64,000 nucleotides of DNA from positions 399 to 64,398 of the IMG/VR virus record IMGVR_UViG_3300042988_000067; one strand, given 5' to 3'. Numbering within the stretch: position 1 is the stretch's first letter; the number at the start of each line of letters is the position of its first letter. The DNA comes from a virus (Duplodnaviria; Caudoviricetes). Under the pieces are notes generated by a model. That model made no database searches. It had not been told where the DNA came from and was given only the letters and a program-made list of their open reading frames with translations. Shown here in pieces: positions 1 to 64,000 of the stretch. The position numbers were made by a program, and so were the translations under genes.

Positions 1-939
1 TGGGGTGATTCGTTTAACTACGGCAAAAGGTTTGCTCGTCCCGATATATGCTGTACCACCCGCAGGGAAATACTCCTGCACCCGACCCTTCTCGTAATAC
101 CTCTGACACAACGCCAATTCAGTCTGATACGGACGCTGTTCAAATGCGGTTGCGGTTGAGCCGACTTCTAGTTGTACACCTGTGACAAATAGCGTTGCAG
201 AGGTGGTTCCAACAACGGATACTGCGCCTGTTGCTGACGGATAGTTTCCCGCCGCCCAAGTATTAGCCGTGCCAGAATAATTGGCACCTGCGCCCAAACT
301 AAATGTCACATACAGACCCAGACTGCTGTCCGTTGTCCATGTCCCAGAGGTATCTCCCGGAATTGTTATGCTAACCTTAGTCCACGTTGCGGCTGTCAAT
401 GACGGGGTTAAGAACGGGTAACTTCTATTTCCGGCACCATTTCTAATGGATCCACCAATAGTCCCTCCTTGGGAACTATTTATCCAGAACGATAAAGTCA
501 CCGTCTTGGCGTTGGCTGTACCCCATGCAAAATCTTGGATGTTATAACCTTCAACGGTTTGGTATATTTGAAAAGCATCTGTCGCAAGTACGGAGTATGC
601 GCTTGCGCATTGCGCACCGAGAACATAAGGAAACCCACCGGAAGCATAATTTACGGTTCCAAAGTTTCTTGCTAATGTGAATTTTCCTGACTGCGTAGCG
701 TCATACTTCCAACGATCAATGGTGTACCCAACAGTAGTAGTGTTTCCACCATTGAACCTCTGGTCAATCCGCATATCGCCATTGATAATCCGATTCCTGA
801 ACCCACCGAGTTGACCACCGTTGATACTAGCGACACCCGCTACATTCCCTGATCCGTCCCATGTGAGTACGTCTGATCCACCCATAGTGAGGACGCCTTG
901 GGTTCCACCTGCGTTTGTTTTGATTCCTGCGCTTGCCAT
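1..939 (-). CDS. Tail fibre/receptor-binding-like protein, partial (runs off the window); paralogue of 2805..3824
   Basis: Manual translation from ATG at 939: MASAGIKTNAGG...NGGQLGGFRNRIINGDMRIDQR...QLEVGSTATAFEQRPYQTELALCQRYY, open to position 1; absent from the ORF track because it has no stop codon. Confidence 0.75.
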   Translation of the reverse strand, partial: MASAGIKTNAGGTQGVLTMGGSDVLTWDGSGNVAGVASINGGQLGGFRNRIINGDMRIDQRFNGGNTTTVGYTIDRWKYDATQSGKFTLARNFGTVNYASGGFPYVLGAQCASAYSVLATDAFQIYQTVEGYNIQDFAWGTANAKTVTLSFWINSSQGGTIGGSIRNGAGNRSYPFLTPSLTAATWTKVSITIPGDTSGTWTTDSSLGLYVTFSLGAGANYSGTANTWAAGNYPSATGAVSVVGTTSATLFVTGVQLEVGSTATAFEQRPYQTELALCQRYYEKGRVQEYFPAGGTAYIGTSKPFAVVKRITP

Positions 940-942
940 GTG

Positions 943-1548
943 TTATACCTCGTATGAACCGTTGATGTAGAGAGCGTCAACGGATGTATCCATTGCAATA
1001 GGGATTGGCGCGCCACCCCCTGTTGCTGTTGAATACAAGTAGTACGCCGCTTCACCGTTATTTACGTACCCCCACGGGTAATGCCCCGCAGTCATCAGCA
1101 GGTTATTGGCGGCGACTGTGCATACGCACCCAGAGAATGTTGCATTGGCGGTATAAGGAAGACCCGTAATCTTTAAGTTGCCTGTTCCTGTGTGGGCGGA
1201 CCATGCTGTTACGCAACTGAAGAACACTCTCCGACCTATCTTTGTGTACCGCCCAGTTCTCGTCCCATAAGTTCCTACCCCTGCCGTGGTTGTTCCCTCT
1301 GTAACAGGAACCCACGTCCCTTCCTCATAGTCGGTAAGAATCTCACTTGTTACAGTTCCAGAACCATCAGACGTTGCGGAGAAGTCTATACCCACTCCAC
1401 TTGCCATAACGATGTTCGCGGCAGTAGTTGATCCAGTTCCAACCAACGTACCCGTAGCACTAGGCAGTGTGACCGTGATCGCAGAACCTATAGACGGTGC
1501 GGTTAGATCAACGGAGCCGCCACCGGAGGAGTTTAGTTTCAGGCTCAT
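943..1548 (-). CDS. Tail fibre-associated protein (TLPSATGT / DYEEGTW / YTKIGR motifs)
   Basis: 201-aa ORF in the tail cluster; shares DYEEGT and YTKIG motifs with 3828..4718. Confidence 0.6.
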   Translation of the reverse strand: MSLKLNSSGGGSVDLTAPSIGSAITVTLPSATGTLVGTGSTTAANIVMASGVGIDFSATSDGSGTVTSEILTDYEEGTWVPVTEGTTTAGVGTYGTRTGRYTKIGRRVFFSCVTAWSAHTGTGNLKITGLPYTANATFSGCVCTVAANNLLMTAGHYPWGYVNNGEAAYYLYSTATGGGAPIPIAMDTSVDALYINGSYEV

Positions 1549-2171
1549 GCTGATGCCCCCTTGATGATTGCGAAGTTGATTATCGGGGTGTCCGAGGCTG
1601 TTCCAGATACTGCCGCGAACCAGACTTGGAAGTTTCCCGTTTGCGCTCTGGTGGTAAACGAATAGAAATTCGTTGAATTATTTAAAGAGAGAACAACAAC
1701 ATCAGATGCAGATACCAAAGAGTTATTTACCGTAAACGATTGCCACGTTGCTGTACCTGCGGCAGTAAACATCGTGATCTGCCCAGTTGGCTTATTGATC
1801 GTCACCGCAGTAGTCCGTGATGTTGCTTGCGTTACCGTGCCGCCTGCGCCTGTGCCGTACCCAAGTGCCGCACTGGCACTGACAGACTTGATGGTTCCGT
1901 CACCGTCAATAGCCGCAACTTCGGTACCAGAGTAGTTAACAAAACTGGCAATCCGACCAGACGCTCCGTTGTTTGCCCCGCCACGGATCACTGCGCCTGT
2001 AGCGATTCCAGAACCACCTGCGTTATGCAGGTACGCCCCTACTTCTGCACCAACTGCCGTGTAGGAGTGAAGCCTATAGGATGGGGTAATCCCAATACCA
2101 ACATTCCCACTCGCATCCTCCTGAATCGCAGTGGAGTCGATGCCAGTTGTTCCGTTAAGTACAATACTCAT
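1545..2171 (-). CDS. Tail fibre-like protein (GNVGIG repeat)
   Basis: 208-aa Gly/Ala/Thr-rich ORF with a SGNVGIG fibre motif; tail context. Confidence 0.55.
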   Translation of the reverse strand: MSIVLNGTTGIDSTAIQEDASGNVGIGITPSYRLHSYTAVGAEVGAYLHNAGGSGIATGAVIRGGANNGASGRIASFVNYSGTEVAAIDGDGTIKSVSASAALGYGTGAGGTVTQATSRTTAVTINKPTGQITMFTAAGTATWQSFTVNNSLVSASDVVVLSLNNSTNFYSFTTRAQTGNFQVWFAAVSGTASDTPIINFAIIKGASA

Positions 2172-2180
2172 TTATAACCC

Positions 2181-2426
2181 CTAAACAATAGTCCAGACCG
2201 CGTTCGGGTCGATGGTAACCGTTACCCCTGCGGCAATCGTAATTGGTCCGGCAGATACGGCATTATAAGCCCCCAAGAGCGTATAGTTGGTAGTCACGGT
2301 CTGGTTGTTCAGATGAAAAATACTATCTGAACCACCGCCCTTTGCGCCACCCACACTCAGCATTTCTGGGGTGATAGACCCAGCAGGGATTGTGGACCCA
2401 GCAGGTTGATTGCCAGCGTAACTCAT
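2181..2426 (-). CDS. Small tail-associated protein
   Basis: 81 aa; MSYAGNQP N-terminus and NAVSAGPITI...WTIV C-terminus of the kind seen in phage fibre clusters. Confidence 0.5.
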   Translation of the reverse strand: MSYAGNQPAGSTIPAGSITPEMLSVGGAKGGGSDSIFHLNNQTVTTNYTLLGAYNAVSAGPITIAAGVTVTIDPNAVWTIV

Positions 2427-2803
2427 AGTGTGCCCGCCAAAGTAAACAGGTTGTCCAGATCGGTTTCGGTCAAGTTGAGTGCCGTTGCCATGTTGGTCAC
2501 CAGTGCATCATCCCGCTTCACTTCAGTGGCGTACTCCCATGTGATCTTGTCTGCTTCTGCGCCTGCGGCGATAGCGGCGTTGACCGTGGTGAGAAGTCCA
2601 CCTTGGTGTAGTGCCAGACGTGCTTGACGCATGGTTACTGTGGTGGGGATTGGTGCGGGTGGTTCGATGTATGGGTCAGGCGTGTTGCCTTCTGCAAGCC
2701 AGACCTTGTATTGCTCGTAGTCAGCGTTGCCGTCAGCGAAAGGGATTACAAGTCCGTCATCACGCTGAACGGAGTTGCCGAGGTGTGTCAGTGTGTATGC
2801 CAT
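2423..2803 (-). CDS. Tail fibre assembly/chaperone-like protein (copy A, ends ...LAGTL)
   Basis: Likely start MAYTLTHL at 2803; IPFADGNADYEQYKVWLAEGNTP and VTMRQARLAL...WEYA...LDNLF motifs typical of fibre-adjacent accessory proteins. Confidence 0.55.
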   Translation of the reverse strand: MAYTLTHLGNSVQRDDGLVIPFADGNADYEQYKVWLAEGNTPDPYIEPPAPIPTTVTMRQARLALHQGGLLTTVNAAIAAGAEADKITWEYATEVKRDDALVTNMATALNLTETDLDNLFTLAGTL

Positions 2804-3982
2804 GCTATAACTCCGCAGAGAACGTAAATGGAGAACCACCAGAACAGTAGGTTTGGTATTGACCTGCGGCAGTTACTTGAAGCGTCATATCGCACGAATC
2901 TGCCGATCTGGTATTCAACGATTCAGTTGCCGCCGTTACGTTTGATCTCGTCCATGTAACTCCCGCCAAAGACATACTAGGAGCAATCCGCATGGTTACT
3001 GGGAACTTGATTTGTCCGTAATATACAGCCCCTGCCGCTACCCTGTACCCATAGGCATTTATTGCTGTGGTTGTCGGGTCAATCTGCCAGTAGTACCTCT
3101 GACACAGCGCCAGTTCAGTTCCATACGGACGCTGTTCAAACTCGGTTGCGGTGGAGCCGATTTCTAGTTGGAACTCGCTAACCAGATACGATTTTGATGC
3201 TACCGAGTTTGCTGTATCGTCATAGATTGTAACGGCTAGTCCGAGAGATGCTTCAGCCGCGCCAAGTGTGTATGTTGTGGAAATAGTTGTGCAAGTGTTG
3301 TTGGCGACAGGAAGCGCACTTGACGTGTGGATAGATGTTGTTGCCGTGAACGTGTCAATCGTAGACGTTGGCTTGAGCAACTGTATTTTGAAGTTACGGG
3401 AACCTCCCGTGTTCTGGTACACCTTGCAACTAACCGTTATTGTTTTGCCATTCAGGTCGATTACGTTTGCTGACTCGAGCCTTGTTTGCGCGAGGAACTG
3501 CCCAGTTGTCCAAGTACCGTCTGGTGTTCCTATCGCCGTGTTACTCGTAAATCCGATGGCTTGCGCTGTAGTCGTGCCGTTGAGCGTTCCAGATACCGTA
3601 GTGCCGCCAGAAATGTATACGATCCACCTATCAGCAGAACCGTAAATATTATTGGTTGCGGTCAGGGCGACACCAGTTCCGCGCTGTCTTACAATCCCAG
3701 AACCATTGATAATCCGATTCCTAAACCCCGCGAGTTGACCGCCATTCAGGCTGGAAGCCGTATACGCATTCGCCGTGGTAAACACATCATCGGCCAACAT
3801 TGCATTTTGAATTTTAGTGGTCATACATTAGACCTCGTACTGGAAGTTGAAGTAGATATACTTGTTTGTCCCAGTTGGGCAGTTTGCTGTGGTGATCTGT
3901 GTACGCTGGCCGTTGGTTGCGTTGTTGTGCTCTATAAACAGTGTATTAGATGAAGCTTGCACAGACGCATAGAATGGGCCGA
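2445..3982. repeat. Direct repeat copy 1 (~1.54 kb), near-identical to 62463..64000
   Basis: Identical 339-aa translation in both copies; offset 60,018 bp; mismatches seen at 2498, 2504 and 2525. Confidence 0.95.
2805..3824 (-). CDS. Tail fibre/receptor-binding-like protein (copy A)
   Basis: 339 aa; FRNRIING...DRW...QLEIGSTATEFEQRPYGTELALCQRYY...FPVTMR motifs of carbohydrate-binding-type phage fibre modules. Confidence 0.7.
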   Translation of the reverse strand: MTTKIQNAMLADDVFTTANAYTASSLNGGQLAGFRNRIINGSGIVRQRGTGVALTATNNIYGSADRWIVYISGGTTVSGTLNGTTTAQAIGFTSNTAIGTPDGTWTTGQFLAQTRLESANVIDLNGKTITVSCKVYQNTGGSRNFKIQLLKPTSTIDTFTATTSIHTSSALPVANNTCTTISTTYTLGAAEASLGLAVTIYDDTANSVASKSYLVSEFQLEIGSTATEFEQRPYGTELALCQRYYWQIDPTTTAINAYGYRVAAGAVYYGQIKFPVTMRIAPSMSLAGVTWTRSNVTAATESLNTRSADSCDMTLQVTAAGQYQTYCSGGSPFTFSAEL

Positions 3983-4718
3983 CAAGACTAGACCATGTGC
4001 CCCCATCAAGAGCGATTGGGATTACGGTTGTTTTTGCAGATTGGAATGGAAGCGCACCTGTAATCTGCAACGACCCAGATGCAGTACCTAGCGTAAAGGA
4101 GGAAGTAAGAATCTTTCCTTGCACTAAACAACGGTTGCCTATCTTCGTGTAGCTGACTTCTCTCGTGGAATAGGTAACCGCTAAAGTCCCCGGTGTGGTA
4201 AACGTCAGAGCAATGCCTGTATCGGTTACTGTCCCTTCCTCATAATCATCCAAGGTGTTCGGATCAGTGGACGCAGATTGAGTCGCCGGAAACTTAATTT
4301 GCCCACCCTGATTGTCGATCAAACCAGTGGTTGTCGGGGTTGCAATGGTCGGGCTAGAGATAGTAGGTGTAGTAATAGTAGGGCTTGTTCCGCGAACGAT
4401 TGATCCTGTACCAGTTACTGGTGAGGCAAAGCTACTGTCAATTACGCTTCCGCCGCTGGGTACGGTCGCGGTCCCTGACAATGCAAGAGCTGCGATGATT
4501 ATGTTTAAGCCAGATGCGGGGGCGGTCACAAAGGTGACGTTGGTCCCGGACTGCGTGAAGTCGCTACCCGCCAACTGAACAACTCCACCGACAGTAACCA
4601 AGATGCTATTGATGGTAGGCGGTGTCCAAGTCAAAACGAACGTGGCGGTGGTGCCGTCACCCACGTCTGTGTAGACTGGGTTGTTGCTGTAGATTAGCGG
4701 GTTACCTACCATGCTCAT
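3828..4718 (-). CDS. Tail fibre protein
   Basis: 296 aa; GDGTTATFVL, SPTITTP and NTLDDYEEGT motifs. Confidence 0.6.
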   Translation of the reverse strand: MSMVGNPLIYSNNPVYTDVGDGTTATFVLTWTPPTINSILVTVGGVVQLAGSDFTQSGTNVTFVTAPASGLNIIIAALALSGTATVPSGGSVIDSSFASPVTGTGSIVRGTSPTITTPTISSPTIATPTTTGLIDNQGGQIKFPATQSASTDPNTLDDYEEGTVTDTGIALTFTTPGTLAVTYSTREVSYTKIGNRCLVQGKILTSSFTLGTASGSLQITGALPFQSAKTTVIPIALDGGTWSSLVGPFYASVQASSNTLFIEHNNATNGQRTQITTANCPTGTNKYIYFNFQYEV

Positions 4719-4724
4719 GATCTG

Positions 4725-5060
4725 TTACTCCAGATAGGCTGCAATTGCGTCGCAGGAGGTTGCCGTGTTGCTGATGACGCACAACTGGTCGCCGTTGTTC
4801 AGAACCACCTTGTCGATGTCACCGTTGATCACAACGATTGCACTCCCAACCGGAACGTCTGCGCCCATCGTTGCTGGGGTTGCACCACCAACAAGGTAGT
4901 AGTTGGTTGAGCTGCGCTTGATGTAAGCGCAAGCCTTAATGGTTGACGCAGTAGTGTTTGAGATCCGCAGACCGATCACAACGACGCCGTTTGCGGCAGA
5001 CGTGTAAATGATCTGTTCCGAAGTCCCTACGTTGCGATGCAGTGAGTTATTAAAAGCCAT
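4725..5060 (-). CDS. Small tail structural protein
   Basis: 111 aa in the tail cluster; beta-rich; GGAG RBS. Confidence 0.45.
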   Translation of the reverse strand: MAFNNSLHRNVGTSEQIIYTSAANGVVVIGLRISNTTASTIKACAYIKRSSTNYYLVGGATPATMGADVPVGSAIVVINGDIDKVVLNNGDQLCVISNTATSCDAIAAYLE

Positions 5061-5070
5061 TTACTTCTCC

Positions 5071-6354
5071 TTAACCTAACGCCAAAGCCATCGCTTGGGC
5101 TTCTGATAATGTGCCTAGTGCGACCCGTGCAGCCGCCGCAGTCGTTGATCCGGTACCGCCCTGTGCGACAGCCAACGGGGCAACCAGAGTCAAGCCAGCT
5201 GATGTCAGAGTCGCCACATTTGAGCCGCCAGCGGTGAACCCGATTTGGTTCGGCGCCGCCAGATACATGCCCGTGTCGGTGTCTGCGCTGAATGCAACAG
5301 CAGGGGCTGATGCACTGCCTGAAGTGAACAGGCCGGAGGTGGTAAACACGGTCTGCGCGTCCAGCACGTTGGTGCCATCGCAATATAGGATGACCCGATT
5401 GTTGGCCTGAATGCTGATACCAGACCCAGCAGACGTTTTCACGGTGAGGGAATAAACGCCAGTGGTGCTGTTATCGATGTACCAGACGGTGACGACGTTC
5501 GGGACGATGACGTTGATGTTGGCTGTCAGGGCGCCAGTAAACTTGATGATCTTGTATCCGGCCTCGGTGCCAGTTAGCGTGACATTGGAACCGCCGGCCA
5601 CGTTCTTGACCAGTTGGCTGTAGGCAAAGATGGTCGAGCGGCCAATACCGACCGTGTACCAAGCGGTACCGGAGCAGCAGATAATGCACGACTCATCAGG
5701 GGCAAGCTGGATGCTGCCTTGACCATCAATAAGATCTGCACCGGCAGCATCAACTGTGGTGGTCCCAGCCGAGATGTTGCGAAGCAGAAAGAAGAAATCG
5801 TTACCGATACCGGATGCAGCTGGCAAGCTGATCGTAGCTCCGGCGCTATCCAAATACAGGATCGAGCGGTCACCCGCACCAATCGTAAATGATGTTGCGC
5901 TGACAGATACCGTGTGACTTTGGTTAAGCGTGGCACCAATGGCCTTTAAACCGTAGCCAGCAAGCGATGCGGCGTCTGCGGTGCTACTGCCTACCCCAAA
6001 TGCCACCGCCGCCCATGCGCCGTTTACGGTCGAATTATCGGTCAGATACACGTACTTTGACTGACCGGAGGCGACCGTAGTGATCGTGTTCCCGCCATTG
6101 TCGGCAATGGTGATTGAGTCTGCACCAAAGTTGCGGATCAGAGAGTCCTGCCCAGTGGCCGCCTGATTTGCGGCAGGCATGGTGATAGTCAGCAGCGGAA
6201 GGGTCGGCGTAACGTCCATGATACGCGCTACAACGTCACCAGTGGCTGTGAAGCTGGGCCACTCTAGGGTGACGTCAGCCGACAGGGTAATTGCTCTGTA
6301 CGATACCTCGGATGGGGTAACTGGCGAGCCGCCAAAAGGATCAACGTAACTCAT
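5071..6354 (-). CDS. Tail fibre/tail-base protein
   Basis: 427 aa; repeated ITLP/ISLP beta modules, GSASAPAVAFSADTDTG and PLAVAQGGTGSTTAAAARVALG fibre motifs. Confidence 0.65.
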   Translation of the reverse strand: MSYVDPFGGSPVTPSEVSYRAITLSADVTLEWPSFTATGDVVARIMDVTPTLPLLTITMPAANQAATGQDSLIRNFGADSITIADNGGNTITTVASGQSKYVYLTDNSTVNGAWAAVAFGVGSSTADAASLAGYGLKAIGATLNQSHTVSVSATSFTIGAGDRSILYLDSAGATISLPAASGIGNDFFFLLRNISAGTTTVDAAGADLIDGQGSIQLAPDESCIICCSGTAWYTVGIGRSTIFAYSQLVKNVAGGSNVTLTGTEAGYKIIKFTGALTANINVIVPNVVTVWYIDNSTTGVYSLTVKTSAGSGISIQANNRVILYCDGTNVLDAQTVFTTSGLFTSGSASAPAVAFSADTDTGMYLAAPNQIGFTAGGSNVATLTSAGLTLVAPLAVAQGGTGSTTAAAARVALGTLSEAQAMALALG

Positions 6355-6986
6355 CGGACCACTGAACTCCTATCGAGGTTGCGCCTGTTCTCTTCTGAAG
6401 TAAGGCTCTGGGCGGCACGGTCATAGATTGCCTGCCACTGTTGCACCATCTCCAAGTTCTTCAGGAACGGTTGCGCTTCAAGCATGCAGGCTGACAAAAT
6501 CAGTTGCGGACAGTATTCGGTTGTCCAGTTGGTTTGATTCTCTGACGAGAGAGGCTCTGGGCGCTCTCTGTAGACCAATTCAAACGGGTATGCATAGTCT
6601 GGGGTGCCTACCACCAAGAAATGGTCTTGGTCGTAGTTTGCGTAGTATCTGGGGGCACCTTGGACAGTAGGATCAGGCCAATAATTACGGCACCACTCAT
6701 AAGTGCGCTCAAAAAGATTGGTGCGAGATAGATTGCCAGTGCCAGTGCCATAGTTGAAGCTGATTGTTTCGCGCCATCTGGCGGGCTTCTCGATGACCGG
6801 CTGACCGACCGTCATGGTGTTGGTCACGATGCGCTGCATGCCAAGGTTCTGGACCTCAGCGGCGATGCGGTTCTCGGCCATCATCACAAAACGGGGAAGT
6901 TGCGTAATGAACGGGTTGTCTTGACGGTCAACATACACAGTGATGTCGTTTATCAAGCTGTCATATGTCATTGCCGCAGCAGTCAT
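6351..6986 (-). CDS. Head-tail adaptor-like protein
   Basis: 211 aa; MTYDSL..DI...F..MAENRI and NWTTEYCPQLILSACMLEA pattern of podovirus adaptor proteins. Confidence 0.6.
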   Translation of the reverse strand: MTAAAMTYDSLINDITVYVDRQDNPFITQLPRFVMMAENRIAAEVQNLGMQRIVTNTMTVGQPVIEKPARWRETISFNYGTGTGNLSRTNLFERTYEWCRNYWPDPTVQGAPRYYANYDQDHFLVVGTPDYAYPFELVYRERPEPLSSENQTNWTTEYCPQLILSACMLEAQPFLKNLEMVQQWQAIYDRAAQSLTSEENRRNLDRSSVVR

Positions 6987-7243
6987 TTACACCCCTCGAT
7001 TACAGCCTGTTGACCTTCAATGAATATTTTATCACGTTCACGGTCCACAAGCAGAGCTTTTACTTGTTCCCATACAGGCGATTCAGCCCCCAGAATCGCA
7101 AACGTAGAAGGCTCGCGTGTAGGTTCCCAAGTGACGCAGCTAACCGGTACAGGAATCTCAACGAACTTCTCCTTTACGAATGGATTTGTTACGCAGGCCG
7201 TCAGGCTACTTACGATAATCACGCAGCAAACGCTTCGCAGCAT
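6983..7243 (-). CDS. o-spanin (Rz1-like lipoprotein)
   Basis: Start MLRSV...; hydrophobic signal with lipobox LTAC, then VEIPVPVSC; overlaps the i-spanin. Confidence 0.75.
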   Translation of the reverse strand: MLRSVCCVIIVSSLTACVTNPFVKEKFVEIPVPVSCVTWEPTREPSTFAILGAESPVWEQVKALLVDRERDKIFIEGQQAVIEGCK

Positions 7244-7592
7244 CGCAGTCTCCTTCACTTGGGTTCGGGGTCCATGAAATGAGGCCACCAGCGAGCTTTT
7301 GATATTGCTGCACGCTGCTTTCGTATTTCTTCCTCCACATAGCTGCGGATTCTTGCTTCCTCTTGCCTTCTGCCGAGACCGTCTCTAATGCGGCTACCAA
7401 TCGCGCAGTTTTCGCCTTCTCCATTGAGAGGGAAACAGCGGTTTGTGCAAGCTCCGCATTGGTAGCTTCTAGCTTGTTGTTCAAGGAGCTGATCTCGACT
7501 TTCAACGCGCCGATGTACAAGCCTGCCACCAAGGCGATCAGGCCAAGGCCAATCGCGGTTTTGTTTTGCCAGAGTAGATTGGTCAGCCACAT
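7206..7592 (-). CDS. i-spanin (Rz-like)
   Basis: N-terminal TM helix followed by coiled coil; directly after holin and endolysin. Confidence 0.7.
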   Translation of the reverse strand: MWLTNLLWQNKTAIGLGLIALVAGLYIGALKVEISSLNNKLEATNAELAQTAVSLSMEKAKTARLVAALETVSAEGKRKQESAAMWRKKYESSVQQYQKLAGGLISWTPNPSEGDCDAAKRLLRDYRK

Positions 7593-7816
7593 TACTTGGG
7601 TTCCGTGTCACGTTTTAACATTAGGGCACCGCCACCAGCAGCAAGTAGGCTGCCAACACCGATGCCGTACTTAACAATATCAAATGGAGTCTTAAGGAAG
7701 ATGAGGTCGTAACCAGCATACCCAAGGCCAGCCAGAACAGAGAGAACCCAAAGATAACGTCCAACATCGTGAGTTTCACCATCTACCCCAGTAAAAATGT
7801 CTTTTAAGATGCTCAT
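7592..7816 (-). CDS. Holin-like membrane protein
   Basis: 74 aa, two hydrophobic segments, between endolysin and spanins. Confidence 0.6.
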   Translation of the reverse strand: MSILKDIFTGVDGETHDVGRYLWVLSVLAGLGYAGYDLIFLKTPFDIVKYGIGVGSLLAAGGGALMLKRDTEPK

Positions 7817-8256
7817 GCTCTTAACCCGTTTGAATAGCTGGCGATACCGTCAGTGAAATGCGCAGACATGATCTTGCGGCGTTTCGTTGGAGCAAAGCTG
7901 ATGTGCACCCATGCTCCCTCTTCAATCAGCTGGTCAAACTCGATCTGGGAGGCCGCGATTGTCTTGCAGATCTCTATCGGCGGACCGAACTGTCGGCACG
8001 TAAAATCCGCCGCGTAGCCCTCCATATGCGCCGAGGTTTTGGACCCACCAATAGCTCGATTGAGTACAATATTACGATAGCCGGAGTTGATATGCAGAGG
8101 ATAGCCAAGAAGAGTGCGAACCTGCTCAAGCCCTCTTGCAAGAGTCTCAAGACAAGGTACGATAGAAGGCGGCGGCGCGTTGTCAATGCCCAGTCGTACA
8201 GCGGTCGATGAGAACGTGAGTTCATCAAGGCTGAAGTGTTCTGTCAGTTTTCTCAT
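7813..8256 (-). CDS. Endolysin, peptidase M15A family
   Basis: HFSLDEL...INSGYR...NRAIGGSKTSAHMEGYAADF...DQLIEEGAWVHIS Zn-peptidase motifs. Confidence 0.9.
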   Translation of the reverse strand: MRKLTEHFSLDELTFSSTAVRLGIDNAPPPSIVPCLETLARGLEQVRTLLGYPLHINSGYRNIVLNRAIGGSKTSAHMEGYAADFTCRQFGPPIEICKTIAASQIEFDQLIEEGAWVHISFAPTKRRKIMSAHFTDGIASYSNGLRA

Positions 8257-8368
8257 TCTCTACCTTCTGGTGCATTGGAGTAGGCTCGTCATCCCAGCAT
8301 GATTCACAGCGGGTGTCTGACACGCCACGGTAGTGCTCATAAGGCTCGCCACACTTTGTGCAGCGCAT
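8225..8368 (-). CDS. Small putative Zn-finger protein (47 aa)
   Basis: Manual translation MRCTKCGEPY...RCESCWDD...; CxxC...CxxC; fills the gap before the endolysin; below the ORF-track cutoff. Confidence 0.45.
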   Translation of the reverse strand: MRCTKCGEPYEHYRGVSDTRCESCWDDEPTPMHQKVENEKTDRTLQP

Positions 8369-8391
8369 TACGCGCCTAGTCACGTCTTCCT

Positions 8392-8868
8392 TCACTTCTG
8401 CAACGCTTCCATCTTCTGTTCCATGATCGTCAGCCTGCGCTCTTGATCCTGATTGCTGTGGAACTGGTACCCAGTAACCGAAAGAATTATGACCTGAGCC
8501 AGACCGACAGCCCAGAGGATTACGGCGTCTCTTCCCTTGCTTTGGTTAATGTAGGCGTGCACCTCGGTTTTGATCCCATCAGTGGTGGTGTTGAACCTGT
8601 CCGCTGCGTCCTGCACGTTCTTTACGATTGAGGCGTGCTCTTCAGCCTCGGCTGTCAGATGCTGGTTACGCCATGCATTGTGATCATCAACTTTATCCCA
8701 AACCTTGTTCAGCTCAGTACGAAACGTCCCGCTGATGATAGACATTTCACGTATCGCAGTTTCAATTGAAACGATTTGATCCAGCTTAGCCTCCATCCGG
8801 TCAAGCCTCTTCTCCATCGCCTCAAATCGAGGATTAAGCTGATGATCGTCCATACGTCTGTTTTCCAT
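8392..8868 (-). CDS. Coiled-coil membrane protein (possibly lysis-associated)
   Basis: 158 aa; coiled coil plus C-terminal TM segment, upstream of the lysis genes. Confidence 0.45.
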   Translation of the reverse strand: MENRRMDDHQLNPRFEAMEKRLDRMEAKLDQIVSIETAIREMSIISGTFRTELNKVWDKVDDHNAWRNQHLTAEAEEHASIVKNVQDAADRFNTTTDGIKTEVHAYINQSKGRDAVILWAVGLAQVIILSVTGYQFHSNQDQERRLTIMEQKMEALQK

Positions 8869-8876
8869 TTTTGTTG

Positions 8877-9107
8877 TTAATTAGTAACCGCAATGTCAGT
8901 ATCCGGACGCGGAAAACGAAGGCTGATATCCTCAGTCTTACGCGGAGAAAGGCGCCACGGATCCTTTGTGTCCCAGCAGTCCTTGCATACGCGAAGACCG
9001 GGGCTGTTACCGTCTGCGCGCAGGGCGTCATACGGCATCTTCATCTTGCATCTGTCGCATACGGCGATTGCCGCAGTGGCGCCCGAAGGGACGATGAACT
9101 TGGCCAT
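8877..9107 (-). CDS. Conserved small Zn-binding virion-module protein
   Basis: AVCDRC...LRVCKDCWD..DP...LRFPRPD motif. Confidence 0.55.
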   Translation of the reverse strand: MAKFIVPSGATAAIAVCDRCKMKMPYDALRADGNSPGLRVCKDCWDTKDPWRLSPRKTEDISLRFPRPDTDIAVTN

Positions 9108-10102
9108 TATCGAGTGTAAACCCCGATGTTTGGCGCCAAGAATATCGGGCTGCCATCTACCTCGCCGGCCTCGGCATTAACGAGCGCCTGAGCTGCCTGC
9201 ATCTGACACAGCTGAATGCGGTCCTGCGGCACCGTAGGGGTCTCCACGGCGCACATGGCGGCATGTTCCCAGCTCACAGCGTCAAGCCAGCGATCAGGCA
9301 CCTCTATGGTGGCCGTCATGCTGTTCCCAACGTCTTGGATCTGGCGATGGGTACGGAATACCAGACAGTTAGTCTCGACGCTTGGCACTGGCCACAGCGT
9401 GATCGTAGGGGTCATCAGGCGGTCATAGAAATACTGGAGGCACGGTGTACCCTCAAATCGCTTGTCTGGCAGCGCAGAGTAGTCGTCACGGTTGAGCGGC
9501 TGCATGACCAAATCCGTGTAGGATCCGACCAGAGTGACCGACATCGCGGCGACAGTGTGGACAGTAGAGATCGTCAGGCGATAGTACTGGTAGTTGCCGG
9601 CTGTATTCAGCGAGACCCAGTAGTTCTCTTGGAGCGTGTAATTCGCAAGCGTAACGGTCTTCAGATCCACAAAGGTGATGCCGTCAGTGGATCCGGCGAA
9701 CGTGTAGCTGACGCCAGTGTAGTTGCTGGTCGTGATGAGGCCGAACTGGACAACCTGTTGCGCCTGACCAAAGTCCCAGTCAATGGTGGTCGTTCCTACC
9801 GTCGTTGTGGCCGGCGTTACGCTGGAGATATTGCGATACGAGGCGTTCAGGATGTCTAGCGTGCCAGTAGGCATGTCGTAGGTAGCCTTGTGGCCCTTAA
9901 GCCCGATCAGCGGCTGATCTACGCACCAGAGATTGATGCCACGGTTTGAGAAATTATTGAACAGGAGGAAGAGATTCTCCCTCGCCACATCAATAAGTTC
10001 AGGAGTAATTGCCCCCGTAGGGATACCACACCTACGGTAGGTCTTTTCAATCAGCTTGGCTATGTCTAGCTGAGTTGTCCCGACAGTTCCGCTGGAGGCC
10101 AT
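9107..10102 (-). CDS. Head-tail adaptor/connector protein with inserted beta-sandwich domain
   Basis: MASSGT...IEKTYRRCG...NRGINLW...ITLWPVP pattern; central YQYYRL segment resembles a discoidin-type insert. Confidence 0.55.
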   Translation of the reverse strand: MASSGTVGTTQLDIAKLIEKTYRRCGIPTGAITPELIDVARENLFLLFNNFSNRGINLWCVDQPLIGLKGHKATYDMPTGTLDILNASYRNISSVTPATTTVGTTTIDWDFGQAQQVVQFGLITTSNYTGVSYTFAGSTDGITFVDLKTVTLANYTLQENYWVSLNTAGNYQYYRLTISTVHTVAAMSVTLVGSYTDLVMQPLNRDDYSALPDKRFEGTPCLQYFYDRLMTPTITLWPVPSVETNCLVFRTHRQIQDVGNSMTATIEVPDRWLDAVSWEHAAMCAVETPTVPQDRIQLCQMQAAQALVNAEAGEVDGSPIFLAPNIGVYTR

Positions 10103-10387
10103 TTATACATACAGGATGTTAAATGTTCCCGTACCGGAAACGATATTTAGGTAGAGGCCATTCTTTGATTTGATGCCAGCGCCACCGAAGTGGATGACCT
10201 GACCAGCCGATACGGCGGTCACAGAATCATAGATAAGGGTTCCAGACGCCGCCGAAGCGTTGTCGTAAATCTGAATAATTGCGGTGGTAGACGCGACAAC
10301 AACGATCCCGTAAAACTCTCCGGGGGCATTGTCAATAACGCCACTTGCAGACGCTTGCGCGTATTGGACCTGTTGGGTAACTAACAT
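10103..10387 (-). CDS. Small virion structural protein
   Basis: 94 aa downstream of the capsid gene; IYDNASAASGT...GIKSKNGLY motif. Confidence 0.5.
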   Translation of the reverse strand: MLVTQQVQYAQASASGVIDNAPGEFYGIVVVASTTAIIQIYDNASAASGTLIYDSVTAVSAGQVIHFGGAGIKSKNGLYLNIVSGTGTFNILYV

Positions 10388-10399
10388 TTCAAACCCCTT

Positions 10400-10424
10400 A
10401 AAAGTTGGGGAGCCGAAGCTCCCC
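10400..10424 (-). terminator. Rho-independent terminator
   Basis: Minus strand GGGGAGC-TTCG-GCTCCCC followed by AACTTTT. Confidence 0.7.
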
Positions 10425-10429
10425 GCCTA

Positions 10430-10870
10430 TTATACCGCCTGAATGTACTGGATGGTCACCTTGGTCACACCGTTAGCAGCAGGAGTGCCTGCGGCAAAAC
10501 GGAAGTAGACCGGGGTAATGCCACCAGATCCAGCACCAATGGTTGCAGCACCAAACAGCAGGGTGGCATTAACGACGCCCTGCGCCTTACATGTGACTGC
10601 GGCCACGTAATCAACCCCGCCAGCGGTAGAGCCGGCTTGGATGGTGTATGTGGTTGAACCCTGCGCTACAGTGGTTACAGCGCGGATGCTGGTGATTTCT
10701 GCCAATGCTGGCAGGTACACAATTTGATCAACCGTCGCGGCAGGTGCCACGCCAGTATTATCAATGGTAAAGGTTTGAGAAAGAACAACCGGACCACCAG
10801 CGGTAACCGATGCAGCACCTTCGCTTGCACCAACGCCTGCTTTGACCGGACCCGTGAAATATGTAGTCAT
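10430..10870 (-). CDS. Capsid decoration/head-associated protein
   Basis: 146 aa directly after the major capsid gene; TYFTGPVKAG N-terminus. Confidence 0.5.
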   Translation of the reverse strand: MTTYFTGPVKAGVGASEGAASVTAGGPVVLSQTFTIDNTGVAPAATVDQIVYLPALAEITSIRAVTTVAQGSTTYTIQAGSTAGGVDYVAAVTCKAQGVVNATLLFGAATIGAGSGGITPVYFRFAAGTPAANGVTKVTIQYIQAV

Positions 10871-10881
10871 TTTAGTCTCCT

Positions 10882-10916
10882 AAAAAGGTGGGGCTGAATC
10901 ACTAAGACCCAGCCCC
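10882..10916 (-). terminator. Rho-independent terminator after the major capsid gene
   Basis: Minus strand GGGGCTGGGTC-TTAGT-GATTCAGCCCC followed by ACCTTTTT. Confidence 0.65.
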
Positions 10917-10932
10917 GATTCACCACGGAGCC

Positions 10933-11844
10933 TTATGCGCCGACGTTGTAGTAGAAGGCGCGGGGATCGGTCCAACCAATACCATAACGCTCGGTTGCCT
11001 TGTAACGGACGGAATCCGTTTCAAAGTCGCCTTCCATGCTCTTTTCCAAGCTACGGCGGGTCAACAGCTTGAGACCTTCCGGAGCGTCAGTCTTAATACC
11101 CCACTGAACTTGGGATACCAGACGGGAAAGGATAGCGGTATCGCCACCCAGAGCACCCATCGACTTGATCGGGTTGATGTCGTTGTTGGCGGTGCCAGCA
11201 CGCAACACGCTCTTCAGCAGGACTTCTGCTTGGAGGGCGTTACCGTTGGCAATAACCAGCTTTTCAGGATTGAGGCGGATCTTCTTGCCGTTGTTGTCCA
11301 CAGCGCCACGGATGGCGATGATGGCCTGTTCCAGAGAGGTCTGGGACAGAGCAGCGGAGGTCAGCAGGTTGCTGAAGGTGCCGCCAACAATCGGGTGGGA
11401 AGCGGAAGCCAGAGCGACACCGTCACCGCCAAGGTACGAACCGTTGTTCGCACGATTGATGATGTTGGCTGCCAGAGTTTCCTTGGTCTCAATCATGGAC
11501 TGAGCGAGGTGCTTGGAGTAGGTTGCGCCGATACGGATATGATCTCCGTCTTCGGTCAGAACCTTGGTCAGGGCAAATGCCAGACCATACACCTTGTACA
11601 GGTAGCGCTGAGTGAACAGAACACCACCAGATTGGTAGGTGACTGCCATACCGTCAGGCAGTTCCGGAGCAGCGCCCATACCGTAGAGCACAGGCTCTTC
11701 GTGGTAGCTACGCGGGATACCGGCCTGCTGGTCGAATACTTGCTTCCACTCATCAGAACGTTGGTTATAGACACCGTCGAACGCTTCGTTAAGAATGGGT
11801 TCAACAATTGCACGGAAATCCGTACTACGCATTGGAGTAGCCAT
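10933..11844 (-). CDS. Major capsid protein
   Basis: 303 aa; EEPVLYGMGAAP, YGLAFALT, ANNDINP and GDFETDSVRYKATERYGIGWTDPR motifs; follows scaffold genes and precedes a terminator. Confidence 0.85.
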   Translation of the reverse strand: MATPMRSTDFRAIVEPILNEAFDGVYNQRSDEWKQVFDQQAGIPRSYHEEPVLYGMGAAPELPDGMAVTYQSGGVLFTQRYLYKVYGLAFALTKVLTEDGDHIRIGATYSKHLAQSMIETKETLAANIINRANNGSYLGGDGVALASASHPIVGGTFSNLLTSAALSQTSLEQAIIAIRGAVDNNGKKIRLNPEKLVIANGNALQAEVLLKSVLRAGTANNDINPIKSMGALGGDTAILSRLVSQVQWGIKTDAPEGLKLLTRRSLEKSMEGDFETDSVRYKATERYGIGWTDPRAFYYNVGA

Positions 11845-12401
11845 TAGACACCTACCTTATTGCCGAAGGCAATTTGAGATTGAGCGATGGTGACTTGCAC
11901 AACAGTGTAAGCATCACCGGGAGCATTATCAACGCCACCGCCAAAACCGATAATACGGAATTGAGACTGGGTGGTGCCGTTAGGTGCAGCCAGAGTCGTG
12001 GTGGCCAGACCGGTAGCAGTAGAGCCGGACAGGGCAGACACGTTAGCTTCTTCACCAATGTTTGCTTGGGTCACAGAACCGACGTCCTGAACTTCAAAAA
12101 CAGTGGTGTAGTCGTCAATCACCCAAGCAACGATGTTGGTTGCGGTAGTCGAAGCGGGCCAGTAGTTAGACACAGTGGGCTTGCCGGTTGCGTCGTTATA
12201 CTCGCAGCCAACGAAGATGCCCAACAGGTCGCCAGTGGTGCCGGCGTTGGTGATGGTGCCGCCAGTGCCTTCCAGCATGACGGGATTACCAGAGTAGATC
12301 GCGGTGGCATAGCCAGACGCAATCGTGTACTTACGCGGGCGAATAACGCCAGAGGGGTTATAAGCTGCGCGGAAGCCAAACGGAGCAGAAGTAGCGCTCA
12401 T
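11844..12401 (-). CDS. Head decoration/minor capsid protein
   Basis: 185 aa; APFGFR...YTIASGY..AIYSG...GIFVGCEY motif, immediately upstream of the capsid gene. Confidence 0.6.
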   Translation of the reverse strand: MSATSAPFGFRAAYNPSGVIRPRKYTIASGYATAIYSGNPVMLEGTGGTITNAGTTGDLLGIFVGCEYNDATGKPTVSNYWPASTTATNIVAWVIDDYTTVFEVQDVGSVTQANIGEEANVSALSGSTATGLATTTLAAPNGTTQSQFRIIGFGGGVDNAPGDAYTVVQVTIAQSQIAFGNKVGV

Positions 12402-12416
12402 AGTATAGGTTCCTTA

Positions 12417-12959
12417 TCAAAGAAAATTTGGGGTACGCATTTGTGCACCAAGATCATTGAACCCGTCGCCTTCAACATGACCCAACGGACGACCGTTGGA
12501 GTCTTTCTGCCCAGTCACCATAGAATCCTTAATGCGGCCTTCTTCTTCAAGCGGGGCGTAGTGATGCAGTTCCGCCATCATGTCTTGATAAAGGTCATTA
12601 GGGATCTTGAACAGGAGCATTTCGTTGCAGGCCACCATGCCTTGAAATTCGCCTTCCTTTGCTGCTAGGTATTCAAAGCCCGGAACTTCGGATGGCAGAA
12701 CCGGCGAGTACCCCATACGGATACGCTTTTGGATCGGGTCATACGAATTGGTTGAGCTTAACCAGCACAAATGGAAGCCGGGAACTTCCGGCGGGGTGGG
12801 CAATGCTTCTTGCGTCCACTCGTTTCTAAACTTACGACGTTCAGATACAGTGAAAGCTGTACCGTCATTATCTTGACGACGAACATCCTCGGAGGCACGA
12901 TCATCACGACCCGCAGCGGCGGATCTCTTCAAACGTGCGTCTTGATTGGCTTCAGCCAT
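12417..12959 (-). CDS. Conserved head-module protein
   Basis: 180 aa; LPTPPEVPGFHLCWLS...RMGYSPV...EMLLFKIP. Confidence 0.5.
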   Translation of the reverse strand: MAEANQDARLKRSAAAGRDDRASEDVRRQDNDGTAFTVSERRKFRNEWTQEALPTPPEVPGFHLCWLSSTNSYDPIQKRIRMGYSPVLPSEVPGFEYLAAKEGEFQGMVACNEMLLFKIPNDLYQDMMAELHHYAPLEEEGRIKDSMVTGQKDSNGRPLGHVEGDGFNDLGAQMRTPNFL

Positions 12960-13011
12960 GTCATTTCTCCTTGCAGAAATAATATCTTAAATTAGTCAAT
13001 TAGTAAACAAT

Positions 13012-13956
13012 TTATCGGGATGCCTGAGACTTGTCATACTCTCGGTAACGTTTGATCATTGCATCACGCTTTACCGGATCATCCCACGCCCCAGCCTCCT
13101 TAATCGCGGCAACGCGATCAGCCGACAGCTTGAAGCCGCCGCCACCGGATTGAGAGTTTGCGCCCTCACGACCGGAGCTGGTGACTGGTGAGCTGGAGCG
13201 ACGCTGCACTGGCGGGCGTGCGTAACGGTGCGGCAGGTAGCGCTTGAGACGACTGTCCAGCTCGTCCCAGTACTCAGGCTGACGCGGATCCCAGCCCTCT
13301 TCGGCCATGGACTGGTCAACCGTCAGTGCAACACGGCTGTCAGGATCAGAGCCAGAAGGATCATACCAATTGTGCTTGTCCATCCACGTTTCCGCGTTAC
13401 GGCGGAGCATCGGATCGATAGGACTATGTGTCTCGGCTTGGCGAGTCTGTTGCACTGCGTTTCGCTTAACATTTACGAGGTGCTCCGCGTGTCTGGTTGC
13501 CTGATACAGCTTCTCGGTTGCCTCGGCTACCGTGGCGCCATCGCCGGCCTCGGTGGCCAGCTTGATCTGCTCCTTCAGGTACCCAACGGCGCGACCGGTC
13601 TGCTCGATTGCCTGATCCAGCTGGGCGAACTCGCTGCCCTGCGCGCGGCGCTCAAGGACGGCCAGACGCTGCTGGAGGTCTTCATTCTCCTTGCGCAGCA
13701 TCTCACGCTCACGGCGAGTCTGGGCTTCACGCTCGCGCTGCGCTTCCTTCTTGTGCTTGCGCTCCTCACGACGGCGCGCGCGAATAGCTTCACGATCCTC
13801 GTCAGAGTCATCCGCGCCTTCACTGGAGGCAGACTCGTGCTCGTTATCGTCCTGATCCTCGCCCTCGTCGTCCTGATGTTCATCCTCCTCATCCTCGACA
13901 AGCTCCGCGTCCTTGATGTCTTCGTCATCTTGGTAGTCTTCACGATCTGCTGCCAT
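13012..13956 (-). CDS. Capsid scaffolding protein (putative)
   Basis: Acidic N-terminus, long coiled coil, W..KHNWY and EYWDELD motifs; likely start MAADRE at 13956. Confidence 0.65.
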   Translation of the reverse strand: MAADREDYQDDEDIKDAELVEDEEDEHQDDEGEDQDDNEHESASSEGADDSDEDREAIRARRREERKHKKEAQREREAQTRREREMLRKENEDLQQRLAVLERRAQGSEFAQLDQAIEQTGRAVGYLKEQIKLATEAGDGATVAEATEKLYQATRHAEHLVNVKRNAVQQTRQAETHSPIDPMLRRNAETWMDKHNWYDPSGSDPDSRVALTVDQSMAEEGWDPRQPEYWDELDSRLKRYLPHRYARPPVQRRSSSPVTSSGREGANSQSGGGGFKLSADRVAAIKEAGAWDDPVKRDAMIKRYREYDKSQASR

Positions 13957-13957
13957 G

Positions 13958-14542
13958 CTAATTTCCTTTCGGTTCAAAAGTTATACTACTTTTACGTGCT
14001 AATGTTTGCTTCATCGTTGCACTTATCTTTGCGCGAGTTTCTTCTGAAACTGTTTTTCCAGTGTGTGACTTGGCCATCTTCCGCCTTGTCTCGGCTGAAT
14101 GGTTCTTGCCGTACAATGGGTGATTTTTACCACTCAGTTTGTTGGACATCTTTAAAAGTTCTTCTTCGGTGTGCTTGGTCCCATATCTAGGACTTTTTTC
14201 CCCGCGCAATTTGTACGGCTTCCCCTTCTTTGAAGCAGACATTTTTTGTCTAGTCTTGTCAGAATGGGACAGCCCTGTGATGCCTTCTCCGCCATCAGTC
14301 TTGTTACAAAGGTTGAAACCTAATGCTCTAAATTCAGAGATCATATTGATCTCGTCTTCCAAAGCATCTTTTTCTGTTTCAAACTCTTTCCACAGCACCG
14401 TTATGCCATCTACCCCATGCTTAGCTACAACACGCTGATAGTGCATGTTGTTTTTGTTAAGCGTCATGGCGCGTTTCAACGTTCCTTTTCCGACATAAAA
14501 AGGAGTGTTGTCTGGCCTATAGTGGACATACGAAGTTATCAC
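13958..14542 (-). CDS. GIY-YIG-type homing endonuclease with NUMOD3 repeats
   Basis: YVHYR...PFYVGKG...R, NLCNKTDGGEG, and repeated HSDKTRQKMS / HSAETRRKM / VSEETRAKIS; lower GC than neighbours. Confidence 0.85.
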   Translation of the reverse strand: MITSYVHYRPDNTPFYVGKGTLKRAMTLNKNNMHYQRVVAKHGVDGITVLWKEFETEKDALEDEINMISEFRALGFNLCNKTDGGEGITGLSHSDKTRQKMSASKKGKPYKLRGEKSPRYGTKHTEEELLKMSNKLSGKNHPLYGKNHSAETRRKMAKSHTGKTVSEETRAKISATMKQTLARKSSITFEPKGN

Positions 14543-14976
14543 AGTAGAAATGCCTTCTGTTCAAGCGGATTGCCTGTGATCTTGGCAATGATCTGATGAT
14601 CATTCAGGATCACACACATAACGCGAGAGTCCTTATCATTTGGGTCTGGAACATAAAATCGATCCCCGTCCCAGCGACTAATGCGAACATAATCGCCCTC
14701 GTAAACCCACTGGCCCTCAGTCCAAAGAGAACCGGTATCACGATTGCGAAAAGCCAAGGGGCCAAGGGATATAACGCGAGCAGTTTGCACATTCCATTTC
14801 TCCGTCTCTTTGGTGTCTTCAACCAGCAAAAGTCCGGACTTGGTCTTGTTGCTCGTGGATTTAAGCTGGAGAATGACCCGCGCACCGAGAGGCGTCATAC
14901 CGGGGTCAACTGCGGGGAATGCTTGCTCAATGGTGGCATCGATTTCGATGCCCTCTGCTCCTACTGCTAAAGTCAT
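14539..14976 (-). CDS. groES: Phage co-chaperonin, GroES-like
   Basis: PLGARVILQ...KTKSGLLL...ARVISLGP...GDYV...ILND..IIAKI; likely start MTLAV at 14976 after GGAGAG. Confidence 0.8.
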   Translation of the reverse strand: MTLAVGAEGIEIDATIEQAFPAVDPGMTPLGARVILQLKSTSNKTKSGLLLVEDTKETEKWNVQTARVISLGPLAFRNRDTGSLWTEGQWVYEGDYVRISRWDGDRFYVPDPNDKDSRVMCVILNDHQIIAKITGNPLEQKAFLL

Positions 14977-14992
14977 TGCGACTCTCCTTAAG

Positions 14993-15172
14993 TTAGTACT
15001 TCTCTTCGTCATCTTTCACAAGTTGCTGGATGGTTGCCAGAGCCTGCGACAGACCCTCATGCCGCCCAACGATACGGTTAAACTTCGCCATATCATCCGG
15101 CGGGTACTGCACTAGCGACAGCTCCAGCTCACGCTGAGCATCGAGCAGTTGCTTGATCAGTGCTTCCCACAT
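14993..15172 (-). CDS. Small conserved head-module protein (59 aa)
   Basis: Manual translation MWEALIKQLLDAQRELELSL...FNRIVGRHEGLSQAL...DDEEKY; GGAG RBS; not in the ORF track. Confidence 0.6.
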   Translation of the reverse strand: MWEALIKQLLDAQRELELSLVQYPPDDMAKFNRIVGRHEGLSQALATIQQLVKDDEEKY

Positions 15173-15181
15173 TTATCGCTC

Positions 15182-16555
15182 CTAAAACAATAGTTGCGCT
15201 GCTGCTTCGATTAGCCACTCCTCTTCAGCCGCGTCATCTGCGGCCTGACGGAGAGCGTCCAACACCTTACCCTCTGCCCACATGTCTACAGGCGCATTTT
15301 GCACCTGATACATGAAGTTTTGAACGGTAAGCTCTACATTTACGCGACGGACAGGCTCAGCAGAAGGCTCAGGAGGCTGGTTTTTCGGCTGTTTGGCGCG
15401 TTTTTCCGGCTTGCCGATGGCTTCTATCACGTATGAGCCGTCGTCCTGCTCTACGAGCCTCTCTGCGACCCGTTTTACCGCAGTTTCAAGCGTTTTTGCT
15501 GGCTTGGCGTCGCCTTCCACCATGCCATTCAGCTCGGCAGTGATCTGGGCGAGCAGGAGACGGTTGACGCCGGACTTGCCGACACCGGTTCCGATGGCAT
15601 TTACGCTGCCAACCATACCATTACCGCCGACACCAGTGATATTTGCGGTCGCATTCGCGGATCCGCCGGTAGCGATGACATCACCTGCCAGACCGGTGCC
15701 GCTTACGCCAGTGAGTGAGACGTTTCCGGTTCCGGATGTCGTGACATTCCCGACTTGACCAACGCCGGAGACCCCAGAGAGCGCCGTTGTAACTGTAACG
15801 TTAGGCGATACAGCACCAACCAGACCGACGCCAGACACCCCGGAGACGGTAACGTTGCCGATACCGGACGCGGTGACCGTGCCCACTTGGCCGACACCAG
15901 CCACGCCAGTGACGCCGATGGTGGCATTTCCGCTGCCGGTACCGCTCGCCGTTACCGTGCCCGTCAGACCAGTGCCTGAGACACCGGACAGAGTTACGTT
16001 GCCTGTTCCGGTTTCAGTAGTATCACCAACTTGGCCGGTACCGGAGACACCAGTTACGTTTACTGTTGCGTTACCAGATGCTGTTGCCGTGACTGCGCCG
16101 ACTTGACCGACGCCGCTGACGCCAGTAATCGTGACGTTGCCCGTACCTGTTTCTGTAGTCGCACCAACCTGACCTACACCAGAAACGCCGGAAATGGTAA
16201 CGTTGCCGGTACCGGTTTCAGCAGTGGATCCGACCTGACCGACACCAGAAACGCCAGTGATTGTGACGTTACCTGTACCTGTCTCGGCTGTTGTCCCAAC
16301 TTGGCCAACGCCAGCAACGCCCGTGATATTCACGTTGGCATTGACTACGGAGCTTCCGGATGCGGTTACCGTTCCGGCGGAACCTACACCGGAGACTCCA
16401 GTAATGGTTGCGTTGCCCGTTCCGGTATTGGTTGTCGTGCCTACCTGACCAACGCCAGAGACGCCAGTTAGATTGACGGTGGCATTACCCCCGCCGCCCG
16501 TTGCGGGTAGCGTACTTAGCGGCTGCTCTGATAGTGCCCCGAAACCAAGATTCAC
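15182..16555 (-). CDS. Repeat-rich fibre protein with acidic-hydrophobic C-terminus
   Basis: About a dozen ~21-aa repeats (TGTGNVTITGVSGVGQVGT); N-terminus MNLGFGALSEQP; C-terminus DDAAEEEWLIEAAAQLLF. Confidence 0.6.
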   Translation of the reverse strand: MNLGFGALSEQPLSTLPATGGGGNATVNLTGVSGVGQVGTTTNTGTGNATITGVSGVGSAGTVTASGSSVVNANVNITGVAGVGQVGTTAETGTGNVTITGVSGVGQVGSTAETGTGNVTISGVSGVGQVGATTETGTGNVTITGVSGVGQVGAVTATASGNATVNVTGVSGTGQVGDTTETGTGNVTLSGVSGTGLTGTVTASGTGSGNATIGVTGVAGVGQVGTVTASGIGNVTVSGVSGVGLVGAVSPNVTVTTALSGVSGVGQVGNVTTSGTGNVSLTGVSGTGLAGDVIATGGSANATANITGVGGNGMVGSVNAIGTGVGKSGVNRLLLAQITAELNGMVEGDAKPAKTLETAVKRVAERLVEQDDGSYVIEAIGKPEKRAKQPKNQPPEPSAEPVRRVNVELTVQNFMYQVQNAPVDMWAEGKVLDALRQAADDAAEEEWLIEAAAQLLF

Positions 16556-16782
16556 TTACGATACTCCGGTGGTAACTGTTGCCGCTCTATCTCGCTGCGG
16601 TAGGACTCCATGCAATGATACGGGTCCATGAAGATGAAGTTTATCACCTTGCAGAACTTGTTGCTCTTGCGCCAGCAATAGGCGGATAGCGTCTCGTCAG
16701 CCCAACCCGACCCGAACAGCACATTAAAGCACTGATCTACCGATATCCAGAACTGTTTAATCCGCCACATCTGGGTAGCCAC
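16552..16782 (-). CDS. Small phage protein (DQ..N...G..DETLSA motif)
   Basis: 76 aa; motif common next to fibre genes. Confidence 0.5.
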   Translation of the reverse strand: MATQMWRIKQFWISVDQCFNVLFGSGWADETLSAYCWRKSNKFCKVINFIFMDPYHCMESYRSEIERQQLPPEYRK

Positions 16783-17173
16783 CGCGCCAGTCGTATGCCT
16801 TCACTTCTTCAATGTCGGTCAGCAACTTGATTGCGTCATTGTGCCGACCATTGGTGCCAGAGATCACCGCCTCCAACCCCGCGAGTGCCTGCGCCTTGCT
16901 GATGATCTTTGTCACCAGATCGGCGGTTGTGATGCCACGCGCCTGCGCCTCAATGTCTAGCATGGGGGTCGGGCTGATGCCGTGCCCTTGCGCCTCTGCC
17001 AGTTTCAATGACCATGATGCCGCTTCGTATGGTGATGCCGGAGCGAGGAAGGTTGACCGGACATAGGCCGCATAGGCGTCAGACTGTCGGGTCGCAAAAG
17101 TGAGCGCCTCTTCAAGGGTGCCGAATTCAATCTCGCCACCGTTAAACGCGCCTTCATTGTTTGCTATTAGCAT
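16757..17173 (-). CDS. Tail-fibre-chaperone-like protein
   Basis: EAASWSLKLAEA...TPML..EAQARGI...LVTKI motif. Confidence 0.5.
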   Translation of the reverse strand: MLIANNEGAFNGGEIEFGTLEEALTFATRQSDAYAAYVRSTFLAPASPYEAASWSLKLAEAQGHGISPTPMLDIEAQARGITTADLVTKIISKAQALAGLEAVISGTNGRHNDAIKLLTDIEEVKAYDWRGGYPDVAD

Positions 17174-17176
17174 TTG

Positions 17177-18025
17177 TCACCTCAAGAAAATGAGCACCAC
17201 ATAACCGTCACCGCCTCTACCACCCAGACCACCAGCGGTTGTCCCAGACCCACCGCCCCCACCACCTGCTCCTCTGCCACCAGCGCCACCGTTGAACCCC
17301 GCACCAGCAGCATTTCCGCCACCACCAGCACCTGTTGCCCCGTAGATGAAAGGCACCATCATGGTGTGCCCACTACCGCCTGCCGCCCCAGCCCCTCCAA
17401 GCGCCAACGGAACGCCAAATTTTGTTTGCCCGTCAGCGCCAGCAGTCGTTCCGTTGTTCGCACCCCCGGCACCACCACCCATACCGGAACCGTTTAAGTT
17501 GGTGGAAGTACCCTTCACACCAGTAGTCGAGCAGGTTCCGCCCGCACTCCCTGCGTACCCAGAAACCGCATCGCAGAGCATGGAGTAAAGATTGCCGGGG
17601 CCACCTGTTGCGCCACCGCTGCCCGCTGTTGAGGTTGCCGTACCACCTGCGCCGCCAGCCCCGCCGCCTACTGGCACAACGATTGCCGTGTCGCCTAGTT
17701 TTGTCTGTGCGTAAACATAAGAGTTACCGCCAGCAGCCCCGCTGGCACCACCTAGACCCACACCAACACGCAAAGAGGCCGATCCCTGCATTTGCAGCGG
17801 GCCGAGCATTAGCATGGCAAACCCAATTGCCCCGCCGCCACCTCCTGCGCCGCCCGATCTGGCCGCAGCATTAAACGTCCCAGCGCCACCTCCACCCCCA
17901 GCCGCCAAACAATGGCACCAGACTGCTGACGCCCAGTACGGAATATCAACGTGGAAAACTCCGGGGGTATGGAACTCCATAACCCTTGTCCCTGCCCTGT
18001 TCGCCAGATGGTTAATGTCGTACAT
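17177..18025 (-). CDS. Glycine-rich domain fibre protein 3
   Basis: AGGGGG/GGAGG runs; VGVGLGG; C-terminal GRGGDGYVVL. Confidence 0.65.
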   Translation of the reverse strand: MYDINHLANRAGTRVMEFHTPGVFHVDIPYWASAVWCHCLAAGGGGGAGTFNAAARSGGAGGGGGAIGFAMLMLGPLQMQGSASLRVGVGLGGASGAAGGNSYVYAQTKLGDTAIVVPVGGGAGGAGGTATSTAGSGGATGGPGNLYSMLCDAVSGYAGSAGGTCSTTGVKGTSTNLNGSGMGGGAGGANNGTTAGADGQTKFGVPLALGGAGAAGGSGHTMMVPFIYGATGAGGGGNAAGAGFNGGAGGRGAGGGGGGSGTTAGGLGGRGGDGYVVLIFLR

Positions 18026-18026
18026 A

Positions 18027-18917
18027 TCAGCCTCTTATGAACGTGAGCAAGACGTAGCCATCGCCACCTCTCCCGCCGTTTCCGCCAGTAACCCCACCAG
18101 CACCGCCGCCGCCGCCTCCAGAACCCCAGACGCCATCACCACCCTTGCCTCCGGTAGTTGCCCCGCCCCCACCGCCAGCGCCACCTGCGGGAAGTGTCAG
18201 GGGGTAGTCGAGCATCATCGGGGTATCGCCATTGCCGCCGCCCGCTGCACCACCAAAGGCCACACCATGAGCGGCGATTGCGTTCAACGTTGAGTTTCCG
18301 CCTGCGAATCCAGTTGTCCCGTTCCAGCCTCCACCAGACGCACCGCCTGATCCGGTTGTTGCCGTGCCTGCCGCGCCGTTTGTACTACCCGCACCAGCAC
18401 CGCCGTTACCGCCGTTTGAGTGGCCCCATTGCATAGACGTACCTGACTGCGATCCACCGTTGGCCGTTGCCGCATTACCCGCGAGGACGCCCGCCGCTCC
18501 TACGACACCAAGGCCGCCGGAACATAGAAAGCTACTGTGTAATCCGTTTCGCGCCCAGTTTGTTATTCCGCTTGTCGTGCCCTGCGTTGCTGCCGCGCTT
18601 GGTGCGCCTGCCGCGCCGACCCCTCCAGTTCCTCCACGGCCCACAAAGATACCAAGCTGTCGCGTCTGAAGGAACCCGACCTGCGTATAACCGAACAGTC
18701 GCCCGCCTGCGCCCCCTCCGCCACCGCCGGAGCAAGATGTCGCCGCGCCGTAGCCAGCCCCACCACCTGATCCGCCAGAACGTAAGGCGTAGATAATGAA
18801 CTTTGCCCAGTCTGGAATTTGGATTACCAAAGGATAGGTTGTCAGCGTGGGCGTTGCGAACAGAAATGTCGTCCGATCCGCCTGCTTGATGATGTGATCT
18901 GCTTGCTGGTTAATCAT
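18027..18917 (-). CDS. Glycine-rich domain fibre protein 2
   Basis: IPDWAK..I...SGGSGGG; C-terminal GRGGDGYVLL. Confidence 0.65.
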   Translation of the reverse strand: MINQQADHIIKQADRTTFLFATPTLTTYPLVIQIPDWAKFIIYALRSGGSGGGAGYGAATSCSGGGGGGAGGRLFGYTQVGFLQTRQLGIFVGRGGTGGVGAAGAPSAAATQGTTSGITNWARNGLHSSFLCSGGLGVVGAAGVLAGNAATANGGSQSGTSMQWGHSNGGNGGAGAGSTNGAAGTATTGSGGASGGGWNGTTGFAGGNSTLNAIAAHGVAFGGAAGGGNGDTPMMLDYPLTLPAGGAGGGGGATTGGKGGDGVWGSGGGGGGAGGVTGGNGGRGGDGYVLLTFIRG

Positions 18918-19774
18918 ATGAAGTTCAGGAAAACCGCCCCAGCACCGCCCGCACCACCTACATTACTGGTTGACCCTGTCAGGCCAGCGCCAGCGCCACC
19001 TCCGCCACTCCCCATAGAACCATTACCGCCAGCGCCGGGGGTTGTAGAGGCACTTGAACCTCCACCGCTGCCTCCTATGGAAAACGGAAAGGGCGCAAAC
19101 GTGGAAGTACCGATCTTGCCTGAAGTATTTGCGGCAACACCTGAACTGGTCGGTATTAGCCATGAATGGCCGCTAGTTACGTTGCCACCGATAGAGGTTG
19201 CATTAGCCGCAGTCAAACCGCCTCCACCAGACCCGCCTCCCCCTCTAACAGTGGCACCAGCGTTAGACCCAGCAGCGCCTGTTGCACTTGCACCCGCGCC
19301 TGCTCCGCCTGCACCTGTTGTGATGGCCCACACGGTTGGCGCGGGGACTTTACCCGCAGCGGCTGCCACCCCAGCAGCACCAGCAGTTGTCCCAGAACCT
19401 AGACCGCCGCCTCCGGGTGCGACGCCCATGTCGATGCCGTTATAGAGTATTGATGTCGTCCCACCTGCGGTTGCTGCTGGAGTTCCACCTGCTCCACCAC
19501 CTGTCCCACCTGCACCTATCTGACAGGTGATAATCCCGCCGTTGAAACACGGGAACATGATCTGATTGACACCAGAACCACCGCCGCCTGCGCCCCCTGT
19601 ACGAATAGCACCTGCCGCGCCGTTGTTACCGCCTGCACCCCCGCCCCCACCAGAATAGACAAGCGCGAAGCACATCACCGCCCACGGAGGAACCTCTACG
19701 TTGAATGAGCCTTGGGTTGTGAACTGGTAGTTTTGATTACCGTTCCAGTCCTGCAAGTGTAACATATCAAACAC
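18914..19774 (-). CDS. Glycine-rich domain fibre protein 1
   Basis: FTTQGSFNVEVPPWA...SGGGGG; C-terminal GAGGAGAVFL. Confidence 0.65.
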   Translation of the reverse strand: MFDMLHLQDWNGNQNYQFTTQGSFNVEVPPWAVMCFALVYSGGGGGAGGNNGAAGAIRTGGAGGGGSGVNQIMFPCFNGGIITCQIGAGGTGGGAGGTPAATAGGTTSILYNGIDMGVAPGGGGLGSGTTAGAAGVAAAAGKVPAPTVWAITTGAGGAGAGASATGAAGSNAGATVRGGGGSGGGGLTAANATSIGGNVTSGHSWLIPTSSGVAANTSGKIGTSTFAPFPFSIGGSGGGSSASTTPGAGGNGSMGSGGGGAGAGLTGSTSNVGGAGGAGAVFLNFI

Positions 19775-19775
19775 A

Positions 19776-20189
19776 TTAGTACTTTCCGCCGACTGCCGTG
19801 GCCTGCCATGTGGCTGTGGTATTTGCAGACACGACTGCGTTGATCCTATAACCGGCTGGTAGCGCCATGTTCAGCGGCACAATGACTTCAGGGTTGGCCG
19901 CGTTGGTTGCAATAGTCACAGCAGCAAGCGTTGCTTCAGCGATCAGGCTGTTGTTTGCTGCGGTAGTGTTCGTGCTGCCGTTGTTGAGAAACAGGCGGAC
20001 AGACGAAACTGCCGTGGTACCCATAGGCTTCAGCTTGACGTAGCTGACATACCCGCCATTGGTAGCATCTGCGGTGAACACGGTGGAAACAGTGCCCGTG
20101 CCGTCATAGACGTTGTTGGCTGTTGCGCTCAATGTGATCCACTGAATGTCCGCAATGCGCGAGTAAATCGGATCGGTATTTGCTGCCAT
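19776..20189 (-). CDS. Fibre-associated structural protein
   Basis: 137 aa; MAANTDPIY...LPAGYRI...GGKY. Confidence 0.5.
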   Translation of the reverse strand: MAANTDPIYSRIADIQWITLSATANNVYDGTGTVSTVFTADATNGGYVSYVKLKPMGTTAVSSVRLFLNNGSTNTTAANNSLIAEATLAAVTIATNAANPEVIVPLNMALPAGYRINAVVSANTTATWQATAVGGKY

Positions 20190-20199
20190 TTGATTCTCC

Positions 20200-20601
20200 T
20201 TACGGCATTACGTTGCCGAGTGATAGCTGAACTGCCTGCCCCTTCGTCCACATCTCTTCCATGCGCTCTGCTGGGATCGTACAGAAGACGGTGAAACTTG
20301 TTGCCCCAGAGAATGCCTCTCCGGTACCCAGCCCGCTGCTGCTGTCATAAAACACTTCGCGCACAAGGTTGGTGGAACTGGTCAGGTAACCCTTGCCAAC
20401 CTCCCACTTGTCGTTGTCACTGGTGATGCAGTAGTAGATCGGGGCAGCAGCCTGATACGTTGCACCAGTTGCAAACCGCGATGAGAACGTGAGAAACCCA
20501 CCCGTTGCAGCACCAGAGAGCGTGGCCGTAGCGGTCCCCGCCGTGCTACCCGTAATGGTAGAGGCGGTTTCCTTGATACGGTCATACATCCGACTTGGCA
20601 T
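20200..20601 (-). CDS. Fibre-base structural protein
   Basis: Likely start MPSRMYDRIKET at 20601; WEVGKG..T....LVR and VFCTIPA motifs. Confidence 0.5.
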   Translation of the reverse strand: MPSRMYDRIKETASTITGSTAGTATATLSGAATGGFLTFSSRFATGATYQAAAPIYYCITSDNDKWEVGKGYLTSSTNLVREVFYDSSSGLGTGEAFSGATSFTVFCTIPAERMEEMWTKGQAVQLSLGNVMP

Positions 20602-21077
20602 TAGGTGATCCGCAGGACAGCAGTTGCAGCAGCGGCTGCGGGCAGAGTCACGGTGAACGTGCCAGCGGTCGATGAAACGGTGGTTCCAAAGTCGTACAGG
20701 CCACAAGCAGGCTTGCCAGCGTCGGTGTCGTTGTAGATGATGGCGCCGACAGCGCTGATGGTGGAGGTGGTCCAGTTCGGGTCCGTGGTCCAGTCAATCC
20801 ATGCGGCATTATTGGACGCGGTGGTATCGGTACTGGTAGCGTAACCTGTCATGGTGAAACCACCAGAGGTGTAGCCGGTACCAGATGCCTCATCCGTGCC
20901 GAGATTGGTGGTCGATGGTGCGCCAGTGCCGGGGGTGCCGACGCCAACGAACGTCTTGTCGTAGGTGCCAGCGTGGGCAACCTTGACCAAAGCCATCTTG
21001 TAGGTGTCGCCAGCGGCATGCTCACCACGCAGGTACGCGAGTTTGGCAGCAGCAGGCATAACAGTAGTGAGTGCCAT
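20601..21077 (-). CDS. Fibre/tail-like structural protein
   Basis: 158 aa; DTYKMAL...EASGTGYTSGG...GAIIYN...DFG...STAGTFT motif. Confidence 0.55.
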   Translation of the reverse strand: MALTTVMPAAAKLAYLRGEHAAGDTYKMALVKVAHAGTYDKTFVGVGTPGTGAPSTTNLGTDEASGTGYTSGGFTMTGYATSTDTTASNNAAWIDWTTDPNWTTSTISAVGAIIYNDTDAGKPACGLYDFGTTVSSTAGTFTVTLPAAAAATAVLRIT

Positions 21078-21088
21078 TTACTTCTCCT

Positions 21089-21283
21089 TTAAACTTCGGC
21101 TACGCCTTCCATGGCTACGCCAGTCAACATACGAACGTGGGAGCTTTGCTTAACCACTTCCCCGTCCAACAAATACTTTTCGACGAACAGGATACGCTCG
21201 TCATTGATGTCCCACTCCACCACCTGCACCACACTCCGTAGCGGAATGTTTCCCTTGCTGGTGGCTATTAACGGTTCGTCCAT
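21089..21283 (-). CDS. Small hypothetical protein
   Basis: 64 aa immediately after the portal gene. Confidence 0.45.
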   Translation of the reverse strand: MDEPLIATSKGNIPLRSVVQVVEWDINDERILFVEKYLLDGEVVKQSSHVRMLTGVAMEGVAEV

Positions 21284-21285
21284 TC

Positions 21286-24096
21286 TTACTCCTGTCTCAT
21301 AGATAACGCACGACCTCTAGCGTCGCGCTCTACGACGATGTTCTTGGGCTTGGACAGCTGCTCAAGGATTGCCATCATCAACTGCTTCGTACCCTCGCCC
21401 TCACTGGCCTGCTCTGAAGCCTCGTGCTGGCGGAGATCCGCAAGGTGCTGCATGATCTGTGCCTGACCCTCGATCAGCGCCTCAATGCGCTGGTCAACCT
21501 CTGGCTCCTCTACCTCCGGAACCTCAACCGCCTGTTGCTGGGCTGACAGGAGCTGCGACTGGAGGAACTCGATCTTCTGCTGCTCCAACTGCGCGCGCTC
21601 AAGCGCGATCTCGTTCATCATGCGCTCACGCTCAAGATCCAGCTTCTGCTGATCGGTCGCGGCCTTGTGCAGCATCTCGGTGGCCTTGACCTTGAATTCC
21701 TCGGCCTTGGCGGTCAGCTCATCAATGTGCTTCTGCGCTGAAGCCTGCTGGTTCTGAAGCTCGGTCTGCACCTTGGCGTCCTGTGCCTCTTTCTTGAGCT
21801 GCAACTCGCCCTGATCGCGGGTAGTCTGGCGCTGGATCTCGGCCATGCCGATCTCTTTCTGTACCTGAACGGCAGGATCCATGGGAGGCTGCGGTGCATT
21901 CTGGGCAAGCATCTGCTGTGCCTGAGCGAGCATCTGCATGATCGGCTGGAATAGCTGCTGGGATCCGGCGGCCACCTTGGCTGACACGGCGGCCAGTAGC
22001 GCGTCCATGTCCTTCACGTCCAGATGGTCCGGACCCATCGGGATTGCGCTGTTGGCGACCTCGTTGCAAGACTGAGCGTACAGGAAAGCGATGTGGCTGT
22101 TCAGGTGATCCAGAATCGTCGGGATGGTCTTCTGTGCGGCCAACGGGTTGGCGCCAAAGTTCGGGTCGGTGATGAACCGCAGGTGCGACTCGATGTGACT
22201 GAAGTGGTCCTGCTCTGGGAACACCACGATCTTGTTGCCCAGCATGGCGGTCACGTTCTCAGCGATGGCGTTCATCTCGGTCGGCTTGTGCACGGCTGGC
22301 AGGATGTCGTCAACGTCGGAGACCTTCATCAGCTCCAGCGCGCGACGGTGGATCTCCTGCATGTTGTACTGGACCCCATGCTGCATGCCCTGATCGGCCA
22401 ACTGAATGACGGCCTGAACCTGCGCGTACCGCTGGGACTCAGAGAAGATGTTGGGGTCAGAGACGGGGATGATGTCCGTGGACTCTTCAAAGTCCGCGCG
22501 GTACACGATCTCCTCGCCAAGCGCCTCGATGACCACCTCCTCGTCCAGCAGCTCGTGATCGATACGGCAGATCACCTCCAGCAGCTTGGCCATGGAGTTG
22601 TGCAGGCGCGAGTGGATCGCTGCGTAGTTGTACGAACCCTGCTCGATCAGCGCCAGAGCGGTACCGACCGGCATGTTGTTGCCGGCGTCAGCGATACGCT
22701 CCTCAGCCGTGGCGACCACACCCTTCGCGGCATTGGTCAGCCAGTCCAGAAGCTGGAACAGCACCTGACTCGGCGCATTGAACGGCATCGGCATGATCAG
22801 CTGGCGGATGTCAGTGACACCGGGGGCCGCGTCGATCTCTTGGATCTGGGTGATGTCCACCTGCTGGGTCTGGCCAGACAGGCGCGCGCCCTTCAGCTTC
22901 AGGGCGGTCGGGGCATTGTTGACGTGCGCGGAATCAAGTAGCGCACGCAGTGCCCCAGTCAAGGCCGCAGCCAAGCCACCGATCAGATGCGGTAACCCGA
23001 TGGCCAGTGCGCCGCGCCACGGGATGAACTTGAACTCGATGACCCAGTCCAGCTTCTGCTGGCTCTCGTCGTCCTCGTCCCAGTTGCGGTAGATGGCGAG
23101 CACGGTTGAGAGTGACTCATCGACACAGATAACGTAAGGCGCCAGCCTGCCCTTGGTGAGCGGGTCGAAGTCCAGCTCGGCGTAGCAGGTGATCTCGTAT
23201 ACCGTGCGCAGGCCATCCTCGTTGTAGCTGGTCGGATCCTTGCCCTCGATCTTGTTGGTGGCCTTCTGTGACTTTGTCTCGTCAATCTCTTCAGGCGTGA
23301 TGATCGAGACGTCGCGGTAGTAGCCTGACTCGACGCGCTTGTTGAACGTCTGCTCTGTCAGCTCCTGAATGTGCGTGGTGCGCTGCGCTGTATAGAAGTT
23401 GGAGGCCGAGAACGGCACCAGCATCTTGTCCACCGGAATGAACTCAAACTCTGGGCGCTGCTGACTTTCGTTGGGGATGACCTTGATGTACTGCGAACCG
23501 CCTAGCGGGAGCTGAGAGAGCATCTGCTCCATCTCAGTAAAGAACTCTGGGCACTGCTTGGTGAGCTGCCAGTTCAGGAAGTTGCGCTTCCGCGTGGCCT
23601 TCTGGAGCTTCTTGCCGTTCGACTTGCCGAGGATCTGTGTCCTTACCGGACCATTAGGCGGACAAAGCTCCTTGATGGCTCTCGCCGCGAAATCAACGCA
23701 GCCTTCCGCAAGTACTGGGTGTACCACCTTGGATGCGCCACTGAAACCGGCGCCACCGGGGGCATCGTTGCCGAGTCCGGTCCGCTTGATGCCTTCTTCG
23801 TACTGTTCGTCACGCTTCTTTCGGGCTTCTTTGTCCCGCTCGATGTATTCTAGGTAGTCTGTTGCGATGGTGCCTAGCTGCGAGTCACGCAGCTTCTCGG
23901 CCAGATTCTCACCGAAGGATGATTCCTCTTCCTCGATCTCAGGGTCAACGATGGTGACCGAGCCGTCCTCGTTCTCGATCAGGTTGGACTCGCCCTCCTC
24001 CTCCCAGTCGTCATCTTCAAGCGTCTCAAGCGTCTCATCGACGACGGGCGGGATGAAGCGGTTGTAGTCCTGCTCTATCGGAAACTGTTCGGCCAT
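21286..24096 (-). CDS. Portal protein
   Basis: 936 aa after TerL; GASKVVHPVLAE, VLAIYRNW, GLPHLIGGL and IIPVSDPNIFS motifs; long Gln-rich C-terminal barrel. Confidence 0.85.
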   Translation of the reverse strand: MAEQFPIEQDYNRFIPPVVDETLETLEDDDWEEEGESNLIENEDGSVTIVDPEIEEEESSFGENLAEKLRDSQLGTIATDYLEYIERDKEARKKRDEQYEEGIKRTGLGNDAPGGAGFSGASKVVHPVLAEGCVDFAARAIKELCPPNGPVRTQILGKSNGKKLQKATRKRNFLNWQLTKQCPEFFTEMEQMLSQLPLGGSQYIKVIPNESQQRPEFEFIPVDKMLVPFSASNFYTAQRTTHIQELTEQTFNKRVESGYYRDVSIITPEEIDETKSQKATNKIEGKDPTSYNEDGLRTVYEITCYAELDFDPLTKGRLAPYVICVDESLSTVLAIYRNWDEDDESQQKLDWVIEFKFIPWRGALAIGLPHLIGGLAAALTGALRALLDSAHVNNAPTALKLKGARLSGQTQQVDITQIQEIDAAPGVTDIRQLIMPMPFNAPSQVLFQLLDWLTNAAKGVVATAEERIADAGNNMPVGTALALIEQGSYNYAAIHSRLHNSMAKLLEVICRIDHELLDEEVVIEALGEEIVYRADFEESTDIIPVSDPNIFSESQRYAQVQAVIQLADQGMQHGVQYNMQEIHRRALELMKVSDVDDILPAVHKPTEMNAIAENVTAMLGNKIVVFPEQDHFSHIESHLRFITDPNFGANPLAAQKTIPTILDHLNSHIAFLYAQSCNEVANSAIPMGPDHLDVKDMDALLAAVSAKVAAGSQQLFQPIMQMLAQAQQMLAQNAPQPPMDPAVQVQKEIGMAEIQRQTTRDQGELQLKKEAQDAKVQTELQNQQASAQKHIDELTAKAEEFKVKATEMLHKAATDQQKLDLERERMMNEIALERAQLEQQKIEFLQSQLLSAQQQAVEVPEVEEPEVDQRIEALIEGQAQIMQHLADLRQHEASEQASEGEGTKQLMMAILEQLSKPKNIVVERDARGRALSMRQE

Positions 24097-24151
24097 AGAA
24101 GACTTCCTTCACGTATCGCCTAATTATGAGGCATGCAATGATAAAGCGCAA

Positions 24152-25726
24152 CTAGATCGCATACGGGTTAACGAACTCGGCGCGCGTGTCGTCCTCCTCG
24201 TACTCGTCGTCCTTGGCGTAGTCCATGTCGAACAGTCCACGGTCGCGGATCATGATCATGGCCTGCGTGAAGGTGTCCACCATGTCGTCATGGTCGCCGC
24301 TGGGGAAGCGCTCCATCTGATCGATGAGCGGGCGCGCCCACGACATGAACTTTCCCTTGTTGGCCTTGGACTGCGGGATGTAGATGATGTCCATCTCAAG
24401 GATGGGCGAGACCTGATGCGCGCGGCTGATCTTGTCAGCCTTGCCGGGGTTGTAGCTGATGGTCGGGACGTTGGCCGCCCTGAGATCCTGAAGCAGGGAC
24501 TGGCCGGATCCCTTGGCCTCGACCAGCACCACGTCGGCCTTCCGGCCCTGCCGCATGTCGTCGGCCCCGTAGGTCGAGTGCCAGTCATCGATCACGCGCT
24601 TGCGCAGCTGCGGGTAGCCCATGTGCTCGGCCCAGCAGTCGATCAGCAGCACGGCCTTCTCGCCCTTCTCGGTCGTGAAGACGCCCCAGACCGAGCACGC
24701 CGTCGGGTCGCCCGTGGTCTTCTCGGTGAATGCTGTATCGTATGACTGTACGACGAAGTCGAAGGCTGGGAACTCCTCCGGCGTCCAGAGTTGCAGGTGA
24801 TCGACCTTGAAGATACCGCCGCCCGATGGTGACGGGATCTGCTGGAGCTGGCCGGCTGCGCCATAGTCGCCCAGTTTGGTCTTCAGATCCTCCAGCTCCT
24901 TCTTGCCGAACTGCTCAGGCCACAGCAGATCGCCATCACGCAGGCGCGGGTCCGACCACCCGATGCTGGTGGTCTTGGCGCGCGCATGCTGGTACTCGGC
25001 AGGCAGCAGCAGGTGATCCCAGCCGGCCTGAGCAAGAACGTGGCCGGACAGATCCTTCTCGTGCAGGCGCTGCATGATAATCACGCGTGAGCCGGTCTTC
25101 GGGTTGTTGAGACGGGTAGACATGGCCTGATCCCACCACTCCAGTGTGGACTCTCGGATCAGGTCAGACTGCGCCTCAAGCGCATTGTGCGGGTCATCGA
25201 CCACGACCGAGTCGCCACCGTGACCGGTAGTCGATGCGCCAACAGAGGTAGCGAACCGGTAGCCCGCTAGGTTGTTCTCAAAGAATGTCTTGGCGTTCTG
25301 GTCGCCCGTGAGCTTGAACATGGATCCCCAGCGCCGCTTGAACCACGGTGACTCGATCAGGCGCCGGCACTTGATGGAGTCGCGCACGCTGAGTGATCCG
25401 GCATAGGATGCGAAGAGCCATCGGTGTGATGGTCTCACCAGCCAGACCCACACCGGCCACATGACCGCAGCGATGATGGACTTCATGTGGCGAGGCGGCA
25501 TGTTGATCACCAGCTGGCGGATCTCGCCATTGGTCACGGCCTCAAGGTGATCGCAGATGGCCTCGATATGCCAGCCCTCTACGAATGGAGTCCCCGGCTC
25601 GATTACATGCCACGCCTGCTTGGTGAACTCATAGAGCGAGGTCTCGGCCAGCTCCTTCTGGTCGTTGTAGTACCACCACTGGAGCGCCACCTGATCATTG
25701 TGATCAAGCGTGATCTCGTCGATCAT
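24152..25726 (-). CDS. terL: Terminase large subunit
   Basis: INMPPRHMKS (Walker A), VVDDPH (Walker B), IIMQRLH, QSYDTA and HDDMVD nuclease motifs. Confidence 0.95.
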   Translation of the reverse strand: MIDEITLDHNDQVALQWWYYNDQKELAETSLYEFTKQAWHVIEPGTPFVEGWHIEAICDHLEAVTNGEIRQLVINMPPRHMKSIIAAVMWPVWVWLVRPSHRWLFASYAGSLSVRDSIKCRRLIESPWFKRRWGSMFKLTGDQNAKTFFENNLAGYRFATSVGASTTGHGGDSVVVDDPHNALEAQSDLIRESTLEWWDQAMSTRLNNPKTGSRVIIMQRLHEKDLSGHVLAQAGWDHLLLPAEYQHARAKTTSIGWSDPRLRDGDLLWPEQFGKKELEDLKTKLGDYGAAGQLQQIPSPSGGGIFKVDHLQLWTPEEFPAFDFVVQSYDTAFTEKTTGDPTACSVWGVFTTEKGEKAVLLIDCWAEHMGYPQLRKRVIDDWHSTYGADDMRQGRKADVVLVEAKGSGQSLLQDLRAANVPTISYNPGKADKISRAHQVSPILEMDIIYIPQSKANKGKFMSWARPLIDQMERFPSGDHDDMVDTFTQAMIMIRDRGLFDMDYAKDDEYEEDDTRAEFVNPYAI

Positions 25727-26193
25727 TCTTCGCCATTCTCTATGGTGATCGGATCCCGCGTGGCACCGGCACGCTGCGCCAGCTCACGCATGGCCTCCTT
25801 GGACATGCCTTGCAGCTTCACGGTGAGCGTCGGCTGCTCCACCTTCACCACGTTACCCTCGTCATCAGTGGCGGCCTTCTCGGTGAATCGCTTGGAGGTG
25901 CGCGAGGCTGTCCACTTGATGTTGTCGCACAGCAGGCGAGCGCGCTGCACGTCGATGCTCTCATCCAGCGCCACCTCGTTCATCGAGTACACCGTGGCCA
26001 TTGCGTAGCCTTCGCGGGCGTGTGCGTACATCGCTGCGTTCTCAGGGGAACGCAAATGACCGTACAGCGTACTGAACTTAACGCCAAGCGACTCAGCGGC
26101 AGCCTTTGGGTTAACGCCGTCGTACATCATCTCCAGCACCTTGGCGACTATCTCCGGCGTCACTTGGCCAGCAGGGCTAACATCACCAGCCAT
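25723..26193 (-). CDS. terS: Terminase small subunit
   Basis: N-terminal HTH, YAHARE...RARL..DNIKW; overlaps the start of TerL. Confidence 0.75.
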   Translation of the reverse strand: MAGDVSPAGQVTPEIVAKVLEMMYDGVNPKAAAESLGVKFSTLYGHLRSPENAAMYAHAREGYAMATVYSMNEVALDESIDVQRARLLCDNIKWTASRTSKRFTEKAATDDEGNVVKVEQPTLTVKLQGMSKEAMRELAQRAGATRDPITIENGEE

Positions 26194-26195
26194 CT

Positions 26196-26579
26196 CTACA
26201 CTCCTCTCGAATGTTTGACGGTCACCATTATACCTCCATGAGGCGGGATGGACTCACCGCGCTCGATGGTGATCTTGGCGACCTGATAATCATCCACCCA
26301 CAGGCCGGCTCTGGTCAGTGAGTCCTCCACGATCTTGATCAGGTTCGATATATCCCGCTTGCGTTTATCTGGCGGGAACACGACCATGGTCATCTCGATC
26401 CTACCTGCCCAGTGTTTCTTCATCCCCATGGTAGCCACGATGATGGCAACCTCTTGGTGAAACAGCCTAGCCTCATCCGTCAGGAAATGTCCCCGCGATG
26501 TGTGCTTCATGTAATGGTTCACCGTGGGCGGATACGGCAACTCCAGAGTAACAATTTCATCGCTCAGGCTGTCCTCCAT
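26196..26579 (-). CDS. rusA: RusA-family Holliday junction resolvase
   Basis: LPYPPTVNHY...PPDKRKRDISNLIK..EDSL...WVDDYQV. Confidence 0.9.
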   Translation of the reverse strand: MEDSLSDEIVTLELPYPPTVNHYMKHTSRGHFLTDEARLFHQEVAIIVATMGMKKHWAGRIEMTMVVFPPDKRKRDISNLIKIVEDSLTRAGLWVDDYQVAKITIERGESIPPHGGIMVTVKHSRGV

Positions 26580-26785
26580 ATCCTGATGCCTCCGTTCTCA
26601 ATGCTGGCAGTCATACCCTTACCGTTGCGGTGGAAGTATTTGATGGCAGCCAACCTAGCCTTGCCGTTGTGATCCTGTCCATCAAAGAAAACACTATCAC
26701 CAACCTGCATCTCCCTGAATGGGTAATTCCTGACGGTGTCGATATGTTTCTTCGGGATCGGTATCCCTGATTCTATTTTAGTCAT
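26564..26785 (-). CDS. Small putative DNA-binding protein
   Basis: KIESGIPIP...YPFREMQVGDS...GIRIWR phage motif. Confidence 0.55.
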   Translation of the reverse strand: MTKIESGIPIPKKHIDTVRNYPFREMQVGDSVFFDGQDHNGKARLAAIKYFHRNGKGMTASIENGGIRIWRTA

Positions 26786-26789
26786 GATA

Positions 26790-27270
26790 TGTCACAGTTG
26801 TTTAACACGGTCACAATTGTACACTATTACGGTATCACTTAATCGATAGCAAAATCAGCCGGTATTTTTAATTTCATTCGATCACTTTTTTCGCCTGCTA
26901 ATCTGCCTGTTTTTTGTGCCGACCGTTTGCGTGTGACAGGTATATATACCCTGTCACGGCGTCACCAAATGGTTTGCGAGCATTTGTGACAGCTTGTGGC
27001 ATGAATTTTTGTCACACACGAACTTATAAAAATCAACAACTTACGATTAATTTCACGTTGCCGTGACATGGTGTGACATAGCGCCCTGTCACACCTAAAA
27101 ATGACCCCTAAAAACAGGGGTGTGACAAGCGTTTTTGTCACGCCTAAAAAATAGGCAACTGCGTGACAAATTACCTTGTCACACCTCGTCACGCTGCCGC
27201 CAAAATCATCGTAAGTCATTGATTTTCCTATATTCAAGTGTGACATTTTTTCTTGTCACGCCTTGTCACA
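26790..27270. repeat. Iteron-like array (GTGACA/TGTCAC), putative replication origin
   Basis: About 18 GTCAC/GTGAC cores; four GTGACA-N8-TGTCAC palindromes at 27073, 27122, 27163 and 27240; directly downstream of the primase-helicase. Confidence 0.7.
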
Positions 27271-27274
27271 CCAT

Positions 27275-29389
27275 CTACTCACGGTCTTCCGGGTCAATTA
27301 CCTCGGTGTAGGCCGTTTTTGGCAGCTTTTTCTGTGGCATATTATCCGGAATACCCTTGTTGATGACCCTCTGTCCGATGGTCACGCGGACACCCTTTTC
27401 GGTGACTCTCCAGCCCTTTCCGTCACGCTCGATGAAGCCCATTTCGGCCACATCATCCAGCAACCTGCCGACCTGTTTGCGGCGTGTCGCGTCGTTGGAT
27501 CCCATCTTCATGTTGATGTTTTCCCCGAACGTGATCGCCGTGGTGAACTTGTAGTCGCTCAGACCCTTGATCACCGTTTGAGCCGAGATATCCTTCTTGC
27601 TGCTGGTGTTGTTCTCGGTGTTGGCCAGACCACGGTGGGACTGGGACATCTCGTCAGCCGGACCGATCACGCAGGAATGGATCTCGTCCCCGTCCTCGTC
27701 ATGCCCGATCACCACGGACTCCAGCCTGAAGTCGAACTCGATACCGTCCTGCCCATCCTTTGACTTGGCCAGCGTCCAGTTGCGGTCGTCACCATCGCGT
27801 GTGGTCTCAATCGCCACGTCCAGTGCAGCCAGCAGTGAGCTGTGGCCACGCAGACCCTTCGTGGCATCCTTCCCGCTATGGTGAACAGCGCACACCAGAC
27901 CACCAACAGACGCCTGAATCCACTTGCACGCATCGATGATCATGCCCATATCCTTTGAGCTGTTCTCATCACTGCCGGAGCTGGCGCGGTTCAGGGTGTC
28001 TATGATGATCACCGGATTGTCGGATCTGGTAGCCCTGATGGCCTCCACCAGCCTGACGCAGTCTTCCTTGATAAGCACGTTGATGGGCTGTGTAATGATG
28101 TCGATCAGACCATCCTCACGCTTTGTCGCCTCGATGATGGCCTTCATCCGGTTCGATATCCCAGCCTCGCCCTCCAGAGCGCAGTAGATCACGCGACGCT
28201 GCTTCACCTTATGACCGAACCACATCTGCCCACGAGCGATAGCGATGGCCATGTCGATGCACAGGAACGACTTGCCGGTAGCGGGCGCCCCGTAGATCGA
28301 TATCAGACCGGTCTCTGGGATGATGTTCTTGATGATCCACCGAGTGAACGGCATCGCCTTCATGTCGGACAGTGAGTACAGCTTGTAGTGCAGCTGCTTC
28401 TCGTGGTGCCCAGCCCAGACGTGGAAGTCCGCAGCCGTCATGCCCTCCAGCTCTGCATCCGCCGCGTCCCACTTCGGTGGCATGCTTGACACATCGATGG
28501 TCGAGATCTCCGCGTCTAGGTTATCCTTCAGCCAGTCTCCTGCCTTGTGTCCTGCCTCATCGTTGTCAGGCCAGATCAGCACCTTGCGCCCCGTCAGGAT
28601 GTCCCACGCCGCGTTCTTGACTGCCGAAGCACCTGACGGCCACGTAGTAGCGATGTAGCCATCCCCAGCGATCCGCATGGCCGCGTCAGCTGACTTCTCA
28701 CCCTCGCAAATCAGGACGGTCGCTGTTGGATTCTGGGCGATCAGGTGCAGGTTGTAGAGCGGCTTCTGACCCTCCCAGCCCTTCATCTCCCACTTGCCAC
28801 CTCTCGGCGTCCATGGGCAGAACTCCTTCTTACCCTCACCCTTGTTGTAGCGGGCCACAACACCGATGATCTTGCCGTCAGCGTTGCGATACTCCCACGC
28901 ATCATCTGCATCCCCATGAACTGGGTGCTTGCATGTGGGTAGCGTGTCCAGTGTCTCCCAGCCATTAACACCATGGTGTTTGTCCGCATGCGGTTTTTCA
29001 CTCTCCGCGTGCGTTTTTCTGGGTGACTCCGGGATCACCTTCTGGGTGGCTTGCTTGGTAGTTAGTTGGTATCGGTCTTGTAGTTCAAGTGCTGCGTTTC
29101 GGTTTGTGGTCCCGTTCATCTGAGCGTAGAGTGATATCAGATCCCCGCCCTGCTGACCGACCGCAAAATCAGCCCACTTGCCTGTGTTCACGTTGATCGA
29201 GAGACTGTCACCCTTCTCGCCCCACAGGTTGCCGATCTTGAACTCGGATCCTGATAGCTTGCCCTGTGGGAACCACTCCCTGAGCAGTGATCTGGACATG
29301 GACAGCAGGCTCTGCGCCAGTCTTGGGAAGTCAACGTCGTGCGTTTGCGCAGGCGGCACTAGCCCCGCATTGAATGTGATTTTAGCCAT
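27275..29389 (-). CDS. Primase-helicase (TOPRIM + RepA/AAA_25-type helicase)
   Basis: GKWADF..GGDLISL, ICEGEKSADA, IWPDNDEAG (TOPRIM); GAPATGKS, IIIDTL and VHHSGKD..GLRGHSSL helicase motifs. Confidence 0.9.
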   Translation of the reverse strand: MAKITFNAGLVPPAQTHDVDFPRLAQSLLSMSRSLLREWFPQGKLSGSEFKIGNLWGEKGDSLSINVNTGKWADFAVGQQGGDLISLYAQMNGTTNRNAALELQDRYQLTTKQATQKVIPESPRKTHAESEKPHADKHHGVNGWETLDTLPTCKHPVHGDADDAWEYRNADGKIIGVVARYNKGEGKKEFCPWTPRGGKWEMKGWEGQKPLYNLHLIAQNPTATVLICEGEKSADAAMRIAGDGYIATTWPSGASAVKNAAWDILTGRKVLIWPDNDEAGHKAGDWLKDNLDAEISTIDVSSMPPKWDAADAELEGMTAADFHVWAGHHEKQLHYKLYSLSDMKAMPFTRWIIKNIIPETGLISIYGAPATGKSFLCIDMAIAIARGQMWFGHKVKQRRVIYCALEGEAGISNRMKAIIEATKREDGLIDIITQPINVLIKEDCVRLVEAIRATRSDNPVIIIDTLNRASSGSDENSSKDMGMIIDACKWIQASVGGLVCAVHHSGKDATKGLRGHSSLLAALDVAIETTRDGDDRNWTLAKSKDGQDGIEFDFRLESVVIGHDEDGDEIHSCVIGPADEMSQSHRGLANTENNTSSKKDISAQTVIKGLSDYKFTTAITFGENINMKMGSNDATRRKQVGRLLDDVAEMGFIERDGKGWRVTEKGVRVTIGQRVINKGIPDNMPQKKLPKTAYTEVIDPEDRE

Positions 29390-29398
29390 GACCCTTCC

Positions 29399-29608
29399 TT
29401 ACGCCGACAGGATGTCGTTGAGTTCTTGTAGGGTCAGATCCTGACGCATGTATTTTTCGCCGCGCTTGGTGGTGATCTCAACATCCACCCACTCACGATG
29501 GTGTGACGCTAGGCGCCCAGTCTTTTTGGATGAAACTATCTCTACTGACGCGACGGTATCCATCGCAATGAATTTTGTATCGGACACCGATACGAAGTTT
29601 GATGCCAT
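29399..29608 (-). CDS. Hypothetical protein
   Basis: 69-aa ORF with AAGGA RBS in the leftward operon. Confidence 0.45.
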   Translation of the reverse strand: MASNFVSVSDTKFIAMDTVASVEIVSSKKTGRLASHHREWVDVEITTKRGEKYMRQDLTLQELNDILSA

Positions 29609-29668
29609 TTTGAAATCGTCCTTTTCAAAAGTAAAAGTTACCCCCTATCCGAGGGGGCGTCGGTGCAA

Positions 29669-29905
29669 CTATTCTACTCCATCCATCCCGTAGATGTTGA
29701 ACATGGCGTTCATTTCATCGGTCGTGATGGCGGCGACATACGTGGAGTCATCCCCATGTATCCTGATCGTTGCGTGGAACACACCACCCTCAGCGACAAA
29801 GGCGCCTTCGCTCTCCTGAAACGAGATACTCCGGATGCTGTCCACCGAGATCAGCGTGTCATCAACGTTCTCGTCGCTCACCAGCAACATGTCCTTCTTA
29901 CTCAT
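29669..29905 (-). CDS. Hypothetical protein
   Basis: Likely start MSKKDM at 29905. Confidence 0.45.
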   Translation of the reverse strand: MSKKDMLLVSDENVDDTLISVDSIRSISFQESEGAFVAEGGVFHATIRIHGDDSTYVAAITTDEMNAMFNIYGMDGVE

Positions 29906-30164
29906 AAAAGTCCTCTCCCTTGAATCCAAAAATAAGGTCACCATAGGTAATGGTGATACCCAGTCCATTTGCTACATTAATGATGCGGTCCCACCACCGT
30001 CGAGGGATCTGCCCAGCCGTACCGTCACCCATGTCACGGTGCACCCAACACCAGATGGTGGTGTGGTGACACCCTAACAATTTGGCGAGGTCGCGGTAGG
30101 ACATCCCGAACTTTCCGATGATGGAGCACGCCGGCTCGATCCCACTCGTCTTGTCGTCAGTCAT
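29898..30164 (-). CDS. Cro-like HTH regulator
   Basis: Start MTDDK after GGAGG; IIGKFG..YRDLAKLLGCHHTTIWCW...GQIP; first gene of the leftward operon. Confidence 0.65.
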   Translation of the reverse strand: MTDDKTSGIEPACSIIGKFGMSYRDLAKLLGCHHTTIWCWVHRDMGDGTAGQIPRRWWDRIINVANGLGITITYGDLIFGFKGEDFYE

Positions 30165-30226
30165 AAAATTACCTCCAGACCAGACTCTAGCACAGGTGTA
30201 TGCATGACGCAAACGCGCTGGTGACC

Positions 30227-30482
30227 TGCCTATTTTTTAAGCAAACCCTAGTTGCCTATTTTTTGAGCAGTGATTTTAGAGTGTTGAATACCCGCATACA
30301 AAAGTCAGGTATTGCTCGTAAGTGATTGATTTTAATTCCAGAAAAACGTCGATTATTTTTGACCACCCTATACGGTAGCATCAGAAAACATTTAAATCGA
30401 TCCTAGAGCGATTCTGAGGCTTTTAGAGGCATGATCAAAAAATAGGCAATTTCATGATGCCTGTGGATATCTCTGTGGATAA
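30227..30482. promoter_or_regulatory. Host-factor site cluster: Fis-like x3, IHF x1, DnaA boxes x2
   Basis: GCCTATTTTTTAAGC (30228), GCCTATTTTTTGAGC (30254) and GATCAAAAAATAGGC (30433) fit the Fis consensus GNNYANNNNNTRNNC; 30319-30331 fits IHF WATCAANNNNTTR on the minus strand; TGTGGATAA at 30474 is a perfect DnaA box and TGTGGATAT at 30462 has one mismatch. Confidence 0.6.
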
Positions 30483-30561
30483 CATTGGCGCGGGTTCAAA
30501 GTGTTGTCATGTAATGATCACCCTAATTACCACCCCAGTTTCACCCCTATTAAAATAGTTG

Positions 30562-30590
30562 TTGACACGATGCAAACGCATCTATACCAT
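30562..30590 (+). promoter_or_regulatory. Sigma70 early promoter P1
   Basis: TTGACA-17-TACCAT. Confidence 0.75.
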
Positions 30591-30638
30591 GAGCGAAGTT
30601 TCACAGCTAACTAACTAACTTACTAAAGGAGCACTGAC

Positions 30639-30980
30639 ATGGAAAACTTCAACGCAATCGTACTGCACGCAAAACTCTTCGGCCTGCATCAGACCGGCAG
30701 TCTTGTTTTTTCCGATGGCTATAACCACGTTGCAAATTTCTCTGGCGAGGCCAAAAGCGAGGAAGCATTCCTTGAGGACGTGTTCTATAACACCAACAGC
30801 ATCGATCACGGCTGGTGGGAAAACGAAGGTATCGAGCTGTGCGGTGAGGCCAAGGTTAATGGTGGCGCCCGCTCTACCAGCGTAGGCGATGTGGTCATCG
30901 TCTGCCAAGGCGAAAAGGAAACGGTCTACCGCTGCGGCATCATCGGCTGGGAGAAGATCATCCTCAAGCACACTCACTAA
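30639..30980 (+). CDS. Early protein with YodL-like motif
   Basis: RSTSVGDVV...YRC..IGW resembles the YodL-type RSLSVGDVV motif; strong RBS. Confidence 0.5.
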   Translation: MENFNAIVLHAKLFGLHQTGSLVFSDGYNHVANFSGEAKSEEAFLEDVFYNTNSIDHGWWENEGIELCGEAKVNGGARSTSVGDVVIVCQGEKETVYRCGIIGWEKIILKHTH

Positions 30981-30981
30981 T

Positions 30982-31041
30982 TCGATCTGACGAGGCTGGG
31001 TAGCCCCCAGCCGAAACGCTGCGAAGCGTAATCGATAGCTA
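30982..31041 (+). ncRNA. Hammerhead ribozyme, type I
   Basis: Stem I TCGAT/ATCGA; core CTGACGA; stem II GGCTGGG/CCCAGCC; GAAA; stem III CGCT-GCGA-AGCG; GTA cleavage triplet (cut after A31030); loop II TAGC can pair with GCTA at 31038-31041. Confidence 0.92.
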
Positions 31042-31066
31042 ACTAACTTACTGATTGGAGAACGAC

Positions 31067-31387
31067 ATGACATTGAAAGTGATTTTTGAATTTGAAGGCC
31101 AGCAGCGCAAGACTCTGACCGGCATCCTGAACCTGCTGGGCAAGTGCTTCGCCAATGCCGATGTGTTCCACATCCCGACGCACTTCGACGACAACGATTT
31201 CATTGAGGAGCACTTTATCCTGTCGCTGCGCCCGAACACACTTAGCCTGAACGATGGATCCGTTGGCCTGACCGTCACCGACACCATCCTGCTGGGCAAG
31301 GGCGTCCTGCTCAAGCGCATCAGCTCCAACTTCAGGCTGCCCGCTGAGTTCCGCAAACCGAGCCGTCTCAACCAAGGAGCCAACTAA
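31067..31387 (+). CDS. Early hypothetical protein
   Basis: GGAGAACGACATG start following the ribozyme. Confidence 0.6.
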   Translation: MTLKVIFEFEGQQRKTLTGILNLLGKCFANADVFHIPTHFDDNDFIEEHFILSLRPNTLSLNDGSVGLTVTDTILLGKGVLLKRISSNFRLPAEFRKPSRLNQGAN

Positions 31388-31388
31388 C

Positions 31389-31730
31389 ATGGGAATCTGC
31401 GTCTACAAGCTGACCGGTAAGGTCATCAATCTGGAGGGAGGCATCACGGCTCAGGTGGCCGTGTTTGCCTACAAGCCAACGTTCTGTGGCTTCGATGCCG
31501 AGAAATGGAACCGTGCAGCAGCGCGCGCCACCGGCTGCAACAGGCCGATCAAGGTGCGCTCGATCAACATCGCCATCGTGCATGACGACGAGTGCGAGGT
31601 GTTCCGCAACGAGGGCGGCCTGTCGGTGTTCTATGACGACCTGATCGGTCGCGCCGAGCACTTCCCCAAGGTTGGCGGGTTCATCAAGGACGGTAAGTTG
31701 TGGTATGGTCCGAAAGTGTTGACAATATAA
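31389..31730 (+). CDS. Early hypothetical protein
   Basis: 113 aa, AAGGAG RBS. Confidence 0.6.
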   Translation: MGICVYKLTGKVINLEGGITAQVAVFAYKPTFCGFDAEKWNRAAARATGCNRPIKVRSINIAIVHDDECEVFRNEGGLSVFYDDLIGRAEHFPKVGGFIKDGKLWYGPKVLTI

Positions 31731-31747
31731 ATTAGCTCCTGTACCAT
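31719..31747 (+). promoter_or_regulatory. Sigma70 early promoter P2
   Basis: AAAGTG-TTGACA-17-TACCAT. Confidence 0.75.
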
Positions 31748-31789
31748 CCGCCTTGTAGTACAGCTAACTAACTAACCAAGGAGAACGAC

Positions 31790-32029
31790 ATGACAACCGA
31801 TACCAAACAAACCGCTGACCAGCTGAACGCTGTGTTCGATGTCAACCGTGAGTGCTACAACCTCACCGAGGCATCCACCGGCAAGCTGATTGGTCGCTTC
31901 CGCCTGATCCGCGAGCTGATCGACATCCTGCAAGCCAAGGGCATCTACGGCAACCTGCAAGTGGTCGAAGGCAACGACGACAGCGTGATCACCATCACCC
32001 CGCGTGGTGGCCGCTACAACACCTACTAA
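31790..32029 (+). CDS. Early hypothetical protein
   Basis: 79 aa; CTAA leader plus AAGGAG. Confidence 0.6.
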   Translation: MTTDTKQTADQLNAVFDVNRECYNLTEASTGKLIGRFRLIRELIDILQAKGIYGNLQVVEGNDDSVITITPRGGRYNTY

Positions 32030-32045
32030 CCAAAGGAGGTACCCG

Positions 32046-32294
32046 ATGAACAAGCAGGAACTCTTCGACGGCCTGAGAACCGTAGCCAAGCTGGAGGCCG
32101 AGGCCGACCAGCGCGCCAAGGAGGTGGGCGTCTTCACCTCCAGCGAGCATCACCTCAAGGTGAAGTTCGACGTGGTGCTGCTGCCCTCCGGGGCGGCAGT
32201 GTGGCGCAACCTCAGCCTGAAGGAGGCCGAGCAGAAGCTGGAAGCTCTGGCCTGCTCTGGGCTGGAGGGCTACGCTGAGCCGGTGTTTATCTAG
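32046..32294 (+). CDS. Early hypothetical protein
   Basis: Start MNKQELF after AAGGAGG. Confidence 0.55.
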   Translation: MNKQELFDGLRTVAKLEAEADQRAKEVGVFTSSEHHLKVKFDVVLLPSGAAVWRNLSLKEAEQKLEALACSGLEGYAEPVFI

Positions 32295-32308
32295 CTGGCT
32301 TAAAAGTG

Positions 32309-32337
32309 TTGACAAGGCGGGTCTGCATCTGTAAGAT
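32309..32337 (+). promoter_or_regulatory. Sigma70 early promoter P3
   Basis: AAAAGTG-TTGACA-17-TAAGAT-CCGTCTTGT. Confidence 0.8.
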
Positions 32338-32381
32338 CCGTCTTGTACCACTTAACTAACTAGCTAACAGGAGTAAACGAC

Positions 32382-33035
32382 ATGGAAAACAACATTCAAC
32401 TTCGAGGTCGCTGCCAGTGCTGCGGCAACCTGCAAGCCGTCGTGAACGGTCGCTCCAGCAAGCATGGCTACACTGTTGACCATGGCTGGTTCAATGGCGT
32501 GTGCAGCGGCCAGCACCACGCTCCAATCGAGCAAGACCGCAAGGTCGCTGATGACATCGTCGAGACCGTTCTGGCTGACGTGAAGGTCATCCGCGAAAAG
32601 GCTTACGCTCTCCGCATCGGCAAAATTGATCCTGTCTGGACCAAGTGGGTCTGGGTCGAAGGCAAGAACCACAAGCAGCAACAGGCTGTTGAGTGCAAGG
32701 CCGATGAGCTGTCCGAGTATGAGCGTGCTGGCCAGCGCAAGAACGCAATCTACCGCCACGAGCAGCGTGCAAGGGACGGCGAAGACTTTGCCAAGTACCT
32801 GCGCGACGTGGCCGACAAGTACCACGGCAAGGATCTGGTCAAGGTCGAGAAGAAGGCTCCGGCCAAGTGGATCGAGGCTGGCGAGAAGAAGCTGAGCGAA
32901 GGCGGCCACACGCTGATCGCCAGATACCAAGACGGCGCCCGCGTGTACTACAAGTTCAGCCGCGCAGGCCAAGACAAGGTCTACACCGGCTGGATAGGTA
33001 CCCAAGCATGGAGGAAGCTGCCGGACGTTGAGTAA
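32382..33035 (+). CDS. Early protein with Zn-binding-like N-terminus
   Basis: 217 aa; GRCQCCG...SKHGY...GWFNGVCSG. Confidence 0.55.
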   Translation: MENNIQLRGRCQCCGNLQAVVNGRSSKHGYTVDHGWFNGVCSGQHHAPIEQDRKVADDIVETVLADVKVIREKAYALRIGKIDPVWTKWVWVEGKNHKQQQAVECKADELSEYERAGQRKNAIYRHEQRARDGEDFAKYLRDVADKYHGKDLVKVEKKAPAKWIEAGEKKLSEGGHTLIARYQDGARVYYKFSRAGQDKVYTGWIGTQAWRKLPDVE

Positions 33036-33038
33036 CAG

Positions 33039-33145
33039 GGGTAGGCTGGGAAACCAGCCTGCATCTGAGAGTGGATGGGGTCAGTTGATGTCAGCTTCTG
33101 ACTCGTGTGCGTGACAGCACCCTGCGTCCATTCCCAGATGCACCC
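33039..33145 (+). ncRNA. Structured intergenic RNA (multi-branched), function unknown
   Basis: GGGT/ACCC closing a GAAA-capped 7-bp hairpin and a ~16-bp arm (33061-33077 / 33125-33141) that encloses two more hairpins. Confidence 0.55.
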
Positions 33146-33171
33146 AACTAACTAACTTACTGGAGAATGAC

Positions 33172-33495
33172 ATGACAACCGGACTGATTATTGACCTGCT
33201 TGAGGCAGAAGAACTTGTGAAGTACGGCAAGCCGCAGACAACGCTGGAGTACGCGCTGTTCGACAAGCTGAAGGAGCTGCTGGACTCCCGCAATGAATGG
33301 TACGAGGTTGCCGACAACTACAGCTGCTGCACACCGGAGGAGCTGACTTCCCTGATCGAAAGCAAGGACGGCGAGATCGAGGATCTGGAGGAAGAGAAAG
33401 GCAAGCTGGAGACAGAGCGCGATGAGTTGCTGCTTGAGGTCGAGCGCCTGACTGACCTCGTCAATGATCTTGAGGAGAGCGACGATGACAAGTGA
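33172..33495 (+). CDS. Acidic coiled-coil early protein
   Basis: 107 aa, very Asp/Glu-rich. Confidence 0.55.
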   Translation: MTTGLIIDLLEAEELVKYGKPQTTLEYALFDKLKELLDSRNEWYEVADNYSCCTPEELTSLIESKDGEIEDLEEEKGKLETERDELLLEVERLTDLVNDLEESDDDK

Positions 33496-33700
33496 TCAAC
33501 AAAAGAAGCTGGTCAGCGACCTGATTAACAGGGTGGCCAATGACATCATCGACCGCATTCATCTTGGCCGTATCCCAGAGAGCTGGGACGGCGCAGAGCT
33601 TCGGCAGTACGTGTCAGACCAGTTTCACGTGGAATGCTTTGGCCTCTCCGGCAAGCGCCGGAAAGAATACGACAACGACGTTATAGTGAACAACCTTTAG
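33485..33700 (+). CDS. Early hypothetical protein
   Basis: Start MTSDQQ; IPESWDGAELRQY. Confidence 0.55.
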   Translation: MTSDQQKKLVSDLINRVANDIIDRIHLGRIPESWDGAELRQYVSDQFHVECFGLSGKRRKEYDNDVIVNNL

Positions 33701-33710
33701 GGAGAACGAC

Positions 33711-34277
33711 ATGAACGACACCAAAAAAATTAAGACAGAGCTGGTCCTTCAATTCTGGCCGGACAACAGGTCATACAAGGAATACTGGTCCAACGATTGC
33801 AGCAACAGCACGCGCCTGCACTTCAGTCTGGTTGACGCAGGATCCGACCGCTACAGCGGGTTCGATGACGCTGACCAGACCGCACGCAACGTCGTGCTCA
33901 ACATCTGGCAGTGGCGCGACATTAAGCAGTTCAGCGTGAAGCCGGTTGCGCACGACGTGTACTCGGCAGACTTCAAGCAGCTGGAGCGCCTGACCAAGCT
34001 GGTGAAGGGTCTGGACTACCGCGTTGAGCGGGCGAGCGTGGTCAAGGACTATGAGACTCGCTCACCAAATGGTCCGGCAGGCTACAAGGACGTGCACGAG
34101 GCCGTTCTGGATGCCCTGAAGGCATGCAGCGTTAAGCGGGTGTTCTTGCGCCACAAGGGGTCGCTGGGAGAGCCTGAGATCGTCAGCGTGAAGGAGTTCT
34201 ATGACCTGTACCTGAAGAAGCTGCTGGATGAGCTTCAGGAGATCAGCGGAGTGCCAGAGGCGCAGGTAGTGGAATAA
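33711..34277 (+). CDS. Early hypothetical protein
   Basis: 188 aa; GGAGAACGACATG start. Confidence 0.6.
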   Translation: MNDTKKIKTELVLQFWPDNRSYKEYWSNDCSNSTRLHFSLVDAGSDRYSGFDDADQTARNVVLNIWQWRDIKQFSVKPVAHDVYSADFKQLERLTKLVKGLDYRVERASVVKDYETRSPNGPAGYKDVHEAVLDALKACSVKRVFLRHKGSLGEPEIVSVKEFYDLYLKKLLDELQEISGVPEAQVVE

Positions 34278-34282
34278 AAGTG

Positions 34283-34311
34283 TTGACAGGCGGATTTTGC
34301 TTCTGTAAGAT
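34283..34311 (+). promoter_or_regulatory. Sigma70 early promoter P4
   Basis: AAAAGTG-TTGACA-17-TAAGAT-CCGTCTTGT. Confidence 0.8.
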
Positions 34312-34353
34312 CCGTCTTGTTGTAACTAACTAGCTTACTTTTAAGGGGTGGAC

Positions 34354-34554
34354 ATGGAAAACATACTCATCAAGAGGTTCAGGGGCCAGTTCGGCACTTG
34401 GAGAGTTTATCAGGTTGAGCTTGGTTGCTTTTTTGTAACTGACCAGAACCTGAAAAATGCGCGTGGTGGTTTTGATTTTTCTTCCACCCAGAAAGAGCAG
34501 GCGATTGCGGCGGCAAAGAATGCCGCTGAAACAGGCGGTATCGGTAGTAACTAA
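34354..34554 (+). CDS. Early hypothetical protein
   Basis: Start MENIL after the CTAA leader. Confidence 0.5.
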   Translation: MENILIKRFRGQFGTWRVYQVELGCFFVTDQNLKNARGGFDFSSTQKEQAIAAAKNAAETGGIGSN

Positions 34555-34580
34555 CTAACTTACTTTTTAAGGAGATCGAC

Positions 34581-35432
34581 ATGAACTACATTTCTTATGG
34601 CCGCGCTGCAAACCAGACCGTGTTCCGCAGCAACACTCCACTCTCCAACGACCAGATCGCTCGCTACGCTCCTAGCGTGTTTGCGACCGAGGCTCACGAG
34701 TCCCGTGGCGAGCGCTACAGCTTCATCCCGACAATCGACGTTCTGCAAGGTCTGTCCAACGAGGGCTTCCTGCCCTACGAAGTGCGCCAGACTCGCGTCC
34801 GCGATCAGTCCAAGCGTGAGCACACCAAGCACCTGATCCGCCTGCGTCACGCCAATCACGGTACGCTGGTGGCCGGCTCCGAGATCCCTGAGATCTGCCT
34901 GATCAACTCCCACGACGGTACATCGTCCTACCAGCTGATCGGCGGCGTCTTCCGCGTGGTCTGCTCCAACGGTCTGATTGCCGGCAACATCGCTGACGAC
35001 ATCCGGATCCGCCACAGCGGCAACGTGGTCGGTGACGTGATCGAAGGCAGCTACCGCGTGCTGGATAACCTGAAGGAGATCGAGTCCCGCGTCGATACCT
35101 ACAAGGCTATCAACCTCGACGTGCGCGAGCAGCTTGCTCTGGCCAACGCAGCAATCGATCTGCGCTGGGATCGTGACGAGGTCAGCCAGAAGGCTCCGGT
35201 GCAGGCAGACTCACTGCTGGCAGTGCACCGCTGGGATGACCGCAAGGCAGACCTCTGGACCACCTTCAACGTGATCCAAGAGAACCTGATCAAGGGCGGC
35301 GTCCGCGCCCGCACCAGCACCGGCAAGCGCACCCACACCCGCGCTGTTGGTGGCGTCAACGAGAACGTGAAGCTGAACCGCGCTCTCTGGTCTCTGGCTG
35401 ATGCTCTTGCAGAGCACAAGCTGGCCGCTTAA
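34581..35432 (+). CDS. DUF932/DUF945-family protein
   Basis: APSVFA.EAHESR..RY.FIPT...TKHLIRLR...LINSHDGTSSYQL.GVFRVVCSNGL...DLWTTFNVIQEN. Confidence 0.85.
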   Translation: MNYISYGRAANQTVFRSNTPLSNDQIARYAPSVFATEAHESRGERYSFIPTIDVLQGLSNEGFLPYEVRQTRVRDQSKREHTKHLIRLRHANHGTLVAGSEIPEICLINSHDGTSSYQLIGGVFRVVCSNGLIAGNIADDIRIRHSGNVVGDVIEGSYRVLDNLKEIESRVDTYKAINLDVREQLALANAAIDLRWDRDEVSQKAPVQADSLLAVHRWDDRKADLWTTFNVIQENLIKGGVRARTSTGKRTHTRAVGGVNENVKLNRALWSLADALAEHKLAA

Positions 35433-35475
35433 ATACTTGTCCTAGCCGCTCAGGAGGCGGCTACAGCAAGCGTTT
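35431..35475 (+). other. Extended hairpin with internal loop (RNase III-site-like or terminator)
   Basis: AAATACTTG...TAGCCGC / GCGGCTA...CAAGCGTTT. Confidence 0.45.
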
Positions 35476-35484
35476 AAAAAGTGT

Positions 35485-35513
35485 TTGCACAATGCAAACG
35501 AAACCTGTAGAAT
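35485..35513 (+). promoter_or_regulatory. Sigma70 promoter P5
   Basis: AAAAAGTGT-TTGCAC-17-TAGAAT-CCGTTTTGT. Confidence 0.65.
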
Positions 35514-35553
35514 CCGTTTTGTAGTAACTAACCAACTAACCAAGGAGCACGAC

Positions 35554-35949
35554 ATGAACATCCAGTCTATCGAGTACACGCAAGAAACTTTGGCTCAGGC
35601 ATGGCTTGACGCAAAGGCACGCGAAGCAGAAGCAGCCCGCGAGCGCATTGAAATTGAAAAGCAGCTGATCGAGGTTCTCGGTGAGCGCGACGAGGGTTCC
35701 AAGACCCACACCCTTGAGAACGGTGCCAAGGTGACAATCACCTCCCGCCTGTCCTACAAGGTTCCTGATCTGGACGCACTGCTGGAGGTGGTCAAGAAGT
35801 TGCCCGCCAAGCTCCGCCCGATCAAGACGGTTCTGGACGAGACCGGAGTGAAGTACCTGCGCGATCAGGAGCCGGAGCTGTACGCAGTGGTGGCCACGGC
35901 CATCGAGGTATCCAAGGCCAAGACCGGAGTGACGGTCAAGGCGGTTTAA
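35554..35949 (+). CDS. Conserved recombination-module protein
   Basis: Start MNIQSIE; LAQAWLDAK.RE..A...RIEIE...EGSKT; precedes the Sak4/SSB genes. Confidence 0.55.
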   Translation: MNIQSIEYTQETLAQAWLDAKAREAEAARERIEIEKQLIEVLGERDEGSKTHTLENGAKVTITSRLSYKVPDLDALLEVVKKLPAKLRPIKTVLDETGVKYLRDQEPELYAVVATAIEVSKAKTGVTVKAV

Positions 35950-35954
35950 CGAAC

Positions 35955-36145
35955 TAGGGGAACAAACGGCAGCGCCTACTCGCCCGAATAGCTAGGGTCG
36001 AAGCTCGGTAGGAAGCGCACGGTGACCCCTAACCATGCGACTGCTGGTGCCCCGAAAGGAACGGGGATTTCCTCCCAGCGACATCCGTAGGCAGGCGAGA
36101 GAACCTACGGCGACAAGCAGAGCCTGACAGGCCGGAGAGACGGCC
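35955..36145 (+). ncRNA. Large structured intergenic RNA (three domains), function unknown
   Basis: TAGGGG/CCCCTA, GCGC/GCGC and CTAC/GTAG; CCCCG/CGGGG, CCGTAGG/CCTACGG and CTGCT/AGCAG; GGCCG-GAGAGA-CGGCC. Confidence 0.55.
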
Positions 36146-36172
36146 ACAATTCAACTAACGAAGGAGGTAATT

Positions 36173-36550
36173 GTGAGCGAGAACGAGTTGATTATGCTTG
36201 CGAAAAAACATGAGCAGGTTTTCCGGAAAGATTTTATCGGATGGCTTTATGAAAATGTTCACGTATTTAAAGTCTTTGAAAGTCTTGCTGAGGCTCTGGC
36301 GGCACGCGGAAGAACGTACTACTCGGCAAGAACCATCATCGAGAAAATGCGTTTTGATCATGACGTTTCCGAGGTTAACACGGCATTCAAGATCAGTAAC
36401 AACATGGCCCCAGACATTGTCCGTCTTTACGTTTTAACTAGGCCACGTCGCGTGAACATGTTTTCATACATGAAGACATCGAAACGAGAAGACTTTAAGC
36501 AATACATTGATGATTTATTAACTAACGAGGGATCTGGCGATGGCATTTAA
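36173..36550 (+). CDS. Hypothetical phage protein (YSARTIIE motif)
   Basis: GTG start after AAGGAGG; N.HVF..FE...YSARTIIEKMR...FKISNN; lower GC. Confidence 0.6.
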   Translation: MSENELIMLAKKHEQVFRKDFIGWLYENVHVFKVFESLAEALAARGRTYYSARTIIEKMRFDHDVSEVNTAFKISNNMAPDIVRLYVLTRPRRVNMFSYMKTSKREDFKQYIDDLLTNEGSGDGI

Positions 36551-37277
36551 TCTTAACGCTGTACGGCGCTCGGAGGGCATGAAGGCTCCACGCGTCATGC
36601 TGTACGGCCCCCACGGTCTGGGCAAGACCACGTTCGGTGCCGGTGCACCTGACCCGATCTTCATTCTGACCGAGGATGGTCTCGGCCTTCTTGAGGTGGA
36701 TCACTTTCCGCTGGCCACATCGGTGGATGACGTGATGGAGGCAATCGGTTCGCTGTACACCGAGGATCACAATTTCAAGACTGTCGTGATCGACTCTCTG
36801 GACTGGATGGACAATCTGATCTGGAACTACATCAACCACAGCGGCAAGTACGCCGAGAAGGATCTGGCGTTCGGCAAGGGCGCTGTAATCGCTGCTGACA
36901 TGTGGCGCGACATTCTGGGCGGCCTGTCTGCCCTGCGGGATGACAAAGGCATGGCAATCATCATGCTGGCGCACTCCGAGATCAAGCGCTTCGACAGCCC
37001 AGAGGTAGAGCCTTACGAGCGCTACCAGCCAAAGTTGCAGGCACGCTCCAGCGCTCTGGTGCAGGAGTGGTGCGACGCGGTTTTCTTCACCAACTTCAAG
37101 ACCGTGGTGAAGAAGGAAGAGGTTGGCTTTAACAACCAAGTAGCACGAGGCATCACCACTGGTGAGCGCCTGATTTACACAACCGAGCGACCCGCTTACC
37201 TAGCGAAAAATCGCTTTAACCTGCCTGACCAACTCCCGCTTTCTTGGGACGCGTTCGCAGACCAACTATCTAAATAA
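36540..37277 (+). CDS. Sak4-like AAA ATPase / ssDNA annealing protein
   Basis: LYGPHGLGKTT (Walker A), VVIDSLD (Walker B), IMLAH, EWCDAV and AKNR; followed by an SSB gene. Confidence 0.85.
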   Translation: MAFNLNAVRRSEGMKAPRVMLYGPHGLGKTTFGAGAPDPIFILTEDGLGLLEVDHFPLATSVDDVMEAIGSLYTEDHNFKTVVIDSLDWMDNLIWNYINHSGKYAEKDLAFGKGAVIAADMWRDILGGLSALRDDKGMAIIMLAHSEIKRFDSPEVEPYERYQPKLQARSSALVQEWCDAVFFTNFKTVVKKEEVGFNNQVARGITTGERLIYTTERPAYLAKNRFNLPDQLPLSWDAFADQLSK

Positions 37278-37289
37278 GGAGCAGTAAAA

Positions 37290-37787
37290 ATGGCAAATCT
37301 TGGATTCCGTTTCAACGCAACAGAGGTCGAGCCGACCAGCACCTACGAACTGATTCCGGAGGGCGATTACCTCGCCATCATCACGGATTCGGAGGTGAAG
37401 GAAACGAAGGCACGAACCGGCTTCTATCTGCAACTGACGTTCGACATCATTGACGACAACAGCAAGGGCCGCAAGGTCTGGGCGCGTCTCAACATCCAGA
37501 ACAAGAACAAGACCGCAGAAGAGATCGGCCAGCGCGAGCTGTCGTCTGTGTGCCACGCTGTTGGCCACCTCGGTGATCTGGACGACACTGATGTCCTGCA
37601 CAACATCCCGCTGATCATTGGGGTGGAGTCTGAGGAGCGCTCAGACAAGGAAGGCAGCTACTCCAACGTCATCAAGACGTACAAGGCTGCCGGCGGTAGC
37701 AAGCCAGCCGCTGTGGCATCCAAGCCGAAGGCTGAGGCTCCGGCATCGTCTGGTGACGCCACGCCACCGTGGAAGAAAGGAAAATAG
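37290..37787 (+). CDS. ssDNA-binding protein (DUF669-like)
   Basis: LIPEGDY.A.I.DSEVKETK..G.YLQLTF.I...GRKVW.RLN; C-terminal PPWKK. Confidence 0.8.
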   Translation: MANLGFRFNATEVEPTSTYELIPEGDYLAIITDSEVKETKARTGFYLQLTFDIIDDNSKGRKVWARLNIQNKNKTAEEIGQRELSSVCHAVGHLGDLDDTDVLHNIPLIIGVESEERSDKEGSYSNVIKTYKAAGGSKPAAVASKPKAEAPASSGDATPPWKKGK

Positions 37788-37831
37788 TATAATATCTTTT
37801 AGGGGGAGGAATTAACCTCCCCCAGTAAAGG

Positions 37832-38404
37832 ATGATAATGAATATAGGTGATAAATTCGGAAGGTGGACTGTTCTGTCTTTTGATAAAAAAGTAGCACTA
37901 TGCCGCTGTGATTGTGGAGTTGTTAAGAATGTTAACAACCAAAACCTAAAAATTGGAAGCACAAAGTCTTGCGGGTGTTTTAGGTCAGAGCTATTAACTA
38001 CTCATGGAAAAAGCCGCTCTAGGGCATACAAAGCATGGGCTGGAATGAAGGATAGGTGCTACAACAAAAACAATCAGTATTTTCATGTTTATGGAGGGGC
38101 AGGAATCTCTGTTTGCGAAAGATGGCTAACTGGTTTTGATATGTTTTATCAAGACATGGGGGATCCACCCGATGGAATGTCTATAGACCGAATAAACAAC
38201 AAAGGCAATTATGAGCCATCTAACTGCAAGTGGTCGTCAGGCAGCGAACAATCAAGAAATACTAATCATGCAAAGCTAACTATTGAAATAGTAAGAAAAC
38301 TAAGGTCCGGTGAATTAACAGTTAAGGAAGTAATGAAATTAACTGGCTGCGTAGAGACAACAGCCAGAAATGCCAAAACTGGTAAAAAATGGAAAGAAAT
38401 ATAA
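37832..38404 (+). CDS. HNH homing endonuclease
   Basis: GDKFGRWTV...CRCDCG...TKSCGC...MKDRC...YGG.GI.VCERW...SIDRINNKGNYEPSNCKW; AT-rich. Confidence 0.85.
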   Translation: MIMNIGDKFGRWTVLSFDKKVALCRCDCGVVKNVNNQNLKIGSTKSCGCFRSELLTTHGKSRSRAYKAWAGMKDRCYNKNNQYFHVYGGAGISVCERWLTGFDMFYQDMGDPPDGMSIDRINNKGNYEPSNCKWSSGSEQSRNTNHAKLTIEIVRKLRSGELTVKEVMKLTGCVETTARNAKTGKKWKEI

Positions 38405-39573
38405 TGGCAAAACTACCAAAGCCAGTCGAACCCGTGACCACGGCAGACGCTATCGAGCGGATGTACAAGGCACGCGGTGACGCTGAAAAGAGCCGCCCGC
38501 ATCTGGGCGCATCAATTATTGGCCGAAAGTGTAAGCGCGCCATCTGGTACAGCTTCCGCTGGGCACTGCCAAGTGATCACAGCGGTCGCCTGTATCGCCT
38601 GTTCCAGCGTGGCCACCTTGAGGAGATCCAGTTCGTTAAGGATCTGCGCGACATCGGTGTCGAGGTCCACGAGTTTGACGACGACGGAAACCAGATCAGG
38701 TTCACTGACTGCGAGGGCCACATGGGTGGATCCTGTGACGGCATGGGCCGGAAGTTTCCGGAGGCGCCAAAGTCTTGGGCGGTGCTGGAGTTCAAGACGC
38801 ACGGTGAGAAGTCATTCAACGAGCTTGCGGCCAAGGGCGTAAAGGAGGCCAAGCCGGAGCACTACGTGCAGATGAACATGTACATGGGCTGGTCCGAGAC
38901 CGACCGCGCGCTGTACTTGGCCGTAAACAAGAACACCGACGCATTGCACTCCGAGTGGGTGCATTTCGACAAGCAGGTGTTTGAAGACAATGTGACCAAG
39001 GCCATGGGGATCATCATGTCAGCCGAGCCTCCTGAGAAGATCAGTCTGGATCCGGCATGGTTTGAGTGCAAGTTCTGCGATTACTACACGCTCTGCCACC
39101 AGAACAAGGTCGCCAAGCCGTCATGCCGCACCTGTGCGTCGTCAACGCCTGTCGCGGAGGGTCAGTGGTCATGCGACAAGTTTAAATCGGTCATACCGCT
39201 TGAAAACCAGTATGACGGGTGCGCAGAGCATGTGTTTATCCCGCCGCTGATCCCGTATGGTGATCCGCAAGACTTTAATGGCGGTGGCGTCCTTTACATC
39301 AACAAGGTCAATGGCCAGCAGTTCTTCAACGGCGGAGACACTTCATTCCCTGCCGTACCGGAGGCCACAGATCGTGAGAAGGTCAAAGACAAGGTTGAGG
39401 GTGTCAATTATTCGACGGTCATTCCTGACGCGCCGATTGTGTACAGCTCCGAGGAGCTTTATGCATGCCCGCCTAACCTTGTCGGAGATAAGGGGCTGGA
39501 CAGCCTGAAGGCCGCGTTTGGTGGCCGTGTGTCCGGCGGTATTGAACTGGATGAGGATGAGGTGCCATTTTGA
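38404..39573 (+). CDS. Cas4-like PD-(D/E)xK exonuclease
   Basis: RPHLGASIIG..CKR.IWY, GSCDG...LEFKT, QMNMY and CKFC Fe-S-type cysteines; start MAKLP overlaps the HNH stop (TAATG). Confidence 0.85.
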   Translation: MAKLPKPVEPVTTADAIERMYKARGDAEKSRPHLGASIIGRKCKRAIWYSFRWALPSDHSGRLYRLFQRGHLEEIQFVKDLRDIGVEVHEFDDDGNQIRFTDCEGHMGGSCDGMGRKFPEAPKSWAVLEFKTHGEKSFNELAAKGVKEAKPEHYVQMNMYMGWSETDRALYLAVNKNTDALHSEWVHFDKQVFEDNVTKAMGIIMSAEPPEKISLDPAWFECKFCDYYTLCHQNKVAKPSCRTCASSTPVAEGQWSCDKFKSVIPLENQYDGCAEHVFIPPLIPYGDPQDFNGGGVLYINKVNGQQFFNGGDTSFPAVPEATDREKVKDKVEGVNYSTVIPDAPIVYSSEELYACPPNLVGDKGLDSLKAAFGGRVSGGIELDEDEVPF

Positions 39574-41150
39574 TCAAGCTACGCGATTATCAACGGGGTT
39601 CAATTGATAGCGTCCACAAGTGGTTCAACGACGGGCGTAACAACCCGCTCGTTGTCCTGCCGACTGGGGCCGGAAAGTCGGTCGTTCTGGCCGAGTTTAT
39701 CCGCGAGGCCATCGAGGAATTTCCGTCAACCCATATCCTTGTGCTTACCCACAGCAAGGAACTGATCCAGCAGGACTACGATGCCATCAAGCGGTCCCTG
39801 CCACGGGTGCCGATTGGCATTTACTCGGCAGGCATCGGGAAGCGCCAGATCAAGCAGGTGACGGTGGCCGGCATCCAGTCGGTGTACAAGAAGGAGGAGT
39901 TCTACGGATCCTTCGACCTGATCATCGTGGACGAGGCTCACCTGATCCCGCACTCCAGCGACGGCATGTACCGGAAGCTGCTGGATAGCTCTCTGGCCGT
40001 CAACGAGCACGTCAAGGTTATCGGCCTCACGGCGACCCCGTACCGGCTCGATAGCGGCATGCTGCACGAGGGCGAGGGCGCTATCTTCGACGGGGTCTCT
40101 TATGAGGCCAACGTCGGGGATCTGGTCAACGCTGGGTACCTGTGCAAACTGACCGCGCGCCATGGTGCTGACGTTGATCTGGATGGCGTCAGGACGACCG
40201 GCGGGGACTACAACATCGGCCAGCTGGGCGAGCGCATGTCAGCCGTCGAGCTGGTCAACGAGCACTGCGACCGGATCCTTGAGCTGTGCGACGACCGCAA
40301 GTCGTGGCTGATCTTCTGCGTCACCATTGACCACGCAGTAAGCGTCAGGCAGGCTCTTATGGAGCGCGGAATCGCCGTCGAGATGGTGAACGGTGAGACG
40401 CCGAAGACGGTGCGCGAGGAGCATCTGGCCAACTTCAAGTCTGGAAACCTGCGGGCGCTGGTTAACGTCGGGGTGCTGACGACTGGGTTCGACTATCCGG
40501 CGCTGGACTGCATCATCATCATCCGGCCAACCCAGAGTCCGGGGCTGTTTGTCCAGATGGCCGGTCGCGGCCTGCGCAAGCATGAGAGCAAGGAAGACAC
40601 CCTGCTACTGGACTTTGGCGGCAACATCCGGCGCCATGGCCTGATTGACCGGATCGTCGGACCGCGTCGGAGGGGTGCTGGTAAGGGCGCTGGGGTAGCC
40701 CCCACCAAGGAATGCCCAGAGTGTGGGGTCGAGTGCTTCATCAACAGCCTGAACTGTCAGTGCGGCTACGAATTTCCGATAAAGGAGCGCGAGGCAGAGC
40801 GCATGCATCATACCGGCGCCGTGATGGCCGTGGACATGAAGCACGTAGACATGAACGTGTCGCAGGTGACCTACGCCAAGCACATCACCAAGGCAGGCGC
40901 GCCATGCGTCAGGGCAGACTACTGGGCTGGGGTGAAGCGGATCTCGGAGTACATCCTGTTTGAGCACCAAGGGTACGCGCGCGCCAAGGCAATCAACTGG
41001 TGGCTTACGCGCCAGCCTGATGGGGAGCATATCCAAGCTCCGGCCAATGCCGAGGAGGCAATGAGCAATATCGAGCGCCTGAAGAAGCCGAAGGCCATCA
41101 CGGTGGACATGAGGGATAAATATCCATCAATCATAAAATATCAGTTCTAA
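39570..41150 (+). CDS. SF2 DEAH helicase (RadD/UvsW-like) with Zn finger
   Basis: LRDYQ, LPTGAGKS, DEAH, GLTATP, LTTGFD, QMAGRGLR, CPEC. Confidence 0.9.
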   Translation: MIKLRDYQRGSIDSVHKWFNDGRNNPLVVLPTGAGKSVVLAEFIREAIEEFPSTHILVLTHSKELIQQDYDAIKRSLPRVPIGIYSAGIGKRQIKQVTVAGIQSVYKKEEFYGSFDLIIVDEAHLIPHSSDGMYRKLLDSSLAVNEHVKVIGLTATPYRLDSGMLHEGEGAIFDGVSYEANVGDLVNAGYLCKLTARHGADVDLDGVRTTGGDYNIGQLGERMSAVELVNEHCDRILELCDDRKSWLIFCVTIDHAVSVRQALMERGIAVEMVNGETPKTVREEHLANFKSGNLRALVNVGVLTTGFDYPALDCIIIIRPTQSPGLFVQMAGRGLRKHESKEDTLLLDFGGNIRRHGLIDRIVGPRRRGAGKGAGVAPTKECPECGVECFINSLNCQCGYEFPIKEREAERMHHTGAVMAVDMKHVDMNVSQVTYAKHITKAGAPCVRADYWAGVKRISEYILFEHQGYARAKAINWWLTRQPDGEHIQAPANAEEAMSNIERLKKPKAITVDMRDKYPSIIKYQF

Positions 41151-41154
41151 AGTG

Positions 41155-41182
41155 TTGACACGGGTTTTTAAATATGGATAAT
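41155..41182 (+). promoter_or_regulatory. Sigma70 promoter P6
   Basis: AAAGTG-TTGACA-16-GATAAT. Confidence 0.65.
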
Positions 41183-41223
41183 GGCAACTGTTGTGAACAC
41201 TTTAAACATAACTGGAGAAACGA

Positions 41224-41454
41224 ATGAACAACGACCGCCGCAAATTGATCACCGCCCTGCATGGTCAGCTTGATGACATCAAGGGCCAGATCGAGCAGCT
41301 CCGCGATGAGGAGCAAGATGCCTACGACAACCTGCCTGAATCCTTTCAGAACGGTGACAAGGGTCAGCTGGCTCAGGAAGCCATCGACAATCTTGAGAAC
41401 GCAGTTAACTCCTGCGATGAGGCATTGACCTACTTGGACGATGCCAGCGTTTAA
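41224..41454 (+). CDS. Small acidic helical phage protein
   Basis: MNNDRRK...DEEQDAYDNLPESFQ..DKG. Confidence 0.6.
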   Translation: MNNDRRKLITALHGQLDDIKGQIEQLRDEEQDAYDNLPESFQNGDKGQLAQEAIDNLENAVNSCDEALTYLDDASV

Positions 41455-41491
41455 CCAAAGCAGCAAACTAACTAACTAACTGGAGAACGAC

Positions 41492-41842
41492 ATGGAAACT
41501 CAATCACTGAAAGTCATCAAGGAGCGCCGCTTCTTTAACAAGCTGGCAAAGTACAACTTGGATCTGGAGCTTGACGGCCACTTTCGTAACGGACCGCATC
41601 CGGACAGCATCATCAACCGCCGTAACCAGCTGATCGAGGAGATCGAGCTGAACCAGACTCCGGAAGGAAAGCTGGAGGTGTTCACTGAAGGCGGTGGCGC
41701 CCAGTGCGAGTTGATTGACGCGACCCACATCGCATTCATTCAGCACCACAAAAAAGAGAGCGAGCGTCTTGGCCGCTGGGCCAAGGTTGGGATCGTTTTT
41801 CGCCATCATAAGTATCACGCAGACAGGGATTCGGCATTATGA
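41492..41842 (+). CDS. Hypothetical protein
   Basis: CTAA leader plus GGAGAACGACATG. Confidence 0.55.
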   Translation: METQSLKVIKERRFFNKLAKYNLDLELDGHFRNGPHPDSIINRRNQLIEEIELNQTPEGKLEVFTEGGGAQCELIDATHIAFIQHHKKESERLGRWAKVGIVFRHHKYHADRDSAL

Positions 41843-42033
41843 AATTGAGCCTCATTCCTGACGGCCTGCTTGCCGAGTTTATGGCGGTGATGCAGGCCAA
41901 CGATGACGACGATGCGCCTGACGGTGCATGGTGGGCCAGACTTCATGAGACGGCTGAAAAGTTCATGAAGGATAACGGCATCAAGGGAGATGCCGGAGAT
42001 GCAATCATTCAGTACACAAGGGGATTTAAATGA
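41839..42033 (+). CDS. Hypothetical protein
   Basis: 64 aa, ATGA-coupled; DAPDGAWW motif. Confidence 0.5.
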   Translation: MKLSLIPDGLLAEFMAVMQANDDDDAPDGAWWARLHETAEKFMKDNGIKGDAGDAIIQYTRGFK

Positions 42034-42206
42034 ACACGCCATGGGGAACAAAGAAGGAGCGCTGCCAGAAGCTGTTGATCTGCGTTAAGTGCCAGAAACC
42101 GGTTGAGAAGCATATTCACACCGATGCTGGGTGGGCCGAATACAAGATCACCGGCCTGTGCGAAGACTGTTTTGATGAGATTACAGGAGGCGAAGATGAG
42201 GAATAG
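42030..42206 (+). CDS. Small Zn-finger protein (58 aa)
   Basis: Manual translation MNTPWG...CVKC...EYKITGLCEDCFD; ATGA-coupled. Confidence 0.55.
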   Translation: MNTPWGTKKERCQKLLICVKCQKPVEKHIHTDAGWAEYKITGLCEDCFDEITGGEDEE

Positions 42207-42982
42207 ATTTCCAGCACCATACAGCCTGTGCAAACGGGCCATTGCTAACCACCCCACGTCGCGCCATAACCAGCGTGAGTGGATCCGCGCAGTGATTTAC
42301 CTGCGCACCAGACCGCAAGGAAGCATCTGGCTTTTGGACAAACAATTTGGGAGAGTTAATCATGGATAAGGTTATTGCATACATCTGCTGCGCACTGTTG
42401 TTCTTTTTCTTGGGGATGGACTGGCAGAGCTACACCCATCACCTGAACGAAGCGAAGGCAAAGGAGGTGCATTGTGGCGCTGTTAGTTTATAGCAACGGC
42501 ATGGACGTGCGGGTTGCGACGGTGCGGGATGATTCTGTTTTGTTTGAGTCGTTTGTCGTCAACCATCCGCTGAACGCTATGCAGCCAGTGGTGTGGGAGT
42601 TTTGCGGGGATGACAATAACTACCGCAAACGGTGCAAGGAGCTTGAGGCAGAAAACCAGCATCTCCAGCAGGTTGCCAATGATGTGGTCGCCCAGAGGCT
42701 GCTGCTTGAAAATGAGCTGTACAAGCTGCGCGAGGACAACACGGCAATGCACGCCAAGATCACCAAGGCGTATCAGGTGCTCGTATGACGACCGGTTCGT
42801 ATAATGAGGGGAACAGGGAGGCCGAAAAGCGAGAACGCAACAAGGCTCTTCCTGTTGGCGGGATGTTTACGATGATCTGCGCCAAGTGCAAGCAGTCTAA
42901 ATTAATCGCGCGCGGCAGGGTTCGCCTGAAGCCAAAGCGCCATCTTATTTGCAGAGAGTGTTTGGAGAAAGAGAATGTCTAA
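42196..42982 (+). CDS. Run of small coupled hypothetical ORFs (42196-42369, from 42362, 42474-42788, 42785-42982)
   Basis: Overlapping start/stop codons; one has a TM segment and one a CxxC..CxxC motif. Confidence 0.4.
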
Positions 42983-43406
42983 AGAATATCTTTCTGGCCG
43001 AGTGAAGCGGCCAAAGTCGCCGTCAGGTAGCGTCGAAGCGAGAATCATCAAGGCGCTCCATGCCGATTCGTTTTTGTCGAACAAAGAGATCTCGGAGATC
43101 ACTGGGGTTGACCGCAGCACGGTCACCAGAAACACGAAGAGGCTCACCGACATGGGGATCCTGCGTATCAGCGGGGAGGGGCTCACAGAGAGCCGGACAA
43201 ACAAGTTTTTCTATTTTGCTCTGGTAAAGGCGAGCACCCCGATCCCGATTGTCGAGTACAAGCAGAACAGGGCCATCATGAGCGACGACACGCGCAAGAT
43301 CAAGCGTAGCAGCTGCTCGACCGAGGATGTCCCGTATCTTAACTGGTGGGAGGGAGGTGGACTGTATGAGAACTTGGGCGACAAAGAAGCCAGACTGGCT
43401 GCTTGA
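42975..43406 (+). CDS. Winged-helix DNA-binding protein
   Basis: LSNKEISEITGVDRSTVTRNTKRLTDMGIL (MarR-like HTH). Confidence 0.7.
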   Translation: MSKEYLSGRVKRPKSPSGSVEARIIKALHADSFLSNKEISEITGVDRSTVTRNTKRLTDMGILRISGEGLTESRTNKFFYFALVKASTPIPIVEYKQNRAIMSDDTRKIKRSSCSTEDVPYLNWWEGGGLYENLGDKEARLAA

Positions 43407-43611
43407 TTCACAAAAACTTGTGAGGGAGATGGAACATGTTAAACCACTCGGACGAGACACTGTGGTACGCCACAATCCTGAGCCTAATTTTCGTATTGCT
43501 AGTTACGGGGTACGGGCTAGGAAACTTTCAAACCGAACGGACGGCAGAGTGTTCGGTGACTTTAAAAGATGGGTTCGGAAACAAACACGTCTGGCTGACG
43601 AGGTGTGAATT

Positions 43612-45194
43612 ATGATCGACCTAACTACAGAGTGCGCAGGATGTGAGTATCTCCGCAAAGAGAACATCGAACACGCATTGCGTATCGACACACTTGAGCG
43701 AGAACTAACCGCCGAGCGTGAACTATCCAAGAGTCTGTATGAGGCGTTGACGTGGGCGATAGGAAACCTGACAGAGTATGGGCATCATCAAATGCTTGCA
43801 TACCCAGAAACGGGCGTGCTTGAAGCCATCGCAGAATATGAGAGGAAAGAGAAATGACCGAATCCGAAATCATAGAACTAGCCAAGAAGAACGGGGCTAA
43901 ACCGTCATCGAGAATAACAAAGTATGAACTTATATTTGACGACGAACAACTCCTCTCCTTCGCCACCGAGATACGGAACAGGACGTTGGACGAGGCCATC
44001 AAGTATGTTGACGAACAAGGCATGGCAGGGGCAGACAGGTTGAGAACAGTACACGCCTTGCGAAAGATGAAGGGAGATGAGAAATGAGTGACTTTAACGC
44101 GCATATAAGCGACGAAATAATGATCGACAGCCTGACGAAAGAGAACGAATCCCTCCGCGCCAAGGTGAAGGAGTTGGAAGCGCAGAACACGTTACTGCAC
44201 AAAGGTTGTTCCGACATGGAGGATTCAGTCGATGGACTTCAAACAGAGAACGACCAACTCCGCTCCAAGGTTGCGGAACTGGAAGCCGGATACAAGACCG
44301 CCGTGGATATGTATTCAGTCGAGTGCGATAAAAACGAACAACTCCGTTCCATGATCAGCGAGATTGTGGATGCGTGGGATGCAGAAGTGATGGCGGTGCG
44401 GATTGAAAAGGCACGGGAGGCACTTAAATGACAGAAGAAACGAAGCCGGTGGCAGAGAACGGCCAATGGACAATTGGAAAAGACGACGATGGTAGATACT
44501 TCGTTGAGTCGTCTGACTTCACCCACGACGTTCGGCTATACCTGAATGGTGACTTTGAATCAGGTGAGCAGAGGTATCACTACTGCGGAGAGATTATTCG
44601 TAGACTGAACAACCAACCAAAGCCAGAATCAGTTGAGCTTGTTGGCTATTGGCAAGGAAAGTTTAGCGATGATGGAGGCGCGACATTGTACGAAGTCCCG
44701 CAAGAGTCATGCTTCGGGCACAAGTATCCGAACAAGCCACTCTACACCCAATCCACCACAGTCCAAGCCGCAGTATCAGCGGCACTTCGGAAGGCGGCGG
44801 AAGTGTGTGATGTGGAGCAGCGGTCAATGATGGACGATTACTCGCAGGGATTTCAGGATGCCAAGAACCAATCCTATGATGCAATCCTCGCCCTGCCCAA
44901 TGACGATAGCGCCCTTCGTGAACTGTGCTTGCGGGTACTGGACGAGTGGGAGTTGTCGCCGACAGCGGCGCATAGCGACATCGTTGACTGTGTGCTTGGG
45001 GAGGGGAAATGAAGTACAAACAACGCCAAGACGGAGAAGGGTTTGAAGTGCCGCTAGGAGAGGTGTATCGCATCGCTTGCTGTGACTGTGGCCTTGTCCA
45101 TGACTTTGTTTTTGTTGTTGAGGATGGCAAGTTGGGCGTAGCGGCAAAGCGTAACAACAGAGCAACGGCAGCGAGAAGGAGGAAGTTAAAGTGA
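43612..45194 (+). CDS. Run of small coupled hypothetical ORFs (43612-43857, 43854-44087, 44084-44431, 44428-45012, 45009-45194)
   Basis: ATGA overlaps at each junction; typical variable phage accessory genes. Confidence 0.5.
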
Positions 45195-45996
45195 GCAAAC
45201 TTGTATCGGCATTGCTTGTGTTTGTGTGGTTGGCAGGGTTTGTGTTAGCCAAAGGATTCTGGAGCACAGTTGCCTGCTTCTTTCCGCTTTGGGCGTACTA
45301 CTTGGTAGTTGAACGGTTGCTGACTATGTGGGGGATGGTATGAGCAGCGTCTACATTTTGATGAAGCAACCGCACTCCCCAGTTGTGTTTAACATTCCAA
45401 CGCCGTATCGTGTTTATGCAAGGAAAAAAGATGCCCATGAAGCCTGTGAGCGCATGAACGCAAGGTCTAGAACGCTTACCTACTGGGTAAGCAAAGTTGA
45501 GTTTAGAGGATGGGGGGAAGCATGACCCTACTTGAAATGGAAAACGTAGGTATCAGGCTGAAGTGGCGCCTGATCAAACAGGTTGCAGTACAGTGCTACT
45601 GCTACGGGGTTTCCTTCAACGATTATGTTTTGTACGCATTGAGGGAAGCGGTTGAAGCAGAAGATATGGCGAGGGAGAATCATGGCGAGTAGAAACGACA
45701 TCACTGGGGATCTGATCCAGTCCAAGGTTATTAACTCAGAAGAGTTCAGGAGGAATTTTGAAAACATCTTTAGAAAAGACAATAAGGTCGAACAACGTCC
45801 TGATGTCGATGTATCCATACGGGTGTCATCAGACGACAAAGAAGGAACCAGAGAAGATGGTTAGCCACTCTCAAGACGTGTTTAGAATGTGGCCTATGAG
45901 GATGTCTACCTCATGCAGGTACGACAATAAGCATGCTGATGAGCGCTGTGAAGGGTGCACCAAACCATACGATGAAGAGTACGTTAAGGGACTAAA

Positions 45997-46284
45997 ATGA
46001 GCATACTTGATGAAGCGAAAGAGATCATCTACGGGGACCGTGAGAAGACCTACGGGCACCCGTCAAAGAACCTAGAGTGCATCGCTGGGATGTGGGAGCA
46101 CTACCTGCATAACCGTGGCCTGCTGAACGTGGACGGCAACGGCCTCCAGCACACCGACGTGGCCTGCATGATGGCCCTGCTCAAGATCAGCCGGCTGGCC
46201 AATGCACCAGATCACCATGACAGCATCGTTGACGGGGCCGCCTATCTGGCGCTCATTGAGCGGTGCATGGAAGGAAGCAAATGA
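45997..46284 (+). CDS. DUF6378-like protein (nucleotide pyrophosphohydrolase-related)
   Basis: SILDEA..IIYGDREKTYGHP..N...IA..W...DVA.MM.LLK.SR...H.DS.VD.A.Y. Confidence 0.75.
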   Translation: MSILDEAKEIIYGDREKTYGHPSKNLECIAGMWEHYLHNRGLLNVDGNGLQHTDVACMMALLKISRLANAPDHHDSIVDGAAYLALIERCMEGSK

Positions 46285-46490
46285 TTAACCGAGAAGAGGT
46301 GAAGCTGGCGCAGATCATTAAGCTGATCGACGCGAGCCGATTCAGGCCGCGCATGGCTGACGCGATGATCCTGTATTACTGCGAGATGATCCCCATGAAC
46401 CAGATCGCAAAAAAGATGGGCGTCAGCCGGCAGGCGATATCCAGAGCAAAGAACCGGCTTGAGAGGATAGCCATACAGCAGCTTGATTAA
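46281..46490 (+). CDS. Sigma70-region-4-like HTH protein
   Basis: IPMNQIAKKMGVSRQAISRAKNR. Confidence 0.6.
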   Translation: MINREEVKLAQIIKLIDASRFRPRMADAMILYYCEMIPMNQIAKKMGVSRQAISRAKNRLERIAIQQLD

Positions 46491-46495
46491 AAGTG

Positions 46496-46524
46496 TTGAC
46501 ATGATCGAAATTCATCTGTAAGAT
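46496..46524 (+). promoter_or_regulatory. Sigma70 promoter P7
   Basis: AAAAGTG-TTGACA-17-TAAGAT-CCGT. Confidence 0.8.
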
Positions 46525-46562
46525 CCGTTACATCAACTAACGAACTTACTAGGGAGCACGAC

Positions 46563-47402
46563 ATGGAAAACTTCTTCGACATCAATGACGACCTGAGCGG
46601 TTTTGACGAGTCCACTCTTGAGCAGGCTCTGGAAGGCCGTACTTACACCGAGATCTGCCAGAAGTGCCGTGGTCGTGGCACCTTCGTTTCTTACTCTGGC
46701 CGCACTGTCGGCACCTGCTACGCCTGCAAGGGCGCCGGCAAGTTTGAGCGCAAGACCTCCCCTGAAGCTCGCGCCAAGGCCAAGCAGTCCCGCGTTAACC
46801 GCGTGGAAGCCGAAAAGAAGAGCAACTGGGCATCGTTCGCTGAAGCCAACGTGGCCGAGGCAGCATGGATCGAAGCTAACGCTGAGTCCTTTGAGTTTGC
46901 CCGCAGCCTGTTCGTTTCTGTCGCCAAGTACGGTTCCCTGACCGATGGTCAGCGTGCCGCAGTCCAGCGCTGCATCGACAAGCAGGTAGCACGCGTTGCC
47001 GACCGCGTCCAGCGCGAAGCGTCTGCTGTTGTTGTGGACATCGCCCGCATCAACACCGCTCTGGAGTCCGCCAAGGCCAACCAGATCAACAACCCGAAGC
47101 TGCGCCTCGGTGACTTCACTTTCTCTCTGGCGAAGGTCACCAGCGTCAACGCAGGTGCCGTGTACGTCAAGGAAGGCGAGCTGTATCTGGGCAAGGTTGT
47201 CGCCGGCAAGTTCACACGTAGCCGTGACTGCTCCGCCGAGCAGGAAGCCGCAATCATCGCAGCATGTGCTGATCCAGAAGCAGCCGCAGTAGCCTACGGC
47301 AAGCGCACTGGTGTTTGCTCCTGCTGTGGCCGTCAACTCACCAACGGTGAGTCAATTGACCGTGGTATCGGTCCAATCTGTGCAACCAAGTTTGGTTGGT
47401 AA
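46563..47402 (+). CDS. DUF6011-like protein with N-terminal CxxCxGxG Zn finger
   Basis: CQKCRGRG...CYACKGAG; C-terminal CSCCGRQLT..ESIDRGIGPICA. Confidence 0.75.
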   Translation: MENFFDINDDLSGFDESTLEQALEGRTYTEICQKCRGRGTFVSYSGRTVGTCYACKGAGKFERKTSPEARAKAKQSRVNRVEAEKKSNWASFAEANVAEAAWIEANAESFEFARSLFVSVAKYGSLTDGQRAAVQRCIDKQVARVADRVQREASAVVVDIARINTALESAKANQINNPKLRLGDFTFSLAKVTSVNAGAVYVKEGELYLGKVVAGKFTRSRDCSAEQEAAIIAACADPEAAAVAYGKRTGVCSCCGRQLTNGESIDRGIGPICATKFGW

Positions 47403-47410
47403 GGAGGTGT

Positions 47411-47551
47411 ATGGCAGAAAAGTTAAGCAGAGAGGAAAACGCCCGAAGGTTACGGGCGTTGAATCCTCAGACATCAACTCAAAAGTTATCGATATGGGAC
47501 AGGTTTGGGTACTGGCTATTTTTCCGCAGGATGACCCGTCGCAAAAGCTGA
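47411..47551 (+). CDS. Small basic protein (46 aa), last plus-strand gene
   Basis: AAGGAGGT RBS; MAEKLSREE...WDRFGYWLFFRRMTRRKS; overlaps the 3' end of 47516..48520. Confidence 0.5.
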   Translation: MAEKLSREENARRLRALNPQTSTQKLSIWDRFGYWLFFRRMTRRKS

Positions 47552-48520
47552 CATAAGGTCATCAATGTAGTTCCGGTCAAACGGTATGTCGCCACGGCCA
47601 TACTCGATATTTCTTCCAACAAGGTTAGGGTCGCTCAACAGCGGCCCTAATTCTTTTGGGCTGTCGCTCATCATGTTGTAGATGATCGCGCTATTATCTG
47701 GGTGCGCAAAAACGACAGCCGGCTGGTTCCTTTCGGCATAGCTTCTCGATATGGCCTTGATGAACTCAGGATCCGCATCAGGCACGCGGACCATGTTTGA
47801 CTTCTCTGGGATCTTAATGAGCTGCTTGTTGAAGCGCGTGGCGCCGATACCGTACTGATCCAGATTCTGTCTCAGGAAGTCCCAGAAGTACGGGTCATGA
47901 GCATTCCAGTCCTCATGGAAGACCGGATTGTTCTGCATGATCGCCTTCCCAGCATCATCAAGCTCTTCGCTCCATGCACCCTGACTAACTCCGAGTGGCT
48001 TTGCGGCCCTTTCAACTCCCGGAACATGGCCGTACCCATACGCCTTGTTCTTCGCCAGCATGTAGTAATCCATCACCTGCTTCAGTGCGGACTTATCGCT
48101 GAGCGGAACATCATTGAACCTACTCGCGGTAGACGCCTCGATGTTGGCGATGAGCGGGTGACTGCCCCTAGTCATGCCACGGTGCACGGCGTTAACCAAG
48201 TCTCCAGCCTCTACGCCGGCAGTGCCAACAGCAGATGCTGCCGGTCGTACCGCTGGGAGCGACGCTAGGGCACCTAGAATGCCCTCTCCGATGTCGGAGG
48301 TACCTTTGCGTGCCTCATGCACCATTCGCGGCGTATCGTTCGATTGCATGGCCGCCGTGAGCGCTCCTGCACCGCTTCCAAGTGACTTTCCTGCTTTGTG
48401 TAGCGTAAACGGGTTCAGCGGCACCGGAATATTGCCGAGCGTGTTGTAAAGCTCTTCGTTCTGAGGGTTGTTTTTGAACCCATTGATCAGGCTTTTGATG
48501 ATGTCCGATTGCTTAGCCAT
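47516..48520 (-). CDS. Putative internal virion protein
   Basis: 334 aa; last gene of the late operon; GILGALASLPAV segment followed by a globular C-terminal domain. Confidence 0.45.
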   Translation of the reverse strand: MAKQSDIIKSLINGFKNNPQNEELYNTLGNIPVPLNPFTLHKAGKSLGSGAGALTAAMQSNDTPRMVHEARKGTSDIGEGILGALASLPAVRPAASAVGTAGVEAGDLVNAVHRGMTRGSHPLIANIEASTASRFNDVPLSDKSALKQVMDYYMLAKNKAYGYGHVPGVERAAKPLGVSQGAWSEELDDAGKAIMQNNPVFHEDWNAHDPYFWDFLRQNLDQYGIGATRFNKQLIKIPEKSNMVRVPDADPEFIKAISRSYAERNQPAVVFAHPDNSAIIYNMMSDSPKELGPLLSDPNLVGRNIEYGRGDIPFDRNYIDDLMSAFATGHPAEK

Positions 48521-51500
48521 TTTTCTTCACCTTGCCGCCGCTCTTGTACCCGTTGTCGTACAGTCGCTGCAATAACTGGTCGTTGATATCTACCGATGGA
48601 GGGTAGCCACGGGTGAGACCCATGACACCGGGATCCCTTCCTTTTCTTGCGACATACTCATCGATGAAGTCCTTCAGCACCAAGTCACGCGGAGCTGGAC
48701 TGAATGTCTTCATGTGGTCCGTGCCGGTCAGGATGTACGGATATCCAGAATGCAGATCTGGACGATGGATCATGCCGTTATCCAGAGAGAACAGGCGATA
48801 ACCAATGTCGTGCGTATTGGCGCCAAGCAGGACCGGATCGGTGGTTTTTCTGATCAGCTCGTCGTAATCGAACACCTGACCCTTTTTACCGCCAACGCCC
48901 TTCCCGCCAATCACCTCAGCGATTGCCGCGCGCTTCCCGAACGTGTCCCCATGGGATCCTAGATTTTTGGCCACGACATCGATGCCCTGACCAAACAGCG
49001 GAATTCTTTCATCATCCATGTAGAAGGACCGGAGCCTGTCATTCATGCTCTGGGCCAGCTCATCGCTTACGTTTCCGCTGCGCTTTGCCTCGCTAAATTT
49101 CTTCACAAGAGCATTGAACACCTGCGGGTTGGAGCGATGCTGATCTGGCGACCCGATGAGGTTTGTCCAAAGAACATCGCCGTCTGTGGCTTCCTGAGCG
49201 CGCTTGTTGGCGTTGATCATTGTGGTACCAACTTGTGGTGCCGCCACCCCCCATGCAGCATTGGCAACCTCGTGCGGGCTGCCAAGCTCAAGCTGGAGGC
49301 TGGAGAACCCCGGACCGCCATCGTACTGGCCGCCGACCTTTGTGCGGTCTGCCTGAGTGACCATCAGCTTCCCGCCAGCATGCGGGTTCAGGGCTTCTGA
49401 CATGCGCTGCAAACCGCCAACGTCTCTTGTGATGGCGCCGAGTGACGGGACAAACGGAAGAATGCCAAGCCCATTCAGAGCGGCGTTGCCGTAATCACCT
49501 TTGCGCAGATCGTCCTGAGCGTAATACAGGGACTGAAGGTCGCCAGTGATCGGGGCGAAGTTATTCAGGAACTCCAATGTGTCCATTGCTGAAGGGCCAT
49601 TAGAGGCCGCAGGAGCGCCTGATCCTTTTCCGTATGGTGAGCCTTTGGCCGGCTTGTAATCGTCGCCCTTACCCCACGGCTTGGCCTTAACAGCGCCACC
49701 TTTAGCGAACGGGATCTCATCCCCCGGCAAACCTTCCGCACGGGGAGCCGGCCCTTGCCCCGGAACCGGCTGACGTGGGCGCGGTTGAAATCCCTCAATC
49801 GGCTGCCCTCCCTCTGGCATCAAAAAGTCAACCGGAGCGTTACCTCTCTCAGCATTCACTTCATTCAGGATGCGATACCCTTCATCAGCCATTGCGTCTG
49901 TGTTGATGTACCCGCGCTCGATTGGCATCGGCTCTACTGCCGACAGGTGATCGATGATGTCTTTGTTGGAGTAATACTGCCCTTCAGGAAGATTGGCAAC
50001 AGTCTCATTGATCAGGTCGTGCATGTTCTTTCTGACCCCGAACGGACCAGAAAGAGATACGCCACCACCGGGGCCGGTATGGGTCGGATAGATCCGGTTG
50101 ATGTGCTTGACTACTTCAGGCTGGAATCGCAGCTGTACGCCGATTGACGGGTCTCCAACCTTGTACAGTTCGGCTCTTGCCTTGGCAGAGTCAGACAGTG
50201 CGCCCCATCCGCCACGTTTAACAAAGTCCTGCACATACTGCATGTACTTTGTATCTGGAGCCTTGTCACTCTTGCCTTGGATCTGGGTAATTGCCCACGG
50301 CTCATCAAACCCCAAGTCTGGGTTTGTCTCGATTGTGACGTGCGGGTTTCCGCCTGAGTCGCGCAAGCTGTAGTTGCGTGACTCTCCTGACAGGACTTTG
50401 TTGCAGTATCCACCGATGCAGTGGCCCATGTCCTCGCCTTCTTTGGTGAGAACGTCTTGAATTGATCGCTTATTAAGCTCCTTCAGTGCTTGTTCTTCGG
50501 CGTCCCTTCTGCCGAATATGTTGTGCTGGCCATTCAGTGGAACCTGATTCCCAGCTGCATCCTCCATTACCCATCCATGCCCTTGCGGGTAGTGGCTGAC
50601 TGTAACGCCCTCCGGAAGCTCTTTGTGGTTTTTTATCAGCTCGACCCACTTGTAGCCATCGTCATATTCGTGGTGAACCGGCAGCCCTTCCATTGCAGCC
50701 TTTTGAGCTGCTACCCTGTCCAGCTCGCGCTGAATGTTTGCGTTCGACGTGCTCTTGATCGCATCTGTAAGCGACATGCTGGTCAGCGTATCTGGGTTGA
50801 TCTTGCCAGCCTCAAGCTGCGTCTTCAGGTGATCAATCAGATCAGAAAATCCGAACTTCGCACCAGCATCAAGCTGCGTGCTCATCGGCAGGCGCATGAC
50901 GGTCTCATCGTCAGGGACGTTTTTCAGGAAGTCTGAGCCGGCGCGGTTTTCATCCCTCCACTTCTTCGCCCGACCCTGCACGATAGATGTATCGGCAAGC
51001 ATTTCCCATGCACTTGCCACGGGATCTGTCTTTGGGTTTGCTGCTTGGAACGGGTTGAATCCAGCATCAACAGCATTCTTGTAGGGAAGGTAAATGTCCG
51101 TGTCGATTTCTTTGCTGGGATTGAAGTGCAGGATGTTTTGCATCCGAAGGTCGAAGTTGGCGTTGGCCTCATCGATTGTTCTGGTCTTTGCCCGCATCAG
51201 GTTGTTGATGACGTTCGCAGGCTCGCCCTTCTCTTGTGCGTCAGCGATCTTCTTGTCGATCTTGCCTGCCTTTGCCAGCGCTGCATCGCGCTCCTTGCGC
51301 AGTGCTGCCGCGCGCTCCTGAGCATATATGCGGACTTGGTCGCTTTCTGCACCAAGATCCCGCTTGATGTAATTCCCGATTACAGAGTTGATCCAGTTAT
51401 CCAGAGACTGCTCGTGCTTGGACAGAGTGGAAGGGAACAGGTTTGCCTTGGCTGCCAGCTCCGGATTGGTCTTAACAAGGTCGGACAGGAATGCGTCCTG

Positions 51501-51965
51501 AGACCCAAACTGGTTGAGGCCGTCCCTCCAGAAATTATCATTGCCGGTGGCGTCATTAAGCATCTGGCCCATGAACCCGTTGTCACCGATACGGTACCCC
51601 TTTTCGGCCTGCCTCTGGGCGATTGGGTTCATGTTGTGCAGCGTCGGAGTGATGCTGTCACCAAGCCATGCCCCGCCTTTGTTGCGGATCACCCCGCCCA
51701 AGGACGGGACAAACGGGAGAATGCCGAGGCCGTTCAGCGCAGCGCTGCCGTAGTTGCCTTTTTTGAGGTCGTCCTGAGCGTAGTATAGAGACTGAATGTC
51801 GCCGGTAATCGGCACAAAGTTGTTGATGAACTCTGCCGAATCTAGGGCTGACATCCCCGGCTTCGTTACCGGCTTTCCAGACCCATTGCCATACGGATTG
51901 CCTTTTGCTGGGGAGTACTTGTCGCCAGCACCCCAAGGTGATGACCGCTTTTTATTGTCCGCCAT
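48513..51965 (-). CDS. Large modular internal virion protein (two PT-TG-like repeats, PcfJ-like domain)
   Basis: Start MADNKK; duplicated ~90-aa block; EGEDMGHCIGGY...YSLRD...PHVTIE...ITQIQGK PcfJ-like motif. Confidence 0.6.
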   Translation of the reverse strand: MADNKKRSSPWGAGDKYSPAKGNPYGNGSGKPVTKPGMSALDSAEFINNFVPITGDIQSLYYAQDDLKKGNYGSAALNGLGILPFVPSLGGVIRNKGGAWLGDSITPTLHNMNPIAQRQAEKGYRIGDNGFMGQMLNDATGNDNFWRDGLNQFGSQDAFLSDLVKTNPELAAKANLFPSTLSKHEQSLDNWINSVIGNYIKRDLGAESDQVRIYAQERAAALRKERDAALAKAGKIDKKIADAQEKGEPANVINNLMRAKTRTIDEANANFDLRMQNILHFNPSKEIDTDIYLPYKNAVDAGFNPFQAANPKTDPVASAWEMLADTSIVQGRAKKWRDENRAGSDFLKNVPDDETVMRLPMSTQLDAGAKFGFSDLIDHLKTQLEAGKINPDTLTSMSLTDAIKSTSNANIQRELDRVAAQKAAMEGLPVHHEYDDGYKWVELIKNHKELPEGVTVSHYPQGHGWVMEDAAGNQVPLNGQHNIFGRRDAEEQALKELNKRSIQDVLTKEGEDMGHCIGGYCNKVLSGESRNYSLRDSGGNPHVTIETNPDLGFDEPWAITQIQGKSDKAPDTKYMQYVQDFVKRGGWGALSDSAKARAELYKVGDPSIGVQLRFQPEVVKHINRIYPTHTGPGGGVSLSGPFGVRKNMHDLINETVANLPEGQYYSNKDIIDHLSAVEPMPIERGYINTDAMADEGYRILNEVNAERGNAPVDFLMPEGGQPIEGFQPRPRQPVPGQGPAPRAEGLPGDEIPFAKGGAVKAKPWGKGDDYKPAKGSPYGKGSGAPAASNGPSAMDTLEFLNNFAPITGDLQSLYYAQDDLRKGDYGNAALNGLGILPFVPSLGAITRDVGGLQRMSEALNPHAGGKLMVTQADRTKVGGQYDGGPGFSSLQLELGSPHEVANAAWGVAAPQVGTTMINANKRAQEATDGDVLWTNLIGSPDQHRSNPQVFNALVKKFSEAKRSGNVSDELAQSMNDRLRSFYMDDERIPLFGQGIDVVAKNLGSHGDTFGKRAAIAEVIGGKGVGGKKGQVFDYDELIRKTTDPVLLGANTHDIGYRLFSLDNGMIHRPDLHSGYPYILTGTDHMKTFSPAPRDLVLKDFIDEYVARKGRDPGVMGLTRGYPPSVDINDQLLQRLYDNGYKSGGKVKKNG

Positions 51966-53553
51966 TCTGCAACCTTTCAATTGCGTTCATCATTCCGGGG
52001 CTGTATGGAGCCTTGTCGGTCCATTTGGCCAAAGTTCCAAGTCCGCCATAGATCTCGCCAGCAAGCCGTGGCGATGCAGAAAACATTGATGCAAGTGCCG
52101 CCGGCAAGCCAGCGACAGAAGCAGCTCCATATGCGATTGGAACATCAGCCATCAGCGGCTTTAATCCGCGCGGAAACGCTGGGTTCAATGCCTGACCAGA
52201 AAGCGCCGGCATGATGTCCACTCCGCCCTTCTCGGCCAGCTTGCCGGCCAAGTTTTCGCGGTAACCAAACGACGTGTTTGCGTTGTTGCGCATGATCGAC
52301 TGGAGTTTTCTTAAGGCAGTTCCAACTGATGCGCGCTCGCCCAGTGAAAGCTCGCGCTGAATTTGGTCCAGCTCGTCAGATTTATCCCAGTACTTGAGCA
52401 TGGACTTTTTGTACTGTGGCATCTGGTTGATGATCGTCTTCTTTACCTCTTTCACAACCTCTGTGGCAAACGAGCGGCCAGCCCTGTTTGCGATGTCTTT
52501 CGGGTAGATATCGTTTAGGTGCTGCTTGAGCTGATCCAGACCCTCTGCGGTAATGAATGATGGGTCTTTAGCTGCCTTCGCCTTCCAATGATCAAGAAGC
52601 GCGCGAACATCGTCCGCAACAGCCCCGACCCCCGGCTTCGTTATGCCCTTGAAAGAGAACTTATTGATCGCGCGAAGGTACGCATCTTCAACGCCTTGGA
52701 AGTTGAGCGGTGTCGTATCGTCAGCCCACCCCATGGCAGACCTTGGCACAACGCCCGCGGCAACCTTTGCCTGAATGTGTGGGTCTGGGTTGTTTTTCAG
52801 AACCTTGTACTCATCGATCATCGACTTGCGCATGCTGTCCAGCCCTTGGCGAGCTGTTTCAACAACCTTCTCTATGTCTTCTCCGCCGCGCAGGTTTGCC
52901 CAGTAATCCTTGGCCGCCTGCCCGCCAGCCTTTGTGGAGCTGTAGGCGTTCTCTAGGGCGGAATATCCGGCGCCAGTGGTAACATCACCAAGGACTTTGG
53001 CTGCGCCTTTCCTGACGCCAGTAAGCGTGCCATGAACACCCTTTCCGGCCACCCACATCGGGTTCGTCACCTTCGCGGCAATATCAAGCGGCTTTGTCAG
53101 GCCGGCGGCGGCGGCAGCCGGATTGCTCAGCTTTGCAGCACCAGAAACACCGCCAAGCAACATGGACAGATCACCAGCAACCCCAACTGGATCAGTGCGA
53201 AATGCTTCCTGCGCCTGTTCCCAAGACCCGTATCTGTCCTTGAAAAACTGGCCTACAGCGTCAGCCTTTGCGCGTGATTGCTTGTCTTCACCGAGCGTTT
53301 GCACAACAGACTCAGGCAAAGCATTCTGCAACCCTCCGGCCAAAACGTCAGCGACATTACCGGCAGTGTCAATCGGGTGCATAACGGCATGCGCCATGTT
53401 GCCAAAGTAGTTCTGGGCGGACGGCACAATGTTGCGAGCGACATCGCCAGCGTATGTGGTCTCATTAAGCTGTTTCAGGATCGCTGGATCGGTAACTTCC
53501 CCGTCATCAGCATTCAGCTGAGCAAGCAGCGCGGGATCAGTTACTTCCGTCAT
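51952..53553 (-). CDS. Internal virion/DNA ejection protein (putative)
   Basis: 533 aa; EVTDPALLAQLN repeat at the N-terminus; SPRLAGE near the C-terminus; ejectosome position. Confidence 0.55.
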   Translation of the reverse strand: MTEVTDPALLAQLNADDGEVTDPAILKQLNETTYAGDVARNIVPSAQNYFGNMAHAVMHPIDTAGNVADVLAGGLQNALPESVVQTLGEDKQSRAKADAVGQFFKDRYGSWEQAQEAFRTDPVGVAGDLSMLLGGVSGAAKLSNPAAAAAGLTKPLDIAAKVTNPMWVAGKGVHGTLTGVRKGAAKVLGDVTTGAGYSALENAYSSTKAGGQAAKDYWANLRGGEDIEKVVETARQGLDSMRKSMIDEYKVLKNNPDPHIQAKVAAGVVPRSAMGWADDTTPLNFQGVEDAYLRAINKFSFKGITKPGVGAVADDVRALLDHWKAKAAKDPSFITAEGLDQLKQHLNDIYPKDIANRAGRSFATEVVKEVKKTIINQMPQYKKSMLKYWDKSDELDQIQRELSLGERASVGTALRKLQSIMRNNANTSFGYRENLAGKLAEKGGVDIMPALSGQALNPAFPRGLKPLMADVPIAYGAASVAGLPAALASMFSASPRLAGEIYGGLGTLAKWTDKAPYSPGMMNAIERLQNGGQ

Positions 53554-55214
53554 TTATGAACTCTCCACTTTCCGGGGGCATACTCCTCATACGTGACGTT
53601 TTTAATCGTCTTTGTGCGCATCGGAGCGGGCTTTGGCTGAGCATTTTCAATGGTGCCTTCCGGCATTGTCATGCCGGCCTTCTCGTAGGCTTTACGAATG
53701 CCGTTGCTGGCAAGTTCACGAAGCTCTTCAAGAGCCTTCTGAAAGTCTTTCGGAGGGAGGCCGGCTTTTATGCGAGTGATGGCATTTGTTGCTTTCTGAC
53801 CTTCAGTATCCGTAATTGCTCCAGCGCTTTTAAGAGATTCAAATGCCTGCAAGAATGCCTTGTTCTTAATTTGATCAAGTATGGCATTAAACCCGGCCTG
53901 CGGTGTTCCCTCGACAACTGGCAGGTTGGCGTAGTAGCCGATAGAGTACTCTTTCCCCGGATGCGTATCGACCTGATTGATTAGATCAAGCGTTTGTGCC
54001 GCGTTCGACAGTACGTTAGGAATGCTGATTTCAGCCTTGGCTTCAGACTCACCAATAACCTTGTTCTTCTCTTTGTCTTTCTCAAGTTTTGGCGTGTTTT
54101 TTACTGGCGCGGCGGATCCAGCGCGCGGTTTGTCATAGGCTCCAGAAGCCTTGTACTTGGCATCTTGGTCAAGAAGCTGCTGAGCGCCTTTGTCACCCTG
54201 CATTGCGGCAGCAGTGTAGGCTGCCACTTCAGCCTTGGTCAGACCCCTTGGCTTTTCATTTACACCTTGGAACCCTTCTTGAGGGTAGGAGTCTGGGCCG
54301 ATCTGATCGCTCATAGGAGCTGTCGCAGACGGCTCACTGCGCAGGGCCGCAGGTGCTGCGGTAGGGGCAGCGGCAGGCGCGGCAGATGGATTCAGCTCAA
54401 ATGCCTTAGCCATCTGACTATCAATCCATTGCTGCTTCATTTCCTGAGCGACCTTTGCATCGCCATTTGCGGCCTGCATGAAGGCGTCGTCCTGCTTATT
54501 CGCCTCATCAATAATGCTCTTGTAGGCGGCCATCATGGCTGGAGTGAAGTTGTTCTTGTCGATAAGCTCACTCTTGCCGGTTTGCTTTTCCAAGCGCCAC
54601 ATTCCACCGGGGCCGACTTTCCACTCGTATGGCGACCCCATAGCGGTCTTCATCGCCCGCTCATGGTCTGCAATGCCAGCCCTGTTGTCTTTGAAGTTCT
54701 GCTGCTCCAGCTTGTACTGGTCAAGGATTCGCGCGTAATCGTCCTTGCCGGCAGCGGCCTGACCAGCGGCCAGAGAATCTCCGGCCTGATCAAGGATGGC
54801 TTGGTTCTTGTTGCGCTGATCCTGATACGCGGCTTGACCGGCAGACCATTGATTGTGGCCGCCGTACTCGGCTGGCTTCATCATGGCTGCACCCATGTTG
54901 CCGAGTGCCTGCCAGTTGAGCTGAGACTCGCGCTCAGGGGAGTAGTTAGCCTTCAGGCGCTCCATGAGCTGAGCCTGACCCTGATTCATCAGGTCTCCGG
55001 CTGGGCCAAGCTGTGCTTGCAGCGCCTCCATGCGAGCCTTGGCTTCGTTCATTCCGGTGTGGAACATGTTGAACACGTCAACATTCCCAGCGGACTGCCG
55101 GATCTGCGCGGCAGCCTCCAGTGTGGAGTTTCCGGAAATTGGATTAGCCGCCGCAAGGGGCGAGCTGATTGGGGTCTCAGAAGCCCCCGGAACAAACGGA
55201 GCCAGTCCAGCCAT
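53550..55214 (-). CDS. Internal virion/DNA ejection protein (putative)
   Basis: Ala/Gln-rich helical; AFLQAFESLKSAGAITDTEGQKA motif; likely start MAGLAP. Confidence 0.55.
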   Translation of the reverse strand: MAGLAPFVPGASETPISSPLAAANPISGNSTLEAAAQIRQSAGNVDVFNMFHTGMNEAKARMEALQAQLGPAGDLMNQGQAQLMERLKANYSPERESQLNWQALGNMGAAMMKPAEYGGHNQWSAGQAAYQDQRNKNQAILDQAGDSLAAGQAAAGKDDYARILDQYKLEQQNFKDNRAGIADHERAMKTAMGSPYEWKVGPGGMWRLEKQTGKSELIDKNNFTPAMMAAYKSIIDEANKQDDAFMQAANGDAKVAQEMKQQWIDSQMAKAFELNPSAAPAAAPTAAPAALRSEPSATAPMSDQIGPDSYPQEGFQGVNEKPRGLTKAEVAAYTAAAMQGDKGAQQLLDQDAKYKASGAYDKPRAGSAAPVKNTPKLEKDKEKNKVIGESEAKAEISIPNVLSNAAQTLDLINQVDTHPGKEYSIGYYANLPVVEGTPQAGFNAILDQIKNKAFLQAFESLKSAGAITDTEGQKATNAITRIKAGLPPKDFQKALEELRELASNGIRKAYEKAGMTMPEGTIENAQPKPAPMRTKTIKNVTYEEYAPGKWRVHK

Positions 55215-56161
55215 TACTTCCTCCCCTTCCGCTTCATTGACGCCAGTCCGCCGCATCTATATCCAGTCGGCTTTGTCTGTGGCTGCGTTGCAGCAACACC
55301 AGACAGCACGCCACCGGCCAAGCTCGCCAGCGGAGACTGGCCTTGGATCGGTTGGAATGTGGATGTAATGTTGGCTTGCTGGGTAGGCGGAGCCTGATAG
55401 CCACGGATGATCGATGCCAGCCATGCGGACTGATCCTTGTTCCAGTTCTGCTGGTTCTGGAAGTCCTGATAGGCGACATCGTAGTTTGCCTGCGTCTGCT
55501 GCTGCTGTTCGCGCCCGATAGTATCGAGGGCTGATGCATCCTTGAGCATTGCGGCCTGTTGCTGGCCAGCCAAGTTACCCATTGCTACGCCAGATTGGAT
55601 CTCTTTATTGCCCCAGTCAGCGTACACCTTCTGGCCGCTATCCCATGCCGCTTGGCCGGCAGTTGCGAGCTGGCCTGTCATGGTGTCTTGCTGGTCGCGG
55701 ATCGCGCGGTTCGTAAACTCTTGGTTACGGCTTGAGCCAAACTGGCCGCCACCAGTGAACGTGTTGTTCACCTGCGGAAGGATCTTTTCGGTCAGGTTTT
55801 GGTTTGAACGGCGAGCAATGTCATCGTACACAGACGACATGTACGGGTTCATGAAATTGTTCTGGAAGTAGTCTTTGTTGTACTCACCGCCCTGAGTCAG
55901 GTTGCTTGCGGCTTGGTTCATCGTAGGCTGCCAGCCTCCAACGCCATTACGAACCGTGCTGAATCCTTGGTTGATGTCAGCATTGAAGCCAGCCACACGC
56001 GGGCTTGAGTATTGGGTGTATGGGGTTCCTGCAAGGCTGGATGCCTTGTTAATGGAACCGCGAAGGTACTCTTGGTACCAAGTTGGAAGCGAAGCCTGAT
56101 CGGTCAGCGTTGTGGCCGATGCGGTAGCGGGAGTGCTACCACCCCAGATAAAGTCAGCCAT
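55214..56161 (-). CDS. Internal virion/DNA transfer protein (putative)
   Basis: FMNPY...GGQFGSSR...Gln-rich, typical of podovirus ejection proteins. Confidence 0.6.
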   Translation of the reverse strand: MADFIWGGSTPATASATTLTDQASLPTWYQEYLRGSINKASSLAGTPYTQYSSPRVAGFNADINQGFSTVRNGVGGWQPTMNQAASNLTQGGEYNKDYFQNNFMNPYMSSVYDDIARRSNQNLTEKILPQVNNTFTGGGQFGSSRNQEFTNRAIRDQQDTMTGQLATAGQAAWDSGQKVYADWGNKEIQSGVAMGNLAGQQQAAMLKDASALDTIGREQQQQTQANYDVAYQDFQNQQNWNKDQSAWLASIIRGYQAPPTQQANITSTFQPIQGQSPLASLAGGVLSGVAATQPQTKPTGYRCGGLASMKRKGRK

Positions 56162-57399
56162 TATTTCTTACCTTTCTTCGGCAGATACTTGGCCGCAGGT
56201 TTTGCCTTCGGCGGAATCTTGTTGATCGGCGCGCTGCGCTTGTGCTTGCGAACTTCCATCCGCATTTGATCCAAAGCTGATGCGCCGGCCTTGGTGTTGC
56301 CATCACCCAGAGCCGCTACGGTATCTGCGTCGAACACATACTCGCCATCAGAGAGCATGGCTGGGATCTTGTCTGACTGGCCGCTTGTGTCGCCGCCAAG
56401 GGCGTACCCTTGATGGCTTGATGCTCCTCCACAAGCGCACTGCGCCAGACCGCCGCGAGCCTTCCCGTTGATCTCTTCATCGACTCGTTGCTGGCGAGTC
56501 TTTGTGGCCATCCCAACAGCGCCATTCTTGCCGAAACCAGCAAGCCTGTCACGCGCGGAGATGGACTCTTCAGGGAAGTCTTCTTTGTGAATGCCCTTTC
56601 CGGCATTCAGCATGTAACCGACCCAGCCAAGATCCGGGAGTCGAGACAGCGCATGCGGATAGTATGGCTCAGGCTCTCCGCCTTCAGCCATGCCTCCTTC
56701 TGCCAGTTGAATGCGACCAGTGTTTGGAGAGTATTGCGCGAGAGGGTCAGCGACCATTTGCTGATACGGGGCACCAGTCTCTCCATAGCGTGCTGCCTGT
56801 TCAGCAGTTAGCGGTTTGTACTGGTATGTCTGAGCCTGCGCGATTGGGTCAACAGAGTCGGACCAAGAGTGCGCAATCTGGGAGGTCTTGAGCTGAGCTT
56901 CCTGCATCTTGCGACGCATGGAAGCTTCCTGCTCCATGATCTTCGCCGCTTTCTTGTTGTTCTTGTTGGTCTGCTTGGAAGCCATGAAGCTGCCGAGACC
57001 GTTAAGAACACCCATGCCAAGACCGACTTGCTTGTCAAAAGGCATGTCACCAAACTTGCCAAGCAGCGAACCCCACATAGATGGATCCTGCTGTTGCGCA
57101 ACATCTCCGTAAACTCCGGGGGTTATGTCGCCCATAATGCCGGCTGAGCTGTATTGGCCGCCTTGCATTGGAACCGACCCGCTAGATCCGCCATAAGCAA
57201 GATCGTACATTGATGGTCCGGCCCAGTCGTAGCTTGATCCGTCACCCCACACGCTTGTACCTGCTCCGGGAGTTGCGTACTGGGTGTCTAGGGATTGTGA
57301 CCAGTTGGTATAGTCTGGGTAGTCAATGCCGGGGGTGTTGTAGTCCCCCATGTAGTTGTAATTGCCACCACTGGTAAAGAAATCATTAAATTCAGACAT
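56161..57399 (-). CDS. Internal virion protein with GG motifs and SDKIPAMLSDGEYV domain
   Basis: LAEGG, MAEGG, KARGG and YALGG motifs; GQSDKIPAMLSDGEYVFDADTVAALGDG. Confidence 0.55.
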   Translation of the reverse strand: MSEFNDFFTSGGNYNYMGDYNTPGIDYPDYTNWSQSLDTQYATPGAGTSVWGDGSSYDWAGPSMYDLAYGGSSGSVPMQGGQYSSAGIMGDITPGVYGDVAQQQDPSMWGSLLGKFGDMPFDKQVGLGMGVLNGLGSFMASKQTNKNNKKAAKIMEQEASMRRKMQEAQLKTSQIAHSWSDSVDPIAQAQTYQYKPLTAEQAARYGETGAPYQQMVADPLAQYSPNTGRIQLAEGGMAEGGEPEPYYPHALSRLPDLGWVGYMLNAGKGIHKEDFPEESISARDRLAGFGKNGAVGMATKTRQQRVDEEINGKARGGLAQCACGGASSHQGYALGGDTSGQSDKIPAMLSDGEYVFDADTVAALGDGNTKAGASALDQMRMEVRKHKRSAPINKIPPKAKPAAKYLPKKGKK

Positions 57400-57465
57400 T
57401 ATCGTTCTCCAGTACTATCATCAACGACTCTGCCTGCTCCTTACAGCGGACAGAGTTATTATATA

Positions 57466-57828
57466 TCATAAAAGGATCCAGCCGCCAGAAACGGCCTTCA
57501 AATGTGCAGTCGTGTAGTTGGTCGTGAGCGCATAACTTGCGCCACCGGCAACCGTGTCAGGGGAGGTCGGGCTGATCGTCACCGTACCGCCTGCGTAGTC
57601 CTTGTTCACGTAGATTTCCCTGCCCCTTGATGCCCTCGGCAGGGTGATCGTCATCGTGGCCTTCACCCGCAAAATGTCGTCATACGTTTTCACTGAATAC
57701 GGGCCGGACGTGACGGTGGTTACCTTCTTGCTCTGGTTCAACCACCCAAGGTCGTTATGACTCGGCTGCTTCTGCGAGCCTTCGTCAAAGACGATATCAA
57801 CATCACTCACGGCGATCACCGATGTCAA
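57466..57828 (-). CDS. Small tail structural protein
   Basis: MTITLP..S.GR beta module also seen in 5071..6354. Confidence 0.45.
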   Translation of the reverse strand: MTSVIAVSDVDIVFDEGSQKQPSHNDLGWLNQSKKVTTVTSGPYSVKTYDDILRVKATMTITLPRASRGREIYVNKDYAGGTVTISPTSPDTVAGGASYALTTNYTTAHLKAVSGGWILL

Positions 57829-59512
57829 AGTGCATGATCACAACGCCGCCCCAGTAGTTTCCGCCCTGAACGTTGGAACCGAACCGAAACTCCAGCATGC
57901 GCCCCTGATGCCGCATGTCGATGCGCACGTCGCTCGGACCCCATGTGTAGGTACCCAAGGTGACCACGGGGCTGTTTGCGTACTCACGGGAAAACACTTG
58001 GCAGTACATCTCCCCAGATTGGATAAAGTCCGGCTCGATCCGCTCAATTCTTGTCCAATTGTTTTGCCCTTGTGGTTGCTCACCGATTGCTCCACCAGTT
58101 GGGAATCCGATATTGTGGGTGTCGAAGTAACTGTTGATTGCGGTTACGGCGTCACCGTCGATCTTGTCCCACCCGAATTCGTGCTGCCAAAGGTTGCCTG
58201 AAGAGTCGCCCCAGACTGGGTAGGGGAAGGTCTGCACGTAATATCCGGCTGATCGATCAACGTCAACTGGGGTGTCATGCCAGCAGTTTTCACGGATGTT
58301 GTAGATCAACGCCCAGTTACATTCCGTGCTGGTGCCCTTCGGGAAGAACCACCAGATCTCGCCATACTTGGAGAGCTTGGTGCCCCAAACCTTGCGGATC
58401 TCGTTCTTGTTTACGTTGTCGTAGAACCACTGATTGTTGAAGGCGTTTGGAATCTCCTGCACGGCCCCGCTGTAGCCCAAGGCGCGATCCAAACCGAGCC
58501 AGAAATACCTACCGTCATACTCGACCACGGAGTGGCTGGAGAGCAGGCTGGACTGGGCTGAAAGGATGTCGTATTGGAACAGCAGGGTGCCACCCACGAA
58601 CGATACCTTCACCACTGAGTCCTCGGTGAAGAAGATGCCCGCCGGAGACTGGCCACCACCACGGATAGGCATGCCACGCAGAACCTTGGATCCGACCGGA
58701 TTCGCCATGTTGGCGTCGCCAGTTCTGGCCAGAGTCGGGTTGTTAATGTCGGTGTTTGCGATCAGGCCGTTCTTGCCGTAGTAGAACAAGTACGGGCCGA
58801 TTGTGACGATGCCACCATCGGTTCCAAGGATCGGCTGAACCACTGCGCCGGCAACCGTTGTCGATGCCTCTTCGCGCAGGGTTAAAGTGAGGCCGGCAAT
58901 GTTGGTGATGTCAGTCCAGAGGTCAACTCCTGCCAGCCCCGCTCCAGCCACCCTGATGAGCATGCCGATGGAGTATCCGGTAGCGCTGGCTACAACCAGT
59001 GAGTTGGTCCCCGCCGTGATACCCCCCGTCGTCGCTGGGGTAGAAGTATCAGTAAGAACAATAGGGGTAAGCTGACTAGTAGAATCAATAGTACCGTAGA
59101 AAATCGGAGTAGGCGCTCCATCATCACGCGCAGCATGAGCATAAATCCTTGTCTGGCCGCTACCAGTCATGTCGTAGGCGGTATCCACCGTCCACGTATA
59201 GTTGTCGTATGCCTGAAAGCCAGCTGGCGTTCTGTCATACACGGCGGAACCATTACCGTTGTTATCGACCAGCACCGCCTCTATTGTTGAAGTAGAAAAG
59301 CAGTGAATGAGGTTCTCTGTTGTCTTGTTGAAGGTGTGAACTTCGCGGATAGGCGCGGTAAACTGCGCCATGTTCCGGTATCCTCCCATCTTGCGAGGGC
59401 GGCCAAGCACGAACCTGCACCACACCGCCTCTGAGTAGTAGTGGGCGTCAAACGGAGTACCATCCCGCTTAACGCCAGTCTTGGTGTCGAGTTCTGTCGT
59501 CTGGTTAGACAC
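57803..59512 (-). CDS. Tail nozzle / packaged-DNA stabilisation protein
   Basis: 569 aa; GRPRKMGG, FWLG..R...YSGAV, YGEIWWFFP, LIYNIRENCW; beta-propeller-like. Confidence 0.7.
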   Translation of the reverse strand: MSNQTTELDTKTGVKRDGTPFDAHYYSEAVWCRFVLGRPRKMGGYRNMAQFTAPIREVHTFNKTTENLIHCFSTSTIEAVLVDNNGNGSAVYDRTPAGFQAYDNYTWTVDTAYDMTGSGQTRIYAHAARDDGAPTPIFYGTIDSTSQLTPIVLTDTSTPATTGGITAGTNSLVVASATGYSIGMLIRVAGAGLAGVDLWTDITNIAGLTLTLREEASTTVAGAVVQPILGTDGGIVTIGPYLFYYGKNGLIANTDINNPTLARTGDANMANPVGSKVLRGMPIRGGGQSPAGIFFTEDSVVKVSFVGGTLLFQYDILSAQSSLLSSHSVVEYDGRYFWLGLDRALGYSGAVQEIPNAFNNQWFYDNVNKNEIRKVWGTKLSKYGEIWWFFPKGTSTECNWALIYNIRENCWHDTPVDVDRSAGYYVQTFPYPVWGDSSGNLWQHEFGWDKIDGDAVTAINSYFDTHNIGFPTGGAIGEQPQGQNNWTRIERIEPDFIQSGEMYCQVFSREYANSPVVTLGTYTWGPSDVRIDMRHQGRMLEFRFGSNVQGGNYWGGVVIMHFDIGDRRE

Positions 59513-61511
59513 GACGTTGAGCCTTCATCTTGGCGAGAGCCGACTTCTGAGCTTGTTTCATCTTGGCTTGGTTATTCAAGTAACCGGCACCCATATTGAT
59601 GCCTGAAGTTGTCATCGAAGCAAGTTTCGGGTCCATTCCGGCACCAGTCAATCCGGAGCTTATGAACGGCGACAGACCGCCAGTCAGCGCGCCGAATCCA
59701 GCATTACCGGATGCCGCTCCGCCCAGCGCGCCAAGACCACCACCGACAAGAGCGCTACCGATTGTGTCACCCATTCCAGACAGTGCTGAGGTGGTGGAAA
59801 CTGCACCATTAATAGAGCTTCCGATGCTGCTTGCCAAGGTGTTTCCGAGGCCGCTGGCGCCGACAATGCTTGCAAGACCGCCAAGAGGATTGCCGTTAGC
59901 AAAAGAGCTTACCGCACTGGCAATCTTCAGCGGGAGTGCAATAGCATTGAGTCCGGGGACAAAGCTTGCAATGGCTGAAAGTGGTCCAAGCATCTTTCCA
60001 ATTCCACCCAAGAACCCGCCTTTACCCTTCTTTTTCTTTTTGCCGATCTGAATGGCAGACTGAATAGCTGCGTTGCGCTGGGCGTCTGTGTAGTCGTTCA
60101 GGGCGCCCTTGCTGTGCAGCATCATGTTGTCGGAGATATCCGACATGTTCAGGGTTGCACTGTCCTTCCAGTAGTTTGGCTTGCGACCTTTCAGCTTGCC
60201 GGGGGTAACACCAGAAATTTTAGCAAGATCGAACGGGCCGCCCTTTTCTGGAGTGTTGTCCAGCAGATCAGTATGGTGCGCCATGTCGGCCTTGGCCTTG
60301 GCAACTTCCGCAGGGGACAATTGCCACCATTCCTTGCCGGAGGTAATGTAGTCAGTCCAGTCTTGATGCGCGTATGGGTCGTGATGCGCAATGTCAGAGA
60401 ATCCCTTGTTCTTCTGCTCGTACTGACTGTTGAAGATGCTGCCGTCACCGCCATACCCAGCGCGAACTTGTTTCGGGTCATGGAGAGCGAAGTATTCAGC
60501 GGGCAGGTAGTAGGGGTTATCCGCACCACCAGCCTTTGCGTTGAGGTTTTTAAAGAAGTTGTCACCGTAGCCAGAGTACTGGCGGATACCAGACAGCAAT
60601 CCTTTGTCGTAGAACGGGGATGCCTTCAGGTCTTGCCAGCTTGCACCAACAGGCTCATGGATTGCTCGATTGGCGCGATCATACTTACCGTACAGTGCCT
60701 GCAAGTCCTGTACCGTCATTCCTTGTTGCGCAGCTACCTCGGCGTACATCTTGTCGCGGGCTGCGTTGTCGGCGATACGGCTGACTGGCGCCCATCCGTA
60801 GGTGTCGCCTGCGACAATCGGGGAGGGTTCGGCCTTCTTATTTCTCCCGTTGTAGAGATTACCTATCGATCCAAGCGCGCCGAATCCAATGTGCTGGTAC
60901 GGATTGCTTTCCACAACCTTTGGCGTAAGCACACCCATCGCCTTGGCATTTAGGGCATCAATGGCTGCATCCAGCTTTGCATCTTTGAAGTTGATGCGGT
61001 TGGTGGTGCTGTTGTACCCGCTGTTCAATGCGGCAGCGTTGGCCTTCGTGTCACGGGCGCCGCCCATGTTCATCCAGTGGCCCAATATGTTGGTGCCGCT
61101 GTTCTGGGGTGCCTTGGGGTTACCGAAGGCGTCTAGGGCACCATTGTTGGCCCAGCTTGAAATGTTGTTTTGGTTTCCGCCATTCATACCCATGATGGCG
61201 TTTTGCACCCACGGATATTGGTTTTGCGGTGGCTTCTTCTTGTCTTGGTAGGCTTGCGACAGGTTGGATTTCCACCAGTTCGGGTCGCTGACAGATGGAT
61301 CGACATTAAACTCGCCCCAACCGATCAGGTATGGGTTCTGGCGGAGGTCGTATTGTTTCCAGTCGTCGCTGATGCCGGAATTGTATGCGGCGGTTGGATC
61401 CTGTTGCGTGGCCTGAATCCCCTGATCTGGGATAGCCTGCGTCAGTTGCGTTTGATCTGGGATTCCCTGCATTCCTGCGCCGGAAGCGCCAGTAAGTCCG
61501 ATGCCTGCCAT
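59505..61511 (-). CDS. Putative internal virion protein
   Basis: 668 aa; KKKKGKGGFLGG followed by a long Gly/Ala/Leu-rich hydrophobic C-terminus. Confidence 0.45.
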   Translation of the reverse strand: MAGIGLTGASGAGMQGIPDQTQLTQAIPDQGIQATQQDPTAAYNSGISDDWKQYDLRQNPYLIGWGEFNVDPSVSDPNWWKSNLSQAYQDKKKPPQNQYPWVQNAIMGMNGGNQNNISSWANNGALDAFGNPKAPQNSGTNILGHWMNMGGARDTKANAAALNSGYNSTTNRINFKDAKLDAAIDALNAKAMGVLTPKVVESNPYQHIGFGALGSIGNLYNGRNKKAEPSPIVAGDTYGWAPVSRIADNAARDKMYAEVAAQQGMTVQDLQALYGKYDRANRAIHEPVGASWQDLKASPFYDKGLLSGIRQYSGYGDNFFKNLNAKAGGADNPYYLPAEYFALHDPKQVRAGYGGDGSIFNSQYEQKNKGFSDIAHHDPYAHQDWTDYITSGKEWWQLSPAEVAKAKADMAHHTDLLDNTPEKGGPFDLAKISGVTPGKLKGRKPNYWKDSATLNMSDISDNMMLHSKGALNDYTDAQRNAAIQSAIQIGKKKKKGKGGFLGGIGKMLGPLSAIASFVPGLNAIALPLKIASAVSSFANGNPLGGLASIVGASGLGNTLASSIGSSINGAVSTTSALSGMGDTIGSALVGGGLGALGGAASGNAGFGALTGGLSPFISSGLTGAGMDPKLASMTTSGINMGAGYLNNQAKMKQAQKSALAKMKAQRRV

Positions 61512-61512
61512 A

Positions 61513-61914
61513 TTAAACCTCGCCTAAGTAACGACATTCTTCTTTGAGCATCCCCATGATGAGTAGGTCTTCGTAATCTTCACCCATACGCAGAGTGCCT
61601 TCGACCTTAAACCCAAGATGCTCATTTAACTTGATTGCCTTTTCGTTACTTACCGGAACGAGGCCAGTTACACGCACCACACCCAGTTTATTAAACGCAA
61701 ACCGGAAACACGTATTTACAAACTCTTTCTTAGCCCAAAGGCCGTTACCAGCTACGTGCATTTGAACATTGGTCCCAGTGAACCAATTGAACACGCAGCC
61801 AGCCTTTATTTTATCATCAACCACATAGCCGATGCTGTAAGAATCAGCGGGTGTATCCTCTTCAAGTTGGTCTGCAACGTATTGGGTGATTGTCGGGTGG
61901 TTAAGGACAATCAT
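61513..61914 (-). CDS. GNAT (RimJ/RimL-like) acetyltransferase of the tail module
   Basis: FAFNKLGVVRVTGLV..SNEKAIKLNEHLGFKVEG.LR. Confidence 0.8.
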   Translation of the reverse strand: MIVLNHPTITQYVADQLEEDTPADSYSIGYVVDDKIKAGCVFNWFTGTNVQMHVAGNGLWAKKEFVNTCFRFAFNKLGVVRVTGLVPVSNEKAIKLNEHLGFKVEGTLRMGEDYEDLLIMGMLKEECRYLGEV

Positions 61915-62444
61915 TTCTTGCGCAGTCCCAAGACCCTGCCAGCATACATAGCCCTGTCCGGATCGGGGGCGGATCTATGCGTCTTCCAGCCCACGTTCAG
62001 TGAGTTATAGTAGCCAAAAACGAGCGGCACATCCTTCTTGATCTGGAACCAAGTCTGGGTCTTCGTATCCCGACCGAAGACATGGTATGCAAAGCCATAC
62101 GCCGTGTTCCGATAGACCCAAAGCAGACGGTAAAAATACCTTATAAACCAAGAACTTGCGTACTTTTCACGGGTGCAGTTTCTGATGAACGGAAAGATGC
62201 TGTACCGTGAAAAATCCCCAAAAAAGTACTCGTCGCAAGCATTATCGTGACTGTGCCAAAGACTGAACGGTCCCCACAGATACTCACGGTCAAAGGTCAG
62301 CTCTTCGTTACCATAAATCTTCACCCGATCAGTGCGGATCCGCTTCACCACAAAAATACACGCCAGCGGGGCCGTCAGCTTGCAGAAGATGCTGACTGCC
62401 AGTTGAAGCGGGAAGTAGATCAGCCAGAGTAGGTAGGGGTTCAT
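61911..62444 (-). CDS. Hypothetical membrane-associated phage protein
   Basis: 177 aa; hydrophobic N-terminus; W.SHDN, WVYRN.AYGF and NVGWK motifs. Confidence 0.55.
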   Translation of the reverse strand: MNPYLLWLIYFPLQLAVSIFCKLTAPLACIFVVKRIRTDRVKIYGNEELTFDREYLWGPFSLWHSHDNACDEYFFGDFSRYSIFPFIRNCTREKYASSWFIRYFYRLLWVYRNTAYGFAYHVFGRDTKTQTWFQIKKDVPLVFGYYNSLNVGWKTHRSAPDPDRAMYAGRVLGLRKK

Positions 62445-62821
62445 AGACTTGCCGCCAGTGTGAACAGGTTGTCCAGATCGGTTTCGGTCAAGTTGAGTGC
62501 CGTTGCCATGTTGGTAACCAGAGCATCATCCCGCTTCACTTCGGTGGCGTACTCCCATGTGATCTTGTCTGCTTCTGCGCCTGCGGCGATAGCGGCGTTG
62601 ACCGTGGTGAGAAGTCCACCTTGGTGTAGTGCCAGACGTGCTTGACGCATGGTTACTGTGGTGGGGATTGGTGCGGGTGGTTCGATGTATGGGTCAGGCG
62701 TGTTGCCTTCTGCAAGCCAGACCTTGTATTGCTCGTAGTCAGCGTTGCCGTCAGCGAAAGGGATTACAAGTCCGTCATCACGCTGAACGGAGTTGCCGAG
62801 GTGTGTCAGTGTGTATGCCAT
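62441..62821 (-). CDS. Tail fibre assembly/chaperone-like protein (copy B, ends ...LAASL)
   Basis: Same protein as copy A except for the last residues. Confidence 0.55.
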   Translation of the reverse strand: MAYTLTHLGNSVQRDDGLVIPFADGNADYEQYKVWLAEGNTPDPYIEPPAPIPTTVTMRQARLALHQGGLLTTVNAAIAAGAEADKITWEYATEVKRDDALVTNMATALNLTETDLDNLFTLAASL

Positions 62822-62822
62822 G

Positions 62823-63842
62823 CTATAACTCCGCAGAGAACGTAAATGGAGAACCACCAGAACAGTAGGTTTGGTATTGACCTGCGGCAGTTACTTGAAG
62901 CGTCATATCGCACGAATCTGCCGATCTGGTATTCAACGATTCAGTTGCCGCCGTTACGTTTGATCTCGTCCATGTAACTCCCGCCAAAGACATACTAGGA
63001 GCAATCCGCATGGTTACTGGGAACTTGATTTGTCCGTAATATACAGCCCCTGCCGCTACCCTGTACCCATAGGCATTTATTGCTGTGGTTGTCGGGTCAA
63101 TCTGCCAGTAGTACCTCTGACACAGCGCCAGTTCAGTTCCATACGGACGCTGTTCAAACTCGGTTGCGGTGGAGCCGATTTCTAGTTGGAACTCGCTAAC
63201 CAGATACGATTTTGATGCTACCGAGTTTGCTGTATCGTCATAGATTGTAACGGCTAGTCCGAGAGATGCTTCAGCCGCGCCAAGTGTGTATGTTGTGGAA
63301 ATAGTTGTGCAAGTGTTGTTGGCGACAGGAAGCGCACTTGACGTGTGGATAGATGTTGTTGCCGTGAACGTGTCAATCGTAGACGTTGGCTTGAGCAACT
63401 GTATTTTGAAGTTACGGGAACCTCCCGTGTTCTGGTACACCTTGCAACTAACCGTTATTGTTTTGCCATTCAGGTCGATTACGTTTGCTGACTCGAGCCT
63501 TGTTTGCGCGAGGAACTGCCCAGTTGTCCAAGTACCGTCTGGTGTTCCTATCGCCGTGTTACTCGTAAATCCGATGGCTTGCGCTGTAGTCGTGCCGTTG
63601 AGCGTTCCAGATACCGTAGTGCCGCCAGAAATGTATACGATCCACCTATCAGCAGAACCGTAAATATTATTGGTTGCGGTCAGGGCGACACCAGTTCCGC
63701 GCTGTCTTACAATCCCAGAACCATTGATAATCCGATTCCTAAACCCCGCGAGTTGACCGCCATTCAGGCTGGAAGCCGTATACGCATTCGCCGTGGTAAA
63801 CACATCATCGGCCAACATTGCATTTTGAATTTTAGTGGTCAT
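62823..63842 (-). CDS. Tail fibre/receptor-binding-like protein (copy B)
   Basis: Translation identical to 2805..3824. Confidence 0.7.
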   Translation of the reverse strand: MTTKIQNAMLADDVFTTANAYTASSLNGGQLAGFRNRIINGSGIVRQRGTGVALTATNNIYGSADRWIVYISGGTTVSGTLNGTTTAQAIGFTSNTAIGTPDGTWTTGQFLAQTRLESANVIDLNGKTITVSCKVYQNTGGSRNFKIQLLKPTSTIDTFTATTSIHTSSALPVANNTCTTISTTYTLGAAEASLGLAVTIYDDTANSVASKSYLVSEFQLEIGSTATEFEQRPYGTELALCQRYYWQIDPTTTAINAYGYRVAAGAVYYGQIKFPVTMRIAPSMSLAGVTWTRSNVTAATESLNTRSADSCDMTLQVTAAGQYQTYCSGGSPFTFSAEL

Positions 63843-63845
63843 ACA

Positions 63846-64000: not shown

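Follow-up and report, generated by a model that had tools for sequence, protein, structure and literature searches.

How the genes of a phage early operon obtain the 5’ ends of their messages is the question raised by the region from 30.56 to 47.5 kb of the window, as the whole 64,000-nt stretch of DNA analyzed is called here. The rightward early operon of a freshwater phage of 64.4 kb occupies this region; no close relative of the phage was found in the collections searched. The operon is a mosaic assembled from small gene cassettes; when 15 early proteins were compared with 191 fetched loci, DUF932 was found in 160 loci, the product of the 217-aa gene at 32382-33035 in two and the other 13 in none. 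A preliminary description of this DNA had claimed that most sizeable early gaps contain either a promoter cassette or a folded element, and this is true for every + strand early gap of at least 59 nt, each of which contains a promoter cassette (seven in total), a hammerhead ribozyme, or one of the two elements designated E2 and E4. The features on which the analysis rests are as follows.

30562-30590, + strand: promoter cassette 1, TTGACA-17-TACCAT; leader at 30605-30627
30982-31035, + strand: minimal type I hammerhead ribozyme, predicted cleavage A31030/A31031, recognized by core, stems, fold, descriptor and covariation
31037-31066, + strand: leader and start region after the hammerhead, AGCTAACTAACTTACTGATTGGAGAACGAC, ATG at 31067
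31719-31747, + strand: promoter cassette 2; leader at 31762-31780
32309-32337, + strand: promoter cassette 3, TTGACA-17-TAAGAT, spanned by an inverted repeat; leader at 32350-32368
33039-33145, + strand: E2, orphan structured element; leader at 33142-33163
34283-34311, + strand: promoter cassette 4; leader at 34324-34341
34545-34580, + strand: leader and start region directly after ORF 34354-34554, whose stop codon sits inside the leader
35430-35476, + strand: E3, post-stop hairpin (5+5+8 bp) that has two internal loops and lacks a U-run; promoter cassette 5 is next
35484-35513, + strand: promoter cassette 5, TTTGCA-18-TAGAAT; leader at 35522-35544
35950-36172, + strand: E4, 223-nt non-coding spacer before gene 36173-36550 (GTG, AAGGAGG), with several hairpins and one TAAC unit at 36153-36163
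41155-41182, + strand: promoter cassette 6; no CTAAC leader after it
41462-41491, + strand: leader and start region directly after ORF 41224-41454
46496-46524, + strand: promoter cassette 7; partial leader at 46535-46549

The early genes share a standard start region, in which a G-poor (C)TAAC-repeat leader is followed by GGAG and then by ACGAC-ATG. Nine full and two partial copies of the leader were found, preceded by a sigma-70-type promoter cassette in six cases, by the hammerhead, E2 and E4 (a degenerate copy) in one case each and directly by an ORF in two. With up to two mismatches, AACTAACTAAC has 39 matches compared with 7.5 ± 2.6 expected, while TAACTAAC occurs 15 times on the + strand and never on the - strand; seven of the nine full copies carry a stop codon in all three frames. 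Promoter matches at 10 or more of 12 positions number six, all intergenic and on the + strand. With the transcription start predicted at 7 nt past the end of the -10 hexamer, the seven promoters give predicted 5’ UTRs of 42, 36, 38, 36, 34, 35 and 32 nt, and the 5’ UTR after the predicted hammerhead cleavage, 36 nt, falls within this range of 32-42 nt.

The claim that each folded element is soon followed by the CTAAC leader holds for the hammerhead, where the leader begins 6 nt past the cleavage site, and for E2, where it begins immediately at the 3’ end; after E3 a promoter cassette intervenes, and E4 is followed by a single TAAC unit. The leader is not tied to a generator of 5’ ends, since at 34545 and 41462 an ORF stop directly precedes a full leader, with no promoter or structure found upstream of either copy; the leader therefore needs no fresh 5’ end. 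The predicted accessibility of the start region is 0.53 for genes with the leader versus 0.51 for those without it (p 0.84), and it is nearly the same on a fresh 5’ end as on read-through RNA, so no thermodynamic benefit of cutting is visible.

The hammerhead was found at 30982 exactly as the preliminary description had placed it, beginning 1 nt beyond the stop codon of gene 30639-30980, and is real as a motif. Stem I (30982-86/31031-35, 5 bp), stem II (30994-31000/31006-12, 7 bp) and stem III (31016-20/31025-29, 5 bp, with a GCGA loop) surround a perfect core composed of CUGACGA (30987-93), GAA (31013-15), the A31016-U31029 pair and A31030 as H17. The type I invariants (C3 U4 G5 A6 N7 G8 A9, G12 A13 A14, A15.1-U16.1, H17 not G) are all present, the three helices are arranged round the core as in type I, helix I being open and the other two capped, and 11 of 11 invariant core positions and 17 of 17 base pairs are intact. 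The minimum free energy structure of 30978-31045 is the hammerhead fold. A hammerhead descriptor matched the window once when both strands were scanned; 100 dinucleotide shuffles gave a mean of 0.01 matches with relaxed stems and none when stems of 5/5/5 or longer were demanded. The hammerhead is single in the window and not part of a cluster. The Rfam hammerhead models gave no match at the gathering score on the window, nor did a 7-kb search at E up to 10; a 111-nt search had RAGATH-1-hammerhead as its best match, with 12.3 bits where the cut-off is 56.3 (E 8.3). These thresholds, however, also passed over all 15 descriptor hammerheads in the loci of 14 relatives, where only one other was caught. 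When 146 nt are folded together, an alternative that pairs the 3’ half of the ribozyme with the final 50 nt of the upstream gene is favoured over the hammerhead fold by 5.8 kcal/mol, and the equilibrium probability of the hammerhead helices is about 0; 8.7% of 300 shuffled upstream sequences rival the hammerhead fold as strongly. Stem I, at 5 bp, is short. Fast cleavage at physiological Mg2+ requires a tertiary contact between stem I and loop II; no clear one was found, and a pairing of UAGC in loop II with GCUA at 31038-41, possible by reading only, has no equivalent in five relatives.

Comparison with those five type I relatives in other phages argues for conservation of the fold. All 87 cells of the alignment pair, and both sides have changed in a compensatory manner in 9 of the 17 pairs, which none of 500 shuffles reach; slid controls pair at 27-49%, although the six sequences were aligned by the model itself, which biases the result towards the structure. 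A total of 15 distinct canonical hammerheads were found in 220 fetched loci (1.93 Mb), whereas five whole-set shuffles gave 0, 0, 1, 1 and 0 matches. Each of the 15 shares the strand of the anchor gene, begins 0-3 nt past a stop codon or abuts the end of the upstream ORF, and finishes 10-41 nt ahead of an ATG, and this strict bias in strand and position argues for selection on the hammerheads.

Alternation of promoter and hammerhead before a standard leader occurs in three unrelated phage lineages, each with a leader of its own. In the loci L127, L019 and L125, the leader AAACGCTTAA follows a type I hammerhead or a promoter (one promoter and two hammerhead copies in L127, one and two in L019, and one and one in L125). 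In L161, L047, L153, L165 and L168, the leader CCCAGGAG is preceded by a hammerhead of type II or III, by a promoter or by neither; the seven copies in L161 comprise four after a hammerhead, one after a promoter and two after neither. At position 4263 of L161, all that is left of a type III hammerhead before the start region is its 3’ end, and such cassettes therefore do break by recombination. Every non-promoter structured element in the leader slot of these two replicate lineages is a hammerhead. Exchange between element types in orthologous gaps, a comparison put forward in the preliminary description, was found in the gap 3’ of the DUF932 gene. In the window this gap contains E3 and a promoter; of 116 distinct relatives, most have a plain hairpin there, five a canonical hammerhead and 12 a promoter-like site.

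The idea of interchangeable 5’-end devices before one leader is thus supported for promoter and hammerhead, by UTR lengths, by the exchange in the DUF932 gap and by the three lineages, but not for E2, E3 and E4. The reading we prefer is that promoter and hammerhead are probably interchangeable before one standard leader, with the ribozyme replacing the promoter. Under this reading, most cassettes would open with the standard start region, headed by a host sigma-70-type promoter or, once, by the hammerhead. The promoter at 30562 would give rise to a read-through mRNA including the hammerhead, which would cut itself after A31030 in vivo. The upstream message would then end in two hairpins and a 2’,3’-cyclic phosphate, and the downstream message would start with a 5’-OH and a 36-nt leader, equal in length to a promoter-born leader. 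Acting in the promoter’s stead, the ribozyme would provide a defined 5’ end for the next cassette, which would have no transcription start of its own. E3 may end or protect the upstream message ahead of promoter cassette 5, and E2 would be an orphan structured spacer.

The full model of the preliminary description goes further, in that E2, and perhaps E3 and E4, would process RNA, with E2 a new self-cleaving ribozyme or an endonuclease signal (e.g., an RNase III site), and every non-promoter gap would make a fresh 5’ end. We consider this unlikely, although E2 occupies the slot of a hammerhead, with a stop codon before it and the standard leader after it. The element consists of a 5’ GNRA hairpin, AGGCUGG-GAAA-CCAGCCU (33043-33060), and an irregular arm (33061-33141) of 7+9+7 bp with a bulge, a side hairpin and a three-way junction. 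The multi-branched RNA described at 33039 is thus confirmed as a strong fold: on the + strand its minimum free energy is -56.9 kcal/mol (z -4.77), with 0 of 200 shuffles as good, compared with -47.5 (z -3.19) on the minus strand, the + strand being better by 9.4 kcal/mol because of three G-U pairs. The fold is kept in longer context, and the two hairpin loops can form five Watson-Crick pairs, as do 2% of shuffled loops. In sliding windows across 28-48 kb, 5 of 364 reached z of -4.25 or lower (25 shuffles each), and E2 is thus among the best-folding segments but not unique.

The interpretation of this RNA as a new ribozyme fared less well, as it matches no Rfam family beyond chance and no homologue was found in the sources covered. 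Searches at E up to 10 with E2 (151 nt) and E4 (241 nt) returned chance-level matches to miRNA and sRNA families, and neither matched the twister, twister-sister, pistol, hatchet, HDV-like, hairpin, VS, glmS or hovlinc models. An E2 covariance model found no homologue in 194 sources (1.8 Mb), its other matches having E of 4.7 or more and lying in coding sequence. At its 5’ end, E2 has a stable GNRA hairpin of a generic kind, which serves other phages as a terminator or post-stop hairpin. Against the full model also stand the replicate lineages, where the structured slot elements other than promoters are all hammerheads. In a narrower form, the three-way-junction domain of E2 (33061-33141, 81 nt), located exactly where other phages of the guild carry hammerheads, would be a new self-cleaving ribozyme class or a dedicated processing signal, and operons would draw on an open set of interchangeable 5’-end devices (promoter, hammerhead, E2-type) before one leader; this seems improbable.

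The early mRNA of phage T7 is processed by RNase III at irregular hairpins between early genes, the upstream message keeping a 3’ hairpin, and T7-type sites are irregular double-stranded stems of roughly two helical turns. The early region of the window likewise has irregular hairpins between genes, and the coaxial arm of E2 (about 23 bp) and E3 (18 bp with internal loops) fall within the size range of such sites, though length alone is not diagnostic. E3, which has 1x1 and 2x2 internal loops, folds well (z -4.52, 0 of 200 shuffles as good). Unlike the T7 sites, E3 has its own promoter after it, so no cut is needed there for the 5’ end of the next gene, and similar hairpins follow the stop codon of the DUF932 gene in nearly all of the 116 distinct relatives. 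The internal-loop hairpin reported at 35431 exists, but it looks like an ordinary post-stop hairpin; E3 is the local form of a hairpin that nearly all relatives carry behind the gene. Such hairpins have a T-rich, terminator-like tail in 37 of the 116. E3 itself was rejected as an intrinsic terminator, as its tail, GUUUAAAAAG, has no U-run and a terminator scan lists no + strand site at 35430-35480.

E4 does not fold better than chance, with z scores of -0.08, -0.47 and -0.26 (84, 60 and 89 of 200 shuffles as good) and +0.56 on the minus strand. E4, proposed as a three-domain RNA at 35955, does contain hairpins, but is a spacer without demonstrable structure. A search for homologues found none, and the syntenic gap between DUF7173 and Sak4 in L205-L210, L212 and L213 holds small ORFs or about 40 nt and nothing resembling E4.

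These elements could alternatively be cis-regulatory leaders, with E2 a 3’ stabilizer or insulator of the upstream message and E4 a long 5’ UTR controlling gene 36173-36550, for example through pairing of UUUCCUCC (36067-36075) with the Shine-Dalgarno sequence; we regard this as doubtful. In the centroid fold of 35950-36175, CCUCC does pair with GGAGG of the ribosome binding site, the gene combines the strongest Shine-Dalgarno sequence with a GTG start and stands at the front of the recombination module (Sak4, SSB, HNH and a Cas4-type exonuclease), and stable post-stop hairpins are the rule in relatives. However, we estimate that CCUCC would occur somewhere in 220 nt by chance in about one case in five, and E4 has neither a fold-energy signal nor a counterpart in the gap of the syntenic relatives. 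That the hammerhead is an inactive relic, and the structured gaps recombination scars between mosaic cassettes with no RNA-level role, is very unlikely: extreme mosaicism (13 of the 15 early proteins in none of the 191 loci), the broken L161 cassette and the competing fold that disfavours the hammerhead at equilibrium speak for it, but the intact core and base pairs, the compensatory changes that maintain the fold in five relatives and the strand and position bias of all 15 hammerheads speak against it.

The probable interchange of promoter and hammerhead may be set beside known systems. Phage hammerheads flanking genes have been known since 2011, when clustered prophage hammerheads were shown to cleave in vitro and in E. 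coli, and processing into single-gene mRNAs was proposed (Perreault et al. 2011, PMC3088659). Its hammerheads are, like the one described here, canonical, intergenic in polycistronic phage transcripts, on the coding strand and beside varied small genes; unlike those clusters, the single hammerhead of the window shares a standardized leader with seven promoter cassettes, with matching predicted 5’ UTR lengths. No description of promoter and ribozyme as equivalents before a common start region was found in the open-licence full-text literature or in the portions of PMC3088659 available. In the parts of PMC6765202 consulted, the role of bacterial and phage hammerheads is described as largely unknown; which ribozyme motif is present at such loci seems of little consequence, and more classes may occur there. 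Unrelated self-cleaving motifs share genomic slots in that account of the discovery of twister-sister, pistol and hatchet, much as here, and an unassigned structure in such a slot is therefore a candidate ribozyme. By contrast, those classes were defined there from many covarying homologues, whereas E2 and E4 are single sequences without homologue that match none of these models. The PeSL cassettes of T4-type phages (PMC2839356, PMC4122927) combine an early promoter with a stem-loop, flank small early genes of variable content and are considered to mediate the shuffling of modules. The window resembles them in having repeated regulatory cassettes by such genes, but its repeats join a translation leader to either a promoter or a ribozyme, and a ribozyme as alternative module is absent from the PeSL description as far as its abstracts indicate.

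The alternation of promoter and hammerhead in three unrelated phage lineages hints at a purpose of phage ribozymes and turns a vague idea of processing into a testable hypothesis, in which the ribozyme gives a promoter-less cassette a promoter-like, defined 5’ end. RiboJ is an engineered hammerhead insulator with a trailing hairpin, placed between promoter region and ribosome binding site, that fixes the 5’ UTR whatever lies upstream. The arrangement in the window, unlike RiboJ, is natural and its downstream leader is unstructured; synthetic ribozyme insulators would have a natural counterpart in it if the hypothesis is true. E2 is the sole slot-fitting element in this sample that is without a family assignment. 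The comparison also suggests a rule for finding ribozymes, which is to gather all copies of the standard start region within one phage and to inspect what lies upstream of each.

The window comprises nearly all of a virus record from a freshwater metagenome, a single contig of 64,398 bp. The finding concerns the initial 6 kb of the rightward operon, where the encoded proteins are mostly orphans; Sak4, SSB, HNH and a Cas4-type exonuclease are encoded just downstream.

Genes and operon referred to in the text
up to 29.4 kb, minus strand: leftward genes, including that of a 704-aa primase-helicase
29898-30212, minus strand: HTH protein, 104 aa
30.56 to about 47.5 kb, plus strand: compact rightward operon
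32382-33035: PHROG-17208 protein, 217 aa
34581-35432: DUF932 protein
35554-35949: DUF7173 protein

Sequence comparison gave no close relative of this phage in the collections searched and indicates that DUF932 is its sole widely shared gene. The best relative of the primase has 44% identity, close relatives of the 217-aa gene (32382-33035) were not found in the viral or genome contigs searched, and among INPHARED phages only 130 nt of this gene were matched. Relatives of DUF932 reach at most 70% identity and, except for two remote copies of the 217-aa gene, do not have the other early genes in common with the window.

Recurrent in the operon is a leader with the architecture (C)TAAC units, GGAG, ACGAC and ATG. 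Allowing up to 2 mismatches, AACTAACTAAC gives 39 matches vs 7.5 +/- 2.6 expected, and TAACTAAC occurs 15 times on the plus strand and 0 times on the minus strand. The G content of the leaders is 6-19% vs 29% for the region, and in 7 of the 9 full leaders the four-base period results in a stop codon in all three frames.

Leaders and promoter cassettes
before the ATGs at 30639, 31067, 31790, 32382, 33172, 34354, 34581, 35554 and 41492: nine full leaders
at 46563 and 36173: two partial leaders
30562, 31719, 32309, 34283, 35484, 41155 and 46496, plus strand: seven sigma-70-like promoter cassettes (AAAGTGTTGACA, 16-18 nt, TAnnAT)

All six cassettes that match at least 10 of 12 consensus positions are intergenic and on the plus strand. 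Upstream of the 11 leaders are a promoter (6 cases), a predicted hammerhead ribozyme (1), the folded element E2 (1), the spacer E4 (1, with a degenerate leader copy) or the stop codon of the preceding ORF alone (2, the leaders at 34545 and 41462). Since these last two leaders have no upstream device, the leader represents a translation module in its own right and is not strictly tied to a device that makes 5' ends.

The preliminary description had proposed that promoters, a ribozyme and structured RNAs are used interchangeably to create 5' ends in front of this leader. For the promoter and the hammerhead the proposal is supported, both by similar 5' UTRs and by the alternation of the two in other lineages; for the remaining elements it is unproven. 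Predicted cleavage after A31030 would leave 36 nt before the ATG at 31067, and the predicted 5' UTRs from the seven promoters are 42, 36, 38, 36, 34, 35 and 32 nt, assuming that transcription starts 7 nt past the -10 hexamer. Start-region accessibility was considered as a reason for cutting the RNA and was rejected, as predicted values show no difference. Perreault et al. (2011, PMC3088659) showed that prophage genes are flanked by clustered hammerheads, which cleave in vitro and in E. coli, and proposed that these process transcripts into single-gene mRNAs; a 2019 review (PMC6765202) still terms hammerhead function elusive. Equivalence of promoter and ribozyme ahead of one standard leader, which was not found stated in the open-licence full-text literature searched, is what the window adds to the published idea, and this system-level pattern represents a useful and testable refinement of it.

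No invariant position of a type I hammerhead is missing from the element at 30982-31035, whose stems measure 5, 7 and 5 bp, with GCGA as the loop of stem III; it is the one match of a descriptor scan of the window (mean 0.01 in 100 dinucleotide shuffles). By its motif it is assigned to the known class as a further example, with cleavage predicted. Rfam gave 0 matches at gathering score over the whole window, and lax searches of 7 kb, 111 nt, 151 nt and 241 nt gave chance-level matches only; the sole model aligning to 30982-31035 was RAGATH-1-hammerhead, at 12.3 bits and with the core placed correctly. Because Rfam thresholds also miss 15 of 15 canonical hammerheads in related loci, this miss carries little weight. 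A covariance model built from the window copy found five more type I hammerheads in phage contigs (two in L127 and one each in L166, L019 and L125). With an alignment fitted by the covariance model, which biases it towards the structure, the six sequences have standard pairs in 87 of 87 pair cells and changes on both sides in 9 of 17 pairs; MAFFT misaligned three of the type I hammerheads, and the model-fitted alignment was used instead. None of 500 column shuffles reached the observed covariation, and pairing fell to 27-49% when the partner was shifted by one to three columns.

In a 146-nt context, the hammerhead fold is 5.8 kcal/mol less favourable than an alternative in which the ribozyme's 3' half is paired with the final 50 nt of the gene upstream. 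Competition of this strength is also seen with 8.7% of 300 shuffled upstream sequences, and the alternative fold is therefore not clearly a designed switch. We infer that co-transcriptional folding, together with ribosomes over the end of the upstream gene, would favour the hammerhead fold.

Related loci were compared with DUF932 as anchor gene. Types I, II and III are all represented among the 15 distinct canonical hammerheads present in the 220 loci fetched (1.93 Mb); shuffles of the whole set gave 0, 0, 1, 1 and 0 matches. All 15 are on the strand of the anchor gene. Their 5' ends either lie 0-3 nt past a stop codon or abut the upstream ORF, and their 3' ends lie 10-41 nt ahead of an ATG. 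Orthologous gaps, the comparison of which the preliminary description had suggested, were surveyed on the 3' side of the DUF932 gene, where the window has a hairpin (E3, 35430-35476) and a promoter: of the 116 distinct relatives, 5 (L014, L123, L161, L047 and L062) have a hammerhead there and 12 a promoter-like site, and almost every one has a G+C-rich hairpin. The element directly 3' of DUF932 in L062 (6844-6941) is type II hammerhead-like, with the core CCGAUGA (U4 to C). In a wider survey of 503 distinct plus-strand gaps from 176 loci, a loose hammerhead core is present in 43, 57 are promoter-like and many others are strongly folded; several plus-strand intergenic gaps with neither hammerhead core nor promoter, among them L060 1594-1833, L187 5820-6036 and L072 7600-7714, have z-scores of -6.6 to -9.1, from 15 mononucleotide shuffles each.

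Two lineages repeat the promoter/hammerhead design of the window with different sequences.

Sites in the two lineages
L127 3771-4470, L019 3367-5230, L125 2300-2640: lineage with the AAACCCTYAAACGCTTAA leader
L161 3421-5870, L047 2212-4478, also L153, L165 and L168: lineage with the gtCCCAGGAGgaca leader

The first, which is independent of the window phage, has AAACCCTYAAACGCTTAA and GGAG after either a promoter of the TTGACA-N17-GATAAT type or a type I hammerhead, and the 5' UTRs are similar in length, by our own count about 41 (promoter) vs 39 nt (hammerhead) in L127. In several hammerheads of this lineage, A9 and stem II are separated by an additional U. In the second lineage, what precedes gtCCCAGGAGgaca-ATG varies: a hammerhead of type II or III, a promoter with a 5' hairpin, or no element at all. 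As many as 4 hammerheads of these two types are found in 2.5 kb, each ahead of gtCCCAGGAGgaca-ATG, and they alternate with a promoter whose transcript starts in a hairpin. At L161 4263 a type III hammerhead is reduced to its 3' end, and this looks like a recombination scar.

A 16-nt leader scan of viral contigs gave 31 single matches, in unrelated and mostly AT-rich phages, which are not relatives. L081, an unrelated AT-rich viral contig, has at 9380-9470 a promoter and then TAACTAACTAACTTACTTTTAGGGGTGG, nearly identical to the leader at window 34324-34353; the leader type is thus not confined to the window phage.

E2 (33039-33145) occupies the slot of the hammerhead, with the leader beginning at its 3' edge. 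It consists of a 7-bp GAAA-capped hairpin and a long arm of 7+9+7 bp from which a side hairpin branches, has an MFE of -56.9 kcal/mol (z -4.77; 0 of 200 shuffles as good), favours the plus strand by 9.4 kcal/mol and persists in longer context. Pairing between the loops of its two hairpins could amount to 5 base pairs, which 2% of shuffled loops also reach. E2 has no Rfam match, and blastn-short and tblastx searches with E2 and with E4 against all loci and the phage's own genome found nothing. An E2 covariance model run on 194 sources (1.8 Mb of related early regions) found no credible homologue; a match at E ~5 in L024, L138 and L139 was rejected as lying within coding sequence. The 5' hairpin of E2 recurs in 12 further viral contigs, in most cases as a terminator or post-stop hairpin, and z-scores of -4.25 or below occur in 5 of 364 operon windows. 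Taking into consideration the missing Rfam match and homologue, the generic 5' hairpin and the comparable z-scores elsewhere, E2 is regarded as an unassigned structured spacer. Some processing role for E2 would be rather unlikely, and a new ribozyme or a dedicated signal very unlikely. The hairpin GGCUGGG...CCAGCC common to hammerhead stem II and E2 was dropped as a link, the E2 hairpin being generic. By reading, E2 and E4 were also rejected as degenerate or permuted hammerheads, since CUGAGAG and CUGACAG break G8 and A9 and there is no correctly placed GAAA.

E3 is a good hairpin (z -4.52) that lacks a U-run and is followed by its own promoter. A hairpin directly 3' of the DUF932 stop is the rule in relatives, with a T-rich tail in 37 of 116, and E3 needs no special explanation; it might conceivably act in RNase III processing. 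The fold energy of E4 (35950-36172) is no better than that of shuffled sequence on either strand. Of the structures first noticed, the hammerhead motif and the predicted folds of E2 and E3 are confirmed, and that of E4 is not. A 241-nt lax search gave no Rfam match for E4, and a convincing ORF was not found in it. E4 is absent from syntenic DUF7173-Sak4 junctions in relatives, where the gap either contains small ORFs or measures about 40 nt. A CCUCC in E4 could pair with the ribosome binding site, at chance level.

Three DNA sequencing runs with the same phage had no variant inside the RNA elements. In the promoter cassettes at 32309-32345 and 34283-34320, an inverted repeat (GGCGGGUCU...AGAUCCGUC) stretches between the -35 region and about +1; it may serve as an operator or, in read-through RNA, form a hairpin. 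Their shared block CTGTAAGATCCGTYTTGT extends conservation well past the -10 hexamer. The region 32225-32345 folds at -52.3 kcal/mol on the plus strand vs -28.3 kcal/mol on the minus strand. The HTH gene and the first early promoter are separated by a divergent control region (30213-30560), in which, by reading, TGCCTATTTTTT / AAAAAATAGGCA occurs three times; these copies are likely operators. A tRNA-Leu (CAA) was predicted by ARAGORN at 24360-24448 on the plus strand, in a region with long ORFs on the minus strand. A direct repeat of 1,549 bp with 99.6% identity (window 2434-3982 and 62452-64000) reaches the contig end, and both copies contain, at 97%, the 142 nt with which the contig begins; together these suggest either that the assembly wraps around on a unit of ~60.0 kb or that a gene is duplicated.

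What the first reader, a model, noticed from the sequence alone, without database searches (positions are those of the whole stretch)
30982..31041. Canonical type I hammerhead ribozyme separating the first two early genes
Seen: 1 nt after the stop codon of the first early gene is TCGAT-CTGACGA-GGCTGGG-tagcc-CCCAGCC-GAAA-CGCT-gcga-AGCG-TA-ATCGA. This gives the full core (CUGANGA, GAAA, UH), three perfect stems, a GNRA loop on stem III and a GUA triplet, with predicted cleavage after A31030. Loop II (UAGC) is complementary to GCUA at 31038-31041, and that GCUA is the first unit of the downstream (CTAA)n translation leader. Established: loop II tertiary contacts accelerate natural hammerheads, and hammerheads occur in phage intergenic regions with mostly unknown roles. 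Inference: the P1 transcript self-cleaves into a ~430-nt monocistronic RNA with a 2',3'-cyclic phosphate and a 5'-OH downstream RNA. A 5'-OH end is a poor substrate for 5'-monophosphate-dependent RNase E decay. Ribozyme folding and leader accessibility may be coupled.
Basis: partly seen in the sequence, partly recalled or inferred. Interest (0 to 1): 0.85.

Follow-up and report, generated by a model that had tools for sequence, protein, structure and literature searches.

The report
Hammerhead ribozyme between two phage genes
A small self-cutting RNA, a hammerhead ribozyme of a kind already described in phages, sits between two early genes of an uncultured phage and most likely cuts their shared messenger RNA in two.

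Summary
Window 30982-31035 (+) is a complete type I hammerhead with a full catalytic core, three perfect stems and predicted cleavage after A31030. Loop II (31001-31004) can pair with GCUA 31038-31041. A descriptor scan finds this one site in the window and none in 200 dinucleotide shuffles.

No Rfam model reports it. Rfam at gathering also misses 11 sister ribozymes, so this looks like a gap in the library.

A pattern taken from the core plus stem II found 36 viral contigs and 5 bacterial MAG contigs. All 39 instances, the window's included, have a 5-bp stem I, a stem III hairpin, U-H, and a 3' tail complementary to loop II. Stems I, II and III and the pseudoknot all covary. A model built without the window scores it 75.3 bits, against 13.6 for the next hit.

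This architecture, its pseudoknot and its placement between small phage genes were described in 2011 (PMC3088659). It is therefore a new member of a known kind.

Cleavage, and its effects on RNA stability or translation, remain untested. No close relative of this phage and no RNA data could be found.

The parts
30562..30590 (+). Promoter-like site P1 (TTGACA, 17 nt, TACCAT). The predicted start is near 30597.
   Evidence: 10 of 12 matches. The start site is inferred from the usual 7-nt distance after the -10 hexamer and was not measured.
30606..30628 (+). (CUAA)n leader and GGAG of gene 1. It is a copy of the leader that follows the ribozyme.
30639..30980 (+). Upstream gene 1 (113 aa), stop TAA 30978-30980. 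It is YodL-like by language-model and predicted-structure likeness only.
   Evidence: No Pfam or PHROG family. Atlas feature score 0.96 and TM about 0.7 to clusters in which 11-36% of members carry PF14191. This is a lead only.
30982..30986 (+). Stem I, 5' strand (UCGAU)
   Evidence: In the family, 4 of 5 stem I pairs show changes on both sides and 100% of cells are paired.
30987..30993 (+). Core C3 U4 G5 A6 C7 G8 A9 (CUGACGA)
   Evidence: Core conservation in 44 distinct family members is.
30994..31012 (+). Stem II (GGCUGGG/CCCAGCC, 7 bp, G10.1-C11.1) with 5-nt loop II UAGCC at 31001-31005
   Evidence: Among members the CM found without the pattern, 5 of 6 inner pairs covary.
31001..31004 (+). 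Pseudoknot, 5' half (UAGC of loop II)
31013..31015 (+). Core G12 A13 A14
31016..31029 (+). Stem III hairpin, A15.1-CGCU / AGCG-U16.1 (5 bp), with GNRA loop GCGA at 31021-31024
31030..31031 (+). Predicted scissile bond. A31030 is H17 (GUA triplet) and A31031 would carry the 5'-OH.
   Evidence: Position follows from the hammerhead numbering (established knowledge). H17 is C in 41 and A in 3 of 44 distinct family members. Cleavage was not assayed.
31031..31035 (+). Stem I, 3' strand (AUCGA)
31038..31041 (+). Pseudoknot, 3' half (GCUA), 2 nt after stem I
   Evidence: Pair types are UA 33, CG 3, GC 2; GC 21, AU 20; GC 41; UA 27, CG 16.
31038..31060 (+). (CUAA)n leader GCUAACUAACUUACU followed by GGAG at 31057-31060
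   Evidence: The 3' product 31031-31110 is not more structured than shuffles (z = +0.78).
31067..31387 (+). Downstream gene 2 (106 aa from ATG 31067). The 5' UTR after cleavage would be 36 nt.
   Evidence: All nine leaders end in GACATG. No family found.

Best explanation
Window 30982-31035 encodes a functional type I hammerhead ribozyme. It belongs to a phage-borne subfamily with a 5-bp stem I, a 7-bp stem II capped by a 5-nt loop, a stable stem III hairpin, and a 4-5 bp pseudoknot between loop II and the RNA 1-2 nt downstream of stem I.

It is transcribed as part of the + strand early operon that starts at the promoter-like site 30562-30590. It folds in the 86-nt space between gene 1 and gene 2 and cuts the transcript between A31030 and A31031.

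Cleavage would release a gene 1 mRNA of about 434 nt. That RNA would end in the stem II and stem III hairpins with a 2',3'-cyclic phosphate. The downstream RNA would begin with a 5'-OH, 7 nt before the (CUAA)n leader and 36 nt before the ATG of gene 2. The fates of gene 1 and the distal genes would then be uncoupled.

Shown here: the motif, its rarity by chance, and conservation and covariation of all four helices. Inferred: transcription through the site, cleavage in vivo, and any effect on stability or translation.
For: 1. The sequence matches every core position and forms three perfect stems. The MFE fold gives the junction.

2. There is one descriptor hit in the window and 0 hits in 200 shuffles.

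3. The core plus stem II pattern occurs in 36 viral contigs (38 instances) and 5 prokaryote contigs. All 39 of 39 instances parsed, window included, also have features that were not in the pattern. These are a 5-of-5-paired stem I, a U16.1 with non-G H17, and a tail complementary to loop II.

4. Covariation on 24 sequences: 97.4% of cells are paired against 89.4% in shuffles, with 0 of 500 shuffles reaching the observed value. Stem I has 4 of 5 pairs changed on both sides and the pseudoknot has 3 of 5.

5. Covariation on 44 distinct CM matches, 14 of them not retrievable by the pattern: 96.7% paired against 80.3% in shuffles and at most 43.7% in slid controls. Pairs with changes on both sides are stem I 4 of 5, stem II 5 of 6, pseudoknot 4 of 5 and stem III 2 of 3.

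6. The core is invariant in 42 of 44 distinct sequences. The other 2 have U4C.

7. Model R2, built from 30 relatives without the window, scores the site 75.3 bits. The next hit in the window scores 13.6.

8. Context: same strand as the flanking ORFs. A promoter-like site lies upstream, and no + strand terminator-like site lies in 29900-33200.

9. In the family, an ORF stop codon ends 0-4 nt before stem I in 27 of 39 instances. My crude first-start rule puts the next start 12-31 nt after the cut in 31 of 39.

10. Literature passages read report the following. Pseudoknots between stems I and II are needed for fast cleavage and occur in all three types. Hammerheads flank single genes in prophages. 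Three A. tumefaciens hammerheads cleaved when their DNA was cloned and transcribed in E. coli. Three predicted type II hammerheads cleave in Desulfovibrio vulgaris cells.
Against: - No cleavage assay and no RNA ends exist for this locus.
- No Rfam hammerhead model matches, even at E <= 10.
- Conservation at this locus could not be tested, because no close relative of the phage or of the flanking genes was found. Distant relatives carry no match to R1.
- In a 231-nt context the MFE structure replaces stem II. A 9-bp helix forms between UCGGCUGGG 30943-30951, inside gene 1, and CCCAGCCGA 31006-31014. That structure has an ensemble frequency of only 0.0011, and the competitor is absent from the other 33 contexts.
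- A ribosome terminating at TAA 30978-30980 would cover stem I and the core. Folding therefore has to compete with translation (inference).
- Family conservation of the core and of stem II is partly by construction, because both were in the search pattern.
Confidence: 0.85

Rival explanations
1. Same ribozyme, but its purpose is translational. Cleavage creates a free 5' end just upstream of the (CUAA)n leader, so that gene 2 is read like a promoter-proximal gene. The ribozyme would act as a post-transcriptional promoter, and the pseudoknot would hold the leader until the cut is made.
For: - The same leader, ending in GGAG-N5-7-GACATG, precedes nine genes.
- Five of the nine leaders lie directly behind TTGACA-17-TACCAT/TAAGAT promoters. 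The two at 34283-34311 and 46496-46524 I read by eye.
- Assuming a start 7 nt after the -10 hexamer, the predicted 5' UTRs are 42, 36, 38, 36 and 32 nt. The ribozyme product would have 36 nt.
- A sixth leader, at 33143, follows a strongly structured 136-nt spacer.
- In fungal and plant RNA viruses, hammerhead self-cleavage upstream of an ORF is required for its translation (PMC13725137, passages read).
Against: - Two leaders (34546 and 41463) lie inside operons with no promoter, ribozyme or evident structure before them. The leader therefore does not need a nearby 5' end.
- Start sites are predicted, not mapped.
- The eukaryotic precedent concerns cap-independent initiation and does not transfer directly to bacteria.
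- Nothing was measured here.
Confidence: 0.2
2. Same ribozyme, but its purpose is differential mRNA stability. The 5'-OH end would shield the downstream RNA from 5'-monophosphate-stimulated RNase E. The stem II and stem III hairpins with a cyclic phosphate would shield the 3' end of the gene 1 RNA.
For: - The cut leaves two stable hairpins at the 3' end of the upstream product.
- No terminator separates the genes.
- The idea that ribozyme processing gives transcripts of different stability is the standing hypothesis in the literature.
- That 5'-OH RNA is a poor RNase E substrate is from my own knowledge, not from a call.
Against: - The host is unknown. The nearest terminases, at 50% identity, are from Roseobacter phages, so the presence of RNase E in the host is only likely.
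- From recall: in Bacillus, the 5'-OH product of the glmS ribozyme is degraded by RNase J1, so a 5'-OH end can destabilise as well.
- No half-life data exist.
Confidence: 0.3
3. The roughly 65-nt ribozyme-plus-leader unit is mainly a DNA-level linker. It would be a conserved spacer at which small gene cassettes are exchanged by recombination, with self-cleavage secondary or incidental.
For: - Flanking genes are not conserved. There are 37 clusters among 72 flanking ORF products, and the window's two are singletons.
- The same upstream gene (L013, L023, L034) is followed, across a nearly identical ribozyme, by three different downstream genes. L013 shares its downstream gene with L002, which has another upstream gene.
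- Arrays of 2-4 ribozymes flank short genes in L003, L004, L007, L011, L022, L030, L050 and L051.
Against: - A pure recombination linker would not need compensatory changes that keep four RNA helices and an invariant catalytic core.
- The window has a single copy, whose stem I and stem III are its own.
Confidence: 0.1
4. The motif is a chance look-alike or an inactive relic. It could be, for example, a pair of hairpins acting only as an RNA 3'-end stabiliser, or a ribozyme kept unfolded by the upstream 9-bp competitor helix.
For: - No Rfam match.
- A competitor helix appears in the MFE of the 231-nt context.
- No experimental data.
Against: - 0 descriptor hits in 200 shuffles.
- 75.3 bits with a model built without the window.
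- All 13 constrained core positions are canonical.
- Rfam also misses the 11 sister ribozymes in 10 loci.
- The competitor helix is window-specific and sits in translated RNA.
Confidence: 0.04

Closest known systems
Bacterial and phage type I hammerhead ribozymes with a stem I/stem II pseudoknot (Perreault et al. 2011, PMC3088659; passages read)
   Same: - The catalytic core and the open stem I topology.
- A long, stable stem III.
- A pseudoknot of four or more pairs that links stem II to the strand next to stem I.
- Placement between single small genes of phages and prophages, sometimes in arrays.
- The proposed role in cutting long phage transcripts into gene-length mRNAs.
   Different: Nothing categorical. 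This copy has its own stem I, stem III and GUA triplet, is single in its genome, and its pseudoknot partner is the first unit of a leader repeated at nine genes. I could not open that paper's alignments (Dataset S1). I therefore cannot say whether this exact subfamily (GGCUGGG stem II, UNNNN loop) is listed there.
Rfam RF00163 Hammerhead_1 (45-position model)
   Same: The core motifs and the type I topology.
   Different: The model does not score this site at E <= 10. At gathering, Rfam misses all 11 sister ribozymes in 10 loci. From recall, its seed is dominated by eukaryotic satellite and retroelement hammerheads with a very short stem III. The passage contrasts those with the long-helix-III forms of bacteria and phages.
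RNase III processing sites between the early genes of phage T7 (recalled, no call)
   Same: It works like them. An RNA element in the spacer between early genes cuts a polycistronic early transcript into gene-length mRNAs and leaves a hairpin at the new 3' end.
   Different: Here the RNA would cut itself, with no host enzyme. The ends are 2',3'-cyclic phosphate and 5'-OH rather than 3'-OH and 5'-phosphate.
Hammerheads in UTRs and intergenic spacers of fungal and plant RNA viruses that switch on translation of the next ORF (PMC13725137; passages read)
   Same: A type I hammerhead with a long helix III fills a short intergenic spacer, with the cut a few to a few tens of nucleotides before the next start codon.
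   Different: Those are RNA genomes in eukaryotic hosts using cap-independent initiation. Here it is a DNA phage with a Shine-Dalgarno leader. No translational effect has been tested.
Pistol, twister and other self-cleaving ribozymes in the same phage-like gene neighbourhoods
   Same: The genomic niche. One sister contig (L005) carries a Pistol ribozyme (RF02679, 40 bits) 1.4 kb from its hammerhead. The review notes the shared gene associations.
   Different: Different folds. None is present in the window at the Rfam gathering score.

Membership tests
Hammerhead ribozyme (class) | Conserved core: C3 U4 G5 A6 N7 G8 A9, G12 A13 A14, A15.1-U16.1, H17 not G | tested here: met
   CUGACGA 30987-30993, GAA 31013-31015, A31016/U31029 and A31030. 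The same positions are invariant in 42 of 44 distinct relatives, with U4C in the other 2.
Hammerhead ribozyme (class) | Three helices radiating from the core, with G10.1-C11.1 closing stem II | tested here: met
   Stems of 5, 7 and 5 bp, all perfect. G30994-C31012. Covariation is seen in stems I, II and III.
Hammerhead ribozyme, type I topology | Stem I open, stems II and III closed by loops. The order is stem I 5' strand, CUGANGA, stem II, GAAA, stem III, UH, stem I 3' strand. | tested here: met
Natural fast-cleaving hammerheads | [quoted passage not shown] | tested here: met
   UAGC 31001-04 pairs with GCUA 31038-41. In the family, 4 of 5 pseudoknot pairs change on both sides, and 87.9% of cells are paired. 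The pseudoknot was not part of the CM or of the search pattern. Its effect on rate was not assayed.
Hammerhead ribozyme (class) | Mg2+-assisted self-cleavage 3' of H17, giving a 2',3'-cyclic phosphate and a 5'-OH | not testable with these tools
Rfam hammerhead families (RF00163, RF00008 and the others in release 15) | Score at or above the family's gathering cut-off | tested here: not met
   No match at gathering in the window. None at E <= 10 in 221 nt. RF00163 and RF00008 give none at E <= 10 in the whole record. The same failure occurs for 11 sister ribozymes. This lowers the claim of being a member of an Rfam family as modelled. It does not lower the claim of being a hammerhead.
Phage intergenic hammerhead subfamily defined here (models R1, R2) | 5-bp stem I, 7-bp stem II with 5-nt loop, pseudoknot partner 1-2 nt after stem I, stop codon just upstream, Shine-Dalgarno and start codon just downstream | tested here: met
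   75.3 bits with R2, built without the window. The stop codon ends 1 nt before stem I, and the ATG lies 36 nt after the cut.
Conserved element of this phage lineage | Presence at the same locus in related phages | tested here: inconclusive
   No close relatives were retrievable. There was no R1 match in 13 loci with a distant primase relative or in 7 whole records.

The most novel reading that the evidence does not exclude
In this phage the early genes share one translation leader, (CUAA)n-GGAG-N5-7-GACAUG. Three interchangeable devices may place an RNA 5' end a few nucleotides in front of it. They are a sigma-70 promoter (five genes), the hammerhead (gene 2), and a 105-nt structured spacer that may be a nuclease site (the gene at 33172).

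On this reading the hammerhead is a post-transcriptional stand-in for a promoter. It uses the leader itself as its tertiary clamp, so the leader is released for ribosomes only once the cut has been made.
Probability: 0.15. Interest if true: 0.6.

Novelty: new member of a known kind. Interest (0 to 1): 0.3.

Why it matters
The site adds a clean, well-supported hammerhead to an uncultured 64-kb tailed phage. It also shows that current Rfam models miss a whole phage subfamily: 0 of 12 sites, counting the window's, were found at the gathering score.

What bacterial and phage hammerheads do is still an open question in the papers I read. This locus offers a simple test bed. It has one ribozyme, one predicted promoter about 430 nt upstream, no terminator, and a downstream leader that recurs behind ordinary promoters in the same genome. 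The same leader can therefore be compared with a transcriptional and a ribozyme-made 5' end.

The find itself is not surprising to a specialist.

Tried and rejected
**Rfam.** The whole window at gathering gave 0 matches. The 221 nt around the site at E <= 10 gave only two noise hits to snoRNA models on the other strand. RF00163 and RF00008 on the whole record at E <= 10 gave none.

**Close relatives of the phage.**
- Megablast of 29500-33500 against GenBank phages: no match.
- Gene 1 protein in viral contigs: none.
- Gene 1 and gene 2 proteins by tblastn against phages: none.
- Gene 2 protein in metagenome contigs: 312 pattern hits, none confirmed.
- The 217-aa protein in viral contigs: none confirmed.
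- By tblastn the 217-aa protein matches 34 phage records at under 60% identity, among them Pseudomonas phage PAE1 and Burkholderia phages. Their neighbourhoods are not syntenic.
- The hammerhead pattern with this stem I in metagenome contigs: 0.
- The tools warn that records of, or very near, the window's genome may be left out.

**R1 on distant relatives.** There was no match at E <= 1 in 13 loci with a primase relative. In 5 whole records the only match was one 10.6-bit noise hit. There was none in 2 further records.

**Further hammerheads in the window.** None was found. The best other hits are 14.9 bits with R1 and 13.6 bits with R2, at 43530-43590. That site reads CGGACG where CUGANGA should be.

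**RNA evidence.** No RNA holder was listed.

**Competitor helix.** I considered the upstream GGCUGGG copy as a conserved off-switch. I rejected it as a family feature, because 0 of 33 other contexts has an upstream copy within 200 nt.

**Structured spacer.** I considered the spacer at 33036-33171 as a second ribozyme. There is no Rfam match beyond noise, and I saw no hammerhead core there by eye.

**Not used.** Complex prediction, structure prediction, the search for homologous proteins and the search of protein representatives, because they were not needed for an RNA finding. Supplementary files were not requested. Dataset S1 of PMC3088659 may list this subfamily.
Full report
**What is there.**
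- Gene 1 (30639..30980, + strand, 113 aa) ends in TAA at 30978-30980.
- One base later come UCGAU (30982-86), CUGACGA (30987-93), GGCUGGG (30994-31000), the loop UAGCC (31001-05) and CCCAGCC (31006-12).
- Then follow GAA (31013-15) and the hairpin A-CGCU-GCGA-AGCG-U (31016-29).
- A31030 comes next, then AUCGA (31031-35).

In standard hammerhead numbering this is C3-A9, a stem II closed by G10.1-C11.1, G12 A13 A14, a stem III that starts with A15.1-U16.1, H17 = A, and a stem I that is open at its ends. It is therefore a type I hammerhead with a GUA triplet, and the scissile bond lies between 31030 and 31031. The numbering and the cleavage rule are established knowledge, not a tool result.

The MFE fold of 30975-31045 gives the three-way junction at -23.3 kcal/mol, z = -2.61.

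**Is it more than chance?** The bare core pattern is not: it gives 8 matches in the window against 10.3 expected. A descriptor that also demands the three stems finds only 30982-31035 on either strand. It finds nothing in 200 dinucleotide-preserving shuffles of the window, even with every stem relaxed to 3 bp.

**Rfam says nothing, and why that does not count against it.**
- cmscan of the window at gathering gives no match.
- The 221 nt around the site at E <= 10 give only two noise hits to snoRNA models on the opposite strand.
- RF00163 and RF00008 run on the whole 64,398-base virus record give nothing at E <= 10.

The same library at gathering finds none of the 11 sister hammerheads in ten related loci, although it does find a Pistol ribozyme in one of them. 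The Rfam models therefore do not cover this subfamily. The formal test 'scores above an Rfam cut-off' is not met, and I report it as such.

**A family.** A pattern made from the window's core and stem II (CTGANGA-GGCTGGG-N3-8-CCCAGCC-GAAA) matches 36 IMG/VR contigs with 38 instances. It also matches 5 prokaryote MAG contigs, labelled Firmicutes, Christensenellales-like, two Treponema and Peptococcaceae.

I parsed the 38 viral instances plus the window's own for features that were not in the pattern. All 39 (29 distinct) have the following:
- five of five stem I pairs;
- a stem III hairpin;
- U16.1 and a non-G H17;
- after a 1-2 nt spacer, four or five bases complementary to loop II.

A covariance model (R1) built from 24 distinct members was run over 33 sources. 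These were the window, the 5 MAG loci and 27 of the 36 viral loci. I left out nine viral loci whose ribozymes were identical to ones kept: L008, L009, L015, L016, L021, L029, L031, L035 and L036. R1 found 48 matches. Fourteen of them have other stem II sequences or an extra U after A9, and so could not have been found by the pattern.

**Covariation.** On the 24-sequence MAFFT alignment, 97.4% of cells pair, against 89.4% in shuffles. Stem I has 4 of 5 pairs, and the pseudoknot 3 of 5, with changes on both sides. None of 500 shuffles reaches the observed values.

On the 44 distinct CM matches, 96.7% of cells pair, against 80.3% in shuffles and at most 43.7% in slid controls. Pairs changed on both sides are stem I 4 of 5, inner stem II 5 of 6, pseudoknot 4 of 5 and stem III 2 of 3.

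Three caveats apply. That alignment was fitted to stems I-III, though not to the pseudoknot. Related sequences inflate shuffle tests. The core and stem II of 30 of the 44 rows were fixed by the pattern.

The core is canonical in 42 of 44 distinct rows, with U4C in two copies in L011. H17 is C in 41 rows and A in 3. A second model (R2), built from 30 relatives without the window, scores the window's site 75.3 bits. The next hit in 64 kb scores 13.6 bits.

**The pseudoknot.** Other members pair UGGU with ACCA, UAGU with ACUA, UGAUU with AAUCA, UGGCU with AGCCA and CGGC with GCCG. Per-pair counts are UA 33, CG 3, GC 2; GC 21, AU 20, GU 1; GC 41, AU 1, GU 1; and UA 27, CG 16. A fifth pair forms in 23 of 43 rows.

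Perreault et al. 2011 showed by mutation and rescue that such pseudoknots are needed for fast cleavage. They state that such pseudoknots occur in all three hammerhead types, in about 40% of representatives (PMC3088659, passages read).

**Context in the family.** An ORF with at least 40 open codons has its stop codon ending 0-4 nt before stem I in 27 of 39 instances. The stop ends within 9 nt either side of the first base of stem I in 33 of 39. The other six had no such ORF, and three of those lie within 100 nt of a contig end.

My crude rule took the first ATG, GTG or TTG that opens at least 35 codons. It puts the next start 12-31 nt after the cut in 31 of 39 instances. In 7 it falls at 0-1 nt, which is an artefact of a start-like triplet at the first bases of the stem I 3' strand. 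In 1 it falls at 57 nt.

The flanking genes are not conserved. There are 37 clusters among 72 products, and the window's two are singletons. Several contigs hold arrays of two to four ribozymes 0.3-1.5 kb apart. This matches the 2011 description of ribozymes that flank individual genes whose identities are not constant.

**Context in the window.** The record is a tailed dsDNA phage with a large terminase, a portal and a tail fibre. Its nearest cultured terminase relatives, at 50% identity, are Roseobacter phages. The host is unknown.

The ribozyme lies in a + strand block of small genes that runs divergently from an HTH gene (29898..30212, -) and a primase-helicase (27275..29389, -). Gene 1 and gene 2 match no Pfam or PHROG family. 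Gene 1 is YodL-like by Atlas features (0.96) and predicted structure (TM about 0.7), which is a lead only. Gene 2 has no usable hit.

A promoter-like site, TTGACA-17-TACCAT, lies at 30562-30590. No + strand terminator-like site lies in 29900-33200.

**The leader.** GCTAACTAACTTACT and its variants occur 13 times on the + strand, against 0.57 expected. They mark nine translation start regions, all of which end in GACATG.
- Five follow a TTGACA-17-TACCAT/TAAGAT promoter. Three promoters were found. I read the two at 34283-34311 and 46496-46524 by eye.
- One follows the ribozyme.
- One follows a strongly structured spacer.
- Two (34546 and 41463) follow nothing evident.

Predicted 5' UTRs from the promoters are 42, 36, 38, 36 and 32 nt. 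The ribozyme product would have 36 nt. The 3' product 31031-31110 is no more structured than shuffles (z = +0.78).

**Mechanism.** The most likely course is as follows. The early transcript from P1 folds the hammerhead in the 86-nt spacer. The loop II to leader pseudoknot aligns stems I and II. The RNA then cuts itself after A31030.

The gene 1 RNA keeps two hairpins and a cyclic phosphate at its 3' end. The distal RNA starts with a 5'-OH, 7 nt before the leader.

Everything after 'folds' is inference from the class. Which consequence matters is open, and the literature leaves it open too (PMC6765202). The candidates are stability of either product, translation of gene 2, or both.

Two features could modulate activity. 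A ribosome stopping at TAA, 1 nt upstream, would melt stem I and the core (inference). In addition, a 9-bp helix between 30943-30951 in gene 1 and 31006-31014 replaces stem II in the MFE of a 231-nt context. That structure has an ensemble frequency of 0.0011 and z = -1.18, and the competitor is absent from the 33 other contexts.

**Limits.** No close relative of this phage could be retrieved. Distant relatives have no R1 match. Conservation at this locus is therefore untested. Supplementary alignments of the 2011 paper were not seen.

**Verdict.** This is a real, canonical type I hammerhead with a covariation-supported pseudoknot, sitting where phage hammerheads are known to sit. It is a new member of a known kind.

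Noticed in passing
window 33036-33171: The 136-nt spacer between ORF 32382..33035 and ORF 33172..33495 folds into a strongly structured RNA: -58 kcal/mol, z = -3.34, with 1 of 200 shuffles as stable. It holds a hairpin AGGCUGG-GAAA-CCAGCCU at 33043-33061, just after the stop codon, and a long branched hairpin from about 33061 to 33142. The structure ends just before the (CUAA)n leader at 33143. There is no Rfam match beyond noise. It might be a nuclease (RNase III-type) site or an unknown RNA doing the same job as the hammerhead.
   Followed up: partly
window 30562-30638, 31719-31789, 32309-32381, 34283-34353, 46496-46562: Five copies of one promoter-leader module. It consists of (AAAAGTG)TTGACA, 17 nt, TACCAT or TAAGAT, 11-16 nt, the (CTAA)n leader, GGAG, and then GACATG. 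Four of the nine leader-bearing genes start ATGGAAAAC and three start ATGACA, so the repeat reaches into the first codons.
   Followed up: partly
window 30943-30951 with 31006-31014: UCGGCUGGG inside gene 1 can pair over 9 bp with CCCAGCCGA, the 3' strand of stem II plus G12 and A13. This replaces the ribozyme fold in the MFE of a 231-nt context. It is not seen upstream of any of 33 other family members. It may be chance, or a local link between translation of gene 1 and ribozyme folding.
   Followed up: partly
L005:1965-2019 (+): A Pistol ribozyme (RF02679, 40 bits against a cut-off of 34.5) lies 1.4 kb upstream of that contig's hammerhead at 3430-3494.
   Followed up: no
L003, L004, L007, L011, L022, L030, L050, L051: Arrays of two to four type I hammerheads of this subfamily, 0.3-1.5 kb apart on one strand, bracket short genes. 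Examples are L030 at 11016, 11360 and 11731, and L011 at 5779, 6681, 7461 and 8385. The window has only one.
   Followed up: partly
L011:5779-5847 and L011:7461-7528: Two array members read CCGAUGA or CCGACGA, with C at core position 4 where U is otherwise invariant. They are either core variants or decayed copies.
   Followed up: no
L013, L023, L034, L002 (ribozyme flanks): The same upstream gene is joined, across a nearly identical ribozyme, to three different downstream genes. One of those downstream genes recurs behind another upstream gene. The ribozyme-leader unit therefore sits at mosaic junctions between gene cassettes.
   Followed up: partly
window 30639-30980: Gene 1 has no Pfam or PHROG hit. 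It resembles YodL-like proteins (PF14191) of phages and polyvalent proteins in the ESM Atlas, with features 0.96 and TM 0.68-0.72. DUF932 (34581..35432) lies in the same early block.
   Followed up: partly
Rfam release 15 against L001, L002, L003, L005, L007, L011, L017, L022, L024, L030 and the window: None of the 12 hammerheads of this subfamily (11 in the ten loci plus the window's) reaches any Rfam gathering score. Routine annotation would miss the whole subfamily.
   Followed up: yes
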